Below, piece after piece: positions 1 to 64,000 of a DNA stretch of 64,000 nucleotides. Each line of letters begins with the position of its first letter. Positions within the stretch are counted from its first letter, which is position 1. The translations under genes and the position numbers were made by a program. The stretch spans positions 66,144-130,143 of the forward strand of contig JAPPGX010000191.1 in the NCBI GenBank assembly GCA_028877265.1. Direction: 5' to 3'. Under the pieces are notes generated by a model, which saw only the letters and a list, made by a program, of their open reading frames with translations, made no database searches and was not told where the DNA came from. This DNA is from Acidobacteriota bacterium. Its GTDB lineage: Bacteria > Acidobacteriota > Vicinamibacteria > Marinacidobacterales > Marinacidobacteraceae.

Positions 1-920
1 GGGACTGGGTCGGTAACTCTGCCGCCGCCGTTCGGATCCGCGGCGAAATCGCGACTGCCGCGCTCTCCGACGATCCCGTTCTCGTGGAAGCCGAAGACGG
101 AACCGGCCGACGGCTGGCCGCCGAGCTGATCCACCGGCTGAGCCCCGGCTCGACCCCGCGTTCGGCCGAGAACTTTCTCGCCATCGAGGCTGGCGGCAGG
201 CCGACGGAAGAGCTTGGTCCACACGTTGAAGCGGTGCTCGAAAACCCGCCCGGGAACGGAAAAGGGTCGAGGGTGCGGACCCTCTATCTGAGCGGGGCGG
301 AACGGAGCGCGATCGGACGATTTGCCTCCGGGACGGCGGGCGTCGGAGCGCCTCCCCGCTTCCGCCTCATCGCATCAACCGCGCCACCCTCCGCCGTCGG
401 CGGCAACGGGCAAACCAGGCGGCCGCCGGTCACCGCGGACCCGCCGACGATCGTCATCCGGATCCCGCCCCTGCGGGAGCGAAAGATGGACATCTCCGCG
501 CTGGCGCTCAGGTTCTTCGCCGATGCCTGCGACCACGCGGGGGTGGGGCCTTACGGAATCTCCAGCCGGATGATCGCGGCCTACCACGACTACGACTGGC
601 CGGGAAACGTGGTCGAACTCCGGTCAGTCATCGAAAGCGCCGTCTCGACGGCTGCGCTTGCCCACTTCCGGGGCCGGGTCCTGCCGGACTCGTTCTGTGC
701 GATCGCCTTCGATGGAGACCGAAGCGGCAGATCGCTGAAGGAGATGATCCGGGACATGGAAAGGAGCATCCTGGAGAGCACGCTCCACCGGGTCGGCGGC
801 AACCAGGCGCACGCGGCTCGGATACTCCGGCTCAACACGACCACCCTCCACGAAAAACTCAAACGCTACGGGATGTTGCGCGCATTTCGGCACCGGGACC
901 TACCGTCGCCTCGTCAATGA
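1..920 (+). CDS. Sigma-54-dependent transcriptional activator-like protein, 5'-partial (runs off window start). AAA+ core with degenerate Walker A/B, C-terminal Fis-type HTH
   Basis: The frame is open from position 3. The AAA+ segment reads VLVEAEDGTGRRLAAELIH, where canonical NtrC-family proteins have GESGTGKE. Conserved downstream blocks are present: IPPLRERKMDISALALRFF, YDWPGNVVELRSVIE, and the HTH GGNQAHAARILRLNTTTLHEKLKRYG. The GAFTGA loop and the Walker B DE are not recognisable. Confidence 0.6.
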   Translation, partial: DWVGNSAAAVRIRGEIATAALSDDPVLVEAEDGTGRRLAAELIHRLSPGSTPRSAENFLAIEAGGRPTEELGPHVEAVLENPPGNGKGSRVRTLYLSGAERSAIGRFASGTAGVGAPPRFRLIASTAPPSAVGGNGQTRRPPVTADPPTIVIRIPPLRERKMDISALALRFFADACDHAGVGPYGISSRMIAAYHDYDWPGNVVELRSVIESAVSTAALAHFRGRVLPDSFCAIAFDGDRSGRSLKEMIRDMERSILESTLHRVGGNQAHAARILRLNTTTLHEKLKRYGMLRAFRHRDLPSPRQ

Positions 921-978
921 AAAAGGTCGTGCTTCCCGTCCTGCTGCCGCCGGCGCCTGCCGATCGTGGACGGTCCGT

Positions 979-1419
979 TCAGGCCGCCTGACGGCGGAGC
1001 GCCCACCAGGTGACGATCGTCGAGGTGGCGAGGCTCAGCAGACCGCCGGTCAGGATGTCGATGGGAATGAGCGCCGCCGGCCAGTTGGCGATGGCGGCGA
1101 AGATGGGCACGCTGTAGGTGGCGTAGGCCGCGCAGCCCAGCACGAACGCGTTTTTCATCGCCCGCTGGAGGTTTCGCTCCCGGACTGCCGGTGCGATCGC
1201 CAGCTGGCTGTTCGCGAGCGAGATCAGCGCGAAGAACACCAGGAGGGCGACGATCTCGATGGCGCCCCAAGTGTCCATCGGCTTCCCGAAGCTCCAGTCG
1301 TTCCCGCTCGCCTCATGCAGACGCGCGTGCATCGCCACCGCCGGGGGCGACAGGCTCCAGGCCATGTCGATCACGGTGTAGACGACGAACGCGGAAAGGA
1401 AACGCGCGATCCTGCTCAT
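979..1419 (-). CDS. Hypothetical small integral membrane protein (about 146 aa, 4 predicted TM segments)
   Basis: ORF 979..1446 trimmed to the internal ATG at 1419, which is preceded by AGGAGG with 7-nt spacing. The sequence is hydrophobic (FLSAFVVYTVIDMAW, IVALLVFFALISL, VLGCAAYATYSVPIFAAIANW). It is the last gene of the minus-strand operon that begins with the TonB receptor. Confidence 0.5.
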   Translation of the reverse strand: MSRIARFLSAFVVYTVIDMAWSLSPPAVAMHARLHEASGNDWSFGKPMDTWGAIEIVALLVFFALISLANSQLAIAPAVRERNLQRAMKNAFVLGCAAYATYSVPIFAAIANWPAALIPIDILTGGLLSLATSTIVTWWALRRQAA

Positions 1420-1446
1420 GTCACAACCTCCTGACCCAGGCTGCAC

Positions 1447-3162
1447 TCACCCGCCGCGCTTGATGACCACCCCCGCCAGCGCCCCGATGGACCGGCCGTC
1501 CTCGATCGCGACCTGGCCGTTGACCAGCACCCAGGGCATCCCGACCACCGGACCGTCGGGGTCCATGATGGTCGCGTTGTCCTCCACCCGGTCGTAGTCA
1601 AAGGCGACGACGTCGGCCTTGCAGCCGACCCGCAGGCAGCCGCGGTCCGTCATGCCCACGATGGCGGCCGGCAGACTCGTCGAAGAGCGGACCATGAAGG
1701 GCAGGGTGATGAGCCCGCGGTCCCGCGTGTAGTGGGCGATCTTGCGGGTGTAGCTCCCCCAGAAGCGGGGATGCCGCCCCGGGGTCGCTTCAAGCGCGAT
1801 GCCGGCATCCGTCGAGGTCGCCGTGTAGTCCTGCGCCATGTACATCTCCACATCGAACCGGTCCCCGGCGATCGGCCGGATCAGCACCCCGTGGAGCAGT
1901 TCGTCGTTTCCGGTGCGGGCGAAGTCGATCAGCGTCTCGGCGACGCTCCTGCCGCTGTCCGCCGCCACTGTGGCCACCGTCTTCCCGATCAGCGAGGGAT
2001 CCTCCGGGAAAAGGACGACGATCAGCCGGTCGGCGCCTCCGAACAGGTCGATCTGCTGCTCGAGGTCCATCATCAACTCGGCGCGGATGGCTTCGTCGGC
2101 GAGGTTCGCCTCCAGGTTTGCAAGGCTCAGCAGCCCCGGCGTCCGCCGCCACTTCGGGTCGTCGAGTCCACCGGAACGGTCCGTCCCCGGGGGCGCGAAA
2201 CCCCACACGGGGATCACCCCGACCGGTCCGCCGCCGAAGGTCTCGAAGGGGTACTGATCCAGGAAGACCTGGACCCCCTGCGCCCGCGCGAGGTTGATCG
2301 CCTGCACGTCCTTCGCGGAGTGCCCCCAGCTCGAGGGTCCCTTGGCCTTGATGTGGGTCCCGACGACCCGGATGCCGGTCTCGCGGCCAATCCGGATGGT
2401 CTCGGCCATGCCGTCGGTCCCGGTCAGGGTCGGCCCGTCCACGATGCTCGGCACCTGCCAGCGCGGCATCGGCGACTGGCTGCGCTGGTGCGAGTAGTAG
2501 AACCCGTCGTAGTCCGCGACCACGTGGGCGAGCGCGATGATCTCCTCGGTCTCCGAGAAGCGGGCCGGGCGGTATTCCGGGCCCGCCCCGAGGCCCCAGG
2601 CGCCGTCCTCCATTCCTTCCCGGACCAGCTCGGCCATCCGGGCGACTTCCTCGTCGGTCGCCGGCCGCTCGTGGTCGTCGCCCATCACTTGGAGACGGAC
2701 GGTCGAGTGGCCCACGACGGGCACCACGTTGAGTCCCACTCCTTGGCTCTCGTAGGCGGCGATCTCGTCGCGGATCGGCCAGATCGGGTTCCGGCCGTCA
2801 GCGCCCATCACCACCGTGGTGATCCCCTGGGCGACCAGGTTCAGCGCCTTCCTCTCCTCCATGTCGTCGCCGACGAGCGACCGGTCGGCGTGGGAGTGGA
2901 GGTCCACCCAGCCCGGGGACACATGGAGTCCACTCACGTCGATGGTGCGGGCCGCCTCGTGTCCCTCCTGCCCGGCGAGGCGTCCCACCGCCACGACCTC
3001 GTCGCCCCGAATGCCGACGTCCGCCCGGATGGCGGGGTTGCCGCTCCCGTCGAACACCATTCCTCCGACGAGCAGCAGGTCATAGGCGGGCTGGGCGAAC
3101 CCAGGCGCCGCCAGGAGGCTCGCGACCGCCGCAAACAGCGCACTTCCGAGGACTTTCTTCAT
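1447..3162 (-). CDS. Secreted metal-dependent amidohydrolase, D-aminoacylase (N-acyl-D-amino-acid deacylase) family
   Basis: ATG at 3162 is preceded by GGAGGA. Signal peptide MKKVLGSALFAAVASLLAAPGFAQ. N-terminal DLLLVGGMVFDGSG...HVSPGWVDLHSHAD is the metal-binding HxH motif of the amidohydrolase superfamily. Length and C-terminal beta-sandwich region fit the D-aminoacylase family. Confidence 0.8.
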   Translation of the reverse strand: MKKVLGSALFAAVASLLAAPGFAQPAYDLLLVGGMVFDGSGNPAIRADVGIRGDEVVAVGRLAGQEGHEAARTIDVSGLHVSPGWVDLHSHADRSLVGDDMEERKALNLVAQGITTVVMGADGRNPIWPIRDEIAAYESQGVGLNVVPVVGHSTVRLQVMGDDHERPATDEEVARMAELVREGMEDGAWGLGAGPEYRPARFSETEEIIALAHVVADYDGFYYSHQRSQSPMPRWQVPSIVDGPTLTGTDGMAETIRIGRETGIRVVGTHIKAKGPSSWGHSAKDVQAINLARAQGVQVFLDQYPFETFGGGPVGVIPVWGFAPPGTDRSGGLDDPKWRRTPGLLSLANLEANLADEAIRAELMMDLEQQIDLFGGADRLIVVLFPEDPSLIGKTVATVAADSGRSVAETLIDFARTGNDELLHGVLIRPIAGDRFDVEMYMAQDYTATSTDAGIALEATPGRHPRFWGSYTRKIAHYTRDRGLITLPFMVRSSTSLPAAIVGMTDRGCLRVGCKADVVAFDYDRVEDNATIMDPDGPVVGMPWVLVNGQVAIEDGRSIGALAGVVIKRGG

Positions 3163-3213
3163 GGCATTCCTCCGCTGGGGTGGGCCGGCCATCGTACCGG
3201 AGGGGACAGGCTG

Positions 3214-4581
3214 CTAAGCCCTGGCCCGCCGTGCCCCAACCCCGAGCGCCAACCCGGAAGCCAGGATCAGGGTTATCGCGGCCGGGAATCCGGCCCGGGC
3301 CGCGTTGCCGGCAGGTGCCGCAGGCTCGAAGCGGGGCACCTGGTCCCACTTCACCGCATCGATCGGCGCGGTGGCGAAGAAGTGCGGGAAGAAGTGGTCC
3401 TTGAGGCGTTCGTGGAAGCGGCGCACCGCGTCCTGGTAGTCGAGTTGGGCCGCAAGGTCGGTCCCGGCGAGGCGATCCAGCGCGAGCTGGGTAGCGAGGG
3501 GCGGGGCGAACAGGGACCACCTGCGAGCCCACGCATCCCTCTCGCGCAGCACCTCGCGGTAGGCCCGGGAGGCGTCGCGGGCGGCCTGGTCTCCCCGGTG
3601 ATTCATGGCGTAATACCAGCCCCACGTGAACACGTCCTCGGGAACGGCTTGGCCGCTCCACTCGGGGTAGTCCCGGTAGAACGACTCCATCGTCGCGCTG
3701 GGCGGCAGGTCCCAGGCCTCGTGGTATCCCTGGCGCTGCTGCACCGTCAGCTCCAGCGCTTCCGGAACGGGGTGAAGAACCGCGTTGGCGAGACTCAGGG
3801 CCGCCGGAGCCAGGATCGTGAGGACGACCCAGGTGCCCGCGAGGATCATGGCGTTGGCGGTCGATGACCGGTTTCCCATCGCGACTCCGAGGCAGAGGGC
3901 GAACCAGAAGATCGTGTGCAGCGCGACGAGCGCGAACATCCAGCCGGCCCGGCCGTCGAGGTCGATGCCGGCCATCAGCGCCCCGGCGGCCATCACCACC
4001 GCGGCGACCGCGCCGACGAGAATCGCGCGGGATGCGAGCTTCGCGGCCAGGAGCCTCCGGCGGGGTGCGAACAGGCGGACCAGGTTCCAGGTGCCGCCCT
4101 CCCGTTCGCCCGAGATCAGGTCGTAGCTGACCGCGATGATGAAGAGCGGCAGCAGCGCGATGAGGAGGAATGCAAGGTCCAGATAGCCGGCGGCGGCAAG
4201 CCGCGGGTTCACGGTCTCGTGCTCGTAGAGCTGCCCTTCGAGGGCCAGGAGACGGATCCGGAGGCTCTCCGTTTCCACCGCGGCCCGGCCCCGTGCCAGG
4301 GCGGAAACCGGCAGCGGGGGCTGCGGGGCGGGAAAGGCCACGTAGTAGAGCACCTCTCCCGCGTCGGTGGTCGGCGGATAGACCGAGAGGAGAAAGTCCA
4401 ACTGGTCGTCGTAGGCGGTCTCGGCCGCCGCCAACGAAGACCGGGCGACTTCCGCGTTCCGCCCGGCGCGCCACGCGCCGTAGATTCCCAGGACGAGCAG
4501 AAGGATGATCGCGGCCGCGGTCCCGGCCGACCGGGTCAGCCGCCGGAGGTCGAGCGCCAGCAGCCGCGCCCAGGCTCTCAC
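3214..4581 (-). CDS. ABC-2-type transporter permease-like membrane protein (DUF3526-like), second of a tandem pair
   Basis: GTG start at 4581 overlaps the upstream TGA (GTGA). It has an N-terminal TM helix, a large predicted periplasmic region, then a polytopic domain with the ABC-2 signature ISGEREGGTWNLV. It is paralogous to the upstream gene. Confidence 0.6.
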   Translation of the reverse strand: MRAWARLLALDLRRLTRSAGTAAAIILLLVLGIYGAWRAGRNAEVARSSLAAAETAYDDQLDFLLSVYPPTTDAGEVLYYVAFPAPQPPLPVSALARGRAAVETESLRIRLLALEGQLYEHETVNPRLAAAGYLDLAFLLIALLPLFIIAVSYDLISGEREGGTWNLVRLFAPRRRLLAAKLASRAILVGAVAAVVMAAGALMAGIDLDGRAGWMFALVALHTIFWFALCLGVAMGNRSSTANAMILAGTWVVLTILAPAALSLANAVLHPVPEALELTVQQRQGYHEAWDLPPSATMESFYRDYPEWSGQAVPEDVFTWGWYYAMNHRGDQAARDASRAYREVLRERDAWARRWSLFAPPLATQLALDRLAGTDLAAQLDYQDAVRRFHERLKDHFFPHFFATAPIDAVKWDQVPRFEPAAPAGNAARAGFPAAITLILASGLALGVGARRARA

Positions 4582-6040
4582 GACGACCTCTCCGTTCCGA
4601 TCAGCGCCAGCCGTCTCCGCGCCAACCCGAGTCCGGTCAGCGGCAGGCCGATCCACAACCCGAGCGCGGCCAGGGAGACGGGACGGTCCGCCAGCGCTCC
4701 ACCGAGCGGCGGCGGCTCGGTCGCGAAGACGGGGAACTGCCCCCAGTGTTCGCGCGACAGCCGTTGCGCCCGGTCGTTCTCGTTCTGGATCTCGCGGATG
4801 TGGAGTTCGTTGAGACGCTGAATGATCGTGTAACGGTGCGCCTCGGCCTGGGCGAGGAACGCTTCCATCGCCTCCGGGCCGCTACCGGCGATGCCCATCG
4901 ACAGGTCCCGGGCCGCCAGGTACGGGGAGAGGAATCCCGACCATGCCATGACCCCGTTCTGGCGAAGATGACCCTTCACCAACTCCTGCCGGTGGTCCTC
5001 GAAGACCCGGCTGGTGAGTGCTTCCGATTCCCGGCTGAGCACCCCCCTCCAGTTCACCGGGAGGTCCTCGACGGCGCCGACCTGGTAGCGCTCCAGGTAC
5101 TCCTCCCGGAGCGCGTTGAAGAAGGGATCGTCCGGGCGGTGGCTATCCCCGACCTCGTTCAGCGCCTGCTCCACCTGAGCAGTGAGCTCGGCGCGCGAGG
5201 GAAGCGGATAGAGCGCTCCGGCGACGGAGGCCGCTACGCGGGGGGTGGCGACGCAGATCACCACCCACAGCGCGAGCAGTTGCGCGAGCGCGCTCCGCGA
5301 AGAGGTTCGGACGGCGGAAACGAGCACCGTGACGAGCACCCAGCCCGCGAGATAGATCCCGTAGATGCCGGCCAGGACGCCCAGCCGCGTGACGGAAGCG
5401 GGGCTGTCGAGCCCCGGCCCGGCCATGACGCCGACGGCCAGCGCGACCGGAAGCGTCGCCAGCGCCCCTACCGCTCCCGTGGCGAGAACCTTGCCCGCGA
5501 GGATCTGCGCCGGCGTCGCCCCCTGTGTCAGGAGGACGCCGAGCGTTCCCCCCTCTCGCTCGGCGCTGACCGCGGCGAAACCGGCGACAACCACCAGGAG
5601 CGGCAACAGGAGCGCGAGCACGCTCGCCGGGGTGAGGCGTCCGAAGCGCGTCATCCCGGTGGAATGACGCGCCTCGCCAAAGTTGGCCGTGTTCTGGCGA
5701 TGGCCTTCCAGGTAGATCGAGGTTCCCGCGTAATCGCTCACTCCGGGATCGACGAACTCGAGCGGCGCCTGTTCGCGAAAGACCAGGAACCCGTAGTGGA
5801 TGACCCGGTGCGGATGGCGTTCGGGCTGTTCCACCCACTGCCGATCGACCATCGCCTGGTAGCGGTCGCGCTGTTCGGTCGCGCCCGTGGCGTGATGCCG
5901 GGCGCCCACCACCGCGACCAGACCCAGGGCGATCACGAGCCCCAACAGGAACAGGACGGTGCCGTCCTGGCGAATCGCGCCCAACTGCCGTCGGGCGATG
6001 AGCAGGGTGTTGCGGAGGCCTTCCGGCGAGTTGCGCATCG
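4578..6040 (-). CDS. ABC-2-type transporter permease-like membrane protein (DUF3526-like), first of a tandem pair
   Basis: ATG at 6038 is preceded by AGAGAGG. It has an N-terminal TM helix and the ABC-2 motif VSAEREGGTLGVL within a multi-TM C-terminal half. No ABC ATPase gene is adjacent. Confidence 0.6.
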
Positions 6041-6248
6041 GTCCTCTCTTTCGGTCTGACGAGGGGGGAGCCGTGGTGTTGGTTACCGCCAGCCAAGTGG
6101 CGCGGAGTATTGCTCGCGCGGCCGCAGGGACAAAGGCGGTAGCGTCGTCCAACGGCCAGGCTCGCGCCGCCGGCCTGGAACGCCGGGTTCCCGAGCTACG
6201 AGGAATGGAGGCCGGCTGGCGCCGTCTCCCATCCCTCGTGCTCAAGGG

Positions 6249-6275
6249 GTCTCCGCAGAGCTATCGCTCTGCTTC
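6249..6275 (-). other. Stem-loop (GCAGAGC-TATC-GCTCTGC) in the 172-bp spacer between the TonB receptor and permease genes; possible attenuator or partial terminator
   Basis: A 7-bp perfect inverted repeat with a 4-nt loop lies immediately downstream of the receptor stop codon. There is no U-tract. Confidence 0.3.
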
Positions 6276-6417
6276 GGAAACAGCCGGCACAGCGACGCGC
6301 TGGTAGAGAACGATCCCGCAGATCGACACCGCGCCGCGCACTGCGCGGTCGCGCAGCACGCGGCTGGTCAGAAGTCGGCGTTCCAGGCGCTCCGTCACCG
6401 TCCGGCGTCGGCGAGCC

Positions 6418-8862
6418 CTAGTGGAACCGCAGCGCGTAGCTCAGCCGGAACCCGCGACCCATCTCGGGGGCCCGGTCCTTGATGTACGACGTGTGGTTGC
6501 GATAGAGCTCGTTCGTCAGGTTGTAGCCCGAGAACGACAGGATGTGGGACAGGTGCTGCCGCGGCCAGACGTACGAGCCGCGCACGTTGACGACGGCATA
6601 GCCGTCGGTTTCGGTCTCGCCGCGGAACCCGTCGGTCTGCCGTCCCGCAAACTCCACCTGCGGGCTCAGCGTGAACCCGCCGTAGAGGATGTCGAGTTTC
6701 ACCGAGCCTCGGAGCGGCGGAATCCGCGGCAGCGCTTCATCGTTCGCTGTCAGCCGCGCGTCCACGTAGCCGATCCCGAGGGTCAACCAGGTCCGTCCGA
6801 CGAGCCGGGCGCCGGCCTCGGCGTCGAATCCGGCGAAGCGGCTGTCGCCCTGCAGGATGTCGAACACCGGCAGGTTGTCGATGACCGCATCCCTGCGGCT
6901 GCCGAAGATGAAGTTGTCGATCTCGTACGTGAAGAAGTTCAGGTCGCCACGGGTGCGGACCCCCCGGTGCCGCAGGCTCACGTCCAGTCCGATGGTGGAC
7001 TCGGCGTCGAGGTCCGGGTTGCCGATGTCGAACGAGAACGTGCCGGCGTGGGCGCCGAAGTTGTACAGCTCCTCGATGGCCGGGGCGCGGTGGGAGCGCG
7101 TCAGGTTGGCCACCAGCGCGTTTCCGGCGCCGAGATCCGCGTGGACTCCGACCGACGCCGACAGACCCGCGAAGCTGCGGTCGCGCACGTCGGGCGCCTC
7201 GGGCCGAGGCTCTTCCTCCTCGTGCCCGTGCTCCTCGTGTCCATGCTCCTCGTGCCCATGTTCCTCGTGCCCGTGCTCCTCTTCGTGCCCGTGCTCCTCT
7301 TCGTGCCCGGCTCCACTGCTCCGCGCCGCCACGGCGTAGTCATCGCGGTCGATCCGGGCGCCGAACTGCACTCGAAACCGCCCGAAGGTCAGTTCTTCGT
7401 AGGCGAAGGCCGCGAAGGAGCTCAGGTCGGTCCGCGGCGCCAGCGCCTCGGCTCCGGCCGCCTCGAAGTCCCGCACCTGCGCCCAGGCGCCGAATCTCCC
7501 CGACAGACGCTCCGTCTGCCGCTGGTCCACGTCGGCCCGGAAGATGTAGACCTGGTTGTCGTAGCGCGTGCCCACGCGCTCCTGCCCGGCCTCGGTCTCC
7601 AGCTCGTCATGTCCCCAGTCCACGACGCTCAGGCTGAGCCGTCCTCCCTCGATGACGCTGTTGTCGAGGTCCCTCACCCCGAAGTCGAAGCGCCCGGCGC
7701 GACGCTGCCAGTCGAGTTCGATATCGGTCGTGCCATGCATTTCCTCCTCGTGCTCGCCTTCGTGCTCGTCATGATGTTCGTCTTCGTGTCCGCCGTGCTC
7801 GTCTCCGTGGTCATCGTGGTGCACGTGGAACTCGCCGACGATCGGAACTCCATAGCGGCCGTCGTTCACCGTCACGCCGGCGCTGGTGAAGAACCGTTCG
7901 CCGGTCCAGCCGAGCCCGGCCTGCGCATGGGTCGCCTCGGTCGCGGAATTCTCGACGACCCCCGCGGGCGTGTCGTAGTCCTCCGTCCGCCGCGTGCTGC
8001 CGGAGGCCCAGTAGTGGACTCCGTTCTGCTGTGCGTGCTGCACGCTGACGTTCCCGCCCGCCTGCGCGTTCGGACTCCCCACGTCGGCGCTCAACTGCGC
8101 CCGCGTGCCTTCCGTCGGCGACGCCCGGTAGCTCTCCTGGGGCGTGATCACGTTGACGAGCCCGCCGACCGCGTTGGAGCCGTATAGCAATGTCGCCGGC
8201 CCGCGGACGATCTCGACGCGTTCCACGCCGTTGGGGTCGATGGCGACGCCATGGTCGCCGGACTCGCTCGACAGGTCTCCGGTGCGGACGCCGTCCTCCA
8301 GGATCATGACCCGGTCGCCGTCGAAGCCGCGGATGATCGGCCGGTTCGCTCCGGGACCGAAGCCGCGCACCGCAATGCCGGGCTCGTTCCGCAGGGCGTC
8401 GGCGAGATTCGTGGCCGACTCCTTGGCGATATCGAACGAGTCCATGGTGGTGACCGCGTTGAATGCCTCGAGCGCGGTCTCGGTGCCGTCCACCGAGGCG
8501 GTCACTGTCACGTCCTCGCGAACGGGTGAGAGACTGAGTTCGAAGTCCACCGTCGCCGTCCCGCCCGGAAGGACGGTGACCGTCTGCCGTCCCGCGGTGA
8601 GGAGCTCGCGTTGCGCGAGGACGTCGTAGGAGCCGGCCGGCACGCCGGCGATCGCGAACCTTCCCTGTCCGTCGGTCAACGCGAATTTGCCCGTGCCCAC
8701 GAAGAGGACGACCGCGCCGTGAACGGGGCCGTACTCCTCAAGAGTCACGGTGCCGCGAACCGCGCCGGTCTCCTGCGCCGCCACCGGCGCAGTCCCGAAG
8801 GCCGCCAGCAGGCCGGCTGCCAGGAAACAAGTCAGAAAAGAAGTGAATTTGGATCGGTACAT
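6418..8862 (-). CDS. TonB-dependent outer membrane receptor with N-terminal carboxypeptidase-regulatory-like domain and two His/Glu-rich low-complexity insertions
   Basis: ATG at 8862 is preceded by GGGAGGA. It has a signal peptide, a CarbopepD-like segment (GAVRGTVT...GQGRFAIAGVPAGSYDV), a plug domain (NLADALRNEPGIAVRGFGPG...PIIRGFDGDRVMILEDGVR...GPATLLYGSNAVGGLVNVIT), and a C-terminal barrel ending in aromatic F/H. The His-rich tracts are HVHHDDHGDEHGGHEDEHHDEHEGEHEEEMHG and GHEEEHGHEEEHGHEEHGHEEHGHEEHGHEEEE. Confidence 0.85.
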   Translation of the reverse strand: MYRSKFTSFLTCFLAAGLLAAFGTAPVAAQETGAVRGTVTLEEYGPVHGAVVLFVGTGKFALTDGQGRFAIAGVPAGSYDVLAQRELLTAGRQTVTVLPGGTATVDFELSLSPVREDVTVTASVDGTETALEAFNAVTTMDSFDIAKESATNLADALRNEPGIAVRGFGPGANRPIIRGFDGDRVMILEDGVRTGDLSSESGDHGVAIDPNGVERVEIVRGPATLLYGSNAVGGLVNVITPQESYRASPTEGTRAQLSADVGSPNAQAGGNVSVQHAQQNGVHYWASGSTRRTEDYDTPAGVVENSATEATHAQAGLGWTGERFFTSAGVTVNDGRYGVPIVGEFHVHHDDHGDEHGGHEDEHHDEHEGEHEEEMHGTTDIELDWQRRAGRFDFGVRDLDNSVIEGGRLSLSVVDWGHDELETEAGQERVGTRYDNQVYIFRADVDQRQTERLSGRFGAWAQVRDFEAAGAEALAPRTDLSSFAAFAYEELTFGRFRVQFGARIDRDDYAVAARSSGAGHEEEHGHEEEHGHEEHGHEEHGHEEHGHEEEEPRPEAPDVRDRSFAGLSASVGVHADLGAGNALVANLTRSHRAPAIEELYNFGAHAGTFSFDIGNPDLDAESTIGLDVSLRHRGVRTRGDLNFFTYEIDNFIFGSRRDAVIDNLPVFDILQGDSRFAGFDAEAGARLVGRTWLTLGIGYVDARLTANDEALPRIPPLRGSVKLDILYGGFTLSPQVEFAGRQTDGFRGETETDGYAVVNVRGSYVWPRQHLSHILSFSGYNLTNELYRNHTSYIKDRAPEMGRGFRLSYALRFH
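7199..7320 (-). repeat. Tandem in-frame 15-bp (and 18-bp) nucleotide repeats encoding (H-E-E-H-G)n inside the TonB receptor gene
   Basis: The plus strand reads ctcgtgcccgtgctc ctcgtgtccatgctc ctcgtgcccatgttc ctcgtgcccgtgctc ctcttcgtgcccgtgctc ctcttcgtgcccggc. Units are multiples of 3 bp and code for a His/Glu-rich loop. Confidence 0.8.
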
Positions 8863-9067
8863 GGTTTGTCCTCCCGATTGCCTGCCCTCGGCAAGACGGT
8901 TCCGGCAGATGCCGTGCGTACCGCGGCGAACCTCGTTCTGAGGGCGTCCCGAACGGGGTCGGGGAACGCGGTGGCCGCGGGGGGACGCGCCCGGTCAGGC
9001 GACCGCTGGCGCGCGCCGGCCCGACGCCCGCCGCTTGGCGGCGGACGAGCACGGCGTGTTCTCGGAA

Positions 9068-9370
9068 CTACGCGGGAGGAGCGCGGGCGGGCTGGCGAAG
9101 GTAGAGCCGGGATCGGACCCGGACGACCTCGCGCGCTCGTTCAGGCGGATCCGCAGCATCGGCGAAGCCGATCTGCAACGAGCCGGAGAGCTCGGTGGCG
9201 GGCTGGTGTGGAGTCTGGCAGACCGCGCAGTGCTCATCGACGGAGTGCTCTTCGTGACAGAAGACCTCCGCCGCGGCGGCACCGGCCACCACCAACACCA
9301 GGAGAGCGATCCAGGCGCTCCAGCCAAGGCTGCGCCGGGCGAGCCTCGGGTGCGCGGTTCCTCGTCGCAT
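9068..9370 (-). CDS. Small N-terminally membrane-anchored Cys/His-rich protein (about 100 aa), putative metal-binding accessory protein of the downstream TonB receptor
   Basis: The sequence is MRRGTAHPRLARRSLGWSAWIALLVLVVAGAAAAEVFCHEEHSVDEHCAVCQTPHQP. A TM/signal helix is followed by C-H-x2-H...H-C-x2-C. It is reminiscent of DUF2946-type proteins found next to metal TonB-dependent receptors. There is no clear RBS. Confidence 0.35.
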   Translation of the reverse strand: MRRGTAHPRLARRSLGWSAWIALLVLVVAGAAAAEVFCHEEHSVDEHCAVCQTPHQPATELSGSLQIGFADAADPPERAREVVRVRSRLYLRQPARAPPA

Positions 9371-9572
9371 TGCTGTCGAATCGAACGGGCCAGTATACGG
9401 GCGACGAGTGTTTGCCGTAAGCCTCGTTTCGCCTCCGTCCCTGGATCATCGGTCTTCCACGTCCGGCCAAGACGCCACGCAGAACGCCTCGCAAAGGCGC
9501 AATTCGGCCGGGATCCATCTCCCGTCGGGCGCCGCCTGGGTTCTTGCCACGGGCTGCTAACGTCCACTCAAC

Positions 9573-12500
9573 ATGCTGGACCGACTCTCCGCCTGTCTCA
9601 CATTGCATCTGGTTTCCGGGTTTCTGGTGATTCCCTCGGGAGCGGCAATCGCGCAGCCCGTCCCGGTGGACTCCTCGCAGCTTGGCGGTCTCCAGTGGCG
9701 CACCATCGGGCCCGACGGGAACCGGCTGAGCGCCGCCGCTGGCGAGTGGGGCAACCCCGATGTCATCTACTTCGGCGCCGCGTCCGGGGGGATCTGGAAG
9801 ACCAGCGACCGGGGCGTCGCCTGGGAGCCGGTCTTCGACGACCAGGAGGCGGCTTCGATCAGCGCGCTCGCCGTTTCACCGTCCCATCCCGGCCAGGTGT
9901 GGGCCGGGACCGGCGAGACCTTCATCATCCGGCCGGCGCTCGCGATGGGGAACGGCATCTACCGTTCCACCGACGGCGGGCGGTCCTTCCATCACCGGGG
10001 CCTCGAGGCAACCGGGCGCATCGCCCGCATCCTGGTCCATCCCGAGGACCCGGACCTCGTCTACGCCTGCGCCCTGGGCCACTCCTATGCGCCGCAGCCG
10101 GAGCGCGGGGTCTATCGGACGCGGGACGGAGGCGCGAACTGGGACCTGGTGCTCCATGTGGACGAAGACACCGGTTGTTCCGACCTGGCGATGGACCTCC
10201 GCCATCCCGAGCGGCTGCTGGCCGGGATGTGGCAGCTCCAGATCGACACCGGCGGGCTCCGGAGCGGGGGGCCGGGCAGCGGGCTCTACCGCTCGCGCGA
10301 CGGGGGCGACTCCTGGGAACGAATTTCGGGCGCGAAGTCCGATTCCGCCGGAGGCCGGGGCCTGCCCGGCGGCGAAGACCATCCCATCGGCAAGGTCGCC
10401 GTGGGGATCGCCCCGAGCGACCCCGACCGCTGGTACGCCCTGATCGAGGACGAGAGTCCGGGCTTCTACCGCTCCGACGACGGCGGCGATTCCTGGCGCC
10501 TCATGATGACCCACCACGATCTCGCCGAACGGGCGCCCTACTACGTCCGGATCGCCGTGGATTCCGCGGACGCCAACCGCGTCTATTTCGCCTCGGTGCT
10601 CTTCAGTACCACCGTGGACGGCGGCCGCACGTTGATCGAGACCTCCTACCGCGCCGGCGGCGACAACCACGACGTCTGGGTGGATCCCTGGATGCCGGAG
10701 CGCATCCTGGTCGGGCACGACGGGGGCGGCAGCATCTCCGAGAACCGCGGCGCGAGCTGGCGCCGGGTCGTACCGCCGGTGGCCCAGATGTACCACGTCA
10801 CCGTGGACGACCGGATCCCCTACCGCGTCTACGGGAACCGCCAGGACGGCTACTCCTACCGGGGCCCCAGCCGGACCCCCGGCGGCGGAATCCCGCTCGG
10901 ACTCTGGGAGGGGGTCGGGGGCTGCGAGAGCGGCTGGGCTACCCCCGAACCCCACGACGACAACGTGGTCTGGTCGGGGTGTTACGACGGCGGGCTCGAG
11001 ATCTACGACGACCGCACGGGACACGTCCGTGACATCCGGGTCTGGCCGGAGGCGGGCTACGGCTGGGCGCCCGCGGACCTGAAGGTGCGCTGGCACTGGA
11101 ACTTCCCGATGGTCCTGTCGCGCCACGAACCGGGGACCACCTGGGTCGGCAGCCAGTTCGTGCACAAGAGCACGAACCGGGGCCAGTCGTGGGAGACCAT
11201 CAGCCCCGACCTGACCACGAACGACAAGTCGCGCCAGCAGGACTCCGGCGGCATCACCGTCGACAACCTCTACACCTTCGACGGCTCGGTGCTCTTCGCG
11301 CTCGCCGAGTCACCGGTCCAGGCGGGCCAGCTCTGGGCCGGAAGCGTGGACGGGAAGGTCCACGTCACCACCGACGGCGGGGAGACCTGGCTCGACCGCA
11401 GCGGGAACGTGCCGGAGCTCGACCAGGACGCCTGGATCAAGTTCATCGAGCCCTCGCACCACGATCCGGAGACCGCCTACCTGGCGGTGAGCTGGCACCA
11501 GTCGGGCGACTTCCGGCCGCACGTCTACCGCACCCGGAATCTCGGGGAGAGCTGGGAGCGCATCAGCGGCGGAATCCCCGAGTCCCCGTTCTCGTTCGTC
11601 CACGTGGTGCGGGAGGACCCGGGCCGCGCCGGCATCCTCTTCGCCGGCACCGACAACAAGGTCTGGGCCAGCCTCGACGACGGCGAATCCTGGTTCTCCC
11701 TCCAGCTCGACATGCCGCCGGCGCCCATCTACGGGATGGTCATCCAGGAACGCTTCCAGGACCTGGTGGTCGCGACCTACGGCCGCGGCTTCTACATCCT
11801 GGACGGTATCGGTCCGCTTCGGGATCTCGCCGAGGCGTCGAACGATCCGCTCCGGGTCTTCGATTCGCCGACCGCGTGGCGGTTCCTGCCGCGGCAGAGC
11901 ATCAAGTCGGAGCCGGGCAGCCTGGTGACCGGCCGGAACGCTCCCTATGGCGCTCCCATCTCCTGGTGGCTCGACGAGGATGCAGCTTCCGATCGGGCCG
12001 AAATCGCGATCGTGAACGCCGCAGGGGAGACCGTGCGAACGCTTCGCGGTCCCGGAGCCGCCGGGCTTTCACGGGTGTACTGGGACCTCCGCGGTGATAC
12101 CCCCGACCGGGCCACCCTCCGGACCCGGCCTCCCGACCGGGACTGGGTGGAAATGGGCGAGGACGGGCAGCGCCGGATCCGCACGTGGGACCTCGACATC
12201 TTCCCCGGTTACCGCGGTCTGCTTCAGCCACCCGGGTCCTACACTGCGCGGGTCACGGTGGGGGAGCACGCCGCGGAGACCACCCTGCGGGTGGAGGTCG
12301 ATCCCGCATCCGCCGCCACCCCCGACGACATCGGGGAGAAGTACGCGTTCCTGAACGCCATCCACGACCAGTTGAACGAACTGGCGGAGATGGTGGACGA
12401 GCTGGAGTGGGTGCGCCGCGAGATCGAGGGGCTCCGGGAGCGCCACGCCGGCGACGAGCGGTTCACCGCGCTGCTCGAAAGTGCGGGTGAGATCGCCGGC

Positions 12501-12791
12501 ACCGCGATCGCCATCGAGGGAAGGTTCTTCGACGTGGGGCTCACCGGAGCCCGCGAGGACGCTTTCCGGGCGCCGATGCGGCTCTACGGCCGCCTTGGCG
12601 CGCTCGCGAACGACGCCGGCTGGGACGGCGCCGACTTCGCGCCCACCGACCAGCAGCGCGAAGTCCACCGGGTTCTCACGGAGCGGTTCGAAACGGCCCG
12701 CGGGGAATACCGCCGGTTGATGGACGAACAGCTTCCGCCATTCTGGCGGGCGCTCGCCGAGGCGCGCGCAGGAGACGGCGGTCCGGATTAA
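9573..12791 (+). CDS. Secreted BNR/Asp-box repeat protein, sortilin/VPS10-like (Ycf48-like beta-propeller) family, about 1070 aa
   Basis: Multiple Asp-box motifs (S/T-x-D-x-G-x-S/T-W): RSTDGGRSF, RTRDGGANW, RSRDGGDSW, RSDDGGDSW, TTDGGETW, STNRGQSW, RTRNLGESW, SLDDGESW. It has an N-terminal signal-like segment. Confidence 0.8.
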   Translation: MLDRLSACLTLHLVSGFLVIPSGAAIAQPVPVDSSQLGGLQWRTIGPDGNRLSAAAGEWGNPDVIYFGAASGGIWKTSDRGVAWEPVFDDQEAASISALAVSPSHPGQVWAGTGETFIIRPALAMGNGIYRSTDGGRSFHHRGLEATGRIARILVHPEDPDLVYACALGHSYAPQPERGVYRTRDGGANWDLVLHVDEDTGCSDLAMDLRHPERLLAGMWQLQIDTGGLRSGGPGSGLYRSRDGGDSWERISGAKSDSAGGRGLPGGEDHPIGKVAVGIAPSDPDRWYALIEDESPGFYRSDDGGDSWRLMMTHHDLAERAPYYVRIAVDSADANRVYFASVLFSTTVDGGRTLIETSYRAGGDNHDVWVDPWMPERILVGHDGGGSISENRGASWRRVVPPVAQMYHVTVDDRIPYRVYGNRQDGYSYRGPSRTPGGGIPLGLWEGVGGCESGWATPEPHDDNVVWSGCYDGGLEIYDDRTGHVRDIRVWPEAGYGWAPADLKVRWHWNFPMVLSRHEPGTTWVGSQFVHKSTNRGQSWETISPDLTTNDKSRQQDSGGITVDNLYTFDGSVLFALAESPVQAGQLWAGSVDGKVHVTTDGGETWLDRSGNVPELDQDAWIKFIEPSHHDPETAYLAVSWHQSGDFRPHVYRTRNLGESWERISGGIPESPFSFVHVVREDPGRAGILFAGTDNKVWASLDDGESWFSLQLDMPPAPIYGMVIQERFQDLVVATYGRGFYILDGIGPLRDLAEASNDPLRVFDSPTAWRFLPRQSIKSEPGSLVTGRNAPYGAPISWWLDEDAASDRAEIAIVNAAGETVRTLRGPGAAGLSRVYWDLRGDTPDRATLRTRPPDRDWVEMGEDGQRRIRTWDLDIFPGYRGLLQPPGSYTARVTVGEHAAETTLRVEVDPASAATPDDIGEKYAFLNAIHDQLNELAEMVDELEWVRREIEGLRERHAGDERFTALLESAGEIAGTAIAIEGRFFDVGLTGAREDAFRAPMRLYGRLGALANDAGWDGADFAPTDQQREVHRVLTERFETARGEYRRLMDEQLPPFWRALAEARAGDGGPD

Positions 12792-14518
12792 TGAGCGAAG
12801 AGCGCTCCCGTTTCGGATCCCGGAATCTCCTGGCGGGGGTCGCGCTGGCTGCCTACGGCTGGTTCGCCGCCGCCTACGGGCCCGACGGCTCGTTCCCCGG
12901 ATCGGACTTCGGTTCGCTCGCCTACGGACTCTCCCGGCAGGGCCTCTGGTTTCTTCCCATCGGGATCCTCATCCCGCTGGTGCTGCCCCGGATGCGAGGC
13001 GTCCTCACCGGTTTCTTCCTGGTTCTGTTTCCGTCGCTGTTGATCGGAGCCGTAATGACCGCGCTCGTGGTCGCGGCTCCGGACGCCGCTCCCTGGTTGG
13101 TGCTGGAGAGCTTCGACTTTCCGGAAGTGGCAACGCTGCTCGCGCCGTTGACCGGAATGTTCGTCGGCGCGCTGTTCGGCGCCGTCATCGCGCGGGGGCC
13201 CGGCTCGGCGCTGGTCCTCATTCCGGTGCTGGTCGCCATCGCCGCGGTCCTCCTCGCGAGCGTCGCCGTGCTGCTCCTGCTGATCACCGACCGGGTTGCG
13301 GTGACGGATCCCATCGGGCCTCCCGGGTCTCCGGACGGCCAGTACCGCGACGCCTTCGCCGACTTCTATCGGGACGGAGCGCCCGGCTCGCAGGCGGCGC
13401 TGAACGCGGCCACCTTCGCCGCCGGCTTTCGCCTGGCGCTTGCCGCCGTGGGCGTGGACCCGGGCGTGCGGCTCCACGCGGCCCCGGCCGGCGATGCGAT
13501 GGAAATCGCCGGCTCGATGCCGATTGCCCTTCCCGCGTTCGGCGGGCGTTTCCTGAACATCGCGGCGACCGCGGCGCCGACCGTCGAGGACGGCGAGTTC
13601 CGGGCCGCGTTCCGGTCCGTCCGGGTTGGAGGCATCGAGGCGCCGGCCGTGCTCGTCCGGTCCTCGTCCCGGATCCTCTCACGCTGGCTGCGCGGGAACA
13701 CTGCGGTGGCGGCGCTGCTGGCGCCCTTCGATGAGGTCCGGGTTGCGGACTCGACGATCGTGGTGCGCTGGCGGGAGAGGGAGGACACGGGTGCGGGAGT
13801 CCATTCGCGGGTGGGCGGTTACCTGACGCTGCTCGTCCGGGACGCCGATCTTCTCCGGGAGCAACCGGACCGGACCTCCGCGGTGCTCAGGCGCACGTTC
13901 GCGCTCGCCGCCGTCCGTTCGGTGGGGGGCGACCCGCTGGCCGAGAACCGGGCCGCCCTGCTCGCCCTCGGGGGGGCGTTCGGACATCCCTCGCTGCTCG
14001 ACCTGGCGCGCGTGCCCGGTGGAGGGGAGGAAGCGCGAGGACTCCTGGACCGCCTGCCGCTCAGTCTGCACGGGCGTCGCGACTGGGCGCGCCATTTCTT
14101 CCTGAGCGCCGGCATGGTGCAGGTGGCGCCCGACGGCGTTTCGGGCGGGGCCGGGCTCTTGAAGGAACAACTCGACGCCGCGGAGGGCGGGACCGGGTTT
14201 TCCTTTGCCGACCTGTTGATGGACGAGGCGGGGACCCGCTTCGGGCTCACCGCGACCGGCGATGTGGCGCGGGCGCGCTGGATGCAGGTGCGGCTCGCCA
14301 ACGGCGTCCGGGAAGACGACCTCGCGCCGACCGATGCCGGGTTGCCCGAAGGGCTCAGCGCCGCGCGGCTGGAAGCCGAATTCGGCGGGGTGGGGGGCGA
14401 GGGCTTCCGGGACGTCGAGGCGGAGATCGTGCGCCTGGTGGACGCCCTGCCGCTCTACCGGATGCAGATTCCGGGGGCGCCGGCCGGCATCGCTCCTCCT
14501 TCGGGTACCCTGCCTTAG
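12791..14518 (+). CDS. Hypothetical membrane protein (N-terminal polytopic domain plus about 380-aa soluble domain), translationally coupled to the BNR protein gene
   Basis: Its ATG overlaps the upstream TAA (TAATG). The N-terminal 200 aa are strongly hydrophobic with about 5 helices. It has coding-like GC3 and no recognisable family. Confidence 0.6.
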   Translation: MSEERSRFGSRNLLAGVALAAYGWFAAAYGPDGSFPGSDFGSLAYGLSRQGLWFLPIGILIPLVLPRMRGVLTGFFLVLFPSLLIGAVMTALVVAAPDAAPWLVLESFDFPEVATLLAPLTGMFVGALFGAVIARGPGSALVLIPVLVAIAAVLLASVAVLLLLITDRVAVTDPIGPPGSPDGQYRDAFADFYRDGAPGSQAALNAATFAAGFRLALAAVGVDPGVRLHAAPAGDAMEIAGSMPIALPAFGGRFLNIAATAAPTVEDGEFRAAFRSVRVGGIEAPAVLVRSSSRILSRWLRGNTAVAALLAPFDEVRVADSTIVVRWREREDTGAGVHSRVGGYLTLLVRDADLLREQPDRTSAVLRRTFALAAVRSVGGDPLAENRAALLALGGAFGHPSLLDLARVPGGGEEARGLLDRLPLSLHGRRDWARHFFLSAGMVQVAPDGVSGGAGLLKEQLDAAEGGTGFSFADLLMDEAGTRFGLTATGDVARARWMQVRLANGVREDDLAPTDAGLPEGLSAARLEAEFGGVGGEGFRDVEAEIVRLVDALPLYRMQIPGAPAGIAPPSGTLP

Positions 14519-14701
14519 CAGCCTGTGGACAAAGTCACGCGGCATTCGAACGCCGATGCATCCCGCCTGAACCGCGCCTCTACGAGGCGCTCTGCGTTGC
14601 GTTTCGGTCGGAATACACTCGGTATTCCTCCCTCACGCGCCTGGTCAGCCGGGCGCCTCGGCGTTCTCGGTACTCACGTCACTTCATCCACAGGCTGCTA
14701 A
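14515..14701. repeat. MITE-like non-coding element: about 187 bp bounded by 25-bp terminal inverted repeats (15 bp perfect, 22/25 overall)
   Basis: TTAGCAGCCTGTGGA (14515-14529) is the reverse complement of TCCACAGGCTGCTAA (14687-14701). The flanks extend the match (CAAAGTCACG vs TGAAGTGACG). The interior carries hairpins GCGCCTC-TAC-GAGGCGC and GGAATAC-ACTCG-GTATTCC. Confidence 0.45.
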
Positions 14702-14753
14702 ACGCCATGAGGCTGATCGATCGAGCGCACCTCCCGGGAGACCGGGACCGCTG

Positions 14754-15857
14754 ATGGCCGACACGGCCTCGCTGCTCGACAGTTGGGAGAGCGAGGTCCA
14801 GGCGGCCTGGCTCTACCTGGTGCTCGCGGAGATCGAGACCGGAGAGAACAAGCGCCTCTTCGAAGCGCTCTCGGCGGACGCGCTGGAACAGAGCAAGTCG
14901 TGGGTCAAGGCGATCGAGGACGCGGGTGGTTCGCCTCCCGGCCCCTACGAGGCGCCCTTCCGGGTGCGGCTCGTGGGCACGCTGATCCGGCGGATCGGCC
15001 CGCGCTCGCTGCTGCCCGCGCTCGCCGCGCTGAAGGTGCGCGGCCTCTCCGTCTACCGGGCGGCGCCGTCGAGCCTCGAGGTGCTCATCGCGCAGGAGGC
15101 CGGTTCGAGCGTCCGCGCGGAGTCCCGCGATCACCTGCTGGGCGAAGAGCAGCGCCACCTCTACACCCGCGGGGCGGTCGCGCTTCACGCCGCGATCTTC
15201 GGGGCGAACGACGGGCTGGTGTCGAACACGGCCCTCATCCTGGCCGCGACGGGCGCCGGCGCCTCTCCGGGCACGGCGCTCCTCATCGGCGCCGCCGGAA
15301 TGGTGGCGGGCGCCGTTTCGATGGCCACCGGGGAGTACCTCGGGGTGCGCTCGCGGATCGAACTCTACGAGCGGCAGATCGCGCTCGAGGAGGAGGAGTT
15401 GCGGCTCTACCCGGACGACGAGGCCGAGGAGCTGGCGATGATCTTCGAGGCGCGTGGTCTCGAGCGCGAGGCCGCCCGCGATCTCGGCAAGCGCCTGATC
15501 AGCGAGCCCGCCCGCGCGCTCGATGTGCTGACGCGCGAGGAACTCGGCCTGAATCCGGACGATCTGGGTTCGCCCTGGGCATCGGCGCTGGCCTCGCTGC
15601 TGAGCTTCGGCGGCGGAGCGCTGGTCCCGCTGCTTCCCCTCGCGCTCCTCCCGGCGCTCGGTCTGGGCAGCGGCCCCGCACTGCTCGGAGCGGTGGCCCT
15701 GAGCGGGGTGGCGCTTTTCGTGTCGGGGGCGGCGACGAGCCTGTTCACGGGCCGTTCCGGCATTCGCAGCGGCTTTCGACTGGCCTCCGTGGGGCTTGCG
15801 CTCTCGGGTGTCCTTTACGGTCTCGGGCTCGTCGTCGGGGCGAGCCTCGGCGGCTGA
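14754..15857 (+). CDS. mbfA: Membrane-bound ferritin-like iron exporter: N-terminal erythrin (rubrerythrin/ferritin-like) domain fused to a VIT1/CCC1 family transporter (MbfA-like)
   Basis: The N-terminal ferritin-like helices carry E-x-x-H-type pairs (EIETGENKRLFEALSADALEQSKSW ... EEQRHL). The VIT1 signature AIFGANDGLVSNTALILAATGAG is followed by Gly-rich TM helices. The RBS is GGGAG. Confidence 0.8.
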   Translation: MADTASLLDSWESEVQAAWLYLVLAEIETGENKRLFEALSADALEQSKSWVKAIEDAGGSPPGPYEAPFRVRLVGTLIRRIGPRSLLPALAALKVRGLSVYRAAPSSLEVLIAQEAGSSVRAESRDHLLGEEQRHLYTRGAVALHAAIFGANDGLVSNTALILAATGAGASPGTALLIGAAGMVAGAVSMATGEYLGVRSRIELYERQIALEEEELRLYPDDEAEELAMIFEARGLEREAARDLGKRLISEPARALDVLTREELGLNPDDLGSPWASALASLLSFGGGALVPLLPLALLPALGLGSGPALLGAVALSGVALFVSGAATSLFTGRSGIRSGFRLASVGLALSGVLYGLGLVVGASLGG

Positions 15858-15864
15858 GGGCGAC

Positions 15865-16749
15865 ATGTTCAGGGGACGAGCGTCTGGTGCGGCGCTCGCC
15901 GCCCTCACGCTCCTGCTGGCGCTCGCCACGGGATGCGGATCGGATGACGCTCCCGCGCCCACGGCTCCGCCGCCTCTGGAGCCGCCCCCGGTCGGGCCGC
16001 CGCCGAACACGCTCGATCTTCCCGACGACCCCGGACATTTCTTCCTGGAAGTCTGGGAGGGCCCGGGTTTCGTTCCCATCGAATACTCGCTGGGACGGCC
16101 GCCCCGCTACGCGGTGACCGTCGGGGGCGAGCTCTATAGCGAGGGGCCGACCATCCAGATCTTTCCCGGCCCGCTGCTGCCGAACATCCAGGTGGGGCGG
16201 CTCTCCGCGGAGGACTTGGCGGCGATCATCGAGGCGACCGCGTCGACCGGGATCTCCCAGCTCGGGGAGGTGAACATTCCCCAGCCCACCACGGGTCCCG
16301 TGATCGCCGACGCGCCGACCTACGAGGTGGTGCTGCGTGACCGGCAGGGTTCGCACCTGCTCCGCATCGAGGCCCTGGGCTCGATATCGCACACCGATCC
16401 CCGGGTGATCGCGGTCCGCGAACTGATGCAGCGCCTCGACGAGGCCATCGCCGACACCGAGGCCGAGGTCTACCTCGGCGAACGCGTGCAGGTGTACGTC
16501 AGCGAGGGTCCCATGCCTCCCGAGCCGTCGGTGCTGAACGAGCGGCCCTGGCCGCTTCCGGACCCGCCGCCCGGGGACGAGGATGCGGAGGGCTTCGAGT
16601 GCCGGGTGTACGGGGGACAGGTTGCCGCGGGTCTCCTCGAGATCTTCGCGGACGCCGACCATGGAACGCGGTGGGACTACCACGGCGCCCTTCACCAGAT
16701 CCTCGCCCGTTCCCTGCTGCCTCACGAGGAGGGGTGCCGCACTTCGTGA
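15865..16749 (+). CDS. Hypothetical lipoprotein (Pro-rich linker, about 295 aa)
   Basis: ATG at 15865. Signal peptide plus lipobox LLLALATGCGSD, then a Pro-rich linker. It lies between mbfA and the serine hydrolase in the same orientation. Confidence 0.55.
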   Translation: MFRGRASGAALAALTLLLALATGCGSDDAPAPTAPPPLEPPPVGPPPNTLDLPDDPGHFFLEVWEGPGFVPIEYSLGRPPRYAVTVGGELYSEGPTIQIFPGPLLPNIQVGRLSAEDLAAIIEATASTGISQLGEVNIPQPTTGPVIADAPTYEVVLRDRQGSHLLRIEALGSISHTDPRVIAVRELMQRLDEAIADTEAEVYLGERVQVYVSEGPMPPEPSVLNERPWPLPDPPPGDEDAEGFECRVYGGQVAAGLLEIFADADHGTRWDYHGALHQILARSLLPHEEGCRTS

Positions 16750-18266
16750 ACGGCGGCGCAAGCTTCCGGCGTGCGGCGGCCCTGCTGCTCGCGGCGGTGC
16801 TGTGGTCGGCTCCCGTTTCGGCGTTCCAGGAGTTCGACGCCGGGGAGTTCCACGCCTACGTCGAGCAGGCGGTCGCCGACTGGGACGCCACCGGTCTCGC
16901 GGTCGCCGTCGTCCGGGGGCAGGAACTGTTGTTCGCTCGCGGTTACGGCGTCCTCGAACTCGGCAAGCCCGACGCGGTGGACCCCGACACCCTGTTCTCG
17001 GTCGGCTCGACCACCAAGGCGATGACCGCGGCGACGCTCGGCATCCTCGTGGATGAGGGGAAGCTGGCCTGGGACGATCCGGTGCGCCGGCACATCCCCG
17101 AGTTCGAGGTTGACGATCCCTGGGTCAGCGAGGCGATGACCGTGCGCGACCTCCTGACGCACCGCGGCGGGCTGCCGAACACCGATCTCTTCTGGTACGG
17201 CCAGGACACCGACATGGACGAGATGCTGTCGCGGCTCCGCCACGTCGAGCCCGCCTACTCGATGCGGTCCGGGTTCATCTACCAGAACGTGATGTACGCG
17301 ACCGCCGGCGAGGTCGTGAAGCGCGTCTCCGGGATGCCGTGGCATGACTTCGTGGACTCGCGCATCTTCGACCGGCTGGGGATGGAGCGAACGGTGGCCC
17401 TGCTCGCGCTCACCCGGGGCCGCGGCAACGTGGCCTCGCCCCACCATGTGGTGGACGGCGAGACGGTGGTGATCGAGAACGCGCCGGTGGATTCGGTGGC
17501 CGCGGCGGGATCGGTCTGGAGTTCCGTCCGCGAGATGTCGCTCTGGCTGCGCATGCTCCTCGCGTCCGGAGTGGCGGCCGACGGCACGCGGATTCTCAGC
17601 GAAGCGGTGGTCGAGGAGATGTTCCGCCCCCAGGCGCTGGTGGACCGGGCCGGTTTCTACCCGACCCAGCAACTGACGAAGCCCAAGTGGGTGACCTACG
17701 GCCTCGGCTGGTTCCAGCAGGACTACGACGGAGAGGCTCTCGACTTCCACACCGGGAGCATCGACGGGATGGTGGCCATCGCCGGCCTGATCCGGGACGA
17801 GGGGATCGGCGTCTATGTCCTCGGCAACCGCGACCACGTGGAGGTGCGGCACGCGCTGATGCTGCGCGGTCTCGATTCCCTGCTGGGAAAGCCGTTCCGG
17901 GACTGGAGCGCGGAGCTGAAGGAGGTCTACGTCGGCCTGGCCGAAGCGCAGGAGAAGACGCTCGCCGCGCTGCAGGCGGCGCGGACGGAGGACTCGCGGT
18001 CCCACCTCGAGCCGTCCGCGTACGCCGGGACCTACCGCCACGAGGTGGGAGGCGAGATCGTGGTCCGCGCCGGGGAGGAAGGCATCCGCCTCGAGTACGG
18101 CCCGGGTCTTCAGGGGCCGCTCACCCACTGGAGCCACGAGACCTTCCGGGTAGCCTGGGACGCCCGCTGGCGCGGCGAGTTGCTGGTGACCTTTGACCTC
18201 GATTCCGCGGGGAATCCCGCCGGCCTTTCGCTCGGCGAAACGAGGTTCCGGCGCGTCGCGGAGTAG
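16746..18266 (+). CDS. Secreted serine hydrolase of the beta-lactamase / penicillin-binding-protein (class C-like) family
   Basis: GTG at 16746 overlaps the upstream TGA (GTGA). Signal peptide RRAAALLLAAVLWSAPVSA. S-x-x-K active-site motif in FSVGSTTKAMTAATLGILV. The fold length fits family-EstB/AmpC-like esterases. Confidence 0.75.
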   Translation: MNGGASFRRAAALLLAAVLWSAPVSAFQEFDAGEFHAYVEQAVADWDATGLAVAVVRGQELLFARGYGVLELGKPDAVDPDTLFSVGSTTKAMTAATLGILVDEGKLAWDDPVRRHIPEFEVDDPWVSEAMTVRDLLTHRGGLPNTDLFWYGQDTDMDEMLSRLRHVEPAYSMRSGFIYQNVMYATAGEVVKRVSGMPWHDFVDSRIFDRLGMERTVALLALTRGRGNVASPHHVVDGETVVIENAPVDSVAAAGSVWSSVREMSLWLRMLLASGVAADGTRILSEAVVEEMFRPQALVDRAGFYPTQQLTKPKWVTYGLGWFQQDYDGEALDFHTGSIDGMVAIAGLIRDEGIGVYVLGNRDHVEVRHALMLRGLDSLLGKPFRDWSAELKEVYVGLAEAQEKTLAALQAARTEDSRSHLEPSAYAGTYRHEVGGEIVVRAGEEGIRLEYGPGLQGPLTHWSHETFRVAWDARWRGELLVTFDLDSAGNPAGLSLGETRFRRVAE

Positions 18267-18309
18267 CCTTGACGGCACTGTCGTTCCTTCCTATCCTGCT
18301 CGCACGAAG

Positions 18310-18462
18310 ATGAGGTCCAATACCAGTTTCTGGCAACGTCTTCCCGGCGCGAATCGCCCCGTCGTCAAGAAGATCGCCGGCGCGGCGTTCCTCTTCTTCC
18401 TGATCAAGGGCCTCGTCTGGCTCGGCGTGATTGCGGCCGGAGCGTGGGCCCTGACGCGGTAG
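18310..18462 (+). CDS. Possible small membrane protein (50 aa) with a C-terminal TM helix
   Basis: MRSNTSFWQRLPGANRPVVKKIAGAAFLFFLIKGLVWLGVIAAGAWALTR. It sits in an otherwise empty 200-bp gap and has no clear RBS, so it is speculative. Confidence 0.25.
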   Translation: MRSNTSFWQRLPGANRPVVKKIAGAAFLFFLIKGLVWLGVIAAGAWALTR

Positions 18463-18469
18463 CCACGAG

Positions 18470-19099
18470 TTGTCGGCCATGACCGGAGGACTCGCGGATC
18501 GCCTCAAGGCGGGGACCGCCGACCAGCACGCTGCGGCGGAGAACCACGTCTTCCAGCAAGACCTGGTCCGGGGCGAGGTTTCGCGCACGGCGCTCGTCGC
18601 GCACCAGTCCGCGATGCTCGATCTCGTCCGCCTGATCCACGCGCGCCTCCTCGCCCAGGGGCCGGACTGGCAGGACTTCGCCCAGGCCATGGGTGGCCAC
18701 GCCGGGAGGCTGGCCCACGATCTGGAGGAACTCGGCGGCGAATCTCAGGAACGGCCCTCCCGGGCGGTCATGGAGTTCGCCGGTGCGTTGGGCGGCGCGC
18801 GCTGGACTCCGGAAGCGACTCTCGCGGCCTTCTACGTGATCGAGGGCTCCATGAACGGCAACCGTTTCATCCGCCGCGTGCTCGTGGAGAACCGTCCGGA
18901 GCTGGCCGGTTGCCTGCGTTACTTCGATCCCTACGGTCAGGGTCAGCGGGCCCGCTGGAAGGAGTTCCGGAGCGCTATCGACAGGATCGGTGCGACGCTT
19001 TCCGACCCCGAGGCGGCGGTCCGCGCCGCGCGGGAGACGTTCACGCTGGCGGGAACGTTGGCGAGCGAGGCCCAGGCCGCGGACGCGGTAGCCGCCTGA
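18470..19099 (+). CDS. Heme oxygenase (canonical HO-1-type fold)
   Basis: N-terminal LADRLKAGTADQHAAAENHVFQQDLVRGEVSRTALVAHQSAML aligns with the HO-1 proximal-helix block [38 protein letters not shown], including the proximal His. The distal block YVIEGSMNGNRFI corresponds to YTRYLGDLSGGQVL. Confidence 0.8.
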   Translation: MSAMTGGLADRLKAGTADQHAAAENHVFQQDLVRGEVSRTALVAHQSAMLDLVRLIHARLLAQGPDWQDFAQAMGGHAGRLAHDLEELGGESQERPSRAVMEFAGALGGARWTPEATLAAFYVIEGSMNGNRFIRRVLVENRPELAGCLRYFDPYGQGQRARWKEFRSAIDRIGATLSDPEAAVRAARETFTLAGTLASEAQAADAVAA

Positions 19100-19127
19100 G
19101 GCGCCAGGAGACGAAACCCGGGATCCG

Positions 19128-19472
19128 ATGGCCGACTGCTGGATCGCGCTGACGACCCTGTCGAGCCGGGAGCAGGCCGAGCAACTGGCTGAGGCGCTGG
19201 TGGCGGAACGCCTTGCCGCCTGCGTCAACGTGCTCGGACCGGTAGCGTCCATCTACCGGTGGGAGGGCAAGGTCGCGCGCGACGAAGAAGTTCTTCTCCT
19301 CATCAAGACCACGAAGACGGGCGTCGCACCGCTGCAGACACGGGTGCTCGAACTCCACCCCTACGACACCCCTGAATTCCTCGCCTTCGAGGTCGGCTCC
19401 GGCTCGGCCGGGTACCTGGACTGGGTGGTGGATTCGGTCGCATCGGCCAGGCCGGACGAAGCGGAACCCTGA
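19128..19472 (+). CDS. cutA: Divalent-cation tolerance protein CutA (CutA1 family)
   Basis: 114 aa. The N-terminal block reads ALTTLSSREQAEQLAEALVAERLAACVNVLGPVASIYRWEGKV and the C-terminal block reads LLIKTTKTGVAPLQTRVLELHPYDTPEFLAFEV. This matches the CutA1 fold pattern. Confidence 0.85.
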   Translation: MADCWIALTTLSSREQAEQLAEALVAERLAACVNVLGPVASIYRWEGKVARDEEVLLLIKTTKTGVAPLQTRVLELHPYDTPEFLAFEVGSGSAGYLDWVVDSVASARPDEAEP

Positions 19473-19572
19473 CCCTGGGCCGCGCGGCGGCGCGCGCTGC
19501 CGCGCCCGGCGGCAACGCATTTGCGCCGGCCCCCCGCCGCGACCCATATTCAGTCTGCGGGAGGCGACGGAC

Positions 19573-22458
19573 ATGAGGCATGGTCGGACGGGGGCTCTTT
19601 CGGTATGGCCGCTTGCCGCGGCACTCGGTTGCGCGCTGCTGCCGGCGCTTGCCTGCACTCCGGACCAGGCCCCGCGAACGAGGCTGCTCATGGACGACGG
19701 GTGGCGCTTCTTTCGGGGCCGGGCGGAGGGATTCGTGCCGCTGCCTCAGGGGAATTCCGTCGAGACCTGGCGATTCCGGATGAGCGAGGCGGGGGAAGCG
19801 GAAGCGGAAACCCTGGCGGCGCCGGGGCTCGACGTCTCCGGTTGGCCGGAAGCGGCCCCGGGCGACGATGTGTTCGCGGGACAGCCGGGATTCGCCTGGT
19901 TCCGGGCGGAACTCGGTGCGCTGCCGCCGGGGCCCACCGGCCGGCCCCGGATCTACTTCCAGTCGGTGGACGACAACGCCACCGTGTACCTGAACGGCAA
20001 CCGTCTGGTGTACCACGAGGGTGCCGGGGCGCCCTTCGAGGTCACCCTGGACTCCGGTCAGGCCTGGAACCCGGGTGGGCCCAACGCGTTGGCGGTGCTG
20101 GTGGAGAACACCGGCGGCTCCGGCGGCATCGCGGGCGCCTCCTACTACAACCGGCCGGCCCATTGGCAAGACGACCCGGCAATGCGGTCGGCCCCTACGG
20201 CGGCGCCGGACTTCGACGACAGCGGCTGGGAGGAGGTCCGCGTTCCCCACGACTTCGTGGTGGGCGGCGAATTCGATCCCAGGGGGGCCGACAAGCCCGG
20301 CGGGAAGCGTCCCGGCTTCAACGAGCTCTGGTACGACCGGGACCATGGTTACAAGCCGAAGGGCGTCGGCTGGTACCGCCGGTCTTTCGACCTTCCGGCG
20401 GCCGACCGGGGAAAACGGATCTGGCTCGAGTTCGACGGGGTGTACCGGAACAGCGATGTGTGGGTGAACGGGGAGTGGCTCGGCCACCACTGGAGCGGCT
20501 ACACCGGGTTCCACTACGACATCACGGACGTGGCCGATTTCGGCGGCCGGAACGTCGTCGCGGTCCGCGCTGACGCGGACTGGGACGAGGGCTGGTGGTA
20601 CGAGGGCGGGGGCATCTACCGTCATGTCTGGCTGACCAAGCTGGACCCGCTGCACGTCGGGCGCTGGGGCACCTTCGTAACCACGCCGGAGGTGACGGAC
20701 GAATCGGCCCTGGTGCAGGTCGAGACCACCCTCGTCAATGACGGGGCCGTGCCGGCGGACGGCGCGCTCCGGATCGCGCTGATCGACGCGGAGGGCACCA
20801 CGGTCGCGACCACGGACACCACCGGCACTGTTCCCGCCCGGGGTGAGCTGGAGTTTCGCCAGGAGCTGGCGATCGAGGATCCGACGCTCTGGTCCCTGGA
20901 CGACCCCTACCTCTACACCGTGCAGACCACCGTGGAGGCGGGCGGACGGGTCACGGACCAGACCGGGACGCCGTTCGGCGTGCGGACGTTCCGCTTCGGC
21001 GGAGACGGTTTCTTCCTGAACGGCGAACACGTGAAGATCAACGGCGCCAACCTCCACACCGACTTTGCCGGGGTGGGAGTGGCCCTCCCGGACCGGATCA
21101 ACGTCTACCGGCTCGAGAAGCTCAGGGAGATGGGAGCGAACGCCATCCGCACCTCGCACAACCCGCCCGCGGCCGAGGTACTGGACGCGGCGGACCGGCT
21201 CGGGATGCTGGTGCTCGTCGAAAACCGACACATGGGCACTTCGGACGACGTGATCGGTGACGTCGAGAGCATGGTGCGGCGAGACCGGAACCATCCGAGC
21301 GTCATCGGCTGGAGCATGAACAACGAGGGCCTGCGGCAGGGTCCCGAGGTGGCCGGCGAGCAGCTGCGGGCGATGCACGCCGCGATCAAGCGGCTGGACC
21401 CCACCCGGCCCACGACGGGGAGCGTGGGTCCGCTGACCGGCGCCACTTCTCCCGACGAGATCGGGACGGAGCGGAATCTCATCAGCCTGGCGGAGGTCAT
21501 CGATGCCCGGGGGTTCGATCCGGCCAACTACGACGAGTACCACGCCGCCAACCCGGACCGGCCCATGCTGGCCCTCGAGGCCGGCTACGACCTCACCACC
21601 CGCGGGGTCTACGTGGACGACGAAGCCAGGGGCCACCACAGCTCCTATGACACCTCGGCAGCGGAGACGTGGGGACGGATCGCGGGGACCGACTACGTCT
21701 CGGGAGGTTTCGTCTGGAACGGAATGGATTACCGGGGCGAGCCGTTCCCCTTCGACTGGCCGGTCGTCACCGCCCAGTACGGCTTCATGGACACCTGCGG
21801 CTTCCCGAAGGACAACTACTACTACTACCGGTCCGCCTGGAGCTCGGACCCGCTCGTCCACCTGTTCCCGCACTGGAATGCGCCGCCCACCGCAGATGAC
21901 GGGACCGTGGAGGTCCGGTCCTTCAACAACTGCGAAGCCGTCGAACTGTTCCTCAACGGGGAGAGCCAGGGCCTGAAGGACCGCGAGCCCTACTCGGGCC
22001 TCTCGTGGGAGGTCCCGTGGGAGCCCGGGTCGCTCACGGCGACCTGTTACCGGGACGGGGAAGCCGTGGCGGAGACCCGGCGCGAGACCACCGGCGAGCC
22101 GGCCGGAATCGTGCTGGAGCCGGACCGGTCAACCATCCATGCGGATGGCGAAGACGTGTCGCTGGTCAAGGTCCTGATCGTGGATTCGGAGGGTCGGAAC
22201 GTCCCCACCGCCGGCAACGAGGTTCAGTTCCGGGTGGACGGACCGGGAGAGATCATCGGGGTGGGGAATGGCGATCCGTCGAGCCACGAGCCGGACCTGG
22301 CTGAGAGCCGCCGTGCGTTCAACGGCTTGGCCCTCGTCATCGTCCAGGCATCCAGGGAGCCCGGGACGATCCGCCTGATCGCGGAGTCGCCGGGGCTCGA
22401 GACCACCGCCGTCGAGATCACCGCGGCAACGGCGCCGATCCGCCCCCGCGTGCCGTAG
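19573..22458 (+). CDS. Glycoside hydrolase family 2 (beta-galactosidase/beta-mannosidase/glucuronidase-like), secreted
   Basis: It has a signal peptide. It has the GH2 TIM-barrel blocks IRTSHNPPAAEVLDAADRLGMLVLVE and SVIGWSMNNEG (acid/base NE). The sugar-binding N-terminal region includes the DDGWRF... motif. Confidence 0.8.
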   Translation: MRHGRTGALSVWPLAAALGCALLPALACTPDQAPRTRLLMDDGWRFFRGRAEGFVPLPQGNSVETWRFRMSEAGEAEAETLAAPGLDVSGWPEAAPGDDVFAGQPGFAWFRAELGALPPGPTGRPRIYFQSVDDNATVYLNGNRLVYHEGAGAPFEVTLDSGQAWNPGGPNALAVLVENTGGSGGIAGASYYNRPAHWQDDPAMRSAPTAAPDFDDSGWEEVRVPHDFVVGGEFDPRGADKPGGKRPGFNELWYDRDHGYKPKGVGWYRRSFDLPAADRGKRIWLEFDGVYRNSDVWVNGEWLGHHWSGYTGFHYDITDVADFGGRNVVAVRADADWDEGWWYEGGGIYRHVWLTKLDPLHVGRWGTFVTTPEVTDESALVQVETTLVNDGAVPADGALRIALIDAEGTTVATTDTTGTVPARGELEFRQELAIEDPTLWSLDDPYLYTVQTTVEAGGRVTDQTGTPFGVRTFRFGGDGFFLNGEHVKINGANLHTDFAGVGVALPDRINVYRLEKLREMGANAIRTSHNPPAAEVLDAADRLGMLVLVENRHMGTSDDVIGDVESMVRRDRNHPSVIGWSMNNEGLRQGPEVAGEQLRAMHAAIKRLDPTRPTTGSVGPLTGATSPDEIGTERNLISLAEVIDARGFDPANYDEYHAANPDRPMLALEAGYDLTTRGVYVDDEARGHHSSYDTSAAETWGRIAGTDYVSGGFVWNGMDYRGEPFPFDWPVVTAQYGFMDTCGFPKDNYYYYRSAWSSDPLVHLFPHWNAPPTADDGTVEVRSFNNCEAVELFLNGESQGLKDREPYSGLSWEVPWEPGSLTATCYRDGEAVAETRRETTGEPAGIVLEPDRSTIHADGEDVSLVKVLIVDSEGRNVPTAGNEVQFRVDGPGEIIGVGNGDPSSHEPDLAESRRAFNGLALVIVQASREPGTIRLIAESPGLETTAVEITAATAPIRPRVP

Positions 22459-22696
22459 GGAACGCCGGTCTTCAGACCGGCACCGCTGCGCGAGAGCGCA
22501 GCGAAACCGCGACTCTGTACCGCGCGGTATGGCGCCCACGGCTTGGAACGCCGGCTTCAGCCGGCACAGCCCGCCGAAGGCGGGCGGCGAGACCTCATTC
22601 GCCGGGATGGCGCGGCTGCGCACGCCAATCCACCAGGGGTAGCGAAGAACCGCCCGCGGCCCTGCGGGCCGCTGTGCCGGCTGAAGCCGGCGTTCC
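22459..22696. repeat. Cluster of three REP-like palindromic units (about 26-28 bp; consensus GGAACGCCGG-yTTCAG-mCCGGCAC-mGC) between convergent genes
   Basis: Copy 1 is 22459-22486 (GGAACGCCGGTCTTCAGACCGGCACCGC). Copy 2 is 22545-22570 (GGAACGCCGGCTTCAGCCGGCACAGC). Copy 3 is 22671-22696 and is the exact reverse complement of copy 2 (GCTGTGCCGGCTGAAGCCGGCGTTCC). Copies 2 and 3 form a 26-bp perfect inverted repeat across a 100-bp spacer. Each unit is internally palindromic around GCCGGC. Confidence 0.6.
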
Positions 22697-22753
22697 GGGC
22701 CGGCGCCACCATCACGACTAGGAACGTCTCACCCGGACGCTCCCCGGCCCCGT

Positions 22754-23719
22754 CTACTCCGCGATCCGCACCGCCGCGAGCTGCGCCCGGAGCTCCTCGT
22801 TCCCCGGCGCCTCCACGAACGTGTCGAACTCCAGGAAGTAGTTCCCCGGGTCGTAACCCACAAAGACGGTGACCCGGTCGCTCTCGCTGGTGATTCCGGT
22901 GCGGGAGCGGTAGCCCTCGGCCCTTTCGAGGTGCTCATGCCAGGGCGTCACGTCCTCCACGAAGAAGCTCACCGTCACCGCCTTGTCCTCGGTGAAGGAG
23001 TGCATGCCGCGGGTCGAATCCACCAGGCCGATGAATCCGGCGTAAGAGGTGCGCAGCCCCTTCACCCAGCCCTGGTCCAGGCTCTCGGGGAAGCCGAACG
23101 TCGTCTGGTACCAGTCGAGCATCTCGGGGATGTCCGGGTAGTAGAGCCAGACGATCATGGCCTCGAAACCCATTCCGGGCCCGGCCGCCGCCTCGTTCCC
23201 GCCGAGCGGCTCGGTAGTGTCCAGGATGGGCATCAGGTCCACGTTCTCGGCGTGGGGAAGGAAGCGCTCGAACTCCAGGATGTAGCCGCCGGGATCGAAG
23301 ACCGTGAAGCCGTGATGCGGAGCCTCGGGATCGGCCCCCTCCGCATCGAAGCGGCTCCGGAAGTTCGCGCCCGCGTCGTCGAGCCGCGCCTGCCAGTCCG
23401 CCAGCCGATCCGTGATGAGGGCGAAGGCCACCGTCTTCGGCTCGTCGGCGCTGTGCATCCCTTCGGCCTCGTCCACAAGCGTCAGATACGCGGACTCCGC
23501 GACCTGGAAGATCTTGGCGAACCCGAAGTCGGAGGCGAGCGGGAGTCCGAGCGTGTCGCGATAGAACGCCTCGGCCTCGGCCAGGTCGCTGTAGTAGAGG
23601 AAGGCGTTCTGGGCGAGGATCGGGGGCAGGGGTTCCGCCGGGTCCGCTGGCGCGTCGGCCGTTTCGGGCGGCGCCGAGCAGGCGGCGGCGAGGATCAGGG
23701 CAGGAAGAAGGCGATGCAT
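22754..23719 (-). CDS. Secreted tandem-domain VOC (glyoxalase/bleomycin-resistance/extradiol-dioxygenase) family protein
   Basis: It has a signal/lipobox-like N-terminus (ALILAAACSAPPE). It is two repeats of about 130 aa, each with VOC beta-alpha-beta-beta-beta topology and H/E metal ligands (FYRDTLGL..., GFTVFDPGGYILEF; YQTTFGF..., VFVGYDPGNYFLEF). Confidence 0.65.
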   Translation of the reverse strand: MHRLLPALILAAACSAPPETADAPADPAEPLPPILAQNAFLYYSDLAEAEAFYRDTLGLPLASDFGFAKIFQVAESAYLTLVDEAEGMHSADEPKTVAFALITDRLADWQARLDDAGANFRSRFDAEGADPEAPHHGFTVFDPGGYILEFERFLPHAENVDLMPILDTTEPLGGNEAAAGPGMGFEAMIVWLYYPDIPEMLDWYQTTFGFPESLDQGWVKGLRTSYAGFIGLVDSTRGMHSFTEDKAVTVSFFVEDVTPWHEHLERAEGYRSRTGITSESDRVTVFVGYDPGNYFLEFDTFVEAPGNEELRAQLAAVRIAE

Positions 23720-23765
23720 GGCCCGGAAACTAACACCGGGCTTTCCACCCCGACAACGGGCTCCC

Positions 23766-25433
23766 TCAGGACGGCTTCTCCCAGAGGACCCGGCCTCCCA
23801 CGATCGTCATCTCCACCTCGATGCCGAGCACCGCTTCCGGATCCACGGCGCGCGGATCGTCCGAGAGCACCACCGCGTCGGCGAGCATCCCCGGCGCCAG
23901 CGTGCCCTTGACGTCTTCCTCCCGGGTCACGAAGGCGCCGTTCCGGGTGTAGCCGATCAGCGCCTCCTCCATGGAGATCGCCTCGTCCGGGCCGTACACC
24001 TCCCCGGACATGCCCTTGCGCGTGGTCGCGGCGTAAAGCCCCACCATCGGACCGATGGGAAGGATGTCGCTGGAAAGGACCATGAACACCCCCCGGTCCA
24101 TCGCCGAGCGGACCGGGTTGTTCCGTTCCACCCGGTAGCCGTCCAGGTATTCACGGTAGCGCCCCTCGAGGGTGTAGGTGAAGTTGGGCTGCTGGATGAT
24201 CAGGATCCCGAGGTCCGCCATCCGGTCCAGCGTCTCGTCGGACGGCGGCACGGTGAAGTGGTTCAGGGCGTGACGGTGGTCCGGCCGGGGCACCTCCGCC
24301 AGCGCTTCGGCGAAGGCGTCCACCGCCAGCTCGATCGCCGCGTCACCGATCGCGTGGAACGCGAACTGCCAGCCCATTGCGTGCGCCTCGCGGACGATCT
24401 CGCGGAACTCCGCCTCCGGACGCACGAGGCTGCCGCGGTAGGTCTCCTCGCCCCGGTAAGGCTCCTTGGTGAAGGCCGCCGGCCCGGTGAAGCCCCCGTC
24501 CACGAAGACCTTCAGCGGGCCCACCCGCAGACGCTCGTCGCCCTCGCCGCTCAGCCGGCCGAACGCCTCCATCGCCTCAGTCCCCGCCCAGCGGATCTGC
24601 ACGGCGGCGCGGGGCAGCTCTTCTCCGAACTCGGCGTAGACCGATTCCCATTCCCCGAAGCCCGAGGGCGCCACGCCGGCGTGCACGATGCTCGTGATTC
24701 CGAGGCGCAGCAGGTCGCGGAGCGCGCCGACGAAGCTCTCCCGGAGCTCCTCCGGCGTCGCGTCGGGGACGAGCCGGGAGACGAGGTCCTGCCGTTCCCG
24801 GATGACGCCGTTCAACTCGCCGTCGGGTCCGCGCTCGATGACCCCGCCGTCCGGCTGCGGCGTGCTCCGGTCCACGCCCGCGAGCGACAGCGCGAGGCTC
24901 GACGCCACCGCGCTGTGGCCGCCCGCCCGGGTGAGGATGACCGGGTTCTCGGGAGCGGCGGCGTCGAGGTCCGCCCGGAGCGGCCGCCGCTGCTCCCGGA
25001 CCTCGTCCTCCGACCAGCCGTAGCCGGTGATCCATTCGCCGGGCCCGAGTTCGTCGGCCTTGGCCGCCACCACGTCCTGGAGTTCCTCGATCGAGGAGAG
25101 GCCGCCGAGTGGGATGTGACGCCGCGCGCGGCCGCGGATGTGAATGTGCGCGTCGTTGAACCCGGGCATGGCGGTGCGTCCGGCCAGGTCGACTTCGCGG
25201 TCCACCGCATACTGGTCGCGGAGCTCGTCACCGCCCACGGCCAGTACCCTGCCGTCGCGTACGGCGAGCGCGGTCCCCGTCGTCTCCGCCTCGTCGAGCA
25301 CCAGGACGGTCCCGGAGTGGAGCAGCAGGTCGGCCGGTTCCGGGGAGCTGCAGGCCACTGGAGTGGCGGCGGCTACGCAACCGAGAGCGGCCAGCCGCAG
25401 CAGCGTGGAACCCGCTGCCGGTTTCCGCCTCAC
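23766..25433 (-). CDS. Secreted metal-dependent amidohydrolase (Amidohydro_3 family)
   Basis: GTG start overlaps the upstream stop (GTGA). It has a signal/lipobox. It carries the HIHIRG and PGFNDAHIH metal-binding motif, the internal block HAIGDAAIELAVDAFAEA and a C-terminal beta-sandwich, consistent with the Amidohydro_3 fold. Confidence 0.8.
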   Translation of the reverse strand: MRRKPAAGSTLLRLAALGCVAAATPVACSSPEPADLLLHSGTVLVLDEAETTGTALAVRDGRVLAVGGDELRDQYAVDREVDLAGRTAMPGFNDAHIHIRGRARRHIPLGGLSSIEELQDVVAAKADELGPGEWITGYGWSEDEVREQRRPLRADLDAAAPENPVILTRAGGHSAVASSLALSLAGVDRSTPQPDGGVIERGPDGELNGVIRERQDLVSRLVPDATPEELRESFVGALRDLLRLGITSIVHAGVAPSGFGEWESVYAEFGEELPRAAVQIRWAGTEAMEAFGRLSGEGDERLRVGPLKVFVDGGFTGPAAFTKEPYRGEETYRGSLVRPEAEFREIVREAHAMGWQFAFHAIGDAAIELAVDAFAEALAEVPRPDHRHALNHFTVPPSDETLDRMADLGILIIQQPNFTYTLEGRYREYLDGYRVERNNPVRSAMDRGVFMVLSSDILPIGPMVGLYAATTRKGMSGEVYGPDEAISMEEALIGYTRNGAFVTREEDVKGTLAPGMLADAVVLSDDPRAVDPEAVLGIEVEMTIVGGRVLWEKPS

Positions 25434-26011
25434 TGCTGGATTTCCACCTCGGCGGCCTCCCCGAGCCCGAGATAGATCCGGACCCGGACCAGTTCACTCC
25501 CCCGGACCCGGAAGAACGCGGCTCCCGGGATGTACCAACGGGTCCCGTCGTCGAGGCGGGTCGCGGCGATCGTGAACTGAGCCGCGATCAGCGGCCCTCC
25601 CCACGGCCCTTCCGCCTCGGCCCAGACGGTTTCGGAGACCTCGGTGGCGGTCGCCACCTCGGGACGGATGGAATGGTCCTTCCACTCTCCCAGCAGCCGG
25701 TCCACCAGCAGCCCGACCTTTTCGCGCCCCCAGTAGGTCGCGGATCCCCGCTGGTGGTCCCCGGCCGGACCCTGAATGTGGAGCGCGTCCTCCGCGTAGA
25801 GGGCGAGAAGCGCCGCCCGGCTCTCCTCGCTGCCGTCCAGAGCGTCCACCAGCCGGAACCACCGTTCCGCCAGTTCCCGCCCGCCGGGTTCGGCTTCGCC
25901 GTCCTGGGCGCTGCCGACTGCCGCGGGCGGCGCCCATCCCAGGGTCAGTAGCACGATTCCGGCCGCCAATCTCGGGAAAACGCGGGGCCGGCGACTCACG
26001 AATCGGAGCAT
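25430..26011 (-). CDS. Hypothetical secreted protein, NTF2-like/SnoaL-like fold suspected
   Basis: ATG at 26011 (the track's first start is TTG at 26029). It has a signal peptide (RLAAGIVLLTLGWAPPAAVGSAQ), is about 190 aa, and has an alpha+beta pattern. It is translationally coupled to the amidohydrolase. Confidence 0.45.
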   Translation of the reverse strand: MLRFVSRRPRVFPRLAAGIVLLTLGWAPPAAVGSAQDGEAEPGGRELAERWFRLVDALDGSEESRAALLALYAEDALHIQGPAGDHQRGSATYWGREKVGLLVDRLLGEWKDHSIRPEVATATEVSETVWAEAEGPWGGPLIAAQFTIAATRLDDGTRWYIPGAAFFRVRGSELVRVRIYLGLGEAAEVEIQQ

Positions 26012-26039
26012 ACCGCCGCGCGCCGGCAACCCAGTCCGT

Positions 26040-28982
26040 CTATCTGGCAGCGGCGCAACGGGCGATGAAGTGCTCCTGCTCGTCGCTCAGGGGCGGGTCT
26101 TCGGCACACCGCGTCAGCGTGACCGCCGCCTCGTCGAAACGGTCGAGTGCAGTGAGGGCCTCGGCGCGGAACCAGAGGGCCCGCGCCTCCTGGGCCCGGT
26201 GGGAACGGCCCACGCCGAGGTTCTCGGGATAGGTGAGCGCCCGGTCGAAGTGGCCGAGAGCCGCCTCGGCATCTCCGGCCTCGAGCGCCTGGCGGCCGAG
26301 TTCGACCTCGGCCCGCGAGAAGAGTTGCCACACCGTGGCGTCGCCCTCCCGGAAGTTGACCCGGGTCGCGTCCAGCATGGCGATCGTTTCCTCGAACCGG
26401 CCGGTGGCGTTCAGCGCCCGGGCCAGTTCGATGGTGACGTCGTGGCGGCGGCGAACGTCCGCCGGGACGATCCGCAGCGCCCGCACCGCGTCCGCCGGAC
26501 GTCCCTCGGCGAGCAGCAGCCGCGCGAGGTCCCGGTAGAGGGTCTGGTCGGCCGGCCGGGCCGCGATCGCCTGCCGGAGGCGGTTCTCGGCCTCGGCCGT
26601 CCGACCCGCGACCTTCCAGTGCACCATCCCGAGCGCCCGGTGGGCGGTCGAGAGGCCCGGGTCGAGAGCCGTCGCCGCCTCCCAGGCCGCGGTCGCCTCC
26701 TCGAAGCGGCCCAGTCCGGCCAACAGGTGGCCGAGGAGGAGGCGCGGGGTCGCCGACGCCGGAAGATGCTCCGCCGCGGACCGGAGCACCGGCAGGGACT
26801 CGGGACGCGAGGGGAAGGCGTAGTCGAGCGGCGCGGCGAGCGCTTCGTCGCGGTAGCGGCGAGCCGCTTCGCCGCTCGCCCACTCCGCCGCGTGGAACAG
26901 GAGCACCGGTCCGGGCTCGAACCCGCCGTCCCCGCGGAGGCCGTCGAGCACCTTGAGCGCCATGTCCCCGAGCCCAAGCTCGGCGAGGGTCACGAGCAGT
27001 TCGGTGAAGGCGAACTCCGGCTCCCCCGCGAGCGCCGTCATGGCCCTCGCGGCTTCGGCCCGCGCCGGGCCGCTGGCGGTGTGGAGGCGCACCGCCCAGG
27101 GAATGAGTTCGACGGTGCCCCGCTCGATCATGCGTCCGGCGAGGTCCGCGGCCCGTTCGCGGTCGCTGCCGCGAAGGTGCGCGAGCGGTAGCAGGTCGCG
27201 GCCACCGCGCCGCAGCGCCGGGACTGCTTCGGTGGCATTGCCCTGCCGGACCTTCACCCGGCCGATCAGGCGCCAGGCCGAGGCTTCGACGCCGGCGAGC
27301 TTGGTGGCCAGATAGGCCGAGTCCAGCGCGCCCGCATCGTCACCGAGCCGGTAGCCGGCGACCGCGTGGAGGAAGCGCGCGAAACCGTGCTCGGGGTCCG
27401 CGGCGGCGACCCCGGCCAGCCGGTCGGCCGCCCGCTCGTAGAGCCCGGCCTTCAGGTCGAGTGCGGCCAGTCCGACCGCGGCGTCCGCGTGGCCGGGCGC
27501 CAGCGCGAGCGCCCGCTCGTAGAGCCGGCGGGCCTCGGCGCGGTTCAGGTCCTTGTCGGCGCGTTCGGCGGCCTGGAACGCTTCCTCGGCGTTTGCCGGT
27601 TCGGTCGCCTCGACGAGCGGCGGTGGCTCCTCGACCGGGATCTCGAGCGGAGACCGATAGGCGAGGACACTTCCGCCGTCAGCGGTTACCGCGACTTCGA
27701 TCGAGGCCGCGGGTGGCCCCGGCCATTCGACGGTCGCGACCGCCTCCGGGACCAGGTCGACGGTCGTGGAGTGCGCCGTTCCGCCGCTGCTCAGCCGGAT
27801 GTCCGCTCCGGGCAGTGCTCTCGTGGCGAGGAACAGGAAGCGCGTCTCTCGATCGCCCTCGATCCGCTCGACCACCAGGTCGGGGGTCGCGTATTCGAAA
27901 CCCTCACCGAGCCCGAACACCGGCGTCCACTCTTCGCGCCAGAAGACCCGCTGGCCCGGATGGACCCAGGCGTAGTCCGACTGGGTGGGCAGGGGACCGC
28001 TCTGCACCTCGATGTAGGGGCCGTCCTCGTCCGTGAGGGCGCGCTGGTTCATCATGCCGTCGTCGCCTTGGCCCCACGTCCAGCCCTTCTTCCCGGGCAG
28101 CTCGCGATGGTCCGCGGTCTGGACGATGCCCCGGTCATCCCCCGAGTCGTAGGCGCCGAAGAAGTCGTGGACCGCCCGGTAGGCGAAGATCGAGGTCGGT
28201 TCGGGATAGTTGGGAAGCCGGGTCATGTCCACCCCGTTGTCTTCGGGGAACCGGTAGAAGGTGGTCCCGAAGTGGTCGGTGGCGAGGGACATCGGATAGA
28301 CGAAGCGCGTGCCGTCGCGCTGGGGGAAGGCGGTGTTGTTCCAGAAGTAGTAGGGATGGGGGAGATCGGTCGGGTTGAAGATGGTGATCTCCTGGTCGAG
28401 CCGGGCCGTTCCCGGGCGGAGCGTGAGGCGCACTTCCCAACCGGTGCGGAAGCTCTGCTCGATCTCGCCGATCACGAGCGTCGCCGAGCCGTCCTCGTTC
28501 TGGACTCCGGTGACGTTCACCGGCGAATAACTGGTCACGGTGTGGCCCTGCGGACCCCGGTTCCACTCAATGCCGCCCGAGATCCAGGCGCCCCGGAGCG
28601 CGATCAGGCCGGGCCGGATGACCCGGTTGTTGTAGAACATCTGTTCGTTCTCGCGCTTGTCGAGGACCCACTGGATGCGGCCCCCGATCTCGGGAAGACA
28701 GGCCACCTTCAGGTACTCGTTCTCGAGGAAGAACGCCCTCCAGGTGTGGTCGGCCCGTTCCGTGCCCAGGTTGTCCTGCATCGTGTAGGGATAGACGATG
28801 GAGTTGTCGGTCTCGCGGAACTGCGGGTTCGGATCGTCGGGAAGGAGCGCGTAGGTCGGGAGGGTGAGTTCGCCTTCCCAGACGCGGACCGGCTCCTGGG
28901 CCGCCGCGGAAACGGAAACGGCGGCAGCGAGAAACAGCGCCTTCAGCAGGGTCGGGGGGCGTGGAGCGAGCATGCGCGTCAC
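26040..28982 (-). CDS. Large secreted protein: N-terminal DUF5107-like beta-rich domain plus C-terminal TPR-repeat region (about 980 aa)
   Basis: It has a signal peptide. The N-terminal 450 aa are Trp/Tyr-rich, as in DUF5107. The C-terminal 500 aa are TPR-like alanine-rich repeats (AEARRLYERALALAPGHADA..., ATAAWEAATALDP...). Confidence 0.6.
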   Translation of the reverse strand: MTRMLAPRPPTLLKALFLAAAVSVSAAAQEPVRVWEGELTLPTYALLPDDPNPQFRETDNSIVYPYTMQDNLGTERADHTWRAFFLENEYLKVACLPEIGGRIQWVLDKRENEQMFYNNRVIRPGLIALRGAWISGGIEWNRGPQGHTVTSYSPVNVTGVQNEDGSATLVIGEIEQSFRTGWEVRLTLRPGTARLDQEITIFNPTDLPHPYYFWNNTAFPQRDGTRFVYPMSLATDHFGTTFYRFPEDNGVDMTRLPNYPEPTSIFAYRAVHDFFGAYDSGDDRGIVQTADHRELPGKKGWTWGQGDDGMMNQRALTDEDGPYIEVQSGPLPTQSDYAWVHPGQRVFWREEWTPVFGLGEGFEYATPDLVVERIEGDRETRFLFLATRALPGADIRLSSGGTAHSTTVDLVPEAVATVEWPGPPAASIEVAVTADGGSVLAYRSPLEIPVEEPPPLVEATEPANAEEAFQAAERADKDLNRAEARRLYERALALAPGHADAAVGLAALDLKAGLYERAADRLAGVAAADPEHGFARFLHAVAGYRLGDDAGALDSAYLATKLAGVEASAWRLIGRVKVRQGNATEAVPALRRGGRDLLPLAHLRGSDRERAADLAGRMIERGTVELIPWAVRLHTASGPARAEAARAMTALAGEPEFAFTELLVTLAELGLGDMALKVLDGLRGDGGFEPGPVLLFHAAEWASGEAARRYRDEALAAPLDYAFPSRPESLPVLRSAAEHLPASATPRLLLGHLLAGLGRFEEATAAWEAATALDPGLSTAHRALGMVHWKVAGRTAEAENRLRQAIAARPADQTLYRDLARLLLAEGRPADAVRALRIVPADVRRRHDVTIELARALNATGRFEETIAMLDATRVNFREGDATVWQLFSRAEVELGRQALEAGDAEAALGHFDRALTYPENLGVGRSHRAQEARALWFRAEALTALDRFDEAAVTLTRCAEDPPLSDEQEHFIARCAAAR

Positions 28983-29057
28983 CTCGTCTGGGCGGGAGAG
29001 GCTATACGGGTTCGGCGTCAGGGTTCTGTCGCAAGAGAGGACCCGGACGAATGTTCA

Positions 29058-29726
29058 TCAGGGGACCAGACGCAACGGGCGGAAGGCCTCCGGCACGTGG
29101 AAGCTGGGGCTGCCGGTCGGGGACCAGGCGGCGAAGACGGCGCCCGCTTCCGGGGCCTCGGGACCGCCGGGCCGCTTGATGCGGAAGACGTTGAAGCGGA
29201 TTTCGGTGCCGGGGGCGGGAGGACCGGAGAGATCGAGGCCGGCCCAGGGCAGGAACAGGGTTCCGACCCAGCGGTCCTTCGACGTCGCCACGGCCGTCCT
29301 CAAGCCGGTGACCGAGTACCCCCGATCCATCGGTCCGATGGGATCGGAAGCCGTCTCTCCCGGTCCGAGCCTCCTCAGATCGCAGACCACGTTCGCCGGG
29401 TTGAGCTCCACTTCGACGTAACGGCCGTCGCCGAGGGGATCGAGGAAGATCTCGACCACCTCCTCTTCCCAGAGCCGGTCGTCGCGCTCCGTCATGGTGA
29501 ACCACGGTGCGTCGTCCTCCGAGTCGAACCGCAGGTGGAGACCGTGCTCGTTCCAAAGCGCCCGGAACCGGGTCCGGTAGGGCTCGGGCCCCCACACGAC
29601 TTCCCGGGCGCGTTCCCACTCCGGGGCGTCCCCGGCGAGGAGGGAGGCGGCGCCCGCCGACGTATTTCGGGCTTCGTAGAAGGGTTGGGGCTGCCACCCG
29701 AGCATCAGCAGGATCAACGAGACCAT
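29058..29726 (-). CDS. Secreted protein with CBM9/DOMON-like carbohydrate-binding fold (hypothetical)
   Basis: 222 aa with an N-terminal signal-like segment. Resemblance to family-9 carbohydrate-binding modules is recalled from blocks such as LHLRFDSEDDAPWFTMTERDDRLWEEEVVEIFLDP and YVEVELNP. Confidence 0.45.
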   Translation of the reverse strand: MVSLILLMLGWQPQPFYEARNTSAGAASLLAGDAPEWERAREVVWGPEPYRTRFRALWNEHGLHLRFDSEDDAPWFTMTERDDRLWEEEVVEIFLDPLGDGRYVEVELNPANVVCDLRRLGPGETASDPIGPMDRGYSVTGLRTAVATSKDRWVGTLFLPWAGLDLSGPPAPGTEIRFNVFRIKRPGGPEAPEAGAVFAAWSPTGSPSFHVPEAFRPLRLVP

Positions 29727-29931
29727 CGGTGCCGGGAATCGTTACTCAGTCTGCGTCTCGGTGACCGAAGGCCAGTGTGCAAAGAGTTGGAGTCGCCCGA
29801 TCCAATGGTCCGAATCCTCGGTCGGAACCACCGGCAGGAGTGGGTTCCAGTGGATCATCATGGAAATGTTTTTCAATGACTTGAGATCGTAACGGAGCCT
29901 TGCTGAAGCTCCGAGAACAGGGCATAAAATT

Positions 29932-29943
29932 TGCATATATGCA
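29932..29943. promoter_or_regulatory. 12-bp perfect palindrome TGCATATATGCA inside an AT-rich (about 45% GC) 250-bp island upstream of the TonB-receptor-like gene; candidate operator
   Basis: The sequence reads aaaaTTTGCATATATGCATaaaag. AT-rich tracts (tgtttttcaatgac) surround it in a roughly 70% GC genome. Downstream GTTCC/GGAAC palindromes lie at 29975-30030 (GTTCCAGAAGTTCCCGGAACGCC and GGAACGCCGCGTGGCGGGCGGTGTTCC). Confidence 0.45.
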
Positions 29944-30196
29944 TAAAAGTCACGAGATTCGCGTGGCCTGAACGGGAGTTCCAGAAGTTCCCGGAACGCC
30001 GCGTGGCGGGCGGTGTTCCATGGGGTGTTGACGGGCTTCGGATTTCGCTATCCGTCTACCTGGCTTCAGGAACGGAACCCGTCCCCCGGAATAAAACCGC
30101 TCGTTAGGGAAGACGCCCTTGTTCGGCGTCCCGAGTCCGGGAAAGCCTTGTCAGTTTCCAGCAGTTCTTCTGTTTCTCGAAGGGAGGAGGCGAACG

Positions 30197-33067
30197 ATGC
30201 GTTTCAGGAATAGACCAGTTCCAGCAGCTGTGGCGGCGGTGTCAGTCGTCGTCCTTCTCTTTCTTTCTGCGGCGCCGGAAGCGGGGGCGCAGGGAGCCGC
30301 GGCGCTCATGACCGGCACCGTGCAGGATGAGACCGGGGCGGTGCTGCCCGGGGCCACGGTGACCGCGACGAACCAGGAGAGCGGTGTACAGCGGGTAACC
30401 GTCACGGATGAGTTCGGGCGCTACCGGCTCCCCGCGCTGATTCCGGGCGTCTACCAGATCACCGGGCAGATCTCCGGTTTCGAGACGCTCACGATGACCG
30501 ACATCACGCTGCAGATCGGCCAGGAGGCGAGCCTCGACTTCACCCTCGGGGTCCGCTCGATCGAGGAGTCGGTCACCGTTACCGGAGCGTCGCCGTTGAT
30601 CGAGACCACGAAGTCGGAGATCGCTCAAGCGGTCACCGATCTCCAGATCCAGACCCTCCCGGTGAACACCCGCGAGTGGATCAACCTTGCGATGCTCGCC
30701 GCCGGCGTGAGCCAGGACAACATCCGGGGCTACTACAACAACGCCAACATCGGCGGCGGCTCGCGCTGGTACTCCAACGCCTTCGTGGTGGACGGGGTGC
30801 GGAACACCTGGGCGGAACAGGGAGAGCCGCGCCAGAACTTTCCGATGGATTCGATTGCGGAGTTCAGGGTCACCCAGTCGCTCTACAAGGCCGAGGAGGG
30901 ACTGGCCAGCGGCGGACTGCTCACCGCCGTGACGAAGTCGGGCACGAACACGCTGACCGGCAGCACCTTCCTCTACCTGCGCGACAAGGCGCTGAACGCG
31001 CTCGGCGAATTCGAGGACGAAAAGCCCGCCTTCAAGCGCTACCAGTTCGGAGGCAGCCTGGGCGGTCCCATCGTCGAGGACCGGACCCATTTCTTCTTCT
31101 CGTACGAGCGCACCGAGCTGGATCACTTCTTCACCGTGAACACCGGTGGCGCGCTGCCGGCGGAAGAGGGCACCTTCCCACGCGACGACTACCGGCAGAT
31201 GTACGTCCTTCGCTTCGACCACCTCTTCAACCCCTACCACTCCATGATGGTCCGCTATGCGCAGGAGGACGAGCGGCAGGAGGACATCGGGGCAGGCGGC
31301 ACCCGTCTGAAAGGCTCCGGCTTTACCCAGCACATCCCCCGCCGCGCCGTGGTCGGCACCTACTCGTGGATTCCGAACAACGATGCGCTGAACGAGTTCC
31401 GGGTCCAGTGGGCGTTCGCCGCCTACCAGATCTGGCCGGGCAGTTCCGCCGAGAACTTCACCGAGAACGGCATCTGGAGCGAGGCGCGCTTCAACGCGCT
31501 CGACCAGGTCATCATCCGGCCCAGCTCGCGTCGGGGCTTTTCCTGGGCCGACGTTGGGCCCGAGGTGCGTCTCCAGTTCCGCGACGACTTCTCCTACTTC
31601 GTGACGGGCCGGGGAGGCGAACACGCCATCAAGATGGGCGTGGACTACTCCTGGGTGGACTTCAGCGACGACTGGTCGGGGAACCCCCGCGGCACCTTCC
31701 GTTTCCCGACCGACGCGCCCTATGACCCCGGCAACCCGGAGACCCATCCCACCCTCTTCACCGCGTCCGGTCCCTTCGCTCTCCTCCGCGCGTTCCAGTA
31801 CGGCGGCTTTCCGGCCGAGTGGAACACCAACGTCAAGTCCGCCTACTACTCCGCGTACATCCAGGATGACTGGAAGCCCAATGACCGGATGACGCTGAAC
31901 CTCGGCCTCCGCTACGACCTCCAGACCGGCGTCTTCAACAAGGATCTGGACCGCTCCATCTCTCCTTTCATCGAGCCGGACGCGAGGGGCGACAACAACA
32001 ACTTCGGTCCCCGCTTCGGCTTCGCCTACGACCTTACGGGGGACGGCCGGTCGGTGATGCGCGGGGGCTACGGGCTCTACTACGACAACATCCGCACGTT
32101 GCCGCAGTTCGGTGAACGACGGAACTTCCAGTACATCAACCTGCAGATCCGGAACCCGGGGTATCCCGATCCGTTCGGCGGCCGGGACTTCCTCGAGTTC
32201 GCCTCCACCGCGGCCCCCGGGATCACCATTACCGACAACGGCTACGTGAACCCGTATTCCCACCAGGCGAACGTCAGCTTCACCCGGCAGATCAGTTCCG
32301 ACCTGGCCATGTCGGTGGACTTCAACTACACAAAGGGAAATGCGTACCGCTCGGTGCGGGACATCAACATCTTCCCCGGGCCGGGCCTCGCGCGCCCCAA
32401 CCCGGAGTACGCGCGCATCACGGAAGTCGGGAACCTCGGTGGGACGGAGTACAAGGCGATGTTCGTCCGCCTCGACAAGCGGTTCGCCGACAACTGGCAG
32501 TTGATGGCCTCCTACACCCTCTCGAAGTCGGACGACTATCCCGACGGTTTCCCCCAGGATCACACCAATGTGGATAACGACTGGGGGCCGGACAGCACCG
32601 ACCGGCGTCACCGGGCGGTGATCAGCGGCATCTGGATGCTTCCCTACGGCATCGAGTTGAGCGGTATTGCCGACATCCGGTCCGCTCGCCCGGTGAACAT
32701 CACCGCGGGCACCGACCTGAACGGAGATGCGATCAGCGGTGACCGGCCGCCGGGGGTGACCCGAAACCAGGGCTGCCGCGATCTCGATTTCGGCGCCGTC
32801 AACGCCTACCGGCAGTCGATCGGCCTCTCCGCGGTGAACGAAGGCGCCTTCGAATGCCCGAACTATTTCAACGTGGACTTTCGGCTGAGCAAGCGCTTCA
32901 ACATCGGGGGACCCCGGGATCTGGAACTCTTCGTCCAGGCGTTCAACCTGTTCAACCGTGCGCATTTCGCGATCCCGGTCGGTAACGTGCGTTCCGGCGC
33001 CTTCGGAACGTCGGTCAGCGCCGGGTTCCCGCGCCAGGTCGAGCTGGCGGCAAGGATCCATTTCTGA
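30197..33067 (+). CDS. TonB-dependent receptor-like outer membrane protein with N-terminal carboxypeptidase-regulatory-like domain (Acidobacteria/Gemmatimonadetes type, about 955 aa)
   Basis: ATG at 30197 is preceded by GGGAGGAGG. It has a signal peptide and a CarbopepD domain (GTVQDETGAVLPGATVTATNQESGVQRVTVTDEFGRYRLPALIPGVYQI). The plug-like block is LIETTKSEIAQAVTDLQIQTLP. The C-terminus has aromatic-rich beta-strands ending RIHF. Confidence 0.8.
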   Translation: MRFRNRPVPAAVAAVSVVVLLFLSAAPEAGAQGAAALMTGTVQDETGAVLPGATVTATNQESGVQRVTVTDEFGRYRLPALIPGVYQITGQISGFETLTMTDITLQIGQEASLDFTLGVRSIEESVTVTGASPLIETTKSEIAQAVTDLQIQTLPVNTREWINLAMLAAGVSQDNIRGYYNNANIGGGSRWYSNAFVVDGVRNTWAEQGEPRQNFPMDSIAEFRVTQSLYKAEEGLASGGLLTAVTKSGTNTLTGSTFLYLRDKALNALGEFEDEKPAFKRYQFGGSLGGPIVEDRTHFFFSYERTELDHFFTVNTGGALPAEEGTFPRDDYRQMYVLRFDHLFNPYHSMMVRYAQEDERQEDIGAGGTRLKGSGFTQHIPRRAVVGTYSWIPNNDALNEFRVQWAFAAYQIWPGSSAENFTENGIWSEARFNALDQVIIRPSSRRGFSWADVGPEVRLQFRDDFSYFVTGRGGEHAIKMGVDYSWVDFSDDWSGNPRGTFRFPTDAPYDPGNPETHPTLFTASGPFALLRAFQYGGFPAEWNTNVKSAYYSAYIQDDWKPNDRMTLNLGLRYDLQTGVFNKDLDRSISPFIEPDARGDNNNFGPRFGFAYDLTGDGRSVMRGGYGLYYDNIRTLPQFGERRNFQYINLQIRNPGYPDPFGGRDFLEFASTAAPGITITDNGYVNPYSHQANVSFTRQISSDLAMSVDFNYTKGNAYRSVRDINIFPGPGLARPNPEYARITEVGNLGGTEYKAMFVRLDKRFADNWQLMASYTLSKSDDYPDGFPQDHTNVDNDWGPDSTDRRHRAVISGIWMLPYGIELSGIADIRSARPVNITAGTDLNGDAISGDRPPGVTRNQGCRDLDFGAVNAYRQSIGLSAVNEGAFECPNYFNVDFRLSKRFNIGGPRDLELFVQAFNLFNRAHFAIPVGNVRSGAFGTSVSAGFPRQVELAARIHF

Positions 33068-33206
33068 CGTTCTCGTCGATGCGGAGCGCTGGAGCCTGCC
33101 AGCCAGCGCTCCGCTCAAGCGCCCCCGACCCATCGGGGCGCGTATGATGGAGATTCGGCCGGCCGCGAACCTTGCGGATCGGCCTTCAGGCAAGGGAGAC
33201 GGACGG

Positions 33207-34916
33207 ATGAACAGAAAACGACTTTTTCTGACCATGGCGAGTGCGGGGTTGGGACTCGCGCTGCTGCTCGGACCGGTGCTCCATGAGCCCGCCGAAGGCG
33301 GCGGGATGAGCGTCAACGGGATGGTGGTGACTTCTCATCCGCTCGCCGCCCAGGCCGGGCTCCGGATGCTCCAGGCCGGCGGGAACGCCTTTGACGCGGC
33401 GGTGGCGAGCGCGGCCGTGAAGGCGGTCGTGGAACCCCTCATGTCCGGCCTCGGTGGCGTGGGCGGCTACGCGCTGATCCATGACGCCGAAAAGGGGGAG
33501 ATCCGGTCGGTGGACTTCATCGGTGCCGCGCCCGCAGCGGCCGAACCCGAGGCCTTCACTGCGGGCAGCCGTCTCTGGGACCGGACCCATCCCGCCCGCG
33601 ACAGCTTCCTGGCGCCGCTCGTTCCCGGAAATCTCGCTGGCTGGGCGGCGCTGCTCGAGGAATACGGCTCCATGTCCTGGGCGGAGGTCCTGGCTCCGGC
33701 GATCGAGTACGCCGAGGGTGGCTTCGCGGTGTCCCCGGCGGTTCACGGTCCATTCGGAAGCAGCGGTTTCGGCGCCGATGTCGCCCGCTATCCCTACGGC
33801 GCCAGCATCTTCTTCAAGGACGGGAAGCCTTGGCCCGTGGGCGAGGTCTTGAAGCAACCCGATCTGGCCAAGACCTTCAAGGCCATCGCCGCCGACGGGC
33901 CGGGGGCCTTTTATGGCGGGCCGATCGCGGAATCCGTCGTGAACTTCTTCCAGCAGAACGGGGGCATCCTCACCGTTGAGGACTTCGCGAACTACCGGGC
34001 GCGGTGGAGCGAGCCGCTCTCGACCACCTACCGCGGCTACACGGTGTACAGCAACCCCCCCGGCGGCTCGGGGATGACGATCCTGCAGACCCTGAACATC
34101 CTGGAGCAGTTCGACGTGCCGGCGCTCGAGCACAACTCCGAGGAGTTCGTCCATCTGGTTGCGGAAGCGATGAAGCTGGCCTTCGTGGACGAGGACACCT
34201 GGAACACCGGCAAGGACTACGCCGACATTCCGCTCGACCGGCTGCTCTCGAAGGAGTATGCGGAGCAGCAGGCGGCTCGGATCGATCTCTCCCGGGCACA
34301 GTTCCATGCGGCGGTCCGTCCCGAGAGCGACGCTCCCACCGCGGTGGAGCACACCACGCACCACACCGTGGTGGACAAGGACCACAACGTGGTGACGATC
34401 ACCCAGACGCTGATGCTCCCCGCCGGGGTGGTGGTGCCCGAGACCGGGGTCATATTCAACAACGGCATGTCCTACTTCAGCCTCGATCCGGAGAGCGTGA
34501 ACCTGATCGAAGGCGGCCAGCGCCCGCGCTTCGTGATGAGCCCGACGATCGTGACCCGCTACGACAAACCCTATTTCGCGCTCGGGTCGGCGGGCGGCTG
34601 GACGATTCCCCAGACGATCCTGCAGGTGCTGGTGCGGGCCCTCGACTACGACATGGACGCGGCGGCGGCGGTGGATGCGCCGCGTTTCGTTGTCCGCTAC
34701 CTGGCGAACTCGATTCCCTACATGGATGGGACCGACCTCGTGCTGGAGAAGGATTTCTCGGACGAGGTCCGGGAGGCGCTGAACGCCAAGGGGCACCGCC
34801 TCCGTGAGCCTCCCAACCGGATCGGGATGCTGAACGCGATCAGGATCTTCCCTGGCTCGGGAGTACTGTCCGGGGGGCCTGACAAGCGCCGCGAGGGGGC
34901 CGCGGCAGGCTGGTAG
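33207..34916 (+). CDS. ggt: Gamma-glutamyltranspeptidase
   Basis: It has a signal peptide. The N-terminal block is GGNAFDAAVASAAVKAVVEPLMSGLGGVGGYALIHD. The autoprocessing Thr context is TTHHTVVDKDHNVVTITQTL. The small-subunit block is GSAGGWTIPQTILQVL. Confidence 0.85.
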   Translation: MNRKRLFLTMASAGLGLALLLGPVLHEPAEGGGMSVNGMVVTSHPLAAQAGLRMLQAGGNAFDAAVASAAVKAVVEPLMSGLGGVGGYALIHDAEKGEIRSVDFIGAAPAAAEPEAFTAGSRLWDRTHPARDSFLAPLVPGNLAGWAALLEEYGSMSWAEVLAPAIEYAEGGFAVSPAVHGPFGSSGFGADVARYPYGASIFFKDGKPWPVGEVLKQPDLAKTFKAIAADGPGAFYGGPIAESVVNFFQQNGGILTVEDFANYRARWSEPLSTTYRGYTVYSNPPGGSGMTILQTLNILEQFDVPALEHNSEEFVHLVAEAMKLAFVDEDTWNTGKDYADIPLDRLLSKEYAEQQAARIDLSRAQFHAAVRPESDAPTAVEHTTHHTVVDKDHNVVTITQTLMLPAGVVVPETGVIFNNGMSYFSLDPESVNLIEGGQRPRFVMSPTIVTRYDKPYFALGSAGGWTIPQTILQVLVRALDYDMDAAAAVDAPRFVVRYLANSIPYMDGTDLVLEKDFSDEVREALNAKGHRLREPPNRIGMLNAIRIFPGSGVLSGGPDKRREGAAAGW

Positions 34917-35001
34917 CCGCCCGGGACCGCCGGCCTCTCTCGTTTCCGGACCCGCGTCCTCTGAAATAGACTCGGCTCATGGGGCTCGGCAGAATGTCCC
35001 G

Positions 35002-36531
35002 GTGGGCTTGAGGAATCGCGTTCTCCTGGCGGCGATCCTTCTTGGCGGGGGATTTGTGTTTCCGGCGGCGGGCGGTTGCGCCCTGCGGTCGGGAGGTTCC
35101 CCCGACCTGGCGCAGGAGGCGGCCCCCGAACTGCCCTCCGACTTTGCCGAGAATCCAGCCAGCGGAGCCCGCCAGGCGCAGGAGTGGTGGCGGGCGTTCG
35201 CCGATCCCGCGCTCGACCACGTGGTCGAATCGGTACTGGACTCCAATTTCTCCGTGGCGGAAGCGGTAGCGCGGGTCGAGCAGGCCCGAACGCGGGCCCG
35301 GCTGGCCGACGCGGCGATCCTGCCCACGGTCGGAGCGAGCCTCACCGCGGAAACCTTCGACCTGCCCACGAACGCCGCGATCGGCGCCCAACTCGAGGAC
35401 CTCGGTCTCGATTTCCCGCTGCCCGACCGGCTGGGCTTCCCGACCTATACCCTGGGCGCGGACTTTGCCTACGAAGCGGATTTCTGGGGCCGCGTCCGGC
35501 ACACCGCACTCGCGGCGGGATCCGAACTGCTGGCCTCGGAGTTCGACCTGCGGGTCGCCCGCATCGGCATCCTCGCCGAGACGATCTCGGCCTACTTCGA
35601 AATCGGCCATCTCCGGCAACAACTCGCCATCGCTCGAGGGCACGTGGAACTGCTCGAGGAACGCGAGCGGCTGGTCGAGAGCCGCTACGAACGTGGGCTT
35701 GCCGTCTCGCTCGAACTGCACGGCGTGCGTCAGGCTCTCTCGAGCGCCCGGGCCGGCGTGCCGCAGGTCGAGAATCAACTCGCCGAGACCGAGTCGCGGC
35801 TCGCCGTGCTGCTGGGAGGCTACCGGGAGGATGTCGCGGCGATCCTTCCCGAATCCCTCTCCCCGGAATCTCCAGCCGAACCGGTGCCCGCAGGCATTCC
35901 GGCCGACCTCCTTTCGCAGCGCCCGGACGTGCAGGCCGCGGGTCACCGGCTGGAAGCCGCCGGACACACCGTCGAAGCCCGTCGGGCCGCGTTGATGCCG
36001 CAGCTTTCGCTCTCCGGATCCATTGGACTCCGGAGTACGGACGCCGGAGGCCTCTTCGACGTCAAGCAGTGGTTCACGAACCTCGCCGGCAACCTCCTTC
36101 GTCCGGTGTTCGACGGCGGCCGGCTCGCGAGCGGCGTGGAACTGGCCGAGGCCCGCTTCGACGAGTTGGCGGCGGCCTACGGCCGGACCATCGTTACCGC
36201 GGTCAACGAGGTGGAAGCGGCCCTGGCCACCCTCAGGAACGAAGGCCGGCGGCAGGAATCTCTCGCCGCGCAGCACGAGGAGGCCCGCGCCTCCGTCGAA
36301 GCTCAGTCCAGGCGCTATGAGGCGGGCATCAGCGGCTATGGCGATCTGCTCGATGCGAATGCCAGACTGCTGGATGCGGAATCGGCGCTCGCGGGTTCGG
36401 CGCGGAACCTGGCGCTCGCCCGCCTCGCCATCCACCGGGCTCTGGGGGGCGCCTGGACCGCCCCGGACGAGATGGCCAGCGCGCCGGCGAGCACGCCGGA
36501 TGCCCGCGCCAAAGGACCGGCCGACCGATGA
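35002..36531 (+). CDS. RND efflux system outer membrane factor lipoprotein (NodT/OprM family)
   Basis: Lipobox FPAAGGC. It has two tandem TolC-like repeats (SVAEAVARVEQARTRARLADAAILPTV..., coiled-coil segments, LALARLAIHRALGG). Confidence 0.85.
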   Translation: MGLRNRVLLAAILLGGGFVFPAAGGCALRSGGSPDLAQEAAPELPSDFAENPASGARQAQEWWRAFADPALDHVVESVLDSNFSVAEAVARVEQARTRARLADAAILPTVGASLTAETFDLPTNAAIGAQLEDLGLDFPLPDRLGFPTYTLGADFAYEADFWGRVRHTALAAGSELLASEFDLRVARIGILAETISAYFEIGHLRQQLAIARGHVELLEERERLVESRYERGLAVSLELHGVRQALSSARAGVPQVENQLAETESRLAVLLGGYREDVAAILPESLSPESPAEPVPAGIPADLLSQRPDVQAAGHRLEAAGHTVEARRAALMPQLSLSGSIGLRSTDAGGLFDVKQWFTNLAGNLLRPVFDGGRLASGVELAEARFDELAAAYGRTIVTAVNEVEAALATLRNEGRRQESLAAQHEEARASVEAQSRRYEAGISGYGDLLDANARLLDAESALAGSARNLALARLAIHRALGGAWTAPDEMASAPASTPDARAKGPADR

Positions 36532-37745
36532 ATCGAACGAAGGGATTCATCCTGGCGGCGATCATCCTGCTGGGATCGTTCGGGATCGCAACCCTGCTGA
36601 TCGCGCAGCGGCCGGAGCCCGAGCGGCGCGAACCTCCCTCCCGGATTCCGTTCGTCGTCACGGCGCCCGCGGTCGCGGGTTCGGGGCCGATCCCGGTCCA
36701 CGGCGCCGGGACGGTCCGGCCCCGCGTCCAGGTGGAGGTGGCCGCCGGGGTGAGTGGACGGGTCGTCCGGGTTGATCCGGGCTTCGAGAGCGGCGGCCGG
36801 GTCAGCGAGGGTCAGGCGCTCTTCCGCCTCGACGACGCCGACTACCGCTTCCGGGTGGAGCAGGCCCGTTCCGGCGTCGCCGTACAGCAGGTGGAACTGC
36901 TGAAGGTCGAGGAGGAAGCGCGGATCGCCCGCGAGCAGTACGAAGCGTTCCAGAGCCGCCGTGGCGCCGCCGGGGACGCGGAAGCGAGTCCCCTGGCGCA
37001 CTGGGAGCCGCAGCTCGAGGCGGCGCGGGCCGGTGTGGAACGGGCCCGCGCGCTCCTCGCGGAAGCCGAACTCCTGCTCGCGCGAACCGAAGTTCGGGCG
37101 CCCTTCGACGCCGTGGTGCGCTCCGAGAGCGTCGGGGTCGGACAGTTCGTGACCGCAGGGGTCGGCGTCGGCCGGATTTACGCCTCCGATGCGGTCGAGA
37201 TCGTCGTCCCGCTGTCCGACGCCGATGCGGCGCTCGTCCCGGGTCTGTGGGACCTGAGGCCGGGAGTCGCGGATCGTCGGGCGGCGGCCCGGGTCACCGC
37301 GGACTACGGGACCGGCGCCTATGCCTGGGACGGGTACGTGGACCGGGTCGAGGCCGCACTGGATGAAACGACGCGCACCCTCGATGTGATCGTGCGCGTT
37401 CCGAACCCCTTCACGGGTGGTTCCCGGGTGCAAGCGGGAGAAGCGAGCGCGGACGCCGGATCCGCGCCGCCGCTCCTGATCGGCCAGTTCGCGAACGTCG
37501 AGATATCGGGGATCGCGCCGGAGGAGTACTTCCGGATCCGGCGGCTGGGGCTCCGGCCGGGCAACGAGGTCTGGGCGGTGGACGGCGAGGCGGTGACCAT
37601 CGTTCCGGTCCGCGTGCTGCAGCGCTTCGACGACACCGTCTACGTCACCGGCGGGCTGCAGGAAGGCCAGGAGGTAGTCCTGAGTGGCATTCAGTTCGCG
37701 ACCGAGGGACTGAGGGTGCGGACCGCCGCGAACCCGGACCCTTGA
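36528..37745 (+). CDS. RND efflux periplasmic adaptor (membrane fusion protein, HlyD family)
   Basis: There is a 4-bp overlap with the OMF gene. It has an N-terminal TM anchor. The biotinyl/lipoyl-like hairpin is GVSGRVVRVDPGFESGGRVSEGQALFRLDDADYR. The coiled-coil is AVQQVELLKVEEEARIAREQYEAF. Confidence 0.85.
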   Translation: MNRTKGFILAAIILLGSFGIATLLIAQRPEPERREPPSRIPFVVTAPAVAGSGPIPVHGAGTVRPRVQVEVAAGVSGRVVRVDPGFESGGRVSEGQALFRLDDADYRFRVEQARSGVAVQQVELLKVEEEARIAREQYEAFQSRRGAAGDAEASPLAHWEPQLEAARAGVERARALLAEAELLLARTEVRAPFDAVVRSESVGVGQFVTAGVGVGRIYASDAVEIVVPLSDADAALVPGLWDLRPGVADRRAAARVTADYGTGAYAWDGYVDRVEAALDETTRTLDVIVRVPNPFTGGSRVQAGEASADAGSAPPLLIGQFANVEISGIAPEEYFRIRRLGLRPGNEVWAVDGEAVTIVPVRVLQRFDDTVYVTGGLQEGQEVVLSGIQFATEGLRVRTAANPDP

Positions 37746-37854
37746 ACCTGCGGGACGTTGTAAGGCCCGGAGCGCAGGTCGATCGCCCGCAGTCGGATCC
37801 GCCGGGGTGGGGCGGAGGAGGAAGGACCTTGGGCGAGAATGCCGGTCAGGACGC

Positions 37855-38850
37855 ATGAGTGAAGACGTGCTCTCCCCGTTCCCGGAGGGTTGGTATTTCG
37901 TTACCACCCGGGGATCACTGGAGAAGGCGAGGCTCATCCAGAAGACCTGGATGGGAAAGGACATCGTCGTCTGGTGCGACGACGCCGGCGGAATCTCCGT
38001 GGCCGAGTCGGTCTGTCCTCACCTGGGGTCCGAACTGGGCCCCGCCGCCGGCGGCCGAGTGCGGGATGGCCGTCTCGTGTGTCCTTTTCACGGCTACGAG
38101 TTCGACGTCAGCGGGCAATGCGTCGCCACGCCCTTCGCCCCGCCGCCGAAGACCGCGAGGCTGAGGTCGTTCGAGACTCGGGAGGTCCTGGGCATCGTCT
38201 TCGCCTGGTGGGGAATCGACGGACGGCCCCCGCAGTGGAGCCTTCCCGAGGACCCGCCGGCCGGCGCCGACTGGTGCGAACCGGCGTTCCGGACTCTCCG
38301 GTTTCGGGGGCACCCCCAGGAAACGAGCGAGAACGCCGTGGACATGGCGCACCTCCGGTACGTGCACGGCTACGGCAACGTCGGCCGGGTCGGCAAGGTA
38401 ACGGTGGACGGCGCGTATCTGCGGAGCTGCTTTGATTTCAAGCGCACCCAGCGCATCGCCGGAGCCATCAATCTCACCTTCGACGTCTCCGCCACCGCGC
38501 ATGTCGTCGGACTCGGATACTCGCTCGTGGAGTTCCACGAGCGCTCCATTGGAATGGACGGACGCCTCTGGGTCCTTGCGACGCCCGTCGACGGCACGCT
38601 CATCGACCTGGTGCTGGTCGGACAGTTGCGAAGAATCCGGAAACCGAAGCGGCTGATCGTCGGGTTGCGGTTCCTGCCGCCTGCTCTCCGTACCGGGACC
38701 ATGAACAAGCTGATGCTGTTCTTCCAAAGGCACGACGTCATGCAGGACGTGGAGATCTGGAGCCGGAAGCGGTACCGGTCGCGCCCGAGCCTCAGCCGGG
38801 CCGACGGCGAGATCGGGTTGTACCGGCGCTACTGCAGGCAGTTCTACTAG
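37855..38850 (+). CDS. Rieske [2Fe-2S] non-heme-iron oxygenase (KshA/SdmA/PAO-like ring- or sterol-hydroxylating oxygenase family)
   Basis: ATG at 37855. Rieske motif CPHLG...(19 aa)...CPFHGY. Mononuclear iron motif ENAVDMAHLRYVHG (D-x2-H-x4-H). It is about 330 aa. It is inserted between the MFP and RND pump genes. Confidence 0.8.
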   Translation: MSEDVLSPFPEGWYFVTTRGSLEKARLIQKTWMGKDIVVWCDDAGGISVAESVCPHLGSELGPAAGGRVRDGRLVCPFHGYEFDVSGQCVATPFAPPPKTARLRSFETREVLGIVFAWWGIDGRPPQWSLPEDPPAGADWCEPAFRTLRFRGHPQETSENAVDMAHLRYVHGYGNVGRVGKVTVDGAYLRSCFDFKRTQRIAGAINLTFDVSATAHVVGLGYSLVEFHERSIGMDGRLWVLATPVDGTLIDLVLVGQLRRIRKPKRLIVGLRFLPPALRTGTMNKLMLFFQRHDVMQDVEIWSRKRYRSRPSLSRADGEIGLYRRYCRQFY

Positions 38851-38872
38851 CGCGGCCAGGCGCCCGCCTGGC

Positions 38873-40252
38873 TCAGGCGCTCCGGAACCGCCAGCCGTAC
38901 ATCACCCGGCCGTAGAAGTTGAACCACTTTCTGGCCTCCGGGTCCTCGAACGGATAGTCCGCGCCGAGCTGTCTCGCCGTGACGAGGCCGGACACGAAAC
39001 AGGTCTCCTGGCTGTTGACCAGGGTGTGCGCGCCACAGTGCCAACTCCGCCGCTTTCCCTGGACGAAGCGAAACAACTGGGTCAGGAAGGCGACGTGAGG
39101 CACGTCGTGCACGATGTGCTGAAACCACCACCTCTTGACGATCCTGCTCTCGTCGATACGGCTGATCGGGTTGTAGGTCACGAGACACGGCTTGTCCGAC
39201 GTGTTCGCCCAGGGCTGCTGGTTGTGCATGATGTAGGTGATCTCGTAGTTGTCGGGCCGCGCGCCGTACTGCTCGATGTGGTTGCTCCGGGTGGCGAGCG
39301 GCCTGGCCTCGTTGTCGGGGAGGACCGAGGCGTCCGAATGCACGACCGTGTGGTTGTGCAGTTCGCTTTCGTACCGGATCGAGGAGAGGAGCCAACCCTC
39401 CAGCCGCGTCGGCCTGTCGAGGAGCATCAGCGTCTGGTTCGCGTTGCACGCGAAGACGACTTCGTCGAAGGTTTCGGTCCTTCCGTCCTCGTCCTCCACG
39501 ACAACCTCGTTACGGCGCCGGTGGACCCTTCGCACCGGCCGGTTCAGATAGATCTTCTCGCGAAAGGCTGCGGACAGATCCCGGTAGATCCGCCGGGTGC
39601 CCTGATCCCAGGTCTGCATCGGCGTCGCGGTCTCGATGTCGAAGAAGTCCAGGTACCGCGAAAAGAGCGACGCCGGCATGTCGAACACGTTCGTCGCCAT
39701 CAGGAAGTTGACGAACATGGGCTTCAGGACCTTGTACCGGAAGTCCCCCGAGTACCTTCCCAGGTTCAGCAGCGCTCCCATGCTGACGTAGTTGAACGGG
39801 TTAAGGGAGCTGAGCAGCTTCGACCTCGAGACGTTGAGCCGGCCGAACCACTTCAGACGTCTCAGGAGACGCTGGAACTTCTGGATTTCCGGTTGCAGTT
39901 GCCTCCTGATGTCGGAGTCGAAGTCGTGGGCATAGATTCCGCCTCGATACTTCACGCTGTAGTTGAACCGCGTTTCGAGCAGCTCGATGCCGTGCTGTTG
40001 CATGAGCAGGACGAAGTGGTGGTATGCCGACGGTATGCACGCGGTGACCGAGATATCGAACGGCACCGTGCTGCCGTCGTCCTGCGGCATGTCCGCAGTG
40101 ATCGCATTGCCGCCGAGCTGCGCCTGCGCTTCGAAGAGCCGAAAATCGAAACGGTCCCGGTGGCGGTTGAGCGCCCACGCCGTCCCGAGCCCCGAGGCGC
40201 CCCCACCGACAATGGCAACCCTTCTCGGCGCGCCGCCCTTCGCTTCACCCAC
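38873..40252 (-). CDS. FAD/NAD(P)-binding amine-oxidase-like oxidoreductase (COG2907-type)
   Basis: The Rossmann motif RRVAIVGGGASGLGTAWAL is followed by FEAQAQLGGNA. The C-terminal flavin-contact block WHCGAHTLVNSQETCFVSGLVTARQLG matches the W-x-C-G-A-x-T...QE...SG pattern of the family that classically pairs with CMAS-type methyltransferases. Confidence 0.75.
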   Translation of the reverse strand: MGEAKGGAPRRVAIVGGGASGLGTAWALNRHRDRFDFRLFEAQAQLGGNAITADMPQDDGSTVPFDISVTACIPSAYHHFVLLMQQHGIELLETRFNYSVKYRGGIYAHDFDSDIRRQLQPEIQKFQRLLRRLKWFGRLNVSRSKLLSSLNPFNYVSMGALLNLGRYSGDFRYKVLKPMFVNFLMATNVFDMPASLFSRYLDFFDIETATPMQTWDQGTRRIYRDLSAAFREKIYLNRPVRRVHRRRNEVVVEDEDGRTETFDEVVFACNANQTLMLLDRPTRLEGWLLSSIRYESELHNHTVVHSDASVLPDNEARPLATRSNHIEQYGARPDNYEITYIMHNQQPWANTSDKPCLVTYNPISRIDESRIVKRWWFQHIVHDVPHVAFLTQLFRFVQGKRRSWHCGAHTLVNSQETCFVSGLVTARQLGADYPFEDPEARKWFNFYGRVMYGWRFRSA

Positions 40253-40431
40253 ATTCCTACTCTACCTTTGGGGTGCGGCCGCCCCGTCCGCTCGCCGCCG
40301 CCGCAGTAGGCGGTCCGGGGACCCTGCCGACCCCTTGCCCGCCCGCTCCATCGACTAGACTCTGACCCGGACCATCCAGTGGCGGCGGATCGGTGGGGCT
40401 GTCGAGCCGCCTCGGCTGGAGGTTGAGCACC

Positions 40432-42450
40432 ATGAGCGAGGGCACCCGGTTTCCGATCCGAATCGCCGAGGAGTTGATCCTCCTCATGCTGGACGAGCAG
40501 AGCGGCTACCTCGAGATGGTTCCGAACTGGGACTTCTCCTGTGTCATGGCCGGGGCCGTGCTCGCCGACCTGGCCCTGGAGCGTCGCATCGAGACCGACC
40601 TGGAGCGGTTGTACCTGGTCGATCCCTCACCGACCGGAGATGAGTTGCTCGACCCGACGCTCAAGGACATCGCCGAATCCGACGAAAAATCGGACGCCCA
40701 GTTCTGGATCGAACGGAACACCCGCCAAGCCGACGAAATCGTCGCAGCCGCCCTCGAGCGCCTGGTGGAGCGGAACATCCTTACCCACGAGAGCGGCGGA
40801 TTCTGGGGGCTCTCGCGCTCTGTCGCCCGTTCAGGGACTTTTCCGACCCAGGCTGTCGCGACCCGCCGGGAATCCAAGGTGAGGGTCCTGAGCGTCATCC
40901 TGAACGACGAGATCCCGGACCCGCGGGACGCCATCCTGGTCGCGCTGATGCACACCTGCGGCGGCTTCAAGCTGCTGCTGGAGGAAGAGGACTACGAAGA
41001 GCGGCTCGCCCGCATCGAACTCGTCGCCAAGCTGGACCTCATCGGACGGACGGTCGCCGCCGCCGTGAAGGACAGCACGGCGAGGCCCAAGACCCGTCGC
41101 GTCGTTCAGACGAAGCCCATTCCCAAGCCTGGGTATCTCGTACTGCTACAGCGCGACTTCCTCTCCGGCAACATCTCGAAGGCGATGTACGGCATGTATC
41201 GAAAACACGGGCCGGTCGTCAGGATGCCCTTCAAGATCCGCGGCAAGCCCGTCGTTTCGTTGATGGGTGCCGATGTCAATCACTGGGTCAATCGGCACGG
41301 ACGGTTCTATCTCCGCTCGAAGGACTACATCGAAGGGCTGGAGCACGCGTTTGGCGCATCCCGGAGTCTCCCCGGAATGGATGGCGCCGAACACTATCGA
41401 ATGCGCAGGGAACTCCAGACTGCGTATTCCCGCGCCACGCTCGCGCAGCGGCTGCCGGAGCTGATCGACGACTGCCGGAAATCGCTGAGCCGTTGGAAGG
41501 AAGGGGATGTCTTCCGCGCCACCGAGAGCTTTCAGAACCACATCAGCAGTCAGATCTCCAATTTCGCGATGGGAGTGGATTGCAGCCACTATGTCGACGA
41601 ACTGTTGGCCTTTGAACACCGTGCACTGATAACGCGGGTCCAGGGCGCATTGCCGGATTTCATGCTGTCCACCCCAAGAATGAAACGGTATGGGAAGCGT
41701 GTCAGGGAACTCCAGGAGGCGATCACCGCGGGACACACGACGGCGCTGCGCAAGGGAAAGCCCCGGGATCTGGCCGACGCGATTCTCGATCTCCACAAGA
41801 GGGACCCGCAGTTCCTTCCCGAAACGGACCTCACCTTTCCCTTCGTGGCTTCCATGGTTGCGAGCATCTATCTCGGCAGCGGACTGGCCTTCACTGTTTA
41901 CAACATGGTTCGAAACCCGGACGTGTACGCGAGGGTCCGGAGCGAGGCCGAGTCGCTGTTCGGCAACGGTCGTGAACTTGCGGGAGATGACTTCAATCAC
42001 CAGAGCATCGACGTCACGGTGCGTCTCTGCATGGAATCCTCGCGTATGTACCCGGTGATTCCATGGCAGTTGAGAACGGTCATGAACGAGTGCATCGTCA
42101 GTGGTTACGAGATACCGCCGAAGACGATGTTGCTGATTTGCCAGACTGCGCCGCACTATGCCGAGGATCTGTACCGGGATCCGTTGAAGTTCGATATCGA
42201 TCGGTACTTGCCGGACCGGGCCGAGCATCTGCAACCGGGCGCCTATGCGCCCTACGGCCTGGGTACGCACATGTGCCTCGGCCACCGGTGGGTGGAACTT
42301 CAGATGGCCGTCAACGTCCTGCTCATCGCGCATCACCTGCAGCTCGAAGTGGTGCCCGGCAACTACAAGATGGGAATCAATCCGTTCCCGACCTTGGCCC
42401 CCAACAGGAAGCTGAAGTTCCGCGTCGCCGGGGTCCCGCGTCCCGTGTGA
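40432..42450 (+). CDS. Fusion protein: N-terminal GPP34/GOLPH3-like lipid-binding domain (about 220 aa) plus C-terminal cytochrome P450
   Basis: ATG at 40432 is preceded by GGAGG (the track's 40393 start is GTG). GPP34 blocks: IAEELILLMLDEQSGYL, SCVMAGAVLADLAL, LLDPTLKDIAESDEKSDAQFWIERN, DPRDAILVALMHTCGGFKLL. P450 blocks: ExxR ESSRMYP, PERF-like FDIDRY, heme loop YGLGTHMCLG. The I-helix region (YLGSGLAFTV) lacks the usual acid-alcohol pair. Confidence 0.8.
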   Translation: MSEGTRFPIRIAEELILLMLDEQSGYLEMVPNWDFSCVMAGAVLADLALERRIETDLERLYLVDPSPTGDELLDPTLKDIAESDEKSDAQFWIERNTRQADEIVAAALERLVERNILTHESGGFWGLSRSVARSGTFPTQAVATRRESKVRVLSVILNDEIPDPRDAILVALMHTCGGFKLLLEEEDYEERLARIELVAKLDLIGRTVAAAVKDSTARPKTRRVVQTKPIPKPGYLVLLQRDFLSGNISKAMYGMYRKHGPVVRMPFKIRGKPVVSLMGADVNHWVNRHGRFYLRSKDYIEGLEHAFGASRSLPGMDGAEHYRMRRELQTAYSRATLAQRLPELIDDCRKSLSRWKEGDVFRATESFQNHISSQISNFAMGVDCSHYVDELLAFEHRALITRVQGALPDFMLSTPRMKRYGKRVRELQEAITAGHTTALRKGKPRDLADAILDLHKRDPQFLPETDLTFPFVASMVASIYLGSGLAFTVYNMVRNPDVYARVRSEAESLFGNGRELAGDDFNHQSIDVTVRLCMESSRMYPVIPWQLRTVMNECIVSGYEIPPKTMLLICQTAPHYAEDLYRDPLKFDIDRYLPDRAEHLQPGAYAPYGLGTHMCLGHRWVELQMAVNVLLIAHHLQLEVVPGNYKMGINPFPTLAPNRKLKFRVAGVPRPV

Positions 42451-42517
42451 CCGCGGGGGCGCGTAACGGCGCGGCCGACCCCGGAGTGTTTCTCAGGACT
42501 CGCTTCCACACGTATCG

Positions 42518-45500
42518 ATGAGTTCCGATCCAGGCAACCACGCGGAACCCCGTGGACCGATCGCCTACATGGCGAGCAACGGCGTGGCGTCCAACTTGCT
42601 GATGTTCGGCATCCTCGCGGTGGGCCTCGTGTCGCTGACCGGCCTCGAGCAGCAAGCGTGGCCCACGGTGCCTTTCAACCAGTTCGAGATCTCGGTGCCG
42701 TTCCCGGGCGCAACGCCCCAAGAGGTGGAGGAGGCCATCGTCGTCAAGATCGAGGATGAGGTCAGGGGATTGGCGGAGGTGAAGACGGTCCGGTCCGTAG
42801 CGGCCCCGGGAATGGCGTCCGTCAGGGTCGAAGTCAACTCCGGTACGGACATGGGCGCGAAGAGGGACGAAATCGAGTCGGCGGTCGCGCGGATTCAGAC
42901 CTTCCCGGGTGGGGCCGAGCGGCCCCAGATCCGTGAAATGACGAACGCCCAGAGCATGATGCGTCTCGTCCTCTACGGCGACGTTCCAGAGCGCTCGCTG
43001 AAGGAGCTCGCCCACCGGATCGAAGACGATCTCGCGTCGCTCCCGAACGTGTCCCTGGTCGAGACCAGCGGGGTGCGCAACTACGAGATCTCGATCGAAG
43101 TGCCGCTCGAGCGGCTGCGGGCCCTTGGGCTCACGCTGACCGACATCGCCAACACGGTTCGCCGCGGTTCCCTGGACCTGTCGGCGGGCAGCATCGATAC
43201 CGCGCAATCCCGGGTGCGGATTCGGACCCTCGGCCAGAGCTACGACCAGCAGGACTTCGAGGACATCGTCGTCCTCGGCCGCGCCGACGGCACGGTGGTG
43301 CGCCTGGGTGAGATTGCCGAGGTGCGCGACGGCTTCCACGACTCAGGTTTGCTGGTGCGGTACCAGGGCGAGCCAGCCGTGTTCGTCGAGGTTTCGCGAG
43401 CCGATGGCGAGAGGGTGATGGACGTGGCGCGCGCCGTTCGGGAACACGTCGCGAACGAGATAGCGCCCTCGCTCCCGGACGGCATGGGCATCGACATCTG
43501 GAACGACGACTCTTCGGTCTTCTCGGAACGTGCCCTCCTTCTCCTCAAGAATGGAGCCTTGGGGCTGTTGCTGGTCCTGATCGCGCTGGGTCTGTTTCTC
43601 CAGCTTCGGCTGGCGTTCTGGGTCGCCGTCGGCCTCGGCGTTTCCGCGATCGGCGCCCTGGCCGCCATGATGGTGTTCGACATCCCGCTCCACGAGATTT
43701 CGCTCTTCGCCTTCGTGCTCGCCATCGGCATCGTCGTGGACGATGCGATCGTCGTGTCGGAGCACATCCACGAGGAACGAAAGCGCGGCACGCCGGGACT
43801 CGCGGCGGCGATCCGGGGCGCGCGACGCATCAAGGTGCCGCTGGTCTTCGCGGTGCTGACGACCATCGTGGCGTTCCTTCCGCTGCTCTTCATACCCGCG
43901 GGGTTCGGAGAGGTGTGGAAGGCACTGCCGATCGTCGCTATTGCCACGCTGCTCTTTTCGCTGGTCGAATCGCTCCTGGTGCTGCCCAATCATCTGTCCC
44001 ATCATCTGCACGGCCCGGATTGGGCGCCCCGGACGGGCATGGAGCGGTTCGTCGCCCGGATCCAGAATCGGGTCGATTCCTGGTTGAACCGCTTCATCCA
44101 GGGACCCGTGGACCGCGGGATCCAGTTGGCGACGGACTGGCCCGGGGTGACGGTTTCGGCGGCCGTTGCGCTGCTCGTCCTGAGCATTTCCCTTCTTCCG
44201 GCCGGCATCGTTCCCACCACCTTCGCGACGAAGGTCGAAGGCGACTTCGCGATCGCCACCCTTGAGATGCCGGAAGGAACGACCGCGCCGCAAACGTACG
44301 CCGTGGCGCAACACCTGGAATCGGCCGGCCGCCGGGCCGTCGAGCGGCTCTCCCAAAGCCGGCCCGCTGACGCGCCTCCCCTCTTGTCCGGAGTTACGGT
44401 CGTCGTCGGCCAGCGGTCGCGGCTCGAAACCGGAGGCCTCAATCCCTCGCCCACTTTGAACCCGGAAGCCAATGTCGCGACCATCGAGTTCAAGCTCCTG
44501 AGCGCCCAGCTGCGGAGCATCACTTCGGGAGACGTCGTGCAGGCATGGCGCGAGGAGGTGGGTGTCCTGCCTCAGGTACGCGCGGTCACCTTCATCAGCG
44601 AGATCTACACATTGGGCAACCCCGTCGAGGCGGCGCTGTCCCACCCGGATCCGGAACGCCTCAACGAGATCGCGAATTCCACCGTCGCCGGCCTCGGCAG
44701 GGTCGGAGGCGTCTTCGACATACGCTCGGATCACACTCCCGGGATCCCGGAAGTCCAGGTGGGACTACTTCCCGAAGCGCGCACCCTGGGCCTCACGCTG
44801 GATGATCTTGCCCGGCAGACGCGAGCGGCCTTCTTCGGTGAGGAGGCCGTGCGGGTGCAGCGGGGACGTGACGAAGTTCGGGTCTACGTCCGGTTACCCG
44901 AGGAGCAACGGAACGCGATCACCGACGTCGAGAGTTACCGGCTCCGGACGCCAACTGGCGCCGACGTGCCGGTCAGCCGCGTGGCTTCGCTGAGTTCGGG
45001 CACCTCGCCGCCGGCCATCCGGCGCCAGGACGGCCAGCGGATTGTGACCGTTACCGCGGATGTCGATCCGAGTGTGACTTCCGCCGCGACCGCCAACGAC
45101 ATTCTGGAGAACACCATCCTGGCGGGGCTCATCGCGGAGAACCCGGAACTGACCTATACCTTCGGAGGGGAACAGCAACAACAGCTCGACTCCCTGGGCG
45201 GTCTCTATCGCGGATTCGTGATCGCGCTGCTCCTGATCTTCGCGCTGCTGGCCATTCCCCTGCGCTCCTACACGAAACCGTTCATTGTCATGGCCATCAT
45301 CCCGTTCGGGTTCGTCGGGGTGATCCTGGGTCACTGGATGCTGGGGGTCGCCGTGAGCGCGGAGTCCTTCGTCGGGATCTTCGGGTTGGCCGGCGTGGTC
45401 GTCAACGACTCCCTGGTGATGATCGATTTCACCGACCAGAAGCTCCGGGACGGCATCCCGGTGCGAACCGCGATCATCGAGGGCGCGAAGGGACGCTTCC

Positions 45501-45721
45501 GCCCGATCATGCTGACTTCCCTGACGACCTTCCTGGGTTTCACCCCCCTGATTCTCGAGGACGCGATTCAGGCGCAGTTCTTTGTTCCCTTCTCCGCCTC
45601 GATCGGTTGCGGCATTCTCTTCACCACGGTGATCATCATGTTTCTGGTGCCCGCGCTTTCCTCGATCCACCTGCGCCTTGGCTCGGCCCGGCAACAACTG
45701 GCCGCCGAGGGTTCCGGTTGA
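42518..45721 (+). CDS. RND efflux transporter permease (AcrB/HAE1-like, 12 TM, about 1067 aa)
   Basis: It has an N-terminal TM followed by the large periplasmic loop (PFPGATPQEVEEAIVVKIEDEVRGLAEVKTVRS). Conserved TM4-like block: AFVLAIGIVVDDAIVVSEHI. Its second half is a repeat of the first. Confidence 0.9.
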   Translation: MSSDPGNHAEPRGPIAYMASNGVASNLLMFGILAVGLVSLTGLEQQAWPTVPFNQFEISVPFPGATPQEVEEAIVVKIEDEVRGLAEVKTVRSVAAPGMASVRVEVNSGTDMGAKRDEIESAVARIQTFPGGAERPQIREMTNAQSMMRLVLYGDVPERSLKELAHRIEDDLASLPNVSLVETSGVRNYEISIEVPLERLRALGLTLTDIANTVRRGSLDLSAGSIDTAQSRVRIRTLGQSYDQQDFEDIVVLGRADGTVVRLGEIAEVRDGFHDSGLLVRYQGEPAVFVEVSRADGERVMDVARAVREHVANEIAPSLPDGMGIDIWNDDSSVFSERALLLLKNGALGLLLVLIALGLFLQLRLAFWVAVGLGVSAIGALAAMMVFDIPLHEISLFAFVLAIGIVVDDAIVVSEHIHEERKRGTPGLAAAIRGARRIKVPLVFAVLTTIVAFLPLLFIPAGFGEVWKALPIVAIATLLFSLVESLLVLPNHLSHHLHGPDWAPRTGMERFVARIQNRVDSWLNRFIQGPVDRGIQLATDWPGVTVSAAVALLVLSISLLPAGIVPTTFATKVEGDFAIATLEMPEGTTAPQTYAVAQHLESAGRRAVERLSQSRPADAPPLLSGVTVVVGQRSRLETGGLNPSPTLNPEANVATIEFKLLSAQLRSITSGDVVQAWREEVGVLPQVRAVTFISEIYTLGNPVEAALSHPDPERLNEIANSTVAGLGRVGGVFDIRSDHTPGIPEVQVGLLPEARTLGLTLDDLARQTRAAFFGEEAVRVQRGRDEVRVYVRLPEEQRNAITDVESYRLRTPTGADVPVSRVASLSSGTSPPAIRRQDGQRIVTVTADVDPSVTSAATANDILENTILAGLIAENPELTYTFGGEQQQQLDSLGGLYRGFVIALLLIFALLAIPLRSYTKPFIVMAIIPFGFVGVILGHWMLGVAVSAESFVGIFGLAGVVVNDSLVMIDFTDQKLRDGIPVRTAIIEGAKGRFRPIMLTSLTTFLGFTPLILEDAIQAQFFVPFSASIGCGILFTTVIIMFLVPALSSIHLRLGSARQQLAAEGSG

Positions 45722-45758
45722 CGGGGCGGGCGGACGAAGAGCCCGTCGGGGCGCCGGG

Positions 45759-46814
45759 CTAGCCCGAAAGGGGCCGGCGCGCCACGAAACAGTAGAGCGG
45801 GGTGAAGATCCCCGTCTTGCCCCCCGCGACGTAAGCGTCCGCGGTCCGGTCCAGGAGAGCCACCACCTCCGCCGAGCCCCTCGGGAACGCACCGAAGAAC
45901 TCGGCCAGCCGGACTCCCCACCGCAGCGCCTTGCGGCCCATCGGAATCCGGCGGAACGCGCTGCCGGGCAACCCGCGGAGGGTTTCCATGGGCTGATACC
46001 ACGGCGTGTCCTGACGGTGCCCGTCGGCGGCGAGGTCCTCACCCTCCAGGACTTCGAATCCTGCGGTTGCGAGCGCCCGGTTGACCTCCCCGAACGTCGC
46101 AATGTCCTTGAGCGCGATGCCGTGCATGAGCTCCTGCTTGATGGCGCGGTGCCGGTCGTCCCCCGGGTCGTACAGGTCCGTCATGCACATTTCCTGGCCC
46201 CAGAAGAGGGCTCCAGGTTTCAGCACTCGGTAGATCTCGGCGAACGCGCCCGCCTTGTCGTCCGCGTGGCAGGTTGATTCGATCGCGTAGCCGCGGTCGA
46301 AGGTCCGGTCCGCGATCGCGCTCATGTCCATGAAGCTGCACTGGAGACAGTCGGTCTGGCCGGCGAGCCCCGCGGCCTCGTTCAAGCGCCTTGCGTTGTT
46401 GCACTGGACTTCGCTGGCGTTGATTCCGACAACGCGGACTCCAACCTCCCTCGCCACGCGGCGCATCGGACCGCCGATCCCGCATCCGACATCCACGACG
46501 GTCATGCCCGGACGCAGTTCGAGCCTGGACATCATGAGTCTCTGGTGCCGGATCTTGGAGTCCTCCAGGCTTTCGCCGGGCGACAGCGGCGCAAAGTGCA
46601 GGGACTCTCCCCAACCCATGACCATGAACTCGGTGCAAAGGTCGTAGTACTCCTTGACGGTCCGCGTGTGGTCGTACCCCCCGTCGGCATCCCCCCGGGG
46701 GGATGCCCTGTCGGTCCATCCTTCGAAGTCCCGCACGCGGTTCGTGACGTTTGATCCGCCGAACGCAGTTCTCAACCCATCGGATAGCCCACGGATTTGT
46801 CCGGTGAACTTCAC
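45759..46814 (-). CDS. Sterol 24-C-methyltransferase (Erg6/SMT) homolog, SAM-dependent
   Basis: GTG start at 46814. It shows block-by-block similarity to yeast Erg6 as recalled from memory. [21 protein letters not shown] matches [37 protein letters not shown] matches [25 protein letters not shown] matches [21 protein letters not shown] matches [28 protein letters not shown] matches [27 protein letters not shown] matches [32 protein letters not shown] matches LVAGGKSKLFTPMMLFVARKP. Confidence 0.8.
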   Translation of the reverse strand: [351 protein letters not shown]

Positions 46815-47144
46815 GGCGTGTTCTGGCCCGGTTCCGGCTCTCGCAGGCCACCCGGACGTGCGAAACCGGTTCTTCGCACCGGGGGCCGTTGAAGACGGGG
46901 CCCCGCGGGTCGCGGTTCCGCCAGCGGTCGCGGGGACGCACGGCGGATAGCCGCCACGTCAGCCGGCACCCGGACTTCCCTCCCCCCCAAGACAGTGGAT
47001 AGTCTAGTGGAGGCGTTGCGGACCCCGGGAGCACGCCGAAGGAGATGGACGGATGCGCAGGAAACGCCAACTCTCGCTGTTTCCGGCCGTATCCGGGGTG
47101 CTCTCTGGACGCCCGGACCACCGCCGCGAAGGAGCCGCTGCCGG

Positions 47145-48851
47145 TTGGTGACGTTTCGCTATCTCCTTGTTGCGGGCCTCCTCGGGTTCGCCGGTTGTGC
47201 GCCGGGGCCGGCGGAAACCCGTTTCGAGGTTTCCTTCCCGGCGGAGCTTCACGAAGGACCGATCACCGGCAGGGCCTACGTGGTCATCGGGACCGAGCCG
47301 GACATCGCGGCGATCCGGCAGCGGAGCCTCGGTCACCAGCCGGTGTCCGCCGCGCGCGGCGTCCCGTTCTTCGCGGTGGACGTCGAGGGGCTGGCGTCCG
47401 GCCAACCCGCGGTGATCGACGGTTCCACCCTGGGATACCCGGTTGAGCGCCTCGCCGAACTCCCCGCCGGGGACTACTACGTGCAGGCGCTCCTCGTCCC
47501 GTACACCGAGTTTCACCGCGCCGACGGGCACGTGATCTGGGCCCACCGGGACGAGTGGGAAGGGCAGCACTTCAACTGGGCCCCCGGCACCCTGCTCAGC
47601 GACGCGGAGAGAGTCCGGCTCGATCCGGCGAGCGGCTTCTCCTTCCGCCTGCGCCTCGTCGAGGAACTTCCCGAGATCGAGGTGCCGCCCGACGACATGT
47701 GGGTGCGGCGGGTGAAATTCGAGAGCCCGATGCTCAGCGAGTTCTGGGGCCAACCGGTCTATCTCGGAGCCACCGTGCTGCTTCCGGAGGGATACGACTC
47801 GCATCCGGACACCTGGTACCCAACGGTGTATCAGCAGGGCCATTTCAGCCTCGACCCGCCGTTCGGGTTTTCGGCGGACCCGGTGGAGGAATCGGCAGCC
47901 GCCCGCGCCGCAAGGCTCGAACGCGGGGTCGAGAACGGTTTCGAGTTCTTCGAGTCCTGGCGGTCTCCAGGCTTCCCGCGGATGGTCGCGGTCACCTTCC
48001 AGCACCCGACCCCTTATTTCGACGACTCCTACGCGGTGAATTCGGCCAACAACGGCCCCTACCAGGACGCCCTCATGACCGAGTTGATCCCTTACCTCGA
48101 GGAGCGGTTCCGGATGATCCCGGAGGGGTGGGCGCGCCTGCTCACCGGCGGATCCACCGGCGGATACGAAGCGCTCGCCCTCCAGGCGCACCGGCCGACC
48201 GACTTCGGGGGCGCCTGGGTCTTCTATCCGGATCCCATCGACTTCCGGCGGTTCTTCCTGATCAACATCTACGAGGACGAGAACGCGTTTCGCGCGCCCG
48301 GCTGGAGTGACGGGCAACTCGCTCCCGAGCGCTACGCGTTCCGCGACGATGACGGCCAGCCGCTGCAGAGCATCCGCGAGCTGAGTCGACTGGCGTCCGT
48401 CCTCGGCAGCCGCGGGAGGTCGACCGACTATCTGGAAGCTTGGGAAGCGTCCTTCGGGCCCGTCGGCGAGGACGGCTACCCCCGTCCTCTCTGGGACAAG
48501 CGGACCGGTGTCATCGACCGCGAGGTGGCGCGCTACTGGCGGGAGAACGGCTACGACCTCCGCCACTACCTCGAGACGAACTGGGGAGAGATCGGCCCCG
48601 ACCTGGTGGGCAAACTCCACTTCATCTGCGGGGACATGGACAACTACTACTTCAACCACCCGGTCTATCTCATCGAGGAATTCCTGGAGGCCACCGAGAG
48701 CCCCCACTACGGCGGTTCGTTCCGCTACGGGCGGCCCAACAAGGGACACGGCTGGACGCCGATCACGAACGCGGAGCTGTTCCGGGAAATGGCGGCGCAC
48801 CTGACGCGGAACGCGCCGCCGGGCGCCGACACCCGCGGGTGGAAGTACTGA
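47145..48851 (+). CDS. Putative esterase-family alpha/beta hydrolase lipoprotein (enterochelin-esterase/esterase-D-like)
   Basis: TTG/GTG start at 47145-47148 is preceded by GGAG. Lipobox LLGFAGCA. The serine-hydrolase nucleophile elbow LLTGGSTGGYEAL lies within an alpha/beta region. It has an N-terminal beta-sandwich region. Confidence 0.55.
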   Translation: MVTFRYLLVAGLLGFAGCAPGPAETRFEVSFPAELHEGPITGRAYVVIGTEPDIAAIRQRSLGHQPVSAARGVPFFAVDVEGLASGQPAVIDGSTLGYPVERLAELPAGDYYVQALLVPYTEFHRADGHVIWAHRDEWEGQHFNWAPGTLLSDAERVRLDPASGFSFRLRLVEELPEIEVPPDDMWVRRVKFESPMLSEFWGQPVYLGATVLLPEGYDSHPDTWYPTVYQQGHFSLDPPFGFSADPVEESAAARAARLERGVENGFEFFESWRSPGFPRMVAVTFQHPTPYFDDSYAVNSANNGPYQDALMTELIPYLEERFRMIPEGWARLLTGGSTGGYEALALQAHRPTDFGGAWVFYPDPIDFRRFFLINIYEDENAFRAPGWSDGQLAPERYAFRDDDGQPLQSIRELSRLASVLGSRGRSTDYLEAWEASFGPVGEDGYPRPLWDKRTGVIDREVARYWRENGYDLRHYLETNWGEIGPDLVGKLHFICGDMDNYYFNHPVYLIEEFLEATESPHYGGSFRYGRPNKGHGWTPITNAELFREMAAHLTRNAPPGADTRGWKY

Positions 48852-48911
48852 CCGGCGGTCGTCCGCCGTTCGGGCTGAGACTGCGGCTCCCCGGAGCGTC
48901 GGTTCCAGAGC

Positions 48912-50171
48912 ATGCGTGAGGCCGGACCGGACCGGGCCTTCCGGCGGTTGCGGCTGCTCCTGGCGGCGCTCCTCTTCGTCGGCTACGCGGGCTACTACCT
49001 CGGCCGGGTCACGGTTCCGGTGGCGCTGCCCCTCATCGGCGAAGCCTTCGGTTACTCGAACACCGAGGTCGGCCTGATCCTCTCCGTGTATTTCGCGGTG
49101 TACGCCGCCTCGAAACTCGTGAACGGTTTCCTGGGCGACCGGATCGGCGGCAAGGCGATGTTCTTCATCGGACTGTTCGGGTCCGTCCTGATGAATGCGG
49201 CCTTCGGTTTCGGCCGGGAGCTCTTCCTTTTCGTCGCGATCTGGGGGGTCAACGCCTATTTCCAGACGATGGGCTGGCTCGCCGTCATGCCGATCATGGC
49301 CCGCTGGTACCCGAGCCGCGAGAGCGGCCGCGTGATGGGCTTCATGTCGATCAGCTATCAACTCGGCGACTTCCTCGCCCGGGCCTCGGCCGCGGTGCTG
49401 ATCGTGGCGCTCGGATGGTCGGGACTCTTCTGGGCGCACGCCGTCCTGCTCGCCCTGTTCGGCCTGGCGCTCTTCCGTCTCATCAGACCCGAGCCGCCGT
49501 CGGCAACCTATCCGGCCGGGCTGCGGGAGGCGCAGCCGGAGCCGGCGGCTCCGGGAGCCGAACGGAGCCGATCGCGCCACCGGATGCTCACGAGTCCGGC
49601 CTTCTGGATCCTGTGCACGAGCTACGTCCTCCTTTCCGTCGTCCGTTACAGCTTCTGGGGCTGGTCCGTGGACTATCTGGTCCAGGCCGGTGCCGGGATC
49701 GGCGCGGCGGCCGCGACGTCCGCCCTCTTCCCGCTGCTCGGCTCGGCCGGATCGATCACCGCGGGGTGGGTCTCGGACCGGCTGGGTGCTCGCCGGGGGC
49801 CGGTGCTCGCCGTCATGTGCGCGGTGCTGACCCTTTCCATCTACGTCTTCAGCCGCCTGCCGGTCGCGGAGGGGCCCTGGCTCGCGGCCGCCCTTGGGCT
49901 CGTGGGCTTCACGCTCTACGGCCCGTATTCGCTGATGTCGGGGGCCATGGTCATGGACTTCGGGGGGACGGAGGCCTCGGCCTCCGCTTCGGGCATCGTG
50001 GACGGGATCGGGGCGGCCGGGGCCGTCTTCGCGGGAGTCGGGATGGGGTACCTGATCGATGCCTATGGCTGGGACGGCGCGTTTGGCATCATCGTGGCGA
50101 TGGCTTCGGTCGCGACCGTCCTGAACGCTCTGCTCTGGAGCCATAGGCCGCTGCGCGCGGAGCGCGGCTGA
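48912..50171 (+). CDS. MFS transporter (organophosphate:phosphate / oxalate:formate antiporter-like)
   Basis: 12 predicted TM helices. The MFS motif is GFLGDRIGGK and the loop motif is MARWYPSRESGRVMG. It has two 6-TM halves. Confidence 0.75.
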   Translation: MREAGPDRAFRRLRLLLAALLFVGYAGYYLGRVTVPVALPLIGEAFGYSNTEVGLILSVYFAVYAASKLVNGFLGDRIGGKAMFFIGLFGSVLMNAAFGFGRELFLFVAIWGVNAYFQTMGWLAVMPIMARWYPSRESGRVMGFMSISYQLGDFLARASAAVLIVALGWSGLFWAHAVLLALFGLALFRLIRPEPPSATYPAGLREAQPEPAAPGAERSRSRHRMLTSPAFWILCTSYVLLSVVRYSFWGWSVDYLVQAGAGIGAAAATSALFPLLGSAGSITAGWVSDRLGARRGPVLAVMCAVLTLSIYVFSRLPVAEGPWLAAALGLVGFTLYGPYSLMSGAMVMDFGGTEASASASGIVDGIGAAGAVFAGVGMGYLIDAYGWDGAFGIIVAMASVATVLNALLWSHRPLRAERG

Positions 50172-50186
50172 TCCGGGGGAACGAAC

Positions 50187-51200
50187 ATGCAGGCATCACG
50201 CTGGCTGAATGCGGTGGACACCCACACCGAGGGAGAGCCCACCCGGATCATCACCGGCGGGGTCGGCCATCTGGCCGGCGACTCGGTTTCCGCGAAGCGG
50301 GACTCCTTCCGGCGCCACCTCGACCATCTGCGCACCGCGCTCGTCGCGGAGCCCCGCGGACACAAGGACATGTTCGGATGCGTGCTGACCGAGCCGGCGG
50401 GTCCGGACGCCGAGTTCGGCATGTTCTTCATGGACAACGGCGGCTACCAGGACATGTGCGGTCACGCGACCATCGGGGTTTCGACGGCGCTCGTCGAACT
50501 GGGGATGGCTCCCGGTGAGGGCCCGCGCCGCCGCATCCGGTTCGAGACCCCGGCCGGACCCGTCGAGTCCGTGGTGGCGGTCGAAGACGGGCGGGCCGTC
50601 TCGGTCACATTCCGCGGCGTCCCCTCGTTCGTGGCGCACCTGAACGCCTCCCTGCCGGCGCCCGGGTTCGGCGATCTGAAGGTCGACGTCGCCTACGGTG
50701 GCAACTGGTTCGTCTTCGTGGACGCCGGCGAGCTGGGACTCGAGGTTTCACTCCGGAACATCCGCGAGGTCGTGGATCTGGGGATGCGGGCGCGGGAAGC
50801 CGCGAACCGGATCCTGCCGGTCCGCCATCCGGAAATCCCCGGGAGCGACCACATCAACATCGCCACCGTGCTGGCGCGCCCGGAGAACCCCGCGGCGACC
50901 TATCGGAACGTGCACGTCTTCGGGCCGCGTCAGTTCGACCGCTCCCCCGGCGGCACCGGCAACTGCGCCCGCCTGGCGGTGCTGCATCGGAAAGGAGAGC
51001 TGGGCCCGAAGCGCTCGGTACGCATCGAGAGCGTGACCGGCGGGACGTTCGTGGCGCGGATGCTTGGGGAGACCCGGGTTGGGGACCGGCAGGCCGTCGT
51101 GCCGGAAATCACGGGCTCCGCGCACGTCACCGGGTTCCACCAGTTCCCGCTGGATCCCCGCGACCGCCTGGGTCACGGGTTCTCGACGGAATCGGTGTAA
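50187..51200 (+). CDS. Proline racemase family protein (4-hydroxyproline epimerase / 3-hydroxyproline dehydratase-like)
   Basis: Family blocks present: VDTHTEGEPTRII, GGYQDMCGHATIG (first catalytic Cys) and DRSPGGTGNCARLA (second catalytic position atypical). Confidence 0.8.
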   Translation: MQASRWLNAVDTHTEGEPTRIITGGVGHLAGDSVSAKRDSFRRHLDHLRTALVAEPRGHKDMFGCVLTEPAGPDAEFGMFFMDNGGYQDMCGHATIGVSTALVELGMAPGEGPRRRIRFETPAGPVESVVAVEDGRAVSVTFRGVPSFVAHLNASLPAPGFGDLKVDVAYGGNWFVFVDAGELGLEVSLRNIREVVDLGMRAREAANRILPVRHPEIPGSDHINIATVLARPENPAATYRNVHVFGPRQFDRSPGGTGNCARLAVLHRKGELGPKRSVRIESVTGGTFVARMLGETRVGDRQAVVPEITGSAHVTGFHQFPLDPRDRLGHGFSTESV

Positions 51201-51222
51201 CCGTCGAGCGACCCCGGCGGAC

Positions 51223-52011
51223 TTAACCGGGCTCTTCGACGAGGGACAACGTCAGCTCCGCGAACGGCTCCTCCCGCACACTCGCGGGCAGTTCCTGAAT
51301 GAGGCCGATCGGTTCATGGGGTGTGACATCGGCGTTCCGGGCGGTGAACGTCGCCCCGCTGTCGGTCCCCGAGTCGTAGCCGATCAGCTCCACCCCGATT
51401 CGTTCCATCCAGCATCCACCGGCTTCCATCAGGGGCATCCCGCTCACCCCGACGAACCAGTCGGGGCTGGGTGCGATCATCGAGACCAGAGTCATCAGCG
51501 GGTGTTCTGCCGTCGCCTCGAAGATCAGCCCGACCGATCCCGGCGACGGGAAGGAGGCCTCCGAGCCTCTCACGCAGGTGGTGCTCCCACCGCGATCCGC
51601 CTCCGCGTCGATTTCCCGGCAGAGCGAGGACACGCTGCCGGTCTCAGCCATGTTCTCGATGCCCGGAGTGGCAATGCCGCCGGAACTCCAGAACGAAACC
51701 TCCGGCGCGTGGGCTGCCCCGGCCACGCGGGAAAAGTGCGCTCCCGACGGGAAGGGCGGCTGGTTGCCGTGCGAGGACGCATTCCAGACGGCCCGGAACG
51801 TCACCGCGTAGGTCGCTGAATCCGGGCACTCGGGTTCGGGTTCCGGCATCGGCGTCGGAGCCGGCGAAGGCGGAGCCGGGGGCGCAGGCGCCGGGGGAGG
51901 CGTCGGCGCCGGCGTGGAAGGTGCATCGGACCCGCACGCCAGCGCGAACAGAGCGAGGACGAGACAGGCGAACGCGCCAAGGCGGGAAGTGCGCGTGACT
52001 GACGGGAGCAT
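51223..52011 (-). CDS. Spondin_N (reeler-like) domain lipoprotein with Pro-rich linker
   Basis: Lipobox LFALACGSD, then a PAPTPPPAPAPPAPPSPAPTP linker. The spondin_N-like core is CPDSATYAVTFRAVWNASSHG ... FPSGAHFSRVAGAAH ... PDWFVGVSG. Confidence 0.6.
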   Translation of the reverse strand: MLPSVTRTSRLGAFACLVLALFALACGSDAPSTPAPTPPPAPAPPAPPSPAPTPMPEPEPECPDSATYAVTFRAVWNASSHGNQPPFPSGAHFSRVAGAAHAPEVSFWSSGGIATPGIENMAETGSVSSLCREIDAEADRGGSTTCVRGSEASFPSPGSVGLIFEATAEHPLMTLVSMIAPSPDWFVGVSGMPLMEAGGCWMERIGVELIGYDSGTDSGATFTARNADVTPHEPIGLIQELPASVREEPFAELTLSLVEEPG

Positions 52012-52071
52012 CCCCCGCCACGGTAGCGCAGCGCCCGACGGATTCACCGAGCAGCCCCGTCCGCGCGCCGG

Positions 52072-54018
52072 TCAGCGGATCAGGAAGGGGAGTTCTCCGA
52101 CTGCCGAGCGATTGCGGCTGGCGTCGGTGACCCGGATCACCGCGGTGTATCTCCCGGCCCGGAGCGGCCCGGTCTGGAGCGGCAGCATGATGGGCGTCCC
52201 TTCCAGGCGACGCGGATCGAGATCGAAGCGTCCCGGCCGTTCGGCCTCGACGGCAACGTCGCCGATCGCGTTCCGGATCTCGTAGGCCACCCGCACCTGG
52301 GAGACCGGATCCTCGTTCCCCGGAAAGATGAAGAAGGCCACCCGGGCATCCTCCGCCTGCGCGAACGTGGCGACGGGCCTCACCGGCGGGCCGACCGCTT
52401 CCGGTGCGTGAGCCTCGGCGACGAAAGGAAAGACGCTCGAGAGCGAGAAGGTTTCTCCGAATCCGGTGGGGATGACCAACGCGGACGACCCCGCGTGCAC
52501 CCTTTCTCCTCCCCGCTCCACCACCAGCTCGAGCCGGTGTTCTCCGGATGGCAACTCCGCGGGCGTTGAAACCCAGAAACGCCGGATGTCCACCCGCCCG
52601 GCCGCCTCGCTCAGGACCGCCCCGCCGGGCCCCACCACGCGCAGCCGCACCTCGGCCGGCTCTTCCAGGTATGACTCCGGCAGTGCGGCGGCGAGCACCC
52701 CGAAGGCGCCGTGTGGACTGGGGTTCAGCAGGTATGCGTAGGTGTTCAGATCCTCCGGGAAGGCGTAGTCGTAGTCGCCGCGCGCGGCCGCTTCGACCAC
52801 GTCGCCGCGGCGCCGCGCGAAATAGCCCGGTCGGGCGATGACCCGCAGGTCGGGCCGATCCCGTACCCGGACCTCGATCTGCCGGTACTCGCCGTCCAGT
52901 TCCGTCTTCGTCGGTGAAAACGACAGGAGGTAGTAGAGCTGGTTCTGGATGCCGATTCGGTTCAGGGCGACGGCGAAGTTGGTCTGGTTCGGGAAGTAGG
53001 TGCCCCCGGTCGCCACCGCGAGGGAGGCGGTGCCGCCCTCCATCGGGACGTTGGCCGCCGCATCCATGCGCGTCAAGGGGTGGTCGTCCGGCTCGACCGG
53101 CAGGGGATTCCCCATCACGTCGAAGGCGTTCAGCGCAGGATTCAGGATGTTGTTTTCGAAGCCGTACACCCCCGCGAGATTCACCGCGTAGAGCGTCGCA
53201 TTGGCGTGGTTCAACTGGAGGATCGCATCCCGGAGCGAGTTCGTTTCGTCGAGGGCGCGCCGTCCCGGGAACTCATCCACCTCGGTTCCGGCGATCTCGC
53301 CGACGACCTGGCGTGGATCCGCAAAGGTCTGGAGGTCCATGGACAGGAACACCACGATCTTGCGGCCTTCCACCCTCTCGAGCGCTTCCGCGAGCGCGAA
53401 GAGCATGCGGAACGAGTCGCGGGCGTCGATTTCGGGACCGACGGGACTCTGGTAGGTGCCCGGCACGATCCGCCGCACGTTGGCCAGCGTCTGTTCCTTT
53501 CCGGAATAGAACTCCTGGAGAACCCGGACGGTGTGCGCGAACTCCAGGATCATGGTTTCGTCGCCGTCCACCATGTGCTGGGACACGAATTCCTCGAGGC
53601 CCCGCTTGGCGCGCCGCAGGTTCACGGGGTCGGCGCCGCGACGGTTGAAGACGATCACGAACCGGCGGGGCGACGCGTTGCCGGCGTCGTCCGCCTCGAG
53701 TTCCGGCGCCGGGGGCGGGACATCGTCCGGGACGGCCTCCCCGAGTTCGTAGCGTTCCCAGTCCACGACGTCGAGGCTCGCTACGCGCTGCTCCTCTCCG
53801 TCCTCGAACAGTTCGAAATCCCCGGGGCTCAGACCGGGAACGGGGTTCCCGTCGCCGTCGAGCACCAGTACGTCCACGATGACCCGGGTGGCGGCGGCCC
53901 GGAACCGGAAGGTCTGGCCGGCCGCCGCGGCGGCAGCAAGGACGGCCCCGAGGACGATCAGCCCGCAAGCGAGTCTCGTCCCTCGGAGGGTCTTCACCGA
54001 GTCGGGTTTCCGGAGCAT
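52072..54018 (-). CDS. Secreted VWA-domain protein of the Acidobacterial-type (TIGR03436-like) family, long form
   Basis: It has a signal peptide. The conserved N-terminal block is FRFRAAATRVIVDVLVLDGDGNPVPGLSPGDFELFEDGEEQRVASLDVV. The VWA-like middle is RRFVIVFNRRGADPVNLRRAKRGLEEFVS. It has a paralog immediately upstream. Confidence 0.65.
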   Translation of the reverse strand: MLRKPDSVKTLRGTRLACGLIVLGAVLAAAAAAGQTFRFRAAATRVIVDVLVLDGDGNPVPGLSPGDFELFEDGEEQRVASLDVVDWERYELGEAVPDDVPPPAPELEADDAGNASPRRFVIVFNRRGADPVNLRRAKRGLEEFVSQHMVDGDETMILEFAHTVRVLQEFYSGKEQTLANVRRIVPGTYQSPVGPEIDARDSFRMLFALAEALERVEGRKIVVFLSMDLQTFADPRQVVGEIAGTEVDEFPGRRALDETNSLRDAILQLNHANATLYAVNLAGVYGFENNILNPALNAFDVMGNPLPVEPDDHPLTRMDAAANVPMEGGTASLAVATGGTYFPNQTNFAVALNRIGIQNQLYYLLSFSPTKTELDGEYRQIEVRVRDRPDLRVIARPGYFARRRGDVVEAAARGDYDYAFPEDLNTYAYLLNPSPHGAFGVLAAALPESYLEEPAEVRLRVVGPGGAVLSEAAGRVDIRRFWVSTPAELPSGEHRLELVVERGGERVHAGSSALVIPTGFGETFSLSSVFPFVAEAHAPEAVGPPVRPVATFAQAEDARVAFFIFPGNEDPVSQVRVAYEIRNAIGDVAVEAERPGRFDLDPRRLEGTPIMLPLQTGPLRAGRYTAVIRVTDASRNRSAVGELPFLIR

Positions 54019-54386
54019 GGACAGTCTGCCCGCGGCCCTATTCCGGGGCGGAGCTCGGCGCCGGCAGCACGGTGCAGCCGCTGCATCCCGGGACCCGGAC
54101 CTGCAGGACTCCGGATTCTCTCTCGCCGGCCTCCGTTTCTCCAACACGCCGCACGAACGTCAGGCGGTACCAGACCCGGTGGCGGGCTTCGATGCAGTCG
54201 AGCGGCCGCCGGAACCCGGTGGCGCGGGCGAAGTAGAGCCCGCCGGTTGCAGCCGCCAAGCCGGAAAGGATGTCGTCCTCCCTGCGGGGCGAGACGGTTC
54301 GGACACGGCTTTCATGGGAGGTGGAGGAAAAGGCCCGGAACGGGTTCGACTCGTCGCGTTCGGCCGTCAGGATGCGCTACTCGTGG

Positions 54387-55559
54387 TCAGTTGGGGACCA
54401 CGTGACCCGGGCGGACGACCACCCGCAGACCGGGAATCTTGCGCACCCGGACTTCGTGGGCTTGATAGCGGCCGGGGACGTTGCTGCCGAAGGGCTCGAA
54501 GCTGAGTTCGTACCAGAGCCGGTTCGAGTACTCGATGTCCTCCAGGATTCGGGCGAAATCGGTCGCCCTGGCGGTGTAAGTTCCGCCGGTGTCGGAAGCG
54601 AGGGAAGAGAGGAAATCATCGCCAGGCCGATCGAAAGCGTTCATTCTCCGGCCGGACAGCGAAGCGGATGAGTTTCGCACTCGGCGTGCTGTTATCCCGC
54701 GGCCATCCCCATAGTCCCTCATCGGACCGGAGTACTCGTCCCGATTGGACACGAGAATGCCTTCCTCCTGGCGCCGCGCCCCTTCGAGATGGATCGTGTA
54801 GAGGGAGGCGTTCGCCGCGCTGAAGACGTGAGCGAGCATGCTTGGAGCGTCATCCGAGCCTGCCTTGGACGAGGGAAAGTCCGCCCAGCCCCAGGGCGCT
54901 ACCGGTTCGAGATCGCCTCCCGGAGTTCCGACAAAGGTGCTGAGGCTCCCTGAGAAGACCACGACCACTTTCCTGCCCGGAAGCTCGCGGAGGCGCTCGG
55001 CGAGCGCGGAGAACATGAAAACAGCGTCTGCGGTGTCCTCGGCGGGCCCGAGGGCACTCCGGAAACCCATCGCGGGGATGTTCTCCACCTCGGGAAGCAG
55101 GTCGCCGGGCCCCCGCCGCCAACCACGGGTGATTCGCGGCGCCGCGGCGAAATCGATGACGAGCGCTTGGTCCCGACTGCGGAAGCGTGTCGATACGAAC
55201 TCGGCCAGTCCATCCTTCACGCGCCGGAGTTGGGCCGGCAGGGCGCCACGCCGGTTGACGACGAAGACGAAACGGCGGGGGCCCACGTCGGCCTCGACCA
55301 TCCTGGCGTCGGAGACCGGACGGACCCGCTCTCCGATGATGACCTCGAAGTCCCCGCGGTTCAGTCCGCGCACCGGGTTCCCATCCTGGTCGAGCACCAG
55401 CGCGTCCACCATGACCCGCGCCTCTTCAGGGGGCGGGACGGCGAGGGCGGACGACGCCGCGAGCAGAACCGCGACCAGCGCGCCCGGGGCGACACGGGAT
55501 CGTCGCGAGCCGCCCGCCCGCGAGCCGGTATTGGCAAGTACCACCTGTTTCTTCGGCAT
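54387..55559 (-). CDS. Secreted VWA-domain protein of the Acidobacterial-type (TIGR03436-like) family, short paralog
   Basis: ATG at 55559 is preceded by GGAGG. The same N-terminal block occurs (ARVMVDALVLDQDGNPVRGLNRGDFEVIIGERVRPVSDARMV). The VWA-like block is RRFVFVVNRRGALPAQLRRVKDGLAEFVS. Confidence 0.65.
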   Translation of the reverse strand: MPKKQVVLANTGSRAGGSRRSRVAPGALVAVLLAASSALAVPPPEEARVMVDALVLDQDGNPVRGLNRGDFEVIIGERVRPVSDARMVEADVGPRRFVFVVNRRGALPAQLRRVKDGLAEFVSTRFRSRDQALVIDFAAAPRITRGWRRGPGDLLPEVENIPAMGFRSALGPAEDTADAVFMFSALAERLRELPGRKVVVVFSGSLSTFVGTPGGDLEPVAPWGWADFPSSKAGSDDAPSMLAHVFSAANASLYTIHLEGARRQEEGILVSNRDEYSGPMRDYGDGRGITARRVRNSSASLSGRRMNAFDRPGDDFLSSLASDTGGTYTARATDFARILEDIEYSNRLWYELSFEPFGSNVPGRYQAHEVRVRKIPGLRVVVRPGHVVPN

Positions 55560-55949
55560 GGGAGCGACCTCCGTCCGGATCACGACGCGAAGAACATGTC
55601 CGGACCCGCAGATCCGGGCGTAACGGGATGTCACGTCCTTGCAATTTCGTTGCCACGAGCGCCGGCCTGGAGCGCCGGACTCTGGCCGGCATCGCGGCGA
55701 CAGGCCGCGAAACGCACCCCGCCACGGACCCGTGTGACGCGAGCCTCGGAGCGCCAGCCTCCGGCTGGCATCGCCGACCGCAGGGAGGCGAAACAAGCGC
55801 CGCCACCGATCCAGGTGGCGTGAGCCCGACCGCACGCGGCGCACCGCCGCCCGAGAGAAGCCGAGCGGCGCCCATCAGGCTGAACGCAGCGCCGCGAGCA
55901 CTGGTTTCGCGCTCCCGCGCGATGCCGGCCGGAGGCCGGCGCTCCGAGC

Positions 55950-58304
55950 TCAGATCCTGAACAAATAGTTCAGCTTGACCGAGAGGCTGCGGTTCCGCAC
56001 GAAGAACATGTCGGACCACTCGTCGACTTCCGTGTAGACGAGGAAGAAGTCGGTGCCCGGTTTCGGGATCCAGTTGAAGCGGACGTTCGAGGCCAGATCG
56101 CCCGTCGTGTTGTTGTACTGGAAGAGGCCGAGGAGGATCAGGTCGTTGCGGAGGGCGAGCTGCATCCGGGTGGAAACGAGATGGGTGTCGAGGTCCCCGC
56201 GCGGCAGCCGGATCCGGTTGTAGGCGTAGTTGCCGCGCAGCCCGAAGTTCTTGTTGATCCGGTAGTTGCCCCCGAGCCGCCAGAGGTCCCGCGTGCCGCC
56301 CCAGAAACCGCCGAACTCGTAGCTCGCGCGGACCGATGCGTAGCGGCGCCGGTAGGTGTTGAGCGAGAACTGCATCCTTCGGAACGGGTATTCCCCGGCA
56401 GGGACGACCACGTCGCTGATCGAGTAGTCGTAGGTGGTGAACTCGTACTGGTCGGTCACTTCTACCGAGATTTCGTCGCCGCTCTCGAAGGTGGCGCGGC
56501 TGGTCAGGCTGGCGCGCCGCGTTTCCAGGACGTTCTCGAGGTTCAGGGTGTTGTTCAGGCTCGCCTGCAGGTGGACCTGCCGGAGCCGCGGGACCTCGGG
56601 ACGGGGCGAGACTCGCGCCTGAAGGTACGTCTTGCGCATCCCCTTCCGCTGCACGAAGCCGATTCCGGGGTCGAAGTTCTCTCCGATCTCGATGAACTTG
56701 ACCGTGCCTCCCAGCAGGTCGTCGTTGTAGTCCAGCCGACCGGTGGCGAGCCCCGTGCTGCTCTGCCCGGTCTCCTCGAACACCTGCGCCCAGATGCCCT
56801 CGAAGCTCCACGCATCGCGAAAATGGAGGCTCGTGTCCAGCCCGGCCACCCGGTTGAAGGCGCCGTCGCTGCTCCGGTCGGTGAAGACCGCGCCGATCGT
56901 GGAGCGGGAGAAGATGTCCCGCCGCACCCTGGCGACGGTGAAACGCTCGGCGACGGAGTTCTCGGTGGCGCCGGTCGACATTCCCATCAGACCCACGGTG
57001 TAGGCGCCCTGGCGTCCGGAGAGCCGGGCGCCGCCCGTGATCGGGACTGCGTGGCCGTCGTCGGAGAGCCCGATCCGCCGGGTGAACACGATGTCGGCGT
57101 CACGCCGCTCGCTGAAGGTGAAGTTGCGCTGGCCCTCGAGGAAGATCTGCCGTTTCTCGGGAAAACGAAGCGAGAACCGGGTGAAGTTGATCTGGAGGTC
57201 GTCCACCTCCTCCTGGGCGAAGTCGGTGTTCCAGGTGAAGTCCGCGGTGAGGCCGGGAGTCACGCCCCACTTGAGGTCGAGTCCGCCGTCGCTGCGCCCC
57301 CGGTCGCCGGTCCACTCCCCGCCTCCGTTCACCTGGCCGAGCGCGTAAGGCCGGATCTCCACGTGGCGGCCGGGCTGGATTCCTTCGATTCCCCGGAGCT
57401 TGCCGAGTTCGGCCGGCCGGTACCAGGTGGAGTCGTTGGGGACGAAGGGCCAGTAGACCTCCTCGGTCTTCACGGGGATGTTCCGCTTGAAGCCGACTCC
57501 GAACACCACCTCCTGGCCCGGCAGGTGGCGCCGGAAGCGGAGGGACTTGAACGGGATCCGGATTTCGGCTGTCCAGCCGCCGGGGATCGTCTGCCCGCGC
57601 GACTCCCAGACCGCGTCCCAGTTCATGTTGCGGGTCTCCGGCCCCTGGCCGTTCTGGCTCATGTCGAACAGGATGCCGTTCGCGTTGGTCGCCAGGAAGA
57701 TGGCGCTGCGCTGGTCGTTGTAGGCGTCCAGCATGACGGCCACCGCGTCGTCGCTCCCGATGTTCTCGTCGCGGAACATCGTGCGCGGACGGCTGTCCTC
57801 GGCGGAGCGCCGCGCGTGCGCCGTCTCGTGCCCCTCGTCCATGTTCTCGCCGACCGTGCAATAGAACCCGAAGTAGAGGTTCTCGTCGTCGTAGGCGACG
57901 CGCACGATGGTCCGTTCCGTGGAGGGCAGCCCCTCGTCGGTTTCCTGTTCGTAGAAGTCGCCGATCGGACGGGCGCGTTCCCAGACCGCCTCGTCCAGCC
58001 AGCCGTCCATCTCGATGGGTTCCCGGACCCGTTCGGCGTGGATCTCCCACGTCCGGGCTCTGAGGGCCCGGACCCGTTCCTCCCGGGTCATGCGGCGGAG
58101 TTCCGCGCCGCTCGGCGACGTTGCCGGAGGCGCCGGCAGACTGGCGGCGACGGACGAACGGCCAGAGGCGGTACTGCCCTGCAGCCGGTCGCCCTGCGGG
58201 TCGTCCCTGTCCTGGCCGGCGCCGGCCGCAGCCAGTCCGAGCGCCACGATTGCCGACGCGCCAGCACGCCGGGTGCGCACCGTTACCGGTCCTTCGTGGG
58301 ACAC
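55950..58304 (-). CDS. DUF5916-family outer membrane protein with N-terminal CBM9-like domain (about 780 aa)
   Basis: The N-terminal CBM9-like blocks are DGWLDEAVWERARPIGDFYEQETDEG and YDDENLYFGFYC. A long C-terminal region of alternating aromatic beta-strands ends KLNYLFRI (a terminal aromatic, typical of outer membrane proteins). Confidence 0.6.
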   Translation of the reverse strand: MSHEGPVTVRTRRAGASAIVALGLAAAGAGQDRDDPQGDRLQGSTASGRSSVAASLPAPPATSPSGAELRRMTREERVRALRARTWEIHAERVREPIEMDGWLDEAVWERARPIGDFYEQETDEGLPSTERTIVRVAYDDENLYFGFYCTVGENMDEGHETAHARRSAEDSRPRTMFRDENIGSDDAVAVMLDAYNDQRSAIFLATNANGILFDMSQNGQGPETRNMNWDAVWESRGQTIPGGWTAEIRIPFKSLRFRRHLPGQEVVFGVGFKRNIPVKTEEVYWPFVPNDSTWYRPAELGKLRGIEGIQPGRHVEIRPYALGQVNGGGEWTGDRGRSDGGLDLKWGVTPGLTADFTWNTDFAQEEVDDLQINFTRFSLRFPEKRQIFLEGQRNFTFSERRDADIVFTRRIGLSDDGHAVPITGGARLSGRQGAYTVGLMGMSTGATENSVAERFTVARVRRDIFSRSTIGAVFTDRSSDGAFNRVAGLDTSLHFRDAWSFEGIWAQVFEETGQSSTGLATGRLDYNDDLLGGTVKFIEIGENFDPGIGFVQRKGMRKTYLQARVSPRPEVPRLRQVHLQASLNNTLNLENVLETRRASLTSRATFESGDEISVEVTDQYEFTTYDYSISDVVVPAGEYPFRRMQFSLNTYRRRYASVRASYEFGGFWGGTRDLWRLGGNYRINKNFGLRGNYAYNRIRLPRGDLDTHLVSTRMQLALRNDLILLGLFQYNNTTGDLASNVRFNWIPKPGTDFFLVYTEVDEWSDMFFVRNRSLSVKLNYLFRI

Positions 58305-58308
58305 CGCA

Positions 58309-59307
58309 CTAGTTGTCGGGCCCGGCGCTCACGTTCCCGGCGCTGCTCGCGAACCGGGTGGCGATCTCGGCGAGCCAGGGCTCGATGGCGCGGTAGAGGG
58401 TGTTGCGGCAGTGGAAGCGGTACAGGTAGGTCTTGCCGTCCACCAGGTTGTAGATCACCCACTCCAGATAGTCGGCGAGCTGGGTTTCCACCGAGTAGAG
58501 CACCGCGATCCCGCGGCCGTCGTCGAGGATGTCGTGGCGGAGCATCCGGTAGTTCTCGCCGAGGCTCTCGGCGGCCGCGCTGTAGAAGCCCTCGAGCGTC
58601 GTCCCGGGTTCCGCGTTGGCGACGGTGACCTCGAGGGTCGCGTGCACCGTGGTGCCGTCGGTATCCACCGCGAGCGGTCCGCTCCGGAAGCCGACGAAGA
58701 GCGTTTCGCCGGGTTCGCGGAGAAAGTGGGAGCGCGTCCAGCTCTGCGGGTACCCCAGGGCGAGATCGAACTCCGGATCCTCGTATACGTCGAAATAGTC
58801 GGCGGACTCGATGGAAAAGCCCTCGTACATGCGGTCAAGAGTCGGCCCGTAGGCCTGGACGCTCCGCGCCTCGCCGGTGGCGAAGACTCCGTAGAGGAGT
58901 CCTTCCCGCTCGATGAGGAGCAGTCGCCCGGATTGCGGCCGCCGTTCCCACTCGAAGGTCCAGAGAAAGCCCTCCTCCGAACCGATCCGCACCGGCTCCT
59001 CCGAGAGCACGATCTGTTCGCCGATGTAGAACCGGTCCGCGACCTCCCGGAGCGTCTGGTCCGCCGGGGCCGGACCGGCCATGACCTGCACCTGGATTCC
59101 GTCCCGCTCCGGGACGTCCACCGAAGGACCGCTGAAGGTGGTCATCCGGTAGCCGCCCTGCTGGTTGGCGGCCGAGGTCCATCCCTGCGGAAGGGGCAGG
59201 GACACGGCGATGTCGGGCACGTACACGGTGATGAGGCGCGGCTGGCCGGTTGGCAGGCAGGAGAGCGAAAGGGTCGTCCCGAGCGCCAGGACCAGGAAAC
59301 CGGCCAT
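58309..59307 (-). CDS. Hypothetical secreted/lipoprotein (about 330 aa)
   Basis: ATG at 59307 is preceded by GAGGGGG. The signal sequence is MAGFLVLALGTTLSLSCLPTG. It has no recognisable family. It lies 4 bp upstream of the DUF5916 gene. Confidence 0.5.
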   Translation of the reverse strand: MAGFLVLALGTTLSLSCLPTGQPRLITVYVPDIAVSLPLPQGWTSAANQQGGYRMTTFSGPSVDVPERDGIQVQVMAGPAPADQTLREVADRFYIGEQIVLSEEPVRIGSEEGFLWTFEWERRPQSGRLLLIEREGLLYGVFATGEARSVQAYGPTLDRMYEGFSIESADYFDVYEDPEFDLALGYPQSWTRSHFLREPGETLFVGFRSGPLAVDTDGTTVHATLEVTVANAEPGTTLEGFYSAAAESLGENYRMLRHDILDDGRGIAVLYSVETQLADYLEWVIYNLVDGKTYLYRFHCRNTLYRAIEPWLAEIATRFASSAGNVSAGPDN

Positions 59308-59442
59308 CCCCCTCACGCCGGGGAAACCGGTTCGCGAAAGGCCGGTGCCGAGTGTGGTCATCACCGACCACCTGTGGCGAGTGCATCACGCCATCCATTC
59401 GCGGCGCAAGGCGCCGCGGGGGAGGGGTTTCCCCTCCCCGCG

Positions 59443-59484
59443 AAAAAGGATGGCGCGGATCGCGGAGCGAACCGCGCCATCACC
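59443..59484 (-). terminator. Putative intrinsic terminator of guaB (minus strand): stem GATGGCGCGG / CCGCGCCATC followed by CTTTTT
   Basis: On the plus strand the sequence reads GATGGCGCGGATCGCGGAGCGAACCGCGCCATC, preceded by GCGAAAAAGG. Read on the minus strand this gives a 10-bp stem, a 13-nt loop, then CCTTTTTCGC. Confidence 0.5.
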
Positions 59485-59577
59485 CGTGGGAGGGGCGCCC
59501 CGCGCCTGAAACCCTCCGGCGGATGCGGCGTGTGCATCACGTCGAGTGTCACGCGGGGTGCTCTTTTCACGGGTGGC

Positions 59578-61038
59578 TTATTCCAACCGGTAGTTCGGCG
59601 CTTCCTTGGTCACCACGATGTCGTGCGCGTGGCTCTCCCGGTGCCCGGCGCCGGTCACCTGGACGAAATCCTCGTACTCCATCAACTCCCGAATGTTGCG
59701 GCAGCCGGTGTAGCCCATGCCGGAGCGCAGGCCCCCGATGAGCTGTTCCACGACTCCGGCGAGCGGTCCCTTGGTCGGCACCCGGCCCTCGATGCCCTCC
59801 GGCACCAGCTTCGAGGCCGGCCGGCCGGCCTGGTAGTAGCGGTCGGCCGACTCGCCGCTCATGGCGCCGAGCGACCCCATCCCGCGATAGCTCTTGAAGG
59901 TGCGTCCCTGGTAGAGGATCGTCTCGCCGGGGCTCTCGTCGCTGCCGGCGAGCAGGTTGCCGGCCATGACGCATTCCGCCCCGGCGGCGATCGCCTTCAC
60001 GATGTCCCCGCTGAAGCGGATCCCACCGTCGGCGATGACCGGCACTTCGGCGGCCGTGCGCACCTGCCGGATAGCCGAGAACTGAGGCATTCCGGTCCCC
60101 GCCACCACCCGCGTGGTGCAGATCGAGCCGGGGCCCATGCCGACCTTCACCCCATCGGCGCCGGCTTCCTTGAGGTCGCGCGCCGCTTCGGGGGTGGCGA
60201 TGTTCCCGGCCACCACGTCCACCGTATCGGGAAGCGCCGCCTTGAGCCGCCGCACCGTTTCGAGTCCGCTTTCGGTGTGGCCGTGGGCGGTGTCCATCAC
60301 GATCGCGTCCACCTGGCGCTCGGCCAGCAGCTCGGCGCGGGCGATCGCGCCATCCCCGACCCCCACGGCGGCGGCGCAGCGGAGCCTGCCCAGCTCGTCC
60401 TTGGTGGCGTTGGGATAGGCCATCGCCTTCTGGATGTCCTTGACGGTCAGGAGCCCGGCCAGCGCCCCCCGGTCGTCCAGCACCGGCAGCTTCTCCACCC
60501 GGTGCTCGTGGAGAATGGCCTTGGCCTCTTCGAGCGTGGTCCCGAGCGGTGCCGTGTGGAGCGGCGCCCGGGTCATGAGTTCGCGGACCCGGAGGTCGTA
60601 GCGGGATTCGAAACGCAGATCCCGGCTGGTCAGGATGCCCACCAGCCGGCCGTCCTCGATCACGGGGAGCCCGGAGATGCCGTGCCGCTGCATCAGCTCG
60701 AGAGCGGCCGCGATGGGGGCGTCGGGAGGGACCGTCACCGGATCCACGACCATGCCGCTCTCCGAGCGCTTCACCTTGGCCACCTCGGCGGCCTGCGCCT
60801 CGGCCGAGAGGTTGCGGTGGATGACCCCGATGCCTCCGAGCTGGGCGATGGCGATCGCGAGGCGGGCTTCCGTGACCGTGTCCATCGCGGCGCTCACCAG
60901 GGGGATCGCGAGGCCGATGTGGCGGCTGAACCGGGTGCCGAGGTCCGCTTCGGCCGGGAGCACGTCCGAATAGCGCGGACGCAGCAGGACGTCGTCGAAG
61001 GTCAGGGCCGGGCGCGGCAGGTTGGGCAGCTCGGTCAT
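59578..61038 (-). CDS. guaB: Inosine-5'-monophosphate dehydrogenase
   Basis: The full-length IMPDH TIM barrel carries a tandem CBS insertion. The catalytic loop is [20 protein letters not shown]. The phosphate-binding segment is [21 protein letters not shown]. Confidence 0.95.
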
Positions 61039-61045
61039 TGGGGTC

Positions 61046-63832
61046 TCACGCGGCGTGGCACTTCTTGTACTTCTTCCCGCTGCCGCAGGGACACGGGTCG
61101 TTCCTCCCCACCTTCTTCTGGCCGCTCTTCACCTGGACGAGGCGGCCGCCCGCCGGCGCGGCGGCGGGCGCCGGAGCTCCCTCGGGAGCCTGCAGACCGC
61201 CGCCGCCAGCCCCTACCGCGGCGAGGCCGGCGCCCGCGTTCGAACCCGCTCCGCTGAACGTAAGCGGCCGCCTCGCCGGCGCGGGCGGTTTCGGGGCGGG
61301 GGCCGCCCGGACCGCCTTGAGCACGAACAGGAGGCGGACCGTTTCCCGCTCGATCCGGTCCCACATCTCCTCGAACAGAACGAAGGACTCCTTCTTGTAT
61401 TCGATCAGCGGGTTGCGCTGGCCGTAGCCGCGGAGTCCGATGCCCTGCTTGAGGTGGTCCATCGCGTAGAGATGGTCCTTCCACTGCGCATCCAGGATGT
61501 GGAGCATGATGTAGCGCTCCTGGATCCGCATCAGTTCGGCGCCGATCTCCGCTTCCTTCTCCGCGTAGCGGGCGGGCACCGCCTCCTCGAGCAGCGACTT
61601 CATCTCATCCCGGCCCAGTTCATTGAACGCGTGTCCGTCCGGCGACTCCGGGATGAAGCCGTACTGGCCGCGGATGCCTTCCTGGAGACCCGGGTAGTCC
61701 CACTCGTCCGGGTCCGTCTCGGTCGAGAGCCAGGTGTCGATGAGCGAATCGGCGGCGACCGCGGCGAGGTCGAGGACGTAGTCGCGCTGGTCCTGCCCTT
61801 CCAGGATGCGGCGGCGGAGGCCGTAGATCGCAACCCGCTGCTTGTTCATCACGTCGTCGTATTCGAGGAGGTGCTTGCGGTAGGCGAAGTTCTGCGCCTC
61901 GACCTGCTTCTGCGCGCGCTCGATGGCCCGCGTCACCATCCCGGCCTCCACCGGAACGCCTTCCTCCATCCCCAGACGCTGCATCAGTCCGCTCATCCGG
62001 TCGCTGCCGAAGATCCGCATCAGGTCGTCCTCGAGCGAGAGGAAGAAGCGGGAACTGCCGGGGTCCCCCTGGCGGCCGGCGCGGCCCCGGAGCTGGTTGT
62101 CGATCCGGCGGGCCTCGTGGCGCTCGGTGCCCACGATGTGGAGGCCGCCGAGCGCGACCACGTCGTCGTGGGCCGCCTTCGTTTCGTCCCGCGCCCGGGA
62201 CACCGCGCCTTCCCAGACCGCGGCCTCGGCCTCGGCCCAGTCCACCCCTTCCTTGCGGAGACGCGCCTTGGCGATTTCGTCCGGGTTCCCGCCGAGCAGG
62301 ATGTCCGTCCCGCGGCCCGCCATGTTCGTCGAGATCGTCACGGAGCCGCTCCGTCCCGCCTGGGCCACGATCTCGGCCTCTTTCTGGTGGTACTTGGCGT
62401 TCAGCACCACGTGCTGAACCTGCTGGCGCTTCAGCACCCGGGAGAGCCGCTCGCTCTTCTCGATCGAAGTGGTGCCGACGAGGATGGGACGGCCGCGCTG
62501 CTGCTCGGCCTTGATCTCCTCGGCGATGGCGTTCAGCTTCTCCCGCTCGGTCCGGTACACGACGTCCGCATGCTCCACCCGCACCAGATCGCGGTTCGTC
62601 GGGATCGGGACGACTTCGAGGTCGTAGATCTTCTCGAACTCCGCCGCCTCCGTCTCGGCGGTTCCGGTCATGCCCGCCAGCTTTCCGTACATGCGGAAGT
62701 AGTTCTGGAAGGTGATGGTGGCGAGCGTCTGGTTCTCCCGCTCGATCTTGACGTTTTCCTTGGCTTCGACCGCCTGGTGGAGGCCGTCGGACCAGCGCCG
62801 TCCCGGCATCAGGCGTCCGGTGAACTCGTCCACGATGACGACCTGGCCGTCCTTCACCGTGTAGTCCTTCTCCCGCTTGTAGAGAGCGTGGGCCCGGAGC
62901 GCCTGCAGCAGGTGATGGAGAAGCGTCATCTGGGCCGGGTCGTAGAGGTTGTCGACGTGCAGGAGTTCCTCGGCCTTCGGCACTCCCTCCTCGGTCAGGG
63001 TGACGGAGCGCGACTTCTCGTCCACCGTGAAGTCGAGCTCGCGGCGGAGTCTCGGAATGATCCGGTCCACCGTGTAGTACAGGTCGGTGGAGTCCTCGGC
63101 GGGGCCGCTGATGATGAGGGGGGTCCGCGCCTCGTCGATGAGGATCGAATCCACCTCGTCCACGATCGCGTAGTGGAAGAGCCGCTCCACCTGCTTGCCG
63201 TCGCGGTCGCGTTCGGTGCGCGGGTAGGTGCGATGGACGAAGTTCTCGGCGCGGAACTTCATGTTGTCCCGCAGGTAGTCGAAACCGAACTCGTTGTTGG
63301 TCCCGTAGGTGATGTCGGCCCCGTAGGCCGCGCGCCGCTCCTCGTCGCTCAGGTCGTGCTGGATCACACCGACGCTGAGGCCCAGGAACTTGTAGAGGCG
63401 GCCCATCCACTCCGAGTCGCGGCGCGCGAGGTAGTCGTTCACGGTGACCACGTGGACGCCCTTGCCGGAGAGCGCGTTCAGGACCGCCGGGAGGGTCGCC
63501 ACCAGCGTCTTGCCCTCGCCGGTCTTCATTTCGGCGATGCGGCCCCGGTGCAGGATGGCGCCGCCCAGGAGTTGCACGTCGAAGTGGCGCATTCCCAGCG
63601 TACGCCGGGCGCCTTCCCGGCACACGGCGAACACGTCGGCCATCAGCTCCTCAAGGGGCTCACCGTTCTCCGCGCGGGTGCGGAGCCCCGCGATCCGGCC
63701 GGCGAGTTCCGGATCCTCGAGTTCCTGCAGCTCGGGCTCGAGCGCGCCGACTTCGGCGACCCACGACCGGAGCCGTTTCAGTTCCCGGTCGGATTTCTTC
63801 CCGACGATCTTGGTCAGGACGTTCTGAAACAC
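61046..63832 (-). CDS. secA: Preprotein translocase ATPase SecA
   Basis: Walker A is [10 protein letters not shown]. Conserved SecA blocks: [33 protein letters not shown]. The C-terminal zinc finger is [13 protein letters not shown]. Confidence 0.95.
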
Positions 63833-63948
63833 GCGTCGGAGCCGGGTAAACCGGATGAATTTAGCATTTGGGGAGGGTCAGAGAGGTGGGCGTTTCCACC
63901 TGTGCTCGCCCCCGATCAGCTTCAGGTGCTCTCGTCGGTGCGCCATTC

Positions 63949-63987
63949 GGGGGGAAAGTGTGAAAGGGGGGCTGGCCCCCCTTTCAC
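63949..63987. other. Strong GC hairpin with mirror repeat at the window edge: GGGGGGAAAGTG / GTGAAAGGGGGG-CTGG-CCCCCCTTTCAC
   Basis: A 12-bp perfect stem with a 4-nt loop lies at 63960-63987. It is preceded by the mirror copy GGGGGGAAAGTG at 63949-63960. It sits in the non-coding region upstream of secA (which is on the minus strand). Confidence 0.5.
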
Positions 63988-64000
63988 AAGAAGACAGCGC

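Follow-up and report, generated by a model that had tools for sequence, protein, structure and literature searches.

The segment between positions 35002 and 46814 of the window (i.e., the whole 64,000-nucleotide stretch of DNA analyzed here) is probably a sterol-tailoring and trafficking island of mix-and-match parts. These are a KshA-class Rieske oxygenase, a flavoprotein resembling LkcE and COG2907 proteins, a fusion of a GPP34 domain with a cytochrome P450 (GPP34-P450), a sterol C-24 methyltransferase homologue (SMT) and a dedicated tripartite RND pump. It represents a gene island common to sponge-dwelling bacteria of at least 12 lineages, which most likely serves the modification and transport of sterols. 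The gene identities, the intact cofactor ligands, the folds and the cross-phylum co-location with bona fide sterol genes are documented below.

Layout of the island

We read the scaffold as part of a sponge-derived metagenome (the record name seems to denote a demosponge sample), from a Vicinamibacteria-like member of the Acidobacteriota. Chromosome OZ220713.1 is near-identical to it. The sponge origin of most records used in this study was taken from the record names and from PMC11706023, rather than from sample metadata.

The first two genes of the island, both on the plus strand, encode components of a tripartite RND pump, i.e., an outer-membrane factor of the OEP/NodT type (35002–36531; Pfam OEP, E = 3e-44; NCBIfam outer_NodT, 285 bits against a cutoff of 210) and an MFP periplasmic adaptor (36528–37745; Pfam HlyD_3; NCBIfam RND_mfp, 152 bits against a cutoff of 95). 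The inner-membrane RND permease (HAE1, AcrB-type) lies further downstream on the same strand (42518–45721; Pfam ACR_tran, E = 5e-153), although its start is placed at about 42569 in the ENA gene call. Between the OEP/MFP genes and the permease gene of this single pump operon sit the genes for the Rieske protein (37855–38850, plus strand, 331 aa; Pfam Rieske and KshA_C) and the flavoprotein (38873–40252, minus strand, 459 aa; Pfam Amino_oxidase and NAD_binding_8), which are convergent, with 22 bp between their stop codons. GC3 frame analysis, Pfam and ENA's own annotation of this scaffold agree on both, confirming that these two genes are real and bearing out the identities and the pump context proposed for them in the first-pass annotation. 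The SMT gene (45759–46814, minus strand; Pfam CMAS and Sterol_MT_C, 59 bits) closes the island.

Direct reading of the sequence showed that the spacer from which the flavoprotein gene diverges (40253–40431), previously put at 140 bp, is 179 bp long. Its other flank had been described as a P450 gene; the divergent arrangement and the shared spacer hold, but the gene in fact encodes the GPP34-P450 fusion (40432–42450, plus strand, 672 aa; Pfam GPP34 and p450), starting at ATG 40432 with a GGAGG 9 nt upstream. A scan of 37600–40600 for consensus sigma-70 sites found nothing promoter-like, either in the spacer or in the rest of this segment. The segment had four terminator-like sites, all inside coding regions, a number that did not clearly exceed that in shuffled sequences (mean 1.8, sd 1.5).

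The flavoprotein gene is conserved beside sterol genes

The flavoprotein had at least 574 matches. For the 80 species genomes that matched best, we analyzed the neighborhood of the gene, counting partners within 10 kb; because these loci are the best-scoring ones, the frequencies given here hold for that subset only. Across these 80 genomes, drawn from about 12 phyla or classes, the flavoprotein was 78–95% identical to that of the window. Below this group there was one divergent member (P0241) at 62%, with the next relatives at about 37%. These sequences form a tight clade of an unusually conserved and uncharacterized enzyme, most likely one of sponge-symbiont genomes. Identities between taxa were about the same as those within taxa, and lone copies of the gene were flanked by transposase and relaxase genes. 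Identity of around 80% over a dozen phyla implies unusually strong constraint on a gene that is clearly mobile.

Sterol or module genes (SMT, SE::OSC, CYP51, ERG24-like, SdmA/SdmB, GPP34-P450 or the KshA-like Rieske gene) were present at 49 of the 80 loci, SE::OSC being a fusion of squalene epoxidase with OSC. Bona fide sterol genes (SMT, SE::OSC, CYP51, ERG24-like, SdmA and SdmB) occurred within 10 kb at 35, a conserved co-location with SMT, OSC, CYP51, SdmAB and ERG24-type genes that is illustrated by loci L017, L076, L086 and L090. A gene for GPP34-P450 and/or a KshA-like Rieske protein was found at 41 loci. About eight gammaproteobacterial loci shared the pattern of L076, in which an SdmB-SdmA-ERG24-CYP51-SE::OSC-SMT operon and the flavoprotein gene run in divergent directions. 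At L017, from the Nitrospirales, a single stretch combines the module (flavoprotein, Rieske, SMT and GPP34-P450) with a biosynthetic operon, and even P0241, the most divergent member, lies among SE, OSC, SdmA/B, ERG2-like and ERG4/24 genes. In the 64 kb of the window, genes for OSC, CYP51 and SdmAB are all absent. At the other extreme, 29/80 loci lacked every one of these partners within 10 kb of the flavoprotein gene, so the substrate of the flavoprotein could be something else that is common in sponges.

The first-pass annotation had suggested that a lipid-modifying flavoenzyme is paired with a methyltransferase related to CMAS. This pairing holds at the level of the neighborhood, with an SMT gene within 10 kb at 32/80 loci, but not at the level of adjacency, because the SMT gene was the immediate neighbor at only one. 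The commonest gene adjoining that of the flavoprotein was instead GPP34-P450 (26/80). Nor does the idea that the genes had been inserted into a generic efflux operon survive, since elsewhere, too, the module comes with orthologous pumps: RND permease orthologues with 66–98% identity flank it in Acidobacteriota and Rhodothermales, and OEP orthologues adjoin it in other Acidobacteriota loci and also at L090 and L091, where an ACR_tran permease flanks the Rieske and GPP34-P450 genes.

The flavoprotein gene is thus held (L076, L017 and L086) by the same kinds of cluster as the bacterial sterol clusters described previously (Lee 2018; Brown 2023, PMC10070321). In the main text and the available supplementary files of PMC10070321 there is no mention of a Rieske protein, a P450 or an FAD oxidoreductase, and our literature search turned up no paper that connects sterols with either this flavoprotein or GPP34-P450.

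The Rieske protein is a KshA-class mono-oxygenase

The ligands of the Rieske cluster (CPH...CPFH, encoded at 38014–38091) were invariant in 22 homologues. The iron site is also intact, comprising an E-x3-D-x2-H-x4-H motif (with DMAHLRYVH as its D-x2-H-x4-H part) and, in a C-terminal QDVEIW sequence, an Asp that aligned with Asp304 of KshA. The catalytic domain matched KshA_C (PF19298) with 87 bits, and KshA was the best sequence relative of solved structure (E = 4e-24). When an AF2 model of the protein (pLDDT 79) was used as a Foldseek query, the top six matches were all KshA, with TM scores of 0.76–0.80. By cluster ligands, iron site, catalytic domain and fold, the protein is therefore a KshA-class mono-oxygenase. 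It groups with steroid-type KshA rather than with the aromatic dioxygenases, a placement among which the first-pass annotation had named as evidence against its own reading.

We predict that the protein is a sterol hydroxylase or desaturase; Neverland-type desaturation could be its reaction just as well as the hydroxylation known from KshA. It is not SdmA, the 4-beta-methylsterol mono-oxygenase of the clusters in PMC10070321, because it scored 37 bits on NCBIfam NF052579, confined to the Rieske domain, against a cutoff of 600. By comparison, the SdmA homologue at L076 scored 403 bits on the same model, and the window protein was 27% identical to that homologue over the N-terminal domain only.

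Although KshA, the oxygenase component of 3-ketosteroid 9-alpha-hydroxylase, is the best match in sequence and fold, and shares the KshA_C domain and all metal ligands, the window protein is shorter (331 against about 390 aa) and only 22–24% identical to it. The setting also differs from that of KshAB, in that there is no KshB and there are no catabolic neighbors, the Rieske gene lying instead beside those for SMT, P450 and the pump. These differences bear on the possibility that the island degrades host sterols, with the KshA-like enzyme and a dehydrogenase breaking open the steroid nucleus, much as KshA and KstD do, to provide a carbon source. Sponges are rich in sterols, genes for an outer-membrane receptor and transporters are nearby, and among proteins of solved structure the Rieske protein comes closest to KshA. 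However, the module accompanies biosynthetic and tailoring genes (SMT, OSC, CYP51, SdmAB and ERG24), no steroid catabolic genes of the Hsa type or the beta-oxidation type were found in the window or in the annotated loci, and the flavoprotein had no Pfam match to FAD_binding_2, which we take to be the KstD family. We therefore regard sterol degradation as improbable.

GPP34-P450 and the SMT

In the long open reading frame at 40432–42450, the GPP34 domain (residues 24–226 by Pfam) is followed by the p450 domain. The best solved relatives of the P450 were CYP46A1 (77 bits), then CYP170A1 and CYP51 (68 bits). It is not itself a CYP51, since the CYP51 from L076 scored 346 bits against the top solved CYP51 (7jj1). 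The same architecture, known as GPP34_L, has been reported to be exclusive to sponge symbionts and was proposed to modulate the phagosome by binding PI4P (PMC11706023). The word "sterol" is absent from the text of that paper, whereas the gene in the window lies among sterol genes. With regard to the SMT, bacterial SMTs from sponge metagenomes have been shown to be active (PMC10070321).

The published proposal raises the possibility of host manipulation, i.e., that the GPP34 domain targets phosphoinositides or phagosomes, while the flavoprotein and the Rieske protein act on a host molecule other than a sterol. Consistent with this are the reported restriction of GPP34-P450 to sponge symbionts and its suggested role in modulating phagocytosis (PMC11706023), the detection of the flavoprotein clade in genomes with sponge-related names, and its horizontal spread, seen in the transposase and relaxase genes by lone copies and in the similarity of identities between and within taxa. 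Inspection of the translations, however, revealed no signal peptide at the N-terminus of either the flavoprotein or the Rieske protein, and co-location with SMT and a complete sterol pathway provides a simpler assignment of the substrate. We consider an action on non-sterol host molecules unlikely, although the two ideas are compatible, because a modified sterol could itself be a signal directed at the host.

The flavoprotein belongs to the LkcE/COG2907 branch

The flavoprotein carries the dinucleotide-binding motif GGGASG, and its AF2 model had a pLDDT of 91. The closest solved structure was LkcE (PDB 6F32), which serves as amide oxidase and Mannich cyclase in the biosynthesis of lankacidin, with TM scores of 0.86–0.90, an rmsd of about 2.5 Å and 24–25% identity; LkcE was also detected by sequence (E = 6e-27). 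According to both Pfam and the model, the protein consists, like LkcE, of a single FAD domain joined to a substrate domain. Fold matches to MAO (TM 0.59–0.67) and PAI (TM no higher than 0.66) were weaker, and polyamine and putrescine oxidases matched only the N-terminal motif, with E values of 0.08 or worse. Grouping with polyamine oxidases, which had been put forward as an outcome that would speak against the first-pass reading, was thus seen neither by sequence nor by fold. HpnE and protoporphyrinogen oxidase could be dismissed as identities for the flavoprotein, because the match to them was again confined to the N-terminal FAD motif. An analogy with BfaA, a 10-methylene reductase, was dropped, its family not being stated in the papers describing it.

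The description of the flavoprotein as COG2907-type stands at the level of the superfamily, but the relationship is no closer than that. The protein was 31–34% identical to proteins named "predicted NAD/FAD-binding protein" by IMG, a name that we take to be the COG2907 label. In a near full-length alignment (92% of its length), it was also about 29% identical to plasmid genes of UfaD-type operons, i.e., those with ChrR-sigmaE and DUF1365. The statement that COG2907 has no established function does not hold, since UfaD, encoded in the RSP1091-1087 operon under the control of ChrR, has been characterized as an FAD-dependent fatty-acyl desaturase (PMC7380195), which acts in the synthesis of furan fatty acids. 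UfaD (RSP1091) would correspond to COG2907, the kinship of the plasmid genes to it being judged by the architecture of the operon rather than from the RSP1091 sequence. The relatives of the flavoprotein all occur in lipid or isoprenoid contexts: as well as the UfaD-type operons, these include an operon with squalene/phytoene synthase and a CrtI-like gene for a relative of about 37% identity, and a fatty-acyl-AMP ligase/ACP cluster for another.

UfaD and LkcE are the only characterized relatives, and it might be argued that the substrate of the flavoprotein is a fatty-acyl chain, as for the former, or a polyketide amide, as for the latter, the sterol neighborhood being coincidental. There are indeed parallels with UfaD, both being FAD enzymes with a hydrophobic substrate (predicted in the case of the flavoprotein) and having a CMAS-related methyltransferase in the pathway (UfaM there, SMT here). 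However, the flavoprotein forms a separate, tight clade set off by a gap in identity (62%, then 37%) and has sterol genes as neighbors, its identity to these relatives is only 24–29%, and no genes for DUF1365/UfaO, a CFA-type methylase (CFA synthase), ChrR-sigmaE or PKS were found beside any examined clade member or among the conserved neighbors at the 80 loci. The amide oxidase/cyclase function of LkcE can be rejected, because Glu64 and Arg326, which are catalytic and strictly conserved in LkcE-type cyclases (PMC6162330), are replaced by Thr and Tyr, and there is no PKS context around the gene. A fatty-acyl or polyketide substrate is therefore very unlikely.

Electron supply

As the first-pass annotation had noted for the immediate surroundings, no gene for a ferredoxin or for an FNR-type or KshB-type reductase was found, and this now extends to the whole 64 kb, both by Pfam on GC3-supported open reading frames and by a scan for Cys motifs in frames of at least 50 aa. 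A scan for motifs, rather than domains, also found a ferredoxin-type Cys motif in a plausible open reading frame at none of the 80 loci; the matches to the Cys-motif scan in the window and the 80 loci were only out-of-frame, Arg-rich noise. Since these loci nevertheless include SdmA, CYP51 and further P450s, it appears usual for the redox partners to be encoded at other sites. On our reading, the Rieske protein and the P450 would be supplied with electrons by housekeeping ferredoxins and reductases whose genes lie outside the island.

Known Rieske reductases carry second dinucleotide-binding and [2Fe-2S] modules. The flavoprotein has an LkcE/MAO-like fold, and Pfam, the model and a Cys scan revealed no NAD(P)H domain, no Fe-S domain and no Cys cluster motif; it does not have the make-up of a ferredoxin or Rieske reductase of the KshB, FNR or glutathione-reductase type. 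The original suggestion was that the flavoprotein is the missing reductase, which would use NAD(P)H to supply the Rieske oxygenase, the P450 or both with electrons. In its favor, the island has no further redox protein besides the oxygenases, no ferredoxin or reductase was detected in the window or at the 80 loci, every sterol cluster with the flavoprotein also has one or more oxygenases that need electrons (P450 or Rieske), and the very high conservation of the flavoprotein could suit docking with several partners. The suggestion is nevertheless highly improbable in view of the flavoprotein's lack of a second dinucleotide-binding or [2Fe-2S] domain, the absence of a Rieske gene from 61/80 of its loci and of any nearby oxygenase from 29, and the occurrence of the Rieske gene without it, in Rieske-SMT-GPP34-P450 operons beside an RND pump (L090 and L091).

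Discussion

If the island acts on sterols, as we propose, the flavoprotein would itself convert a substrate, most likely by FAD-dependent dehydrogenation (desaturation) of a sterol C–C bond; isomerization or saturation of such a bond are the alternatives. The preference for a desaturase comes from the analogy with UfaD, which desaturates the methyl-branched product of UfaM, a CMAS-type methylase, and we infer the reaction from the neighborhood and from distant homology (29% identity to UfaD-type proteins and 24–25% to LkcE). The Rieske enzyme would hydroxylate or desaturate a sterol, and the sterol that is used or made here would be carried across the envelope by the pump. The sterol could be made by the bacterium or derived from the sponge. 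A precedent for bacteria recruiting non-canonical flavoproteins for sterol steps is the GGR-family sterol C-24 reductase of Myxococcota (PMC12004948), although that enzyme belongs to a different flavoprotein family.

A more far-reaching version of this proposal, which we advance only tentatively, is that the flavoprotein clade is an unrecognized sterol enzyme (a side-chain or ring C–C desaturase or isomerase) that has spread horizontally through the sponge microbiome and that, together with GPP34-P450, the KshA-like oxygenase, SMT and dedicated pumps, remodels host or self-made sterols. If this were true, bacteria would be the source of some of the unusual sterols known from sponges and of part of the 24-alkyl sterane biomarker record, and the "GPP34_L symbiosis factor" would be an enzyme of a sterol pathway rather than a phagosome effector.

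Sponge sterols and fossil steranes serve as evidence for early animals, and symbiont SMTs are able to build the diagnostic side chains (Brown et al., 2023, PMC10070321). The island adds three uncharacterized enzymes and dedicated transporters to this picture of symbiont sterols, and provides a concrete, testable tie between the sponge-symbiont-specific GPP34-P450 and sterol metabolism. The flavoprotein is a good candidate for a missing bacterial sterol step, and its gene may be a marker for the sponge-symbiont lifestyle.

Results

Because the window has a G+C content of about 68%, genes were chosen by third-position GC and checked with Pfam and NCBIfam. The resulting set agreed with the ENA gene calls for the same scaffold (ROBB21-1_SAMN13943213_METAG-scaffold_1041), which, going by its record name, derives from a demosponge metagenome. 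On the forward strand lie genes for an OEP (35002-36531), an MFP (36528-37745), a Rieske/KshA_C protein (37855-38850), a GPP34-P450 fusion (40432-42450) and an RND permease (42518-45721), and on the reverse strand those for a FAD-containing amine-oxidase-fold protein (38873-40252; hereafter the flavoprotein) and a sterol methyltransferase (SMT; 45759-46814). The first-pass annotation was therefore correct in placing Rieske and flavoprotein genes in a pump operon. It had also described a P450 gene divergent from the flavoprotein gene across 140 bp; the P450 is present, but as part of the GPP34 fusion, and the spacer is 179 bp. The reported lack of a cognate ferredoxin or reductase nearby was upheld, domain and Cys-motif scans revealing no ferredoxin or FNR/KshB-type reductase gene across the whole 64-kb window. 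Beyond the SMT gene come one for an esterase-domain protein (46995-48851, forward), 618 aa if read as the longest ORF and 568 aa by the ENA call, and one for an MFS transporter (48912-50171, forward); synteny extends to the MFS gene in four close Acidobacteriota relatives and to the esterase gene in one. A DUF2177 membrane protein is encoded at 979-1446 (reverse).

The Rieske protein has intact CXH/CXXH cluster ligands and an intact D-x2-H-x4-H iron motif, with a C-terminal Asp that aligns with Asp304 of KshA. By sequence, its top solved relatives were KshA enzymes (E = 4e-24); aromatic-ring dioxygenases, the comparison set beforehand as the test of the original reading, gave far weaker scores. 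KshA was also the top structural match to its AlphaFold model (pLDDT 79; TM 0.76-0.80), followed by SxtT/GxtA and dicamba mono-oxygenase. Identity with SdmA, the bacterial C-4 demethylase, was rejected, the protein scoring 37 bits against the SdmA model (cutoff 600). A true SdmA homologue in a gammaproteobacterial locus, L076, scored 403 bits, and shared 27% identity with the window protein, in the Rieske domain only. Metagenomes contained many Rieske homologues at 66-98% identity. Two of their loci, studied independently of the flavoprotein, tie the family to sterol side-chain methylation and the pump: one has a Rieske-SMT-GPP34-P450 operon adjoining RND-MFP-OEP genes, and in the other the Rieske gene lies beside MFP-OEP, GPP34-P450 and RND genes.

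The AlphaFold model of the flavoprotein (pLDDT 91, pTM 0.92) resembled LkcE (TM 0.86-0.90), while monoamine oxidases, nicotine oxidase, protoporphyrinogen oxidase and the Propionibacterium acnes fatty-acid isomerase (PAI) reached only about 0.6-0.66. An LkcE-type cyclase was ruled out because Glu64 and Arg326, essential in LkcE, are replaced by Thr and Tyr. Neither a second dinucleotide-binding domain nor an iron-sulfur motif was found by Pfam, Cys-motif scan or inspection of the model. Certain relatives at 31-34% identity carry the IMG name "predicted NAD/FAD-binding protein", which we take to be the COG2907 label. A tblastn search also found plasmid homologues, about 29% identical across 92% of the protein, in operons that include genes for ChrR anti-sigma-E and DUF1365; the RSP1091-1087 operon of Rhodobacter, where UfaD is the product of RSP1091, has the same architecture. 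From these two lines, the earlier assignment to COG2907 holds at the superfamily level, but not more closely. The accompanying view that this family lacks an established function is outdated, since UfaD is a FAD-dependent desaturase whose substrate is the methyl-branched product made by the CMAS-type methylase UfaM (PMC7380195). A DUF2177 gene, like that at 979-1446 of the window, adjoins a ChrR-sigmaE/UfaD-like operon on an Aminobacter plasmid, quite possibly by coincidence. Other outgroups of the flavoprotein are likewise in lipid or isoprenoid contexts: the nearest, at 37% (Logan SRR13378648 contig, 89-5043), is in an operon with squalene/phytoene synthase, CrtI-like desaturase and polyprenyl synthase genes, and an Archangium relative is in a fatty-acyl-AMP-ligase/ACP cluster.

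A word-indexed protein search with the flavoprotein returned matches that were all at least 80% identical, with labels from several phyla. Scanning one genome per GTDB species yielded at least 574 stretches related to it. The 80 best, many of them in chromosome-level assemblies, were 78-95% identical to the window protein and came from Acidobacteriota, Alpha- and Gammaproteobacteria, Rhodothermales, Nitrospirales, Nitrospinota, Dadabacteria, Thermodesulfobacteriota, Spirochaetia, Chloroflexi, Binatia and Acidimicrobiales. Their record names often point to sponge microbiomes (TsSOB "lac_sponge", Candidatus Porisulfidus, SB06xx/RHO/COS/APA bins). Pairs from the same phylum or class had a median identity of 83.7% and pairs from different ones 81.9%, certain cross-phylum pairs reaching 98%, and 180 alignment columns were invariant. 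Neighboring genes of the same loci were much more diverged from those of the window (in most other phyla, GPP34-P450 38-47%, SMT 39-68% and Rieske 58-72% identity). An exhaustive search of 50%-identity representatives showed that the clade is isolated, with one full-length representative at 62%, then about 37%, then 28-34%. GC3 of the flavoprotein gene correlated with the G+C content of the flanking DNA (r = 0.76), so that most copies are compositionally at home and the conservation represents horizontal spread combined with strong purifying selection. Mobility genes adjoin two of five annotated lone copies, i.e., a DDE transposase and a tape-measure gene (L015, 13464-14927 reverse and 6291-8339 forward) and a TrwC relaxase (L055, 5808-9635 reverse), which suggests transfer on mobile elements. 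Directly upstream of another lone copy, in a gammaproteobacterial genome (L038, 8332-9852 forward), is a gene for an oxidoreductase of the GMC family, to which cholesterol oxidase belongs.

The 80 loci were labelled by tblastn with reference proteins themselves verified against Pfam and NCBIfam. Bona fide sterol genes lay within 10 kb of the flavoprotein gene in 35 loci, GPP34-P450 and/or KshA-like Rieske genes were present in 41, and either class in 49. Immediate neighbors (gap <600 bp) were GPP34-P450 (26), Rieske (16), a small TPR protein (15) and SdmB (6). Acidobacteriota and Rhodothermales share the window arrangement with an HAE1 RND pump. In Gammaproteobacteria, with L076 as the example, the flavoprotein gene is transcribed divergently from an operon for complete de novo sterol synthesis (SdmB, SdmA, ERG24-like, CYP51, fused squalene epoxidase::oxidosqualene cyclase [SE::OSC], SMT); the CYP51 of L076 scored 346 bits against 7jj1, the top solved CYP51. 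In Thermodesulfobacteriota, Dadabacteria and Spirochaetia, the flavoprotein gene comes after GPP34-P450, and the same loci encode SMT, a second reductase of the ERG4/24 type, LolA-like and DUF1302-like proteins and an HAE3/MMPL transporter. The remaining pattern, lone copies, accounts for 29 of 80. A 21-kb Nitrospirales locus (L017, OZ241988.1) combines the first two patterns in a single stretch, uniting SE::OSC, CYP51, ERG24, SdmA, SdmB and SMT with the flavoprotein, a KshA-like Rieske protein, a second SMT and GPP34-P450; of all single loci, it would make the best template for reconstructing the pathway. The 62% outlier lies among SE, OSC, SdmA/B, ERG2-like and ERG4/24 genes. When the 80 loci were scanned for ferredoxin-type Cys motifs, none had one within a plausible ORF.

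The SE (FAD_binding_3) and OSC (SQHop_cyclase N and C) domains are fused in single ORFs of 1127-1206 aa in gammaproteobacterial and Nitrospirales sterol operons (L076, 1547-4930; L054, 27-3647; both reverse). GPP34-P450 lies amid sterol genes in the window and in 40 of the 80 loci. In Dadabacteria and Thermodesulfobacteriota (L022, L042 and similar loci), the recurrent HAE3/MMPL transporter, LolA-like, DUF1302-like and 263-aa TPR proteins adjoin flavoprotein, GPP34-P450, SMT and ERG4/24 genes and perhaps form another kind of sterol transport system; BstA-model similarity was only 30 bits.

Discussion

The simplest account of the island (35002-46814) is a modular toolkit for sterol tailoring and trafficking. 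Its flavoprotein had been proposed as redox partner of the Rieske protein; it is instead most probably a catalytic member, because of its single-FAD architecture, because 61 of the 80 loci have no Rieske gene, and because Rieske/P450 operons exist without it. By analogy with UfaD, and given the isoprenoid context of the nearest outgroup, we favor an FAD-dependent C-C dehydrogenation of a sterol. Alternatives to dehydrogenation are isomerization, as by CrtISO or by PAI, one of the weaker structural matches, and saturation. The Rieske enzyme would be a KshA/Neverland-type sterol hydroxylase or desaturase, presumably supplied with electrons by housekeeping redox partners, as is evidently the case for the SdmA and CYP51 of these clusters. 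The notion of an efflux operon interrupted by insertion did not survive, since an orthologous HAE1 pump recurs with the module elsewhere, an HAE3 system taking its place in other phyla; from this recurrence the pump is a dedicated component, and it plausibly moves sterols across the envelope. Thus, the original observation stood, and its interpretation in part.

Sponge-symbiont metagenome SMTs methylate C-24 and are clustered with sdmAB and OSC (Brown et al., 2023; PMC10070321); that main text and the available supplements mention no Rieske protein, P450 or FAD oxidoreductase. Bacteria also recruit a non-canonical GGR-family flavoprotein for C-24 reduction (Lee and Welander, 2025; PMC12004948). 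GPP34-P450 ("GPP34_L") was described in Microbiome in 2025 as exclusive to sponge symbionts, with rare GPP34-Rieske fusions, and proposed to evade or modulate phagocytosis (PMC11706023); that paper makes no mention of sterols. In the literature, we found no published description of the flavoprotein clade, nor any link of it or of GPP34-P450 to sterol genes. Because OSC, CYP51 and SdmAB are absent from the window, its bacterium may have sponge sterols as substrates or encode a core sterol pathway elsewhere. What emerges is the recruitment into bacterial sterol clusters of a KshA-like oxygenase and a COG2907/LkcE-like flavoenzyme, whose functions we infer, the latter with a remarkable distribution and conservation.

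Follow-up and report, generated by a model that had tools for sequence, protein, structure and literature searches.

What does a bacterium do with a protein that joins a domain of the GPP34/GOLPH3 fold to a cytochrome P450, and what does the GPP34 domain contribute to it? The question is raised by a gene at positions 40432-42450 (+ strand) of the window, the whole 64 kb stretch of DNA analyzed here, which encodes 672 amino acids plus a stop codon in a single uninterrupted reading frame. An in-frame alternative start, a GTG at 40393, lies upstream, and the frame is unbroken from there to 42450. The ATG at 40432 is preceded at a distance of 9 nt by a Shine-Dalgarno-like GGAGG (40418-40422, + strand), read off the sequence, and the N-termini of 46 fusion homologs from other genomes correspond to the same Met; the start is therefore placed at 40432, as the sequence-only reading of this locus had it, giving a protein of 672 aa. 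Residues 11-213 (40462-41070, + strand) matched PF05719 with E = 1.1e-33 (117.5 bits vs a cut-off of 29.1, profile positions 1-199 of 201), and residues 230-651 (41119-42384, + strand) matched PF00067 with E = 9.4e-36 (124 bits vs a cut-off of 22.8, profile positions 7-447 of 462), which bears out both domain assignments. More than 120 clusters (90% identity) contained both Pfam domains, at 69-94% identity to the window fusion and with lengths of about 671-704 aa, most of them 671-675. As full-length homologs were found in 49 species-level genomes and the frame is unbroken, a frameshift or two-gene artefact is ruled out, and the protein is, as had been claimed, a true fusion.

The architecture, which had been taken for an unusual one, is already in the literature. 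GPP34_L, a group of 656 proteins combining GPP34 with a cytochrome P450, was reported to be exclusive to sponge symbionts (Microbiome 2025;13:4, PMC11706023). The window fusion has the same two domains, the same size of about 670 aa, and the same distribution, and is a member of this group. Its identity to proteins from MAGs of sponge-associated Acidobacteria/Vicinamibacteria is 94-98%, and its closest relatives come from MAGs with isolate names from sponge studies and from one coral MAG. The published study proposes a secreted effector that binds PI4P, and mentions neither sterols, sterol methyltransferases (SMTs), RND pumps, nor the I-helix; beyond it, we found no literature on GPP34 and sterols or on the gene module described below. 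New relative to that study are the absence of the PI4P-contact residues, the module of SMT, Rieske, flavoenzyme, and RND genes, and a Tyr-type subfamily that stands apart from the AGxDT majority. The initial observation was correct, and its interpretation was supported in part.

The P450 domain is basic (pI 9.2, net charge +11) and has the P450 superfamily fold. The motifs listed for it from the sequence are all present and conserved: the K-helix ExxR reads E535-S-S-R538 (42034-42045, + strand), with E535 and R538 invariant, the PERF-like motif is F587-D588..R591 (F587DIDR591), and the haem-thiolate ligand is Cys615 in YGLGTHMCLG (codon 42274-42276, + strand). In an alignment of 47 family members, the ExxR, the PERF-like motif, and G609-x-G611-x-H613-x-C615 were invariant or nearly so. 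The two domains are joined by a basic linker with a proline-rich hinge (residues 214-229, within KDSTARPKTRRVVQTKPIPKPG; 41071-41118, + strand), directly followed by P231, which lies inside the P450 domain and is invariant in all 47 sequences. An AlphaFold2 model of the fusion, built on a 47-sequence alignment, had a mean pLDDT of 90.2, falling to 71 at the linker/hinge block; its pTM of 0.86 fits a compact two-domain arrangement of the full-length protein.

The closest characterized P450 was CYP46A1, the cholesterol 24-hydroxylase (E = 1e-20), and the CYP51 sterol 14alpha-demethylases of M. capsulatus and human, CYP24A1, and CYP90B1 were also near. The comparison proposed earlier, with CYP51, CYP125, CYP142, and CYP74, thus points to sterol enzymes (CYP46A1, CYP51) and not to CYP125, CYP142, or CYP74, although identity to any solved structure is only 14-22%, so that a ranking among such distant families is weak evidence. 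Identity to CYP46A1 and CYP51 (17-21%) is far under the 40% convention for a CYP family, and the window fusion has neither the AGHET of CYP46A1 nor the AGQHT(S) of CYP51. Genuine CYP51s of sponge symbionts are encoded in OSC-CYP51-ERG24-SdmAB clusters of their own and are about 31% identical to yeast ERG11. A CYP51 ortholog is ruled out by the identity of 17-19%, by Y-L in place of H-T in the I-helix, and by the different gene context, as neither an oxidosqualene cyclase (OSC) nor ERG24 was found near the fusion in the 64 kb window. P450 BM3, CYP116B, and CYP51-ferredoxin (known from M. capsulatus) likewise hold a P450 and a second functional domain in one polypeptide. In these, however, the partner is a C-terminal redox domain, whereas here it is N-terminal and cofactor-less. 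As the GPP34 domain showed no conserved Cys/His cluster in the 47-sequence alignment, it cannot supply electrons. P450 and Rieske enzymes both need electrons.

The most informative evidence, missed by the sequence-only reading, is the conserved neighborhood of SMT, Rieske, flavoenzyme, and RND genes. In the window, it begins with an outer-membrane efflux channel of the OEP/NodT family (35002-36531, + strand; Pfam OEP, E = 3e-44; NCBIfam outer_NodT, 284.6 bits vs 210), the end of which overlaps by 4 nt with the start of an RND periplasmic adaptor (MFP; 36528-37745, + strand; Pfam HlyD_3; NCBIfam RND_mfp, 152 bits vs 94.9). Then follows a Rieske [2Fe-2S] non-haem-iron oxygenase with a KshA-type C-terminal domain (37807-38850, + strand; Pfam Rieske and KshA_C), whose translation contains the motifs CPHLG...CPFHG and DMAHLRYVH; its start codon is uncertain, the ortholog in a related locus (L001) being 331 aa long. 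Its best solved relative is KshA, the 3-ketosteroid 9alpha-hydroxylase (E = 2.4e-24). SdmA was considered as its identity and ruled out by a score of 37 bits against the equivalog cut-off of 600. On the opposite strand lies a gene for an FAD-dependent oxidoreductase of the amine-oxidase/LkcE/fatty-acid-isomerase type (38873-40252, - strand; Pfam Amino_oxidase and NAD_binding_8). Among solved structures, this flavoenzyme is closest to LkcE (E = 6e-27, over the full length) and to 2b9w (E = 4e-6), the P. acnes fatty-acid isomerase; copies in Bryobacterales and in an alphaproteobacterial MAG are 82-83% identical to it.

An RND inner-membrane permease of the AcrB family (42518-45721, + strand; Pfam ACR_tran, E = 4.7e-153) starts 67 nt downstream of the fusion and matches the NCBIfam RND_permease subfamily, not HpnN. 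An RND pump beside a P450 could equally indicate xenobiotic handling. The last of the genes encodes a SAM methyltransferase of the sterol-methyltransferase (ERG6/SMT-like) family (45759-46814, - strand), assigned by a SAM-methyltransferase core, a Sterol_MT_C match (59 bits vs 21.7), and the substrate-region motif GWGESLHFAP, which is of the GWGxSxHFA type; the protein also matches CMAS and Methyltransf_11. In the pump operon of the window, the MFP and RND genes flank the enzyme genes. Matches in a promoter and terminator scan of 34.8-47 kb were at chance level, and therefore hold no information on transcription units. G+C content is 0.63-0.66 at 28-48 kb and 0.68-0.74 in the rest of the window, which fits horizontal acquisition. 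No oxidosqualene cyclase, CYP51, C-14 reductase, SdmA/SdmB, or any other core sterol gene was found in the 64 kb window.

Linkage was counted for neighbors within 10 kb of the fusion. The count covered 38 species-level genomes in which 12 kb of flank or more was available, and which span Vicinamibacteria, Bryobacterales/Terriglobia, Gammaproteobacteria, and Rhodothermales. MFP genes were present in 35 of these loci, RND genes in 32, Rieske genes in 26, SMT genes in 25, OEP genes in 20, and flavoenzyme genes in 12. At least one of RND, SMT, and Rieske was found near the fusion in 35 of the 38 loci, and at least two in 31. Gene order was shuffled between loci and only the module families were common across phyla, with 58-68% identity for the RND permease and 60-66% for the SMT. 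Conversely, when 44 sponge-metagenome loci of at least 12 kb were centered on this SMT clade, 25 contained a GPP34-P450 gene, often adjacent, and 17 a Rieske gene. All 80 SMT relatives on metagenome contigs carried a sponge-metagenome prefix, where checkable, and SMT-linked relatives of the fusion occurred in metagenomes of Aplysina, Petrosia, and Sarcotragus. Clustering of the ORFs of these high-GC loci was noisy, as antisense ORFs chained clusters together; among ORFs of at least 110 aa, it yielded no further large conserved partner family and no conserved ferredoxin or reductase. Core sterol genes were not found in the flanks of related loci, save for a cyclase fragment in two of them (L002 and L003), and the L002 fragment, used as a query near fusions, was found only in these two.

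On balance, we lean towards a reading in which the protein is a cytoplasmic P450 and, as part of a mobile module for tailoring and export, tailors a sterol or isoprenoid lipid. The fusion would be a haem-thiolate enzyme whose GPP34-fold domain takes the position held by the N-terminal membrane anchor in eukaryotic P450s. It would be one enzyme of a seven-gene module shared horizontally among sponge (and coral) symbionts, made up of the SMT-family enzyme, the KshA-like Rieske oxygenase, the LkcE/PAI-like flavoenzyme, the fusion itself, and the RND, MFP, and OEP components of the pump. Its most likely role would be the oxidative tailoring of a sterol, or of a related isoprenoid lipid with a sterol-like side chain, in partnership with the methyltransferase; the pump would carry substrate or product across the envelope. 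Judged by their best matches, the nearest characterized relatives of the module enzymes act on steroids or other lipids, and a sterol substrate is suggested by this family resemblance together with the gene context. SMT-family enzymes can also methylate linear triterpenes, as the Botryococcus triterpene methyltransferases do.

Precedents exist for such chemistry in this niche: SMTs of sponge symbionts methylate sterol side chains in vitro (PMC10070321), and sponge microbiomes are enriched in sterol gene clusters, which undergo horizontal transfer there (PMC9531527). The de novo sterol clusters described there (PMC10070321; the Ircinia "CSGs", PMC9531527) share with the module an SMT-family and a Rieske enzyme, the niche, and signs of horizontal transfer. 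They contain OSC, CYP51, ERG24, and SdmB, however, while the module of the window lacks all four and has the GPP34-P450, the LkcE-like flavoenzyme, and the tripartite RND pump in addition. The 80 SMT relatives recovered here include none of the contigs whose SMTs Brown et al. (PMC10070321) tested.

A rival explanation leaves sterols out altogether. The P450, Rieske, flavoenzyme, and methyltransferase would modify toxic metabolites of host or microbial origin, such as sponge terpenoids or alkaloids, and the RND pump would expel them. Consistent with this, no neighbor of the fusion is as constant as the RND/MFP/OEP pumps of the multidrug subfamily, core sterol-synthesis genes were not found nearby, LkcE is an enzyme of natural-product biosynthesis, and the similarity of the P450 to sterol P450s is remote. 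We nevertheless regard it as unlikely. The methyltransferase has both Sterol_MT_C and the SMT substrate-region motif, and the closest solved relative of the Rieske enzyme is a steroid hydroxylase. In addition, the tight co-inheritance of four specific enzyme families and one pump across phyla suggests a dedicated pathway rather than broad detoxification.

The sequence-only reading had also noted that the I-helix lacks the acid-alcohol pair, and this was confirmed. In place of (A/G)Gx(D/E)T, the fusion has A477-S-I-Y480-L481-G482 (41860-41877, + strand). A HMMER alignment placed this segment opposite the AGHETS of CYP46A1, while in the family alignment, Y480-L481 and a one-residue deletion stand opposite the D-T of the AGxDT of most relatives. 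In the alignment with CYP170A1, the register was off by one residue, with E-T opposite I479-Y480. Both registers lack an acidic residue as well as a Thr/Ser pair. Across 46 sequences from the window's clade, Y480 and G482 do not vary, and the AlphaFold2 model predicts a continuous helix over residues 468-494. As a property of the whole family, however, the loss does not hold. Among 41 representatives of all GPP34-P450 fusions (50%-identity clusters), 5 have a Tyr-type I-helix and most keep AGxDT, whereas of 41 fusions that neighbor this SMT clade, 40 are of the Tyr-type, including some whose identity to the window protein is as low as 41-46%. The Tyr-for-acid I-helix is thus a derived trait of the SMT-linked subfamily, and would mark a subfamily dedicated to SMT-linked chemistry. 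Fusions with a canonical I-helix had as neighbors an acyltransferase_3 gene, an EryCIII-like glycosyltransferase gene, a sulfotransferase gene with an Inositol_P family gene, and PhyH, contexts that resemble lipid tailoring and fit a family of metabolic hydroxylases.

Replacement of the acid by Tyr and of Thr by Leu would alter proton delivery or oxygen activation, with desaturation, substrate-assisted oxidation, or another non-standard outcome as candidate results. The P450 might even not be a monooxygenase: needing no redox partner, it would rearrange or dehydrate an already oxygenated lipid, or else use peroxide, in the manner of CYP74, CYP8A, CYP5A, or CYP152. The invariant Tyr would agree with this, as would the lack of a ferredoxin or reductase conserved in the module, and the Rieske oxygenase of the cluster could supply an oxygenated intermediate. 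We consider it quite improbable all the same. No specific similarity to CYP74, CYP8, CYP5, or CYP152 was found, the sole match being a partial one to CYP152 (CypC model, E = 0.0058, 15 bits vs a cut-off of 600), and the top PDB matches included no enzyme of the CYP74 or CYP152 type. Redox partners often have their genes elsewhere, and ferredoxin genes under 110 aa fell outside the ORF clustering. EryF and P450cin, moreover, are true monooxygenases that lack the Thr or the acid. Such a mechanism is compatible with the tailoring of a sterol or isoprenoid lipid, within which it would be a sub-mechanism. The invariant-Tyr subfamily, beside its AGxDT and AGxHT sister subfamilies, offers a natural series for the study of proton delivery.

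The GPP34 domain is homologous to GOLPH3 and Vps74 over about 200 residues: a profile of the clade matched human GOLPH3 (3kn1) with E = 3.6e-11 and Vps74 (2zii) with E = 1.8e-8. A single-sequence AlphaFold2 model of the domain alone was unusable (pLDDT 37.7), so that the evidence for the GOLPH3 fold comes from sequence and profile comparisons and from the full-length model. The proposal that the domain binds phosphoinositide, or anchors the enzyme by a lipid, did not survive a comparison of residues. W81, R90, R171, and R174 of GOLPH3, which contact PI4P, align with V30, A40, D101, and V104 of the fusion, so that 4 of 4 are replaced. Of 47 family members, 40 have A40 and 32 have D or E at position 101; an equivalent of R174 is retained in 20 of the 47, mostly in the canonical clade. 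The domain is also strongly acidic, with a net charge of -15.8 and a pI of 4.56, and the family medians are -12.7 for the GPP34 domain and +9.0 for the P450 domain. By comparison, residues 52-298 of GOLPH3 have a pI of about 7.8, computed from what we take to be the GOLPH3 sequence. By whole-domain charge, rather than by a surface map, the domain has no basic membrane-facing surface. From these residues and charges, it would appear not to be a PI4P-binding module.

The remaining rival is the published one, that GPP34 proteins, GPP34-P450 included, are secreted effectors that bind host PI4P on phagosomes and block phagolysosome maturation (PMC11706023), and although the family is confined to sponge and coral symbionts of many phyla, shows in situ expression in 45 of 107 A. 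aerophoba MAGs, has a domain that is a true GOLPH3 homolog, and might, speculatively, be freed from a bacterial redox chain by the missing acid-alcohol pair, we hold a PI4P-anchored or secreted role to be less likely, and the effector very improbable, in view of the replaced contact residues and acidic charge, the lack of an N-terminal signal peptide in the fusion, the location of the gene inside a cluster of efflux-pump genes and of cytoplasmic enzymes dependent on SAM, FAD, and Fe-S, the acyl-, sulfo-, and glycosyltransferase genes that adjoin canonical-clade fusions, and the fact that the study examined no binding residues and mentions no sterols. The residue-level result challenges the only published functional hypothesis, which assigns no role to the P450 part, and redirects attention towards lipid metabolism.

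Rather, the GPP34 domain may be an adaptor. GOLPH3 is itself an adaptor that binds the basic, membrane-proximal tails of enzymes (PMC8421267), and in a similar way, the GPP34 domain of the fusion is joined via a basic linker to a basic enzyme, although the Golgi, COPI, and PI4P context of GOLPH3 and Vps74 does not exist in bacteria. The domain more probably packs against the basic P450 domain, and would serve to dock it towards the membrane surface, a partner enzyme, or the pump.

A wider hypothesis, which we put forward only tentatively, is that the Tyr-type GPP34-P450, together with the SMT, Rieske, flavoenzyme, and RND genes, forms a mobile bacterial module for remodeling sterol side chains and exporting the resulting products in sponges, with GPP34 as an enzyme-docking adaptor that is perhaps ancestral to the retention of enzymes by GOLPH3. 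The sterols may be host-derived, as no cyclase is linked to the module. Side-chain-alkylated sponge sterols (24-isopropyl, 26-methyl) are of disputed origin, and the oldest claimed animal biomarkers rest on them. For their source, a pump-linked, SMT-centered set of enzymes shared among symbiont phyla would provide a bacterial candidate that is concrete and open to testing. Its hallmark would be a P450 that occurs, by the published survey and by all relatives recovered here, only in symbionts of sponges and corals. If the hypothesis is true, symbionts of several phyla contribute directly to the alkylated sterols used as "sponge biomarkers", and the bacterial docking function could have preceded enzyme retention by GOLPH3, with PI4P binding added later.

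Residues 9-27 of the fusion align with GOLPH3 and correspond to the first GPP34 helix. The AlphaFold2 model also places a beta-hairpin at the position equivalent to that of GOLPH3, with F124-W125 at its tip, through which a shallow insertion of the GPP34 domain into the membrane is possible.

The fusion of a GPP34 domain with a cytochrome P450 is encoded by a single uninterrupted open reading frame on the forward strand, which runs from either a GTG at 40393 or an ATG at 40432 to a stop at 42450. A GGAGG motif is found at 40418-40422, 9 nt before the ATG, and since homologues in 46 other loci begin at the equivalent methionine, the product was taken to be 672 residues long, numbered here from that ATG. 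Pfam placed PF05719 (GPP34) at residues 11-213 (E=1.1e-33, covering 1-199 of the 201 profile positions) and PF00067 (p450) at residues 230-651 (E=9.4e-36), so that both domain calls of the sequence-only reading were accurate. Its further claim of a true fusion was borne out by the unbroken frame and by the presence of both domains in one ORF, here and in homologues. A sequencing artefact was ruled out, as more than 120 clusters (90% identity) contained both domains at near-equal length, 69-94% identical to the fusion, and the gene was present in 49 species-level genomes. A full-length AF2 model, based on a 47-sequence alignment, reached a mean pLDDT of 90.2 and a pTM of 0.86.

This architecture is already in print (Microbiome 2025;13:4, PMC11706023). 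There, 656 of 663 “long” GPP34 proteins were GPP34-P450 fusions, restricted to sponge-symbiont genomes from many phyla and expressed in situ, and the proteins were proposed to be secreted PI4P-binding effectors that block phagosome maturation. The word “sterol” is absent from that paper, and binding residues, the I-helix, and neighbouring genes for sterol-methyltransferase-family enzymes (SMT) or RND permeases are not treated in it. The protein studied here is 94-98% identical to proteins from Acidobacteria/Vicinamibacteria MAGs with isolate names from sponge studies. The fusion itself is thus known, but its linkage to an SMT/efflux module, a Tyr-type I-helix specific to one subfamily, and evidence that speaks against PI4P binding were not found in the searchable literature.

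The N-terminal domain matched the GOLPH3 structure 3kn1 with E=3.9e-5 from the single sequence and E=3.6e-11, over about 200 residues, from a profile of its clade, and its sequence identifies it as a genuine homologue of GOLPH3/Vps74. In human GOLPH3, the PI4P pocket is formed by W81, R90, R171, and R174, which lie opposite V30, A40, D101, and V104 of the fusion, so that all four residues are replaced; the GOLPH3 numbering was confirmed by an alignment with 9qpq. Among 47 family members, position 40 is Ala in 40 and position 101 is Asp or Glu in 32, while position 104 is Arg in 20, mostly members with a standard AGxDT motif, and V/L/I in 15. The GPP34 domain is acidic (pI 4.56, net charge -15.8) and the P450 domain basic (pI 9.23, net charge +11.2), a polarity seen throughout the family (median net charges -12.7 and +9.0). 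No signal peptide was found in the fusion, where residues 9-27 make up the opening helix of the GPP34 fold. A basic linker joins the domains and leads into a Pro-rich hinge at its end (…RPKTRRVVQTKPIPKPG…) with an invariant P231, as is also found after the membrane anchor of microsomal P450s. A hairpin of β-strands is predicted at residues 117-127; its tip carries the invariant F124 and W125 and may allow some membrane contact.

The P450 domain has YGLGTHMC615LG as its haem-thiolate loop, E535 and R538 of ExxR, and PERF-like F587-D588..R591, which are invariant or nearly so across the 47 aligned sequences, whose identity goes down to 26%. The I-helix is predicted by AF2 as an unbroken helix at residues 468-494, in which A477-S-I-Y480-L481-G482 occupies the site expected for (A/G)Gx(D/E)T. 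HMMER aligned ASIYLG with AGHETS of CYP46A1, the fusion-family alignment placed Y-L and a one-residue deletion opposite the D-T of relatives, and the alignment with CYP170A1 was shifted by one residue. An acid followed by Thr or Ser appeared in none of these registers, and the lack of an acid-alcohol pair had therefore been called correctly from the sequence alone. The nearest solved P450s by sequence were CYP46A1 (E=1e-20), CYP170A1, and Methylococcus capsulatus CYP51 (E=5e-18); at only 14-22% identity to its best solved relatives, the domain is placed outside these three families. Sequence comparison revealed no specific affinity to CYP74, CYP152, CYP125, or CYP142. By its sequence, the protein covalently joins an acidic GOLPH3-fold domain devoid of the PI4P pocket to a downstream P450 with haem motifs and an altered I-helix.

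The wider fusion family comprises 338 matches below 1e-30, and clustering at 50% identity gives about 60 full-length groups. Most members carry a standard AGxDT or AGxET and a few a CYP51-like AGxHT, with Tyr at the acid position in only 5 of 41 aligned representatives. Beside the SMT clade of the module, 40 of 41 fusions read A-[S/A/G]-x-Y-[L/V/M/T]-…, with Gly as the usual next residue, and many of these are only 41-46% identical to the protein in the window; within its own clade, Y480 is kept in 46/46 sequences. Given this difference in the frequency of Tyr, the missing acid-alcohol pair is a derived signature of the subfamily linked to the SMT. Fusions with the standard AGxDT (P0274, P0302, and P0320, from loci L053-L055) adjoin genes for an acyltransferase_3, an EryCIII-like glycosyltransferase, a sulfotransferase together with an Inositol_P-family (CysQ-like) protein, and PhyH. 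These neighbourhoods, sampled in three genomes from a single clade, suggest that a hydroxylation step precedes conjugation; sponges are known to contain sulfated and glycosylated sterols.

Other architectures occur among the relatives (P0126, P0173, and P0265): an 872-aa GPP34-GPP34-P450, a 444-aa tandem GPP34-GPP34, and a 711-aa protein in which a related P450 is joined to two cyclic-nucleotide-binding domains. Several genomes (L014; L058; L121/L126; L019) carry two Tyr-type paralogues, adjacent or within a few kb. Those of L014 (10001-12019 and 13621-15639) share 82% and 74% identity with the protein in the window and flank the flavoenzyme gene, and the second copy in L019 (918-2886) is 44% identical. 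The window has a single copy.

The fusion gene lies among genes for an outer-membrane channel (OEP, 35002-36531, +), an adaptor (MFP, 36528-37745, +), a Rieske/KshA_C oxygenase (37807-38850, +), a FAD-dependent amine-oxidase-type flavoenzyme (38873-40252, -), an RND permease (42518-45721, +), which it precedes, and a methyltransferase with a Sterol_MT_C domain (45759-46814, -). By this order, enzyme genes of the module interrupt those of an efflux pump, after MFP and before RND. The OEP-MFP-(enzymes)-RND order is unusual, and the 4-nt overlap of the OEP stop and MFP start (36528-36531) suggests translational coupling.

Using tblastn with the window proteins against the flanks of 49 species loci, the module families were found beside the fusion in Vicinamibacteria, Bryobacterales/Terriglobia, Gammaproteobacteria, Rhodothermales, and an alphaproteobacterial MAG, in shuffled order. 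Complete symbiont chromosomes such as OZ220713.1, OY821641.1, and OZ242259.1 also contain the module. Within 10 kb of the fusion, in the 38 loci whose flanks span at least 12 kb, MFP was present in 35, RND in 32, Rieske in 26, SMT in 25, OEP in 20, and the flavoenzyme in 12; at least one of RND, SMT, and Rieske was present in 35 and at least two in 31. Clustering of ORFs of 110 aa or more from the loci yielded no further cross-phylum neighbour families. Reciprocally, a profile of the SMT retrieved 80 loci from JGI/GenBank metagenome contigs, which came from sponge metagenomes wherever the source could be checked (LXNJ, Petrosia; LXNI, Sarcotragus; Ga0209021/JGIcombinedJ30088, Aplysina). Among the 44 of at least 12 kb, 25 contained a GPP34-P450, in many cases immediately next to the SMT, and 17 a Rieske gene. 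Across phyla, the fusion is inherited together with the efflux pump, a methyltransferase of the SMT family, and two more redox enzymes. Genes after the SMT (46995-51200) for a 618-aa esterase-domain protein, an MFS transporter, and a proline racemase are conserved within Vicinamibacteria only and are therefore probably not part of the mobile module.

The methyltransferase carries the SMT substrate-region motif …MGWGESLHFAP… and a C-terminal SMT domain. Published work (PMC10070321) has shown that sponge-symbiont SMTs can extend sterols at C-24 by one to three carbons; contigs of the SMTs assayed there were not among the 80 SMT-clade loci. The closest solved relative of the Rieske enzyme is the steroid 9α-hydroxylase KshA (E=2.4e-24); an identity as SdmA was rejected, the NCBIfam equivalog score being below its cut-off. 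The flavoenzyme resembles LkcE (E=6e-27) and 2b9w (E=4e-6). Sponge-symbiont clusters for de novo sterol synthesis, with OSC, a true CYP51, ERG24, SdmA/B, and SMT, are a distinct type of locus. In an alphaproteobacterial MAG, two short genes directly downstream of the fusion (L002:12065-13249; L003:5038-6183) encode a fragment of 163-173 aa with squalene/oxidosqualene-cyclase C-terminal repeats and an RND fragment of 199-213 aa. These look like remnants of cyclase and pump genes, and hint at a former linkage of a triterpenoid cyclase to the module.

With moderate confidence, we read the module as enzymes and a pump that handle a shared sterol-like substrate. Most plausibly, this common hydrophobic substrate would be the side chain of a sterol or a comparable terminus of an isoprenoid, supplied by a pathway encoded elsewhere in the bacterial genome or by the host. 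The P450 could create or process functionality that the SMT needs or produces, and the pump could carry substrate or product across the envelope. The GPP34 domain would more likely be an adaptor docking on the basic P450 domain or a basic partner than a binder of anionic lipid, echoing the way GOLPH3 binds cationic enzyme tails (PMC8421267). It seems unlikely that the genes form a xenobiotic detoxification module instead, a role that would fit a pump of the multidrug RND subfamily (not HpnN) and the absence of core sterol genes (OSC, CYP51, ERG24, and SdmA/B) from the 64 kb window. Partner-free, non-monooxygenase chemistry of the P450 has a slimmer chance still, and would be compatible with sterol-like substrate handling as a sub-mechanism. 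The published role as a PI4P effector (PMC11706023) is the least probable, given the replaced pocket residues, the acidic GPP34 domain, the lack of a signal peptide, and the surrounding cluster of enzyme and efflux genes.

Cross-phylum identities are high (fusion, 55-70%; RND, 58-68%; SMT, 60-66%; flavoenzyme, 82-83%), and the G+C content drops to 0.63-0.66 over 28-48 kb, which includes the whole module, versus 0.68-0.74 elsewhere in the window, a dip that fits horizontal acquisition. Steroid gene clusters of sponge microbiomes were also reported to be transferred horizontally (Ircinia study, PMC9531527), and together these observations suggest that the module has moved between phyla.

Elsewhere, the window encodes a Spondin_N-domain protein (51223-52047, -) and a 1072-aa Sortilin/Vps10 and BNR-repeat protein (9573-12791, +), eukaryote-like domain kinds reported to be enriched in sponge symbionts. 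Two adjoining ABC-2/DUF3526 membrane proteins are encoded beside a TonB-dependent receptor with CarboxypepD_reg (3214-8862, -), and a second large receptor-like protein, with OMP_b-brl_4, just upstream of the module (30119-33067).

Follow-up and report, generated by a model that had tools for sequence, protein, structure and literature searches.

A distinct subfamily of bacterial sterol methyltransferase homologs with a rebuilt pocket, found so far almost only in sponge and coral microbiomes and probably linked to lipid tailoring and transport

An Erg6-like gene in the genome of a member of the Acidobacteriota raises the question of whether its product is a sterol methyltransferase (SMT) of the usual C-24 type or an enzyme with another role in bacterial lipid metabolism. 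The question bears on the biomarker record, as steranes alkylated at C-24 and C-26 (24-isopropylcholestane, 26-methylstigmastane) are used as the earliest chemical traces of animal life. We analyzed the gene within a window of 64,000 nucleotides, i.e., the whole stretch of DNA considered here (contig JAPPGX010000191.1, positions 66,144 to 130,143). The gene and the motifs of its product are the following, with coordinates counted from the first nucleotide of the window:

45759..46814, minus strand: gene for an SMT-family SAM-dependent C-methyltransferase of 351 aa with a GTG start, from the ORF listing
46593..46631, minus strand: Region I, residues 62-74, equivalent to Erg6 79-91, with Y81M, Y83M and F89L
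46467..46493, minus strand: SAM motif I (Region II), residues 108-116, DVGCGIGGP, with D, G, G, G and P invariant
46263..46289, minus strand: Region III, residues 176-184, YAIESTCHA, invariant, with E179 equivalent to Erg6 E195
46194..46214, minus strand: Region IV, residues 201-207, GALFWGQ as against GGTFAVY in Erg6
46113..46118, minus strand: I233-A234, equivalent to Erg6 D249-G250 in the alignment to Erg6
45771..45959, minus strand: Sterol_MT_C domain (Pfam), residues 286-348

The ORF coordinates agree with the original prediction of a GTG-initiated gene at 45759-46814 that is convergent to an RND pump gene: the plus-strand RND gene runs up to 45721, while the stop codon of the minus-strand SMT gene occupies 45759-45761, so that the two genes face each other across a spacer of 37 bp. 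A promoter and terminator scan and RNA folding of this spacer gave no signal (z = 0.83). The GTG is the earliest possible start downstream of the preceding stop codon and is supported by the alignment of the homologs, which begins at residue 1. The composition of the frame is of the coding type (GC1/2/3 = 0.65/0.53/0.83), and more than 2000 homologs were found, the best with 96% identity at 100% coverage (E = 2.6e-230).

On sequence grounds, the window protein is a genuine member of the bacterial Erg6/SMT family. A pairwise BLASTP comparison gave 37% identity over 332 aa (E = 3e-72) to yeast Erg6, the numbering of which was validated on 28 landmark residues quoted in a published paper. The protein also passes the screening criteria for bacterial SMTs of Brown et al. 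2023 (PMC10070321), i.e., E < 1e-50 and at least 30% identity to Erg6. Besides the class-I methyltransferase Pfam domains (Methyltransf_11/25/CMAS), it contains the C-terminal domain specific to SMTs (PF08498), which matches profile positions 3-65 of 66 at 59 bits (cut-off 21.7) and has G333, L341, G352, F357 and P359 (Erg6 numbering) in place. It shares 24 of the 25 residues common to all assayed active SMTs, the exception being F89, which is replaced by Leu; T78 and L341, two of these 25 residues, vary in other members of the clade, and L89 is invariant in it. The proposed homology to Erg6 is thus borne out, since the likeness is full length, including SAM motif I, Region III and PF08498, and extends beyond the SAM-binding fold. 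The motif strings quoted in the original prediction are all present in the translation. On the other hand, its view of SMTs as largely eukaryotic has been superseded: biochemical proof of bacterial SMTs was published in 2023, and a bacterial SMT as such is not new (Brown et al. 2023, PMC10070321). The AF2 model of the protein was of moderate quality, with a pLDDT of 70 (below 50 in Region I). As the PDB contains no true SMT structure, the fold search yielded generic C-/O-methyltransferases only, with TleD and GPP C-MT as the closest solved folds.

The substrate pocket differs from that of other SMTs. The Region I motif, taken at first as of the YEYGWG type, retains GWG, but the signature Y81-E-Y83-GWG reads M-V-M-GWG in the window protein, so that its aromatic residues are lost, and F89 is Leu. 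Met at 81 and Leu at 89 are invariant (81/81 clade sequences), and Met at 83 is rare (2/81), this position being mostly F or W. In Region IV, the clade signature is A218, L219, W221 and Q223 next to an invariant glycine (G201, Erg6 G217). Positions 249 and 250 are replaced as well. The clade-wide set of substitutions comprises eight pocket positions (Y81M, F89L, G218A, T219L, W221, Y223Q, D/N249I and G250A), and this signature is invariant not only in the 81 sequences but also in 36 further homologs down to 40% identity; nearly all other SMT representatives retain Y81, F89, Y223 and D/N249-G250. By contrast, the subfamily has kept an intact SAM site, the acidic residue of Region III (E195) and the SMT C-terminal domain.

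These substitutions affect residues of known relevance to the reaction. Positions 81 and 249 lie less than 5 A from the docked sterol in published SMT models, and the Region I aromatics provide cation-pi stabilization. All SMTs with activity demonstrated in assays share F89, and all clade members have L89, so that none of the published active enzymes can belong to the clade; the enzyme may lack activity on the standard substrates or may not be sterol-directed at all. The original assignment as a sterol 24-C-methyltransferase consequently holds for the SMT family, while C-24 methylation is only a candidate reaction in this branch. Formation of 24-isopropyl side chains by assayed enzymes necessarily involves Gly at Erg6 position 249, plus Phe at 81 and/or 83. 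In the clade position 249 is invariably Ile, and positions 81/83 are M/M in the window protein, so that the enzyme is predicted to add no more than a single methyl group and should not form 24-isopropyl products.

A neighbor-joining analysis of 112 SMT-family representatives placed the window protein in a distinct monophyletic SMT subfamily, with the core clade and the superclade each recovered in 300/300 bootstraps. The SMT search matched 290 GTDB species genomes, and the best 80 of these belong to Acidobacteriota, Gemmatimonadota, Chloroflexota, Gamma- and Alphaproteobacteria and Latescibacterota, i.e., at least five phyla; some of the cross-phylum identities could perhaps be inflated by mis-binning of metagenome-assembled genomes (MAGs). 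The 34 metagenome matches were all located on contigs from Aplysina, Petrosia or Sarcotragus or on contigs without an assigned source, and the identifiable sources of the clade are all sponge or coral microbiome assemblies. The subfamily has so far been found almost only in such assemblies. A comparison by contig name with the contigs listed in Supplementary Table 4 of Brown et al. 2023 matched none of them to a clade member. Closed MAG chromosomes with the cassette described below include OZ220713.1, OZ242366.1, OZ220732.1 and OY762443.1, and a canonical-motif SMT of an Acidimicrobiia sponge symbiont was seen on contigs of just 3-4 kb.

The genes surrounding the SMT gene in the window are listed below:

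42518..45721, plus strand: AcrB-type RND permease (Pfam ACR_tran, 512 bits)
40366..42450, plus strand: GPP34 (GOLPH3-like)-cytochrome P450 fusion; open frame, with a called product of 672 aa
38873..40261, minus strand: FAD-dependent oxidoreductase of the amine-oxidase/CrtI superfamily, LkcE-like (Pfam Amino_oxidase)
37714..38850, plus strand: Rieske [2Fe-2S] oxygenase with a KshA-type catalytic domain; open frame, with a called product of 331 aa
36321..37745, plus strand: HlyD-type membrane-fusion protein of the RND pump, from the domain scan; present at 12/80 loci
34900..36330, plus strand: outer-membrane efflux protein (OEP/TolC-like) of the RND pump, from the domain scan

The fusion protein combines GPP34 (PF05719, 117 bits) and P450 (PF00067, 124 bits) in a single ORF, which is the architecture of GPP34_L. 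Its heme loop (PYGLGTHMCLG) and I-helix motif (AGHTT) are both CYP51-like, with GQHTS absent, and its best relatives in the PDB, CYP46A1 (77 bits) and CYP51 structures (52-68 bits), are distant. The Rieske protein has the Pfam domains Rieske and KshA_C (86.7 bits) with CxH..CxxH intact and matches KshA in the PDB (E = 3e-24). Its assignment as SdmA was rejected, as NF052579 scored 36.8 bits against a cut-off of 600 and covered the Rieske domain alone. The FAD oxidoreductase matches LkcE in the PDB (E = 5e-27), has the GxGxxG motif and shows weak N-terminal matches to HpnE. The best solved relatives of the cassette partners, i.e., cholesterol 24-hydroxylase/CYP51 and 3-ketosteroid 9-alpha-hydroxylase, give the cassette a sterol flavor, although the relationship to these sterol-acting structures is only distant (77-89 bits). 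About 35 ORFs of the 64-kb window were scanned with Pfam and NCBIfam, and none of them was an OSC, CYP51, ERG24 or SdmA; a sterol-synthesis cluster in the window was rejected for lack of such canonical genes.

The same neighbors recur across the clade. Within 10 kb of the SMT gene in the best 80 of the 290 genome loci, we found the GPP34-P450 gene at 64, a Rieske/KshA_C gene at 56, the FAD oxidase at 33 (69-97% identity) and an RND or MMPL transporter at 67. The AcrB-type RND gene directly adjoins the SMT gene at 27 of the 80 loci with 81-96% identity, including Gemmatimonadota and Gammaproteobacteria. The transporter is an AcrB/HlyD/OEP pump in diderm phyla, and Chloroflexota have an MMPL protein that is sometimes accompanied by an LppX-like lipoprotein. 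The pairing with GPP34-P450 is kept even in the most divergent member (41% identity), and the SMT gene stands alone at about one fifth of the loci with full flanks. Tandem ERG4/ERG24 reductases are located beside the cassette at six loci of a Chloroflexota subset, confirmed by Pfam at two of them (L062 and L039). Besides, a separate SMT-like lineage of Dadabacteria, also without the Region I aromatic signature, has ERG4/ERG24, GPP34-P450 and FAD oxidase neighbors, and an MMPL gene with a sterol-sensing-domain match beside the SMT-like gene. A motif scan (DCTAE/DxDDTA) for triterpene/oxidosqualene cyclases within 10 kb found none in 118 loci (2.09 Mb). The linkage is kept across phyla and through rearrangements, which argues that the neighbors are functional partners. 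The literature searched contained no report of a link between an SMT and GPP34-P450.

Considering these results, we propose that the SMT is probably part of a cassette for the tailoring and transport of a sterol-type lipid, representing a distinct subfamily with a rebuilt pocket. Family membership, the clade signature, the synteny and the distribution were observed directly, whereas it is by inference that we regard the substrate as a sterol and assign a transport direction and an acceptor carbon. The enzyme would transfer the methyl group of SAM to an olefinic carbon of the lipid via a carbocation, as other SMTs do, and would be one step in a horizontally mobile cassette. Further tailoring may be carried out by the GPP34-P450 monooxygenase, the KshA-like Rieske oxygenase and, at some loci, the ERG4/ERG24 reductases; the CrtI/LkcE-like FAD oxidoreductase may install or shift a double bond. 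The RND pump of diderm phyla and the MMPL protein of Chloroflexota would act as the lipid transporter of the cassette, and the substrate is probably a sterol, either of host origin or synthesized by enzymes encoded elsewhere in the symbiont genome. Among all possibilities for the acceptor, we would give the largest share, below half, to C-24, a smaller one to another position of the sterol and a minor one to a non-sterol lipid.

Four other readings of the gene were weighed against this cassette proposal. In the first, the enzyme is an ordinary C-24 SMT of the Erg6/SMT1 type adding one methyl group, with the cyclase, CYP51 and ERG24 encoded elsewhere in the genome and the neighbors functionally unrelated, which we consider unlikely. 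It draws on the near-complete set of functional-SMT residues (24/25) with both domains intact, and on soybean SMT1, in which Leu in place of the Region I aromatics abolishes the second methylation only, so that C-24 methylation could persist in spite of M81 and L89. In addition, sponge-symbiont MAGs of the same classes have ERG24-CYP51-LSS clusters, and their sterol genes, including SMT, are often dispersed over the chromosomes (PMC9531527). However, this reading has to account for the loss of the F89 that is invariant in all active SMTs, and for eight pocket positions changed as one clade-invariant set. The lack of any cyclase motif within 10 kb and the conserved linkage to the GPP34-P450, Rieske, FAD oxidase and transporter genes also argue against it.

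Alternatively, the regiochemistry of methylation on the sterol may have changed, with the methyl group directed to C-26/C-27 of a delta-25 side chain, to a cyclopropane or to a 3-oxo sterol nucleus as in STRM-1; this appears unlikely. STRM-1, an SMT-family enzyme without the Region I aromatics, does carry out a different sterol methylation (PMC6997595), and the replacements affect all the sites that control the outcome (81, 249 and 217-223), with G217 itself invariant. The clade is restricted to sponge holobionts, among them that of Aplysina aerophoba, the major sterol of which is the 26-methyl sterol aplysterol; the literature explicitly describes the 26-SMT as undiscovered, and relatives of the KshA-like partner act on 3-ketosteroids. 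Yet the proposal is a deduction from the sequence, clade members also come from sponges for which we know of no 26-methyl sterols, and monomethylation at C-24 fits the data equally well. The most specific form, in which the M81/L89/I249 subfamily is a sponge-holobiont SMT with non-canonical regiochemistry (e.g., C-26/C-27 on delta-25 sterols, or cyclopropane-forming) that would act on host-derived sterols together with the GPP34-P450, Rieske and FAD enzymes, the RND/MMPL pump returning the products to the host, is a long shot.

A third reading, which we regard as quite improbable, is that of a methyltransferase for a non-sterol isoprenoid or another lipid (e.g., squalene-like or polyprenyl olefins), with the cassette producing and exporting a methylated, oxygenated lipid. 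Botryococcus has SMT-like triterpene methyltransferases. The loss of the cation-pi aromatic signature in Region I, an FAD partner from the CrtI/amine-oxidase superfamily with its HpnE matches, the prenyl-olefin C-methyltransferases TleD and GPP C-MT as closest solved folds and the lack of a nearby cyclase would all be in line with such a substrate. The ERG4/ERG24-family reductases that adjoin the cassette in two independent lineages, the sterols and steroids acted on by the nearest characterized relatives of the partners, and the full conservation of the SMT C-terminal domain and Region III point in the other direction. Finally, the gene could be the remnant of an SMT that is inactive or in decay, or an artifact of ORF calling, to which the one lost residue of the 25 could point. 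This reading is virtually untenable and effectively refuted by conservation, as the clade shows 79% mean column identity with about 110 invariant columns (32 sequences), intact SAM and acid motifs, synteny across phyla and codon-position GC of the coding type.

The subfamily, widespread and with a rebuilt side-chain pocket, is a concrete, cloneable candidate for unusual sponge sterol chemistry such as 26-methyl side chains. If the regiochemistry is indeed non-canonical, bacteria would be a source of "sponge" sterane biomarkers and GPP34-P450 would gain a role in lipid metabolism; if the enzyme is a plain C-24 SMT or is inactive on sterols, the contribution of symbionts to host sterols would still be constrained. 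The linkage in the cassette suggests lipid tailoring by GPP34-P450, to which recent work has drawn attention as a hallmark of symbiosis with sponges, instead of or besides the manipulation of phagosomes.

Compared with known systems, the window protein shares the family and the domain pair of the bacterial SMTs described previously (Brown et al. 2023, PMC10070321; Brown & Welander 2025 preprint). The active SMTs of Brown et al. keep F89 and mostly a YEY/F Region I, whereas this clade has M81, L89, I249 and an altered Region IV. Many of their SMTs are located in OSC/CYP51/ERG24/sdmAB clusters, while the 118 loci of this clade show no cyclase motif within 10 kb, and the gene travels with the cassette partners. 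Relative to Erg6 and plant SMT1, Regions II and III are conserved in the protein, as is the C-terminal domain, and SAM-dependent methylation of an olefin is expected; it differs from Erg6 in Region I, in Region IV (GALFWGQ instead of GGTFAVY) and in having I-A for D249-G250. TleD and the geranyl-diphosphate C-methyltransferase have the class-I methyltransferase fold and both methylate an isoprenoid C=C bond via a carbocation, but their identity to the window protein is only 18-27% and they are devoid of the SMT C-terminal domain. The sterol C-4-alpha methyltransferase STRM-1 of C. elegans has, like the clade, lost the Region I aromatic signature, but its identity to 24-SMTs is minimal (PMC6997595), whereas the window protein resembles Erg6 far more and retains GWG..HF; the only hint of a 3-oxo substrate here is the KshA-like neighbor.

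The horizontally transferred sterol-related genes of Kelly et al. 2022 (PMC9531527), which form ERG24-CYP51-LSS clusters, are enriched in sponge symbionts that belong to the same classes of bacteria, i.e., Dehalococcoidia, Acidobacteriae, Gemmatimonadetes, Gamma- and Alphaproteobacteria, and the same study reported the SMT1/ERG6 KO as enriched in sponge symbionts. These clusters have a cyclase, a canonical CYP51 and ERG24, whereas the cassette is without them and in a subset has tandem ERG4/ERG24 paralogs. The GPP34 plus P450 architecture has been published as exclusive to sponge symbionts, with a proposed role of GPP34_L in binding PI4P and interfering with phagocytosis (PMC11706023), in a main text that mentions no sterols, methyltransferases or RND pumps. 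The neighbor at 40366-42450 has exactly this architecture, and GPP34_L and the SMT clade are both restricted to sponge microbiomes and spread over many phyla.

We detected an Erg6-like sterol methyltransferase (SMT) gene in the window, as the original prediction proposed. The ORF listing places it at 45759–46814 on the minus strand (351 aa, GTG start), all peptide blocks quoted earlier occur in its translation, and the RND gene (42518–45721, plus strand) is indeed convergent, its end lying 37 bp away from the stop codon of the SMT. That the gene is real is indicated by its codon-position GC (0.65/0.53/0.83) and by over 2000 homologues, the best of them 96% identical (E = 2.6e-230), and the GTG start is supported by homologue alignments that begin at residue 1. 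The similarity extends beyond the SAM-binding fold, since Pfam recognized generic class-I methyltransferase domains together with the SMT-specific C-terminal PF08498 (59 bits; cut-off 21.7), and the protein shares 37% identity with yeast Erg6 across 332 residues (E = 3e-72). The numbering of the Erg6 sequence used here agrees with Brown & Welander at 28 landmark residues that they cite. The protein would also count as an SMT homologue under the thresholds used in published searches, and no NCBIfam model matched it at or above cut-off.

In a PDB sequence search, RebM, MitM and similar enzymes ranked first; the sole chain named '24-sterol C-methyltransferase' (6f5z_A, 231 aa) matched weakly (E = 4.5e-07), and thus the PDB offers no SMT structure for comparison. 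The solved folds nearest the AF2 model (pLDDT 70, pTM 0.73) were TleD, AtmM/RebM, SpnF, MitM and GPP C-methyltransferase, which is compatible with a methyltransferase for olefins or natural products and does not discriminate between the readings considered below.

Bacterial SMTs as such are known biology. Brown et al. 2023 (PMC10070321) tested 24 bacterial SMTs from metagenomes, many of them of sponge-symbiont origin: 20 methylated desmosterol, 24-methylenecholesterol or both, three of these formed 24-isopropyl side chains, and many are clustered with OSC, CYP51, ERG24 and sdmAB. Ircinia symbiont MAGs are enriched in the SMT1/ERG6 KO, and ERG24-CYP51-LSS clusters have been transferred horizontally across 10 phyla (Kelly et al. 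2022, PMC9531527). Given these two studies, the earlier framing of a bacterial SMT as surprising is out of date; the observation is confirmed, and its interpretation is borne out in part.

The protein keeps 24 of the 25 residues common to all active SMTs (Brown & Welander 2025), with F89 replaced by Leu. Region I has Met in place of both Y81 and Y83, Region IV is GALFWGQ where Erg6 has GGTFAVY, and I-A replaces D249-G250. Across the 81 sequences of its clade, M81, L89, L219 and I249-A250 are invariant, with A218 in 80 and Q223 in 79, and 36 more homologues, the most distant at 40% identity, keep the signature as well. A set of about 110 sequences representing 50%-identity clusters covers the whole SMT family, and nearly all of those outside the clade keep [DE]FYE[YFW]GWGxSFHF, Y223 and [DN]249-G. 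A neighbour-joining tree with Kimura distances recovered the core clade in 300/300 bootstraps, and likewise the superclade formed with three sister representatives. Position 83 (M66, window 46617–46619) is variable, Met, as in the window protein, occurring in 2 of the 81 clade sequences and Phe or Trp in 72.

Because F89 is present in all active enzymes and every SMT in a second assayed batch carries Gly at position 249 or is gapped there (Brown & Welander 2025), no clade member can be among the published active SMTs; in the portion of Supplementary Table 4 of Brown et al. 2023 that was compared, no assayed sponge-metagenome contig is shared with the clade loci. As docking placed residues 81 and 249 within 5 Å of the sterol side chain (Brown & Welander 2025), the clade substitutions are, judging from sequence, a putative remodelling of the substrate pocket. 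A second, separate Dadabacteria SMT-like lineage (P0127, on ENA contig ERZ26693581, locus L120) carries C81, R83 and I89 in a Region I without the aromatic signature (EFCERGWGQSIHF).

Upstream of the SMT, the window encodes an OEP, an HlyD protein, a Rieske/KshA_C oxygenase, an FAD amine-oxidase-like protein, an AcrB-type RND permease and the following fusion:
40366–42450, plus strand: GPP34 (GOLPH3-like) domain fused to a cytochrome P450 ('GPP34_L' architecture)

Among solved structures, the P450 part is nearest to cholesterol 24-hydroxylase CYP46A1 and CYP51, the Rieske protein to KshA and the FAD enzyme to LkcE; the cofactor motifs of all three are intact. A tblastn survey of the 80 best genome loci located, at most 10 kb from the SMT, a GPP34-P450 in 64, a Rieske oxygenase in 56, an FAD oxidase in 33, and an RND or MMPL transporter in 67, with an AcrB-type pump in 27 (Acidobacteriota, Gemmatimonadota, Gammaproteobacteria) and MMPL in 40 (Dehalococcoidia; 10 with an LppX/LprAFG-type lipid-carrier lipoprotein). 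Adjacency persists across phyla, while order and orientation differ, and in P0126, at 41% identity the most divergent member of the superclade, a GPP34-P450 comes directly after the SMT.

In Chloroflexota, an MMPL-family transporter with weak sterol-sensing/Patched matches stands in place of the AcrB/HlyD/OEP pump, which looks like an envelope-appropriate change of transporter type around the same enzymes. Along with the 40 Dehalococcoidia loci, the features behind this are:
L057, 7450–9966, plus strand
L045, 17838–18707, minus strand

One Dehalococcoidia genome carries, on contig CBDEGP010000002.1, two clade SMT copies about 110 kb apart (L052 and L064), with no cassette partners within 10 kb of either. 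Three window genes downstream of the SMT and divergent from it are probably not cassette members, being conserved only in the closest Acidobacteriota relatives (3–6 of 80 loci):
46995–48851, plus strand: esterase-like protein
48879–50171, plus strand: MFS transporter
50172–51200, plus strand: proline racemase-family gene

A 2025 paper describes GPP34_L as found only in sponge symbionts and proposes that it interferes with phagocytosis; sterols, methyltransferases and RND pumps are absent from its main text (PMC11706023), and our literature search pairing GPP34 with these terms found no paper. Its location within 10 kb of an SMT-like gene here and in those 64 related loci suggests a lipid tailoring role, instead of or beside interference with phagocytosis. 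In the Dadabacteria contig, the SMT-like gene lies between an MMPL gene (sterol-sensing-domain match) and ERG4/ERG24, GPP34-P450 and FAD oxidase genes. Since this separate lineage sits in the same cassette type, loss of the Region I aromatics and presence of GPP34-P450 may be generally linked.

SMT relatives are encoded in 290 GTDB species genomes, the best 80 comprising 47 Chloroflexota, 20 Acidobacteriota, 9 Gemmatimonadota, 2 Gammaproteobacteria, 1 Alphaproteobacterium and 1 Latescibacterota. SMT identity is as high as 93% for Gemmatimonadota against Gammaproteobacteria bins and about 70% for Acidobacteriota against Chloroflexota, which fits horizontal spread, although mis-binning could account for the most extreme values. 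Two Gammaproteobacteria bins (L025, L027) and the Latescibacterota bin (L033) share 90–93% SMT identity with Gemmatimonadota loci, and the RND of this group is about 82% identical to that of the acidobacterial window, which points either to a transfer between phyla in the very recent past or to contigs assigned to the wrong MAG bin. GC over the cassette (38001–46000) is 0.63–0.66 versus 0.68–0.74 in most of the window, which is compatible with foreign origin. A VWA-domain protein (52072–54159, minus strand) matching the Acidobacteria-specific TIGR03436 (157 bits) supports an acidobacterial host, and the nearest genomes likewise indicate Acidobacteriota. In 241 million metagenome records, only 34 SMT loci were found, on Aplysina (JGIcombinedJ30088, Ga0209021), Petrosia (LXNJ) and Sarcotragus (LXNI) contigs or under prefixes without assigned source.

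Overall, we consider it probable that the protein is an SMT-family methyltransferase from a divergent branch, so far recovered from holobionts of the sponge type, and that it acts on a sterol-type lipid within a mobile tailoring-and-transport cassette. By family chemistry, it would pass a SAM methyl to an olefin via a carbocation, and the KshA-like, CYP46/CYP51-like and ERG4/ERG24 neighbours point to a sterol-type substrate. ERG4/ERG24 reductases adjoin the cassette in a Chloroflexota subset, where their cluster is present in 6 loci, and in the Dadabacteria contig:
L062, 16485–17630 and 17749–18891, plus strand: tandem pair, both Pfam-confirmed
L039, 17470–18612 and 18734–19876, plus strand: tandem, one Pfam-confirmed plus an adjacent ORF of equal length
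L120 (Dadabacteria contig), 10777–11916, minus strand: single copy

No CYP51 or cyclase followed the ERG4/ERG24 genes in these three loci, no cyclase catalytic motif was found in 2.09 Mb of SMT flanks, and no OSC, CYP51, ERG24 or SdmA was found within the 64-kb window. An ordinary C-24 enzyme, its cyclase encoded elsewhere in the genome, is somewhat unlikely. Altered regiochemistry on a sterol is unlikely too; C-26 would be the variant of greatest interest, as the literature explicitly lists the 26-SMT as undiscovered and Aplysina aerophoba has aplysterol as its main sterol. A non-sterol isoprenoid substrate appears quite improbable, and the strong sequence conservation makes an inactive relic very unlikely.

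Gly249 is necessary for propylation and Phe81/83 promote it (Brown & Welander 2025). Two precedents are relevant here: soybean SMT1 with Leu in place of the Region I aromatics loses only the second methylation, and the nematode STRM-1, without these aromatics, methylates C-4 of 3-oxo sterols instead (PMC6997595). This particular subfamily, the signature of its pocket and its conserved association with the GPP34-P450 cassette seem not to have been described before, and they lend themselves to direct tests.
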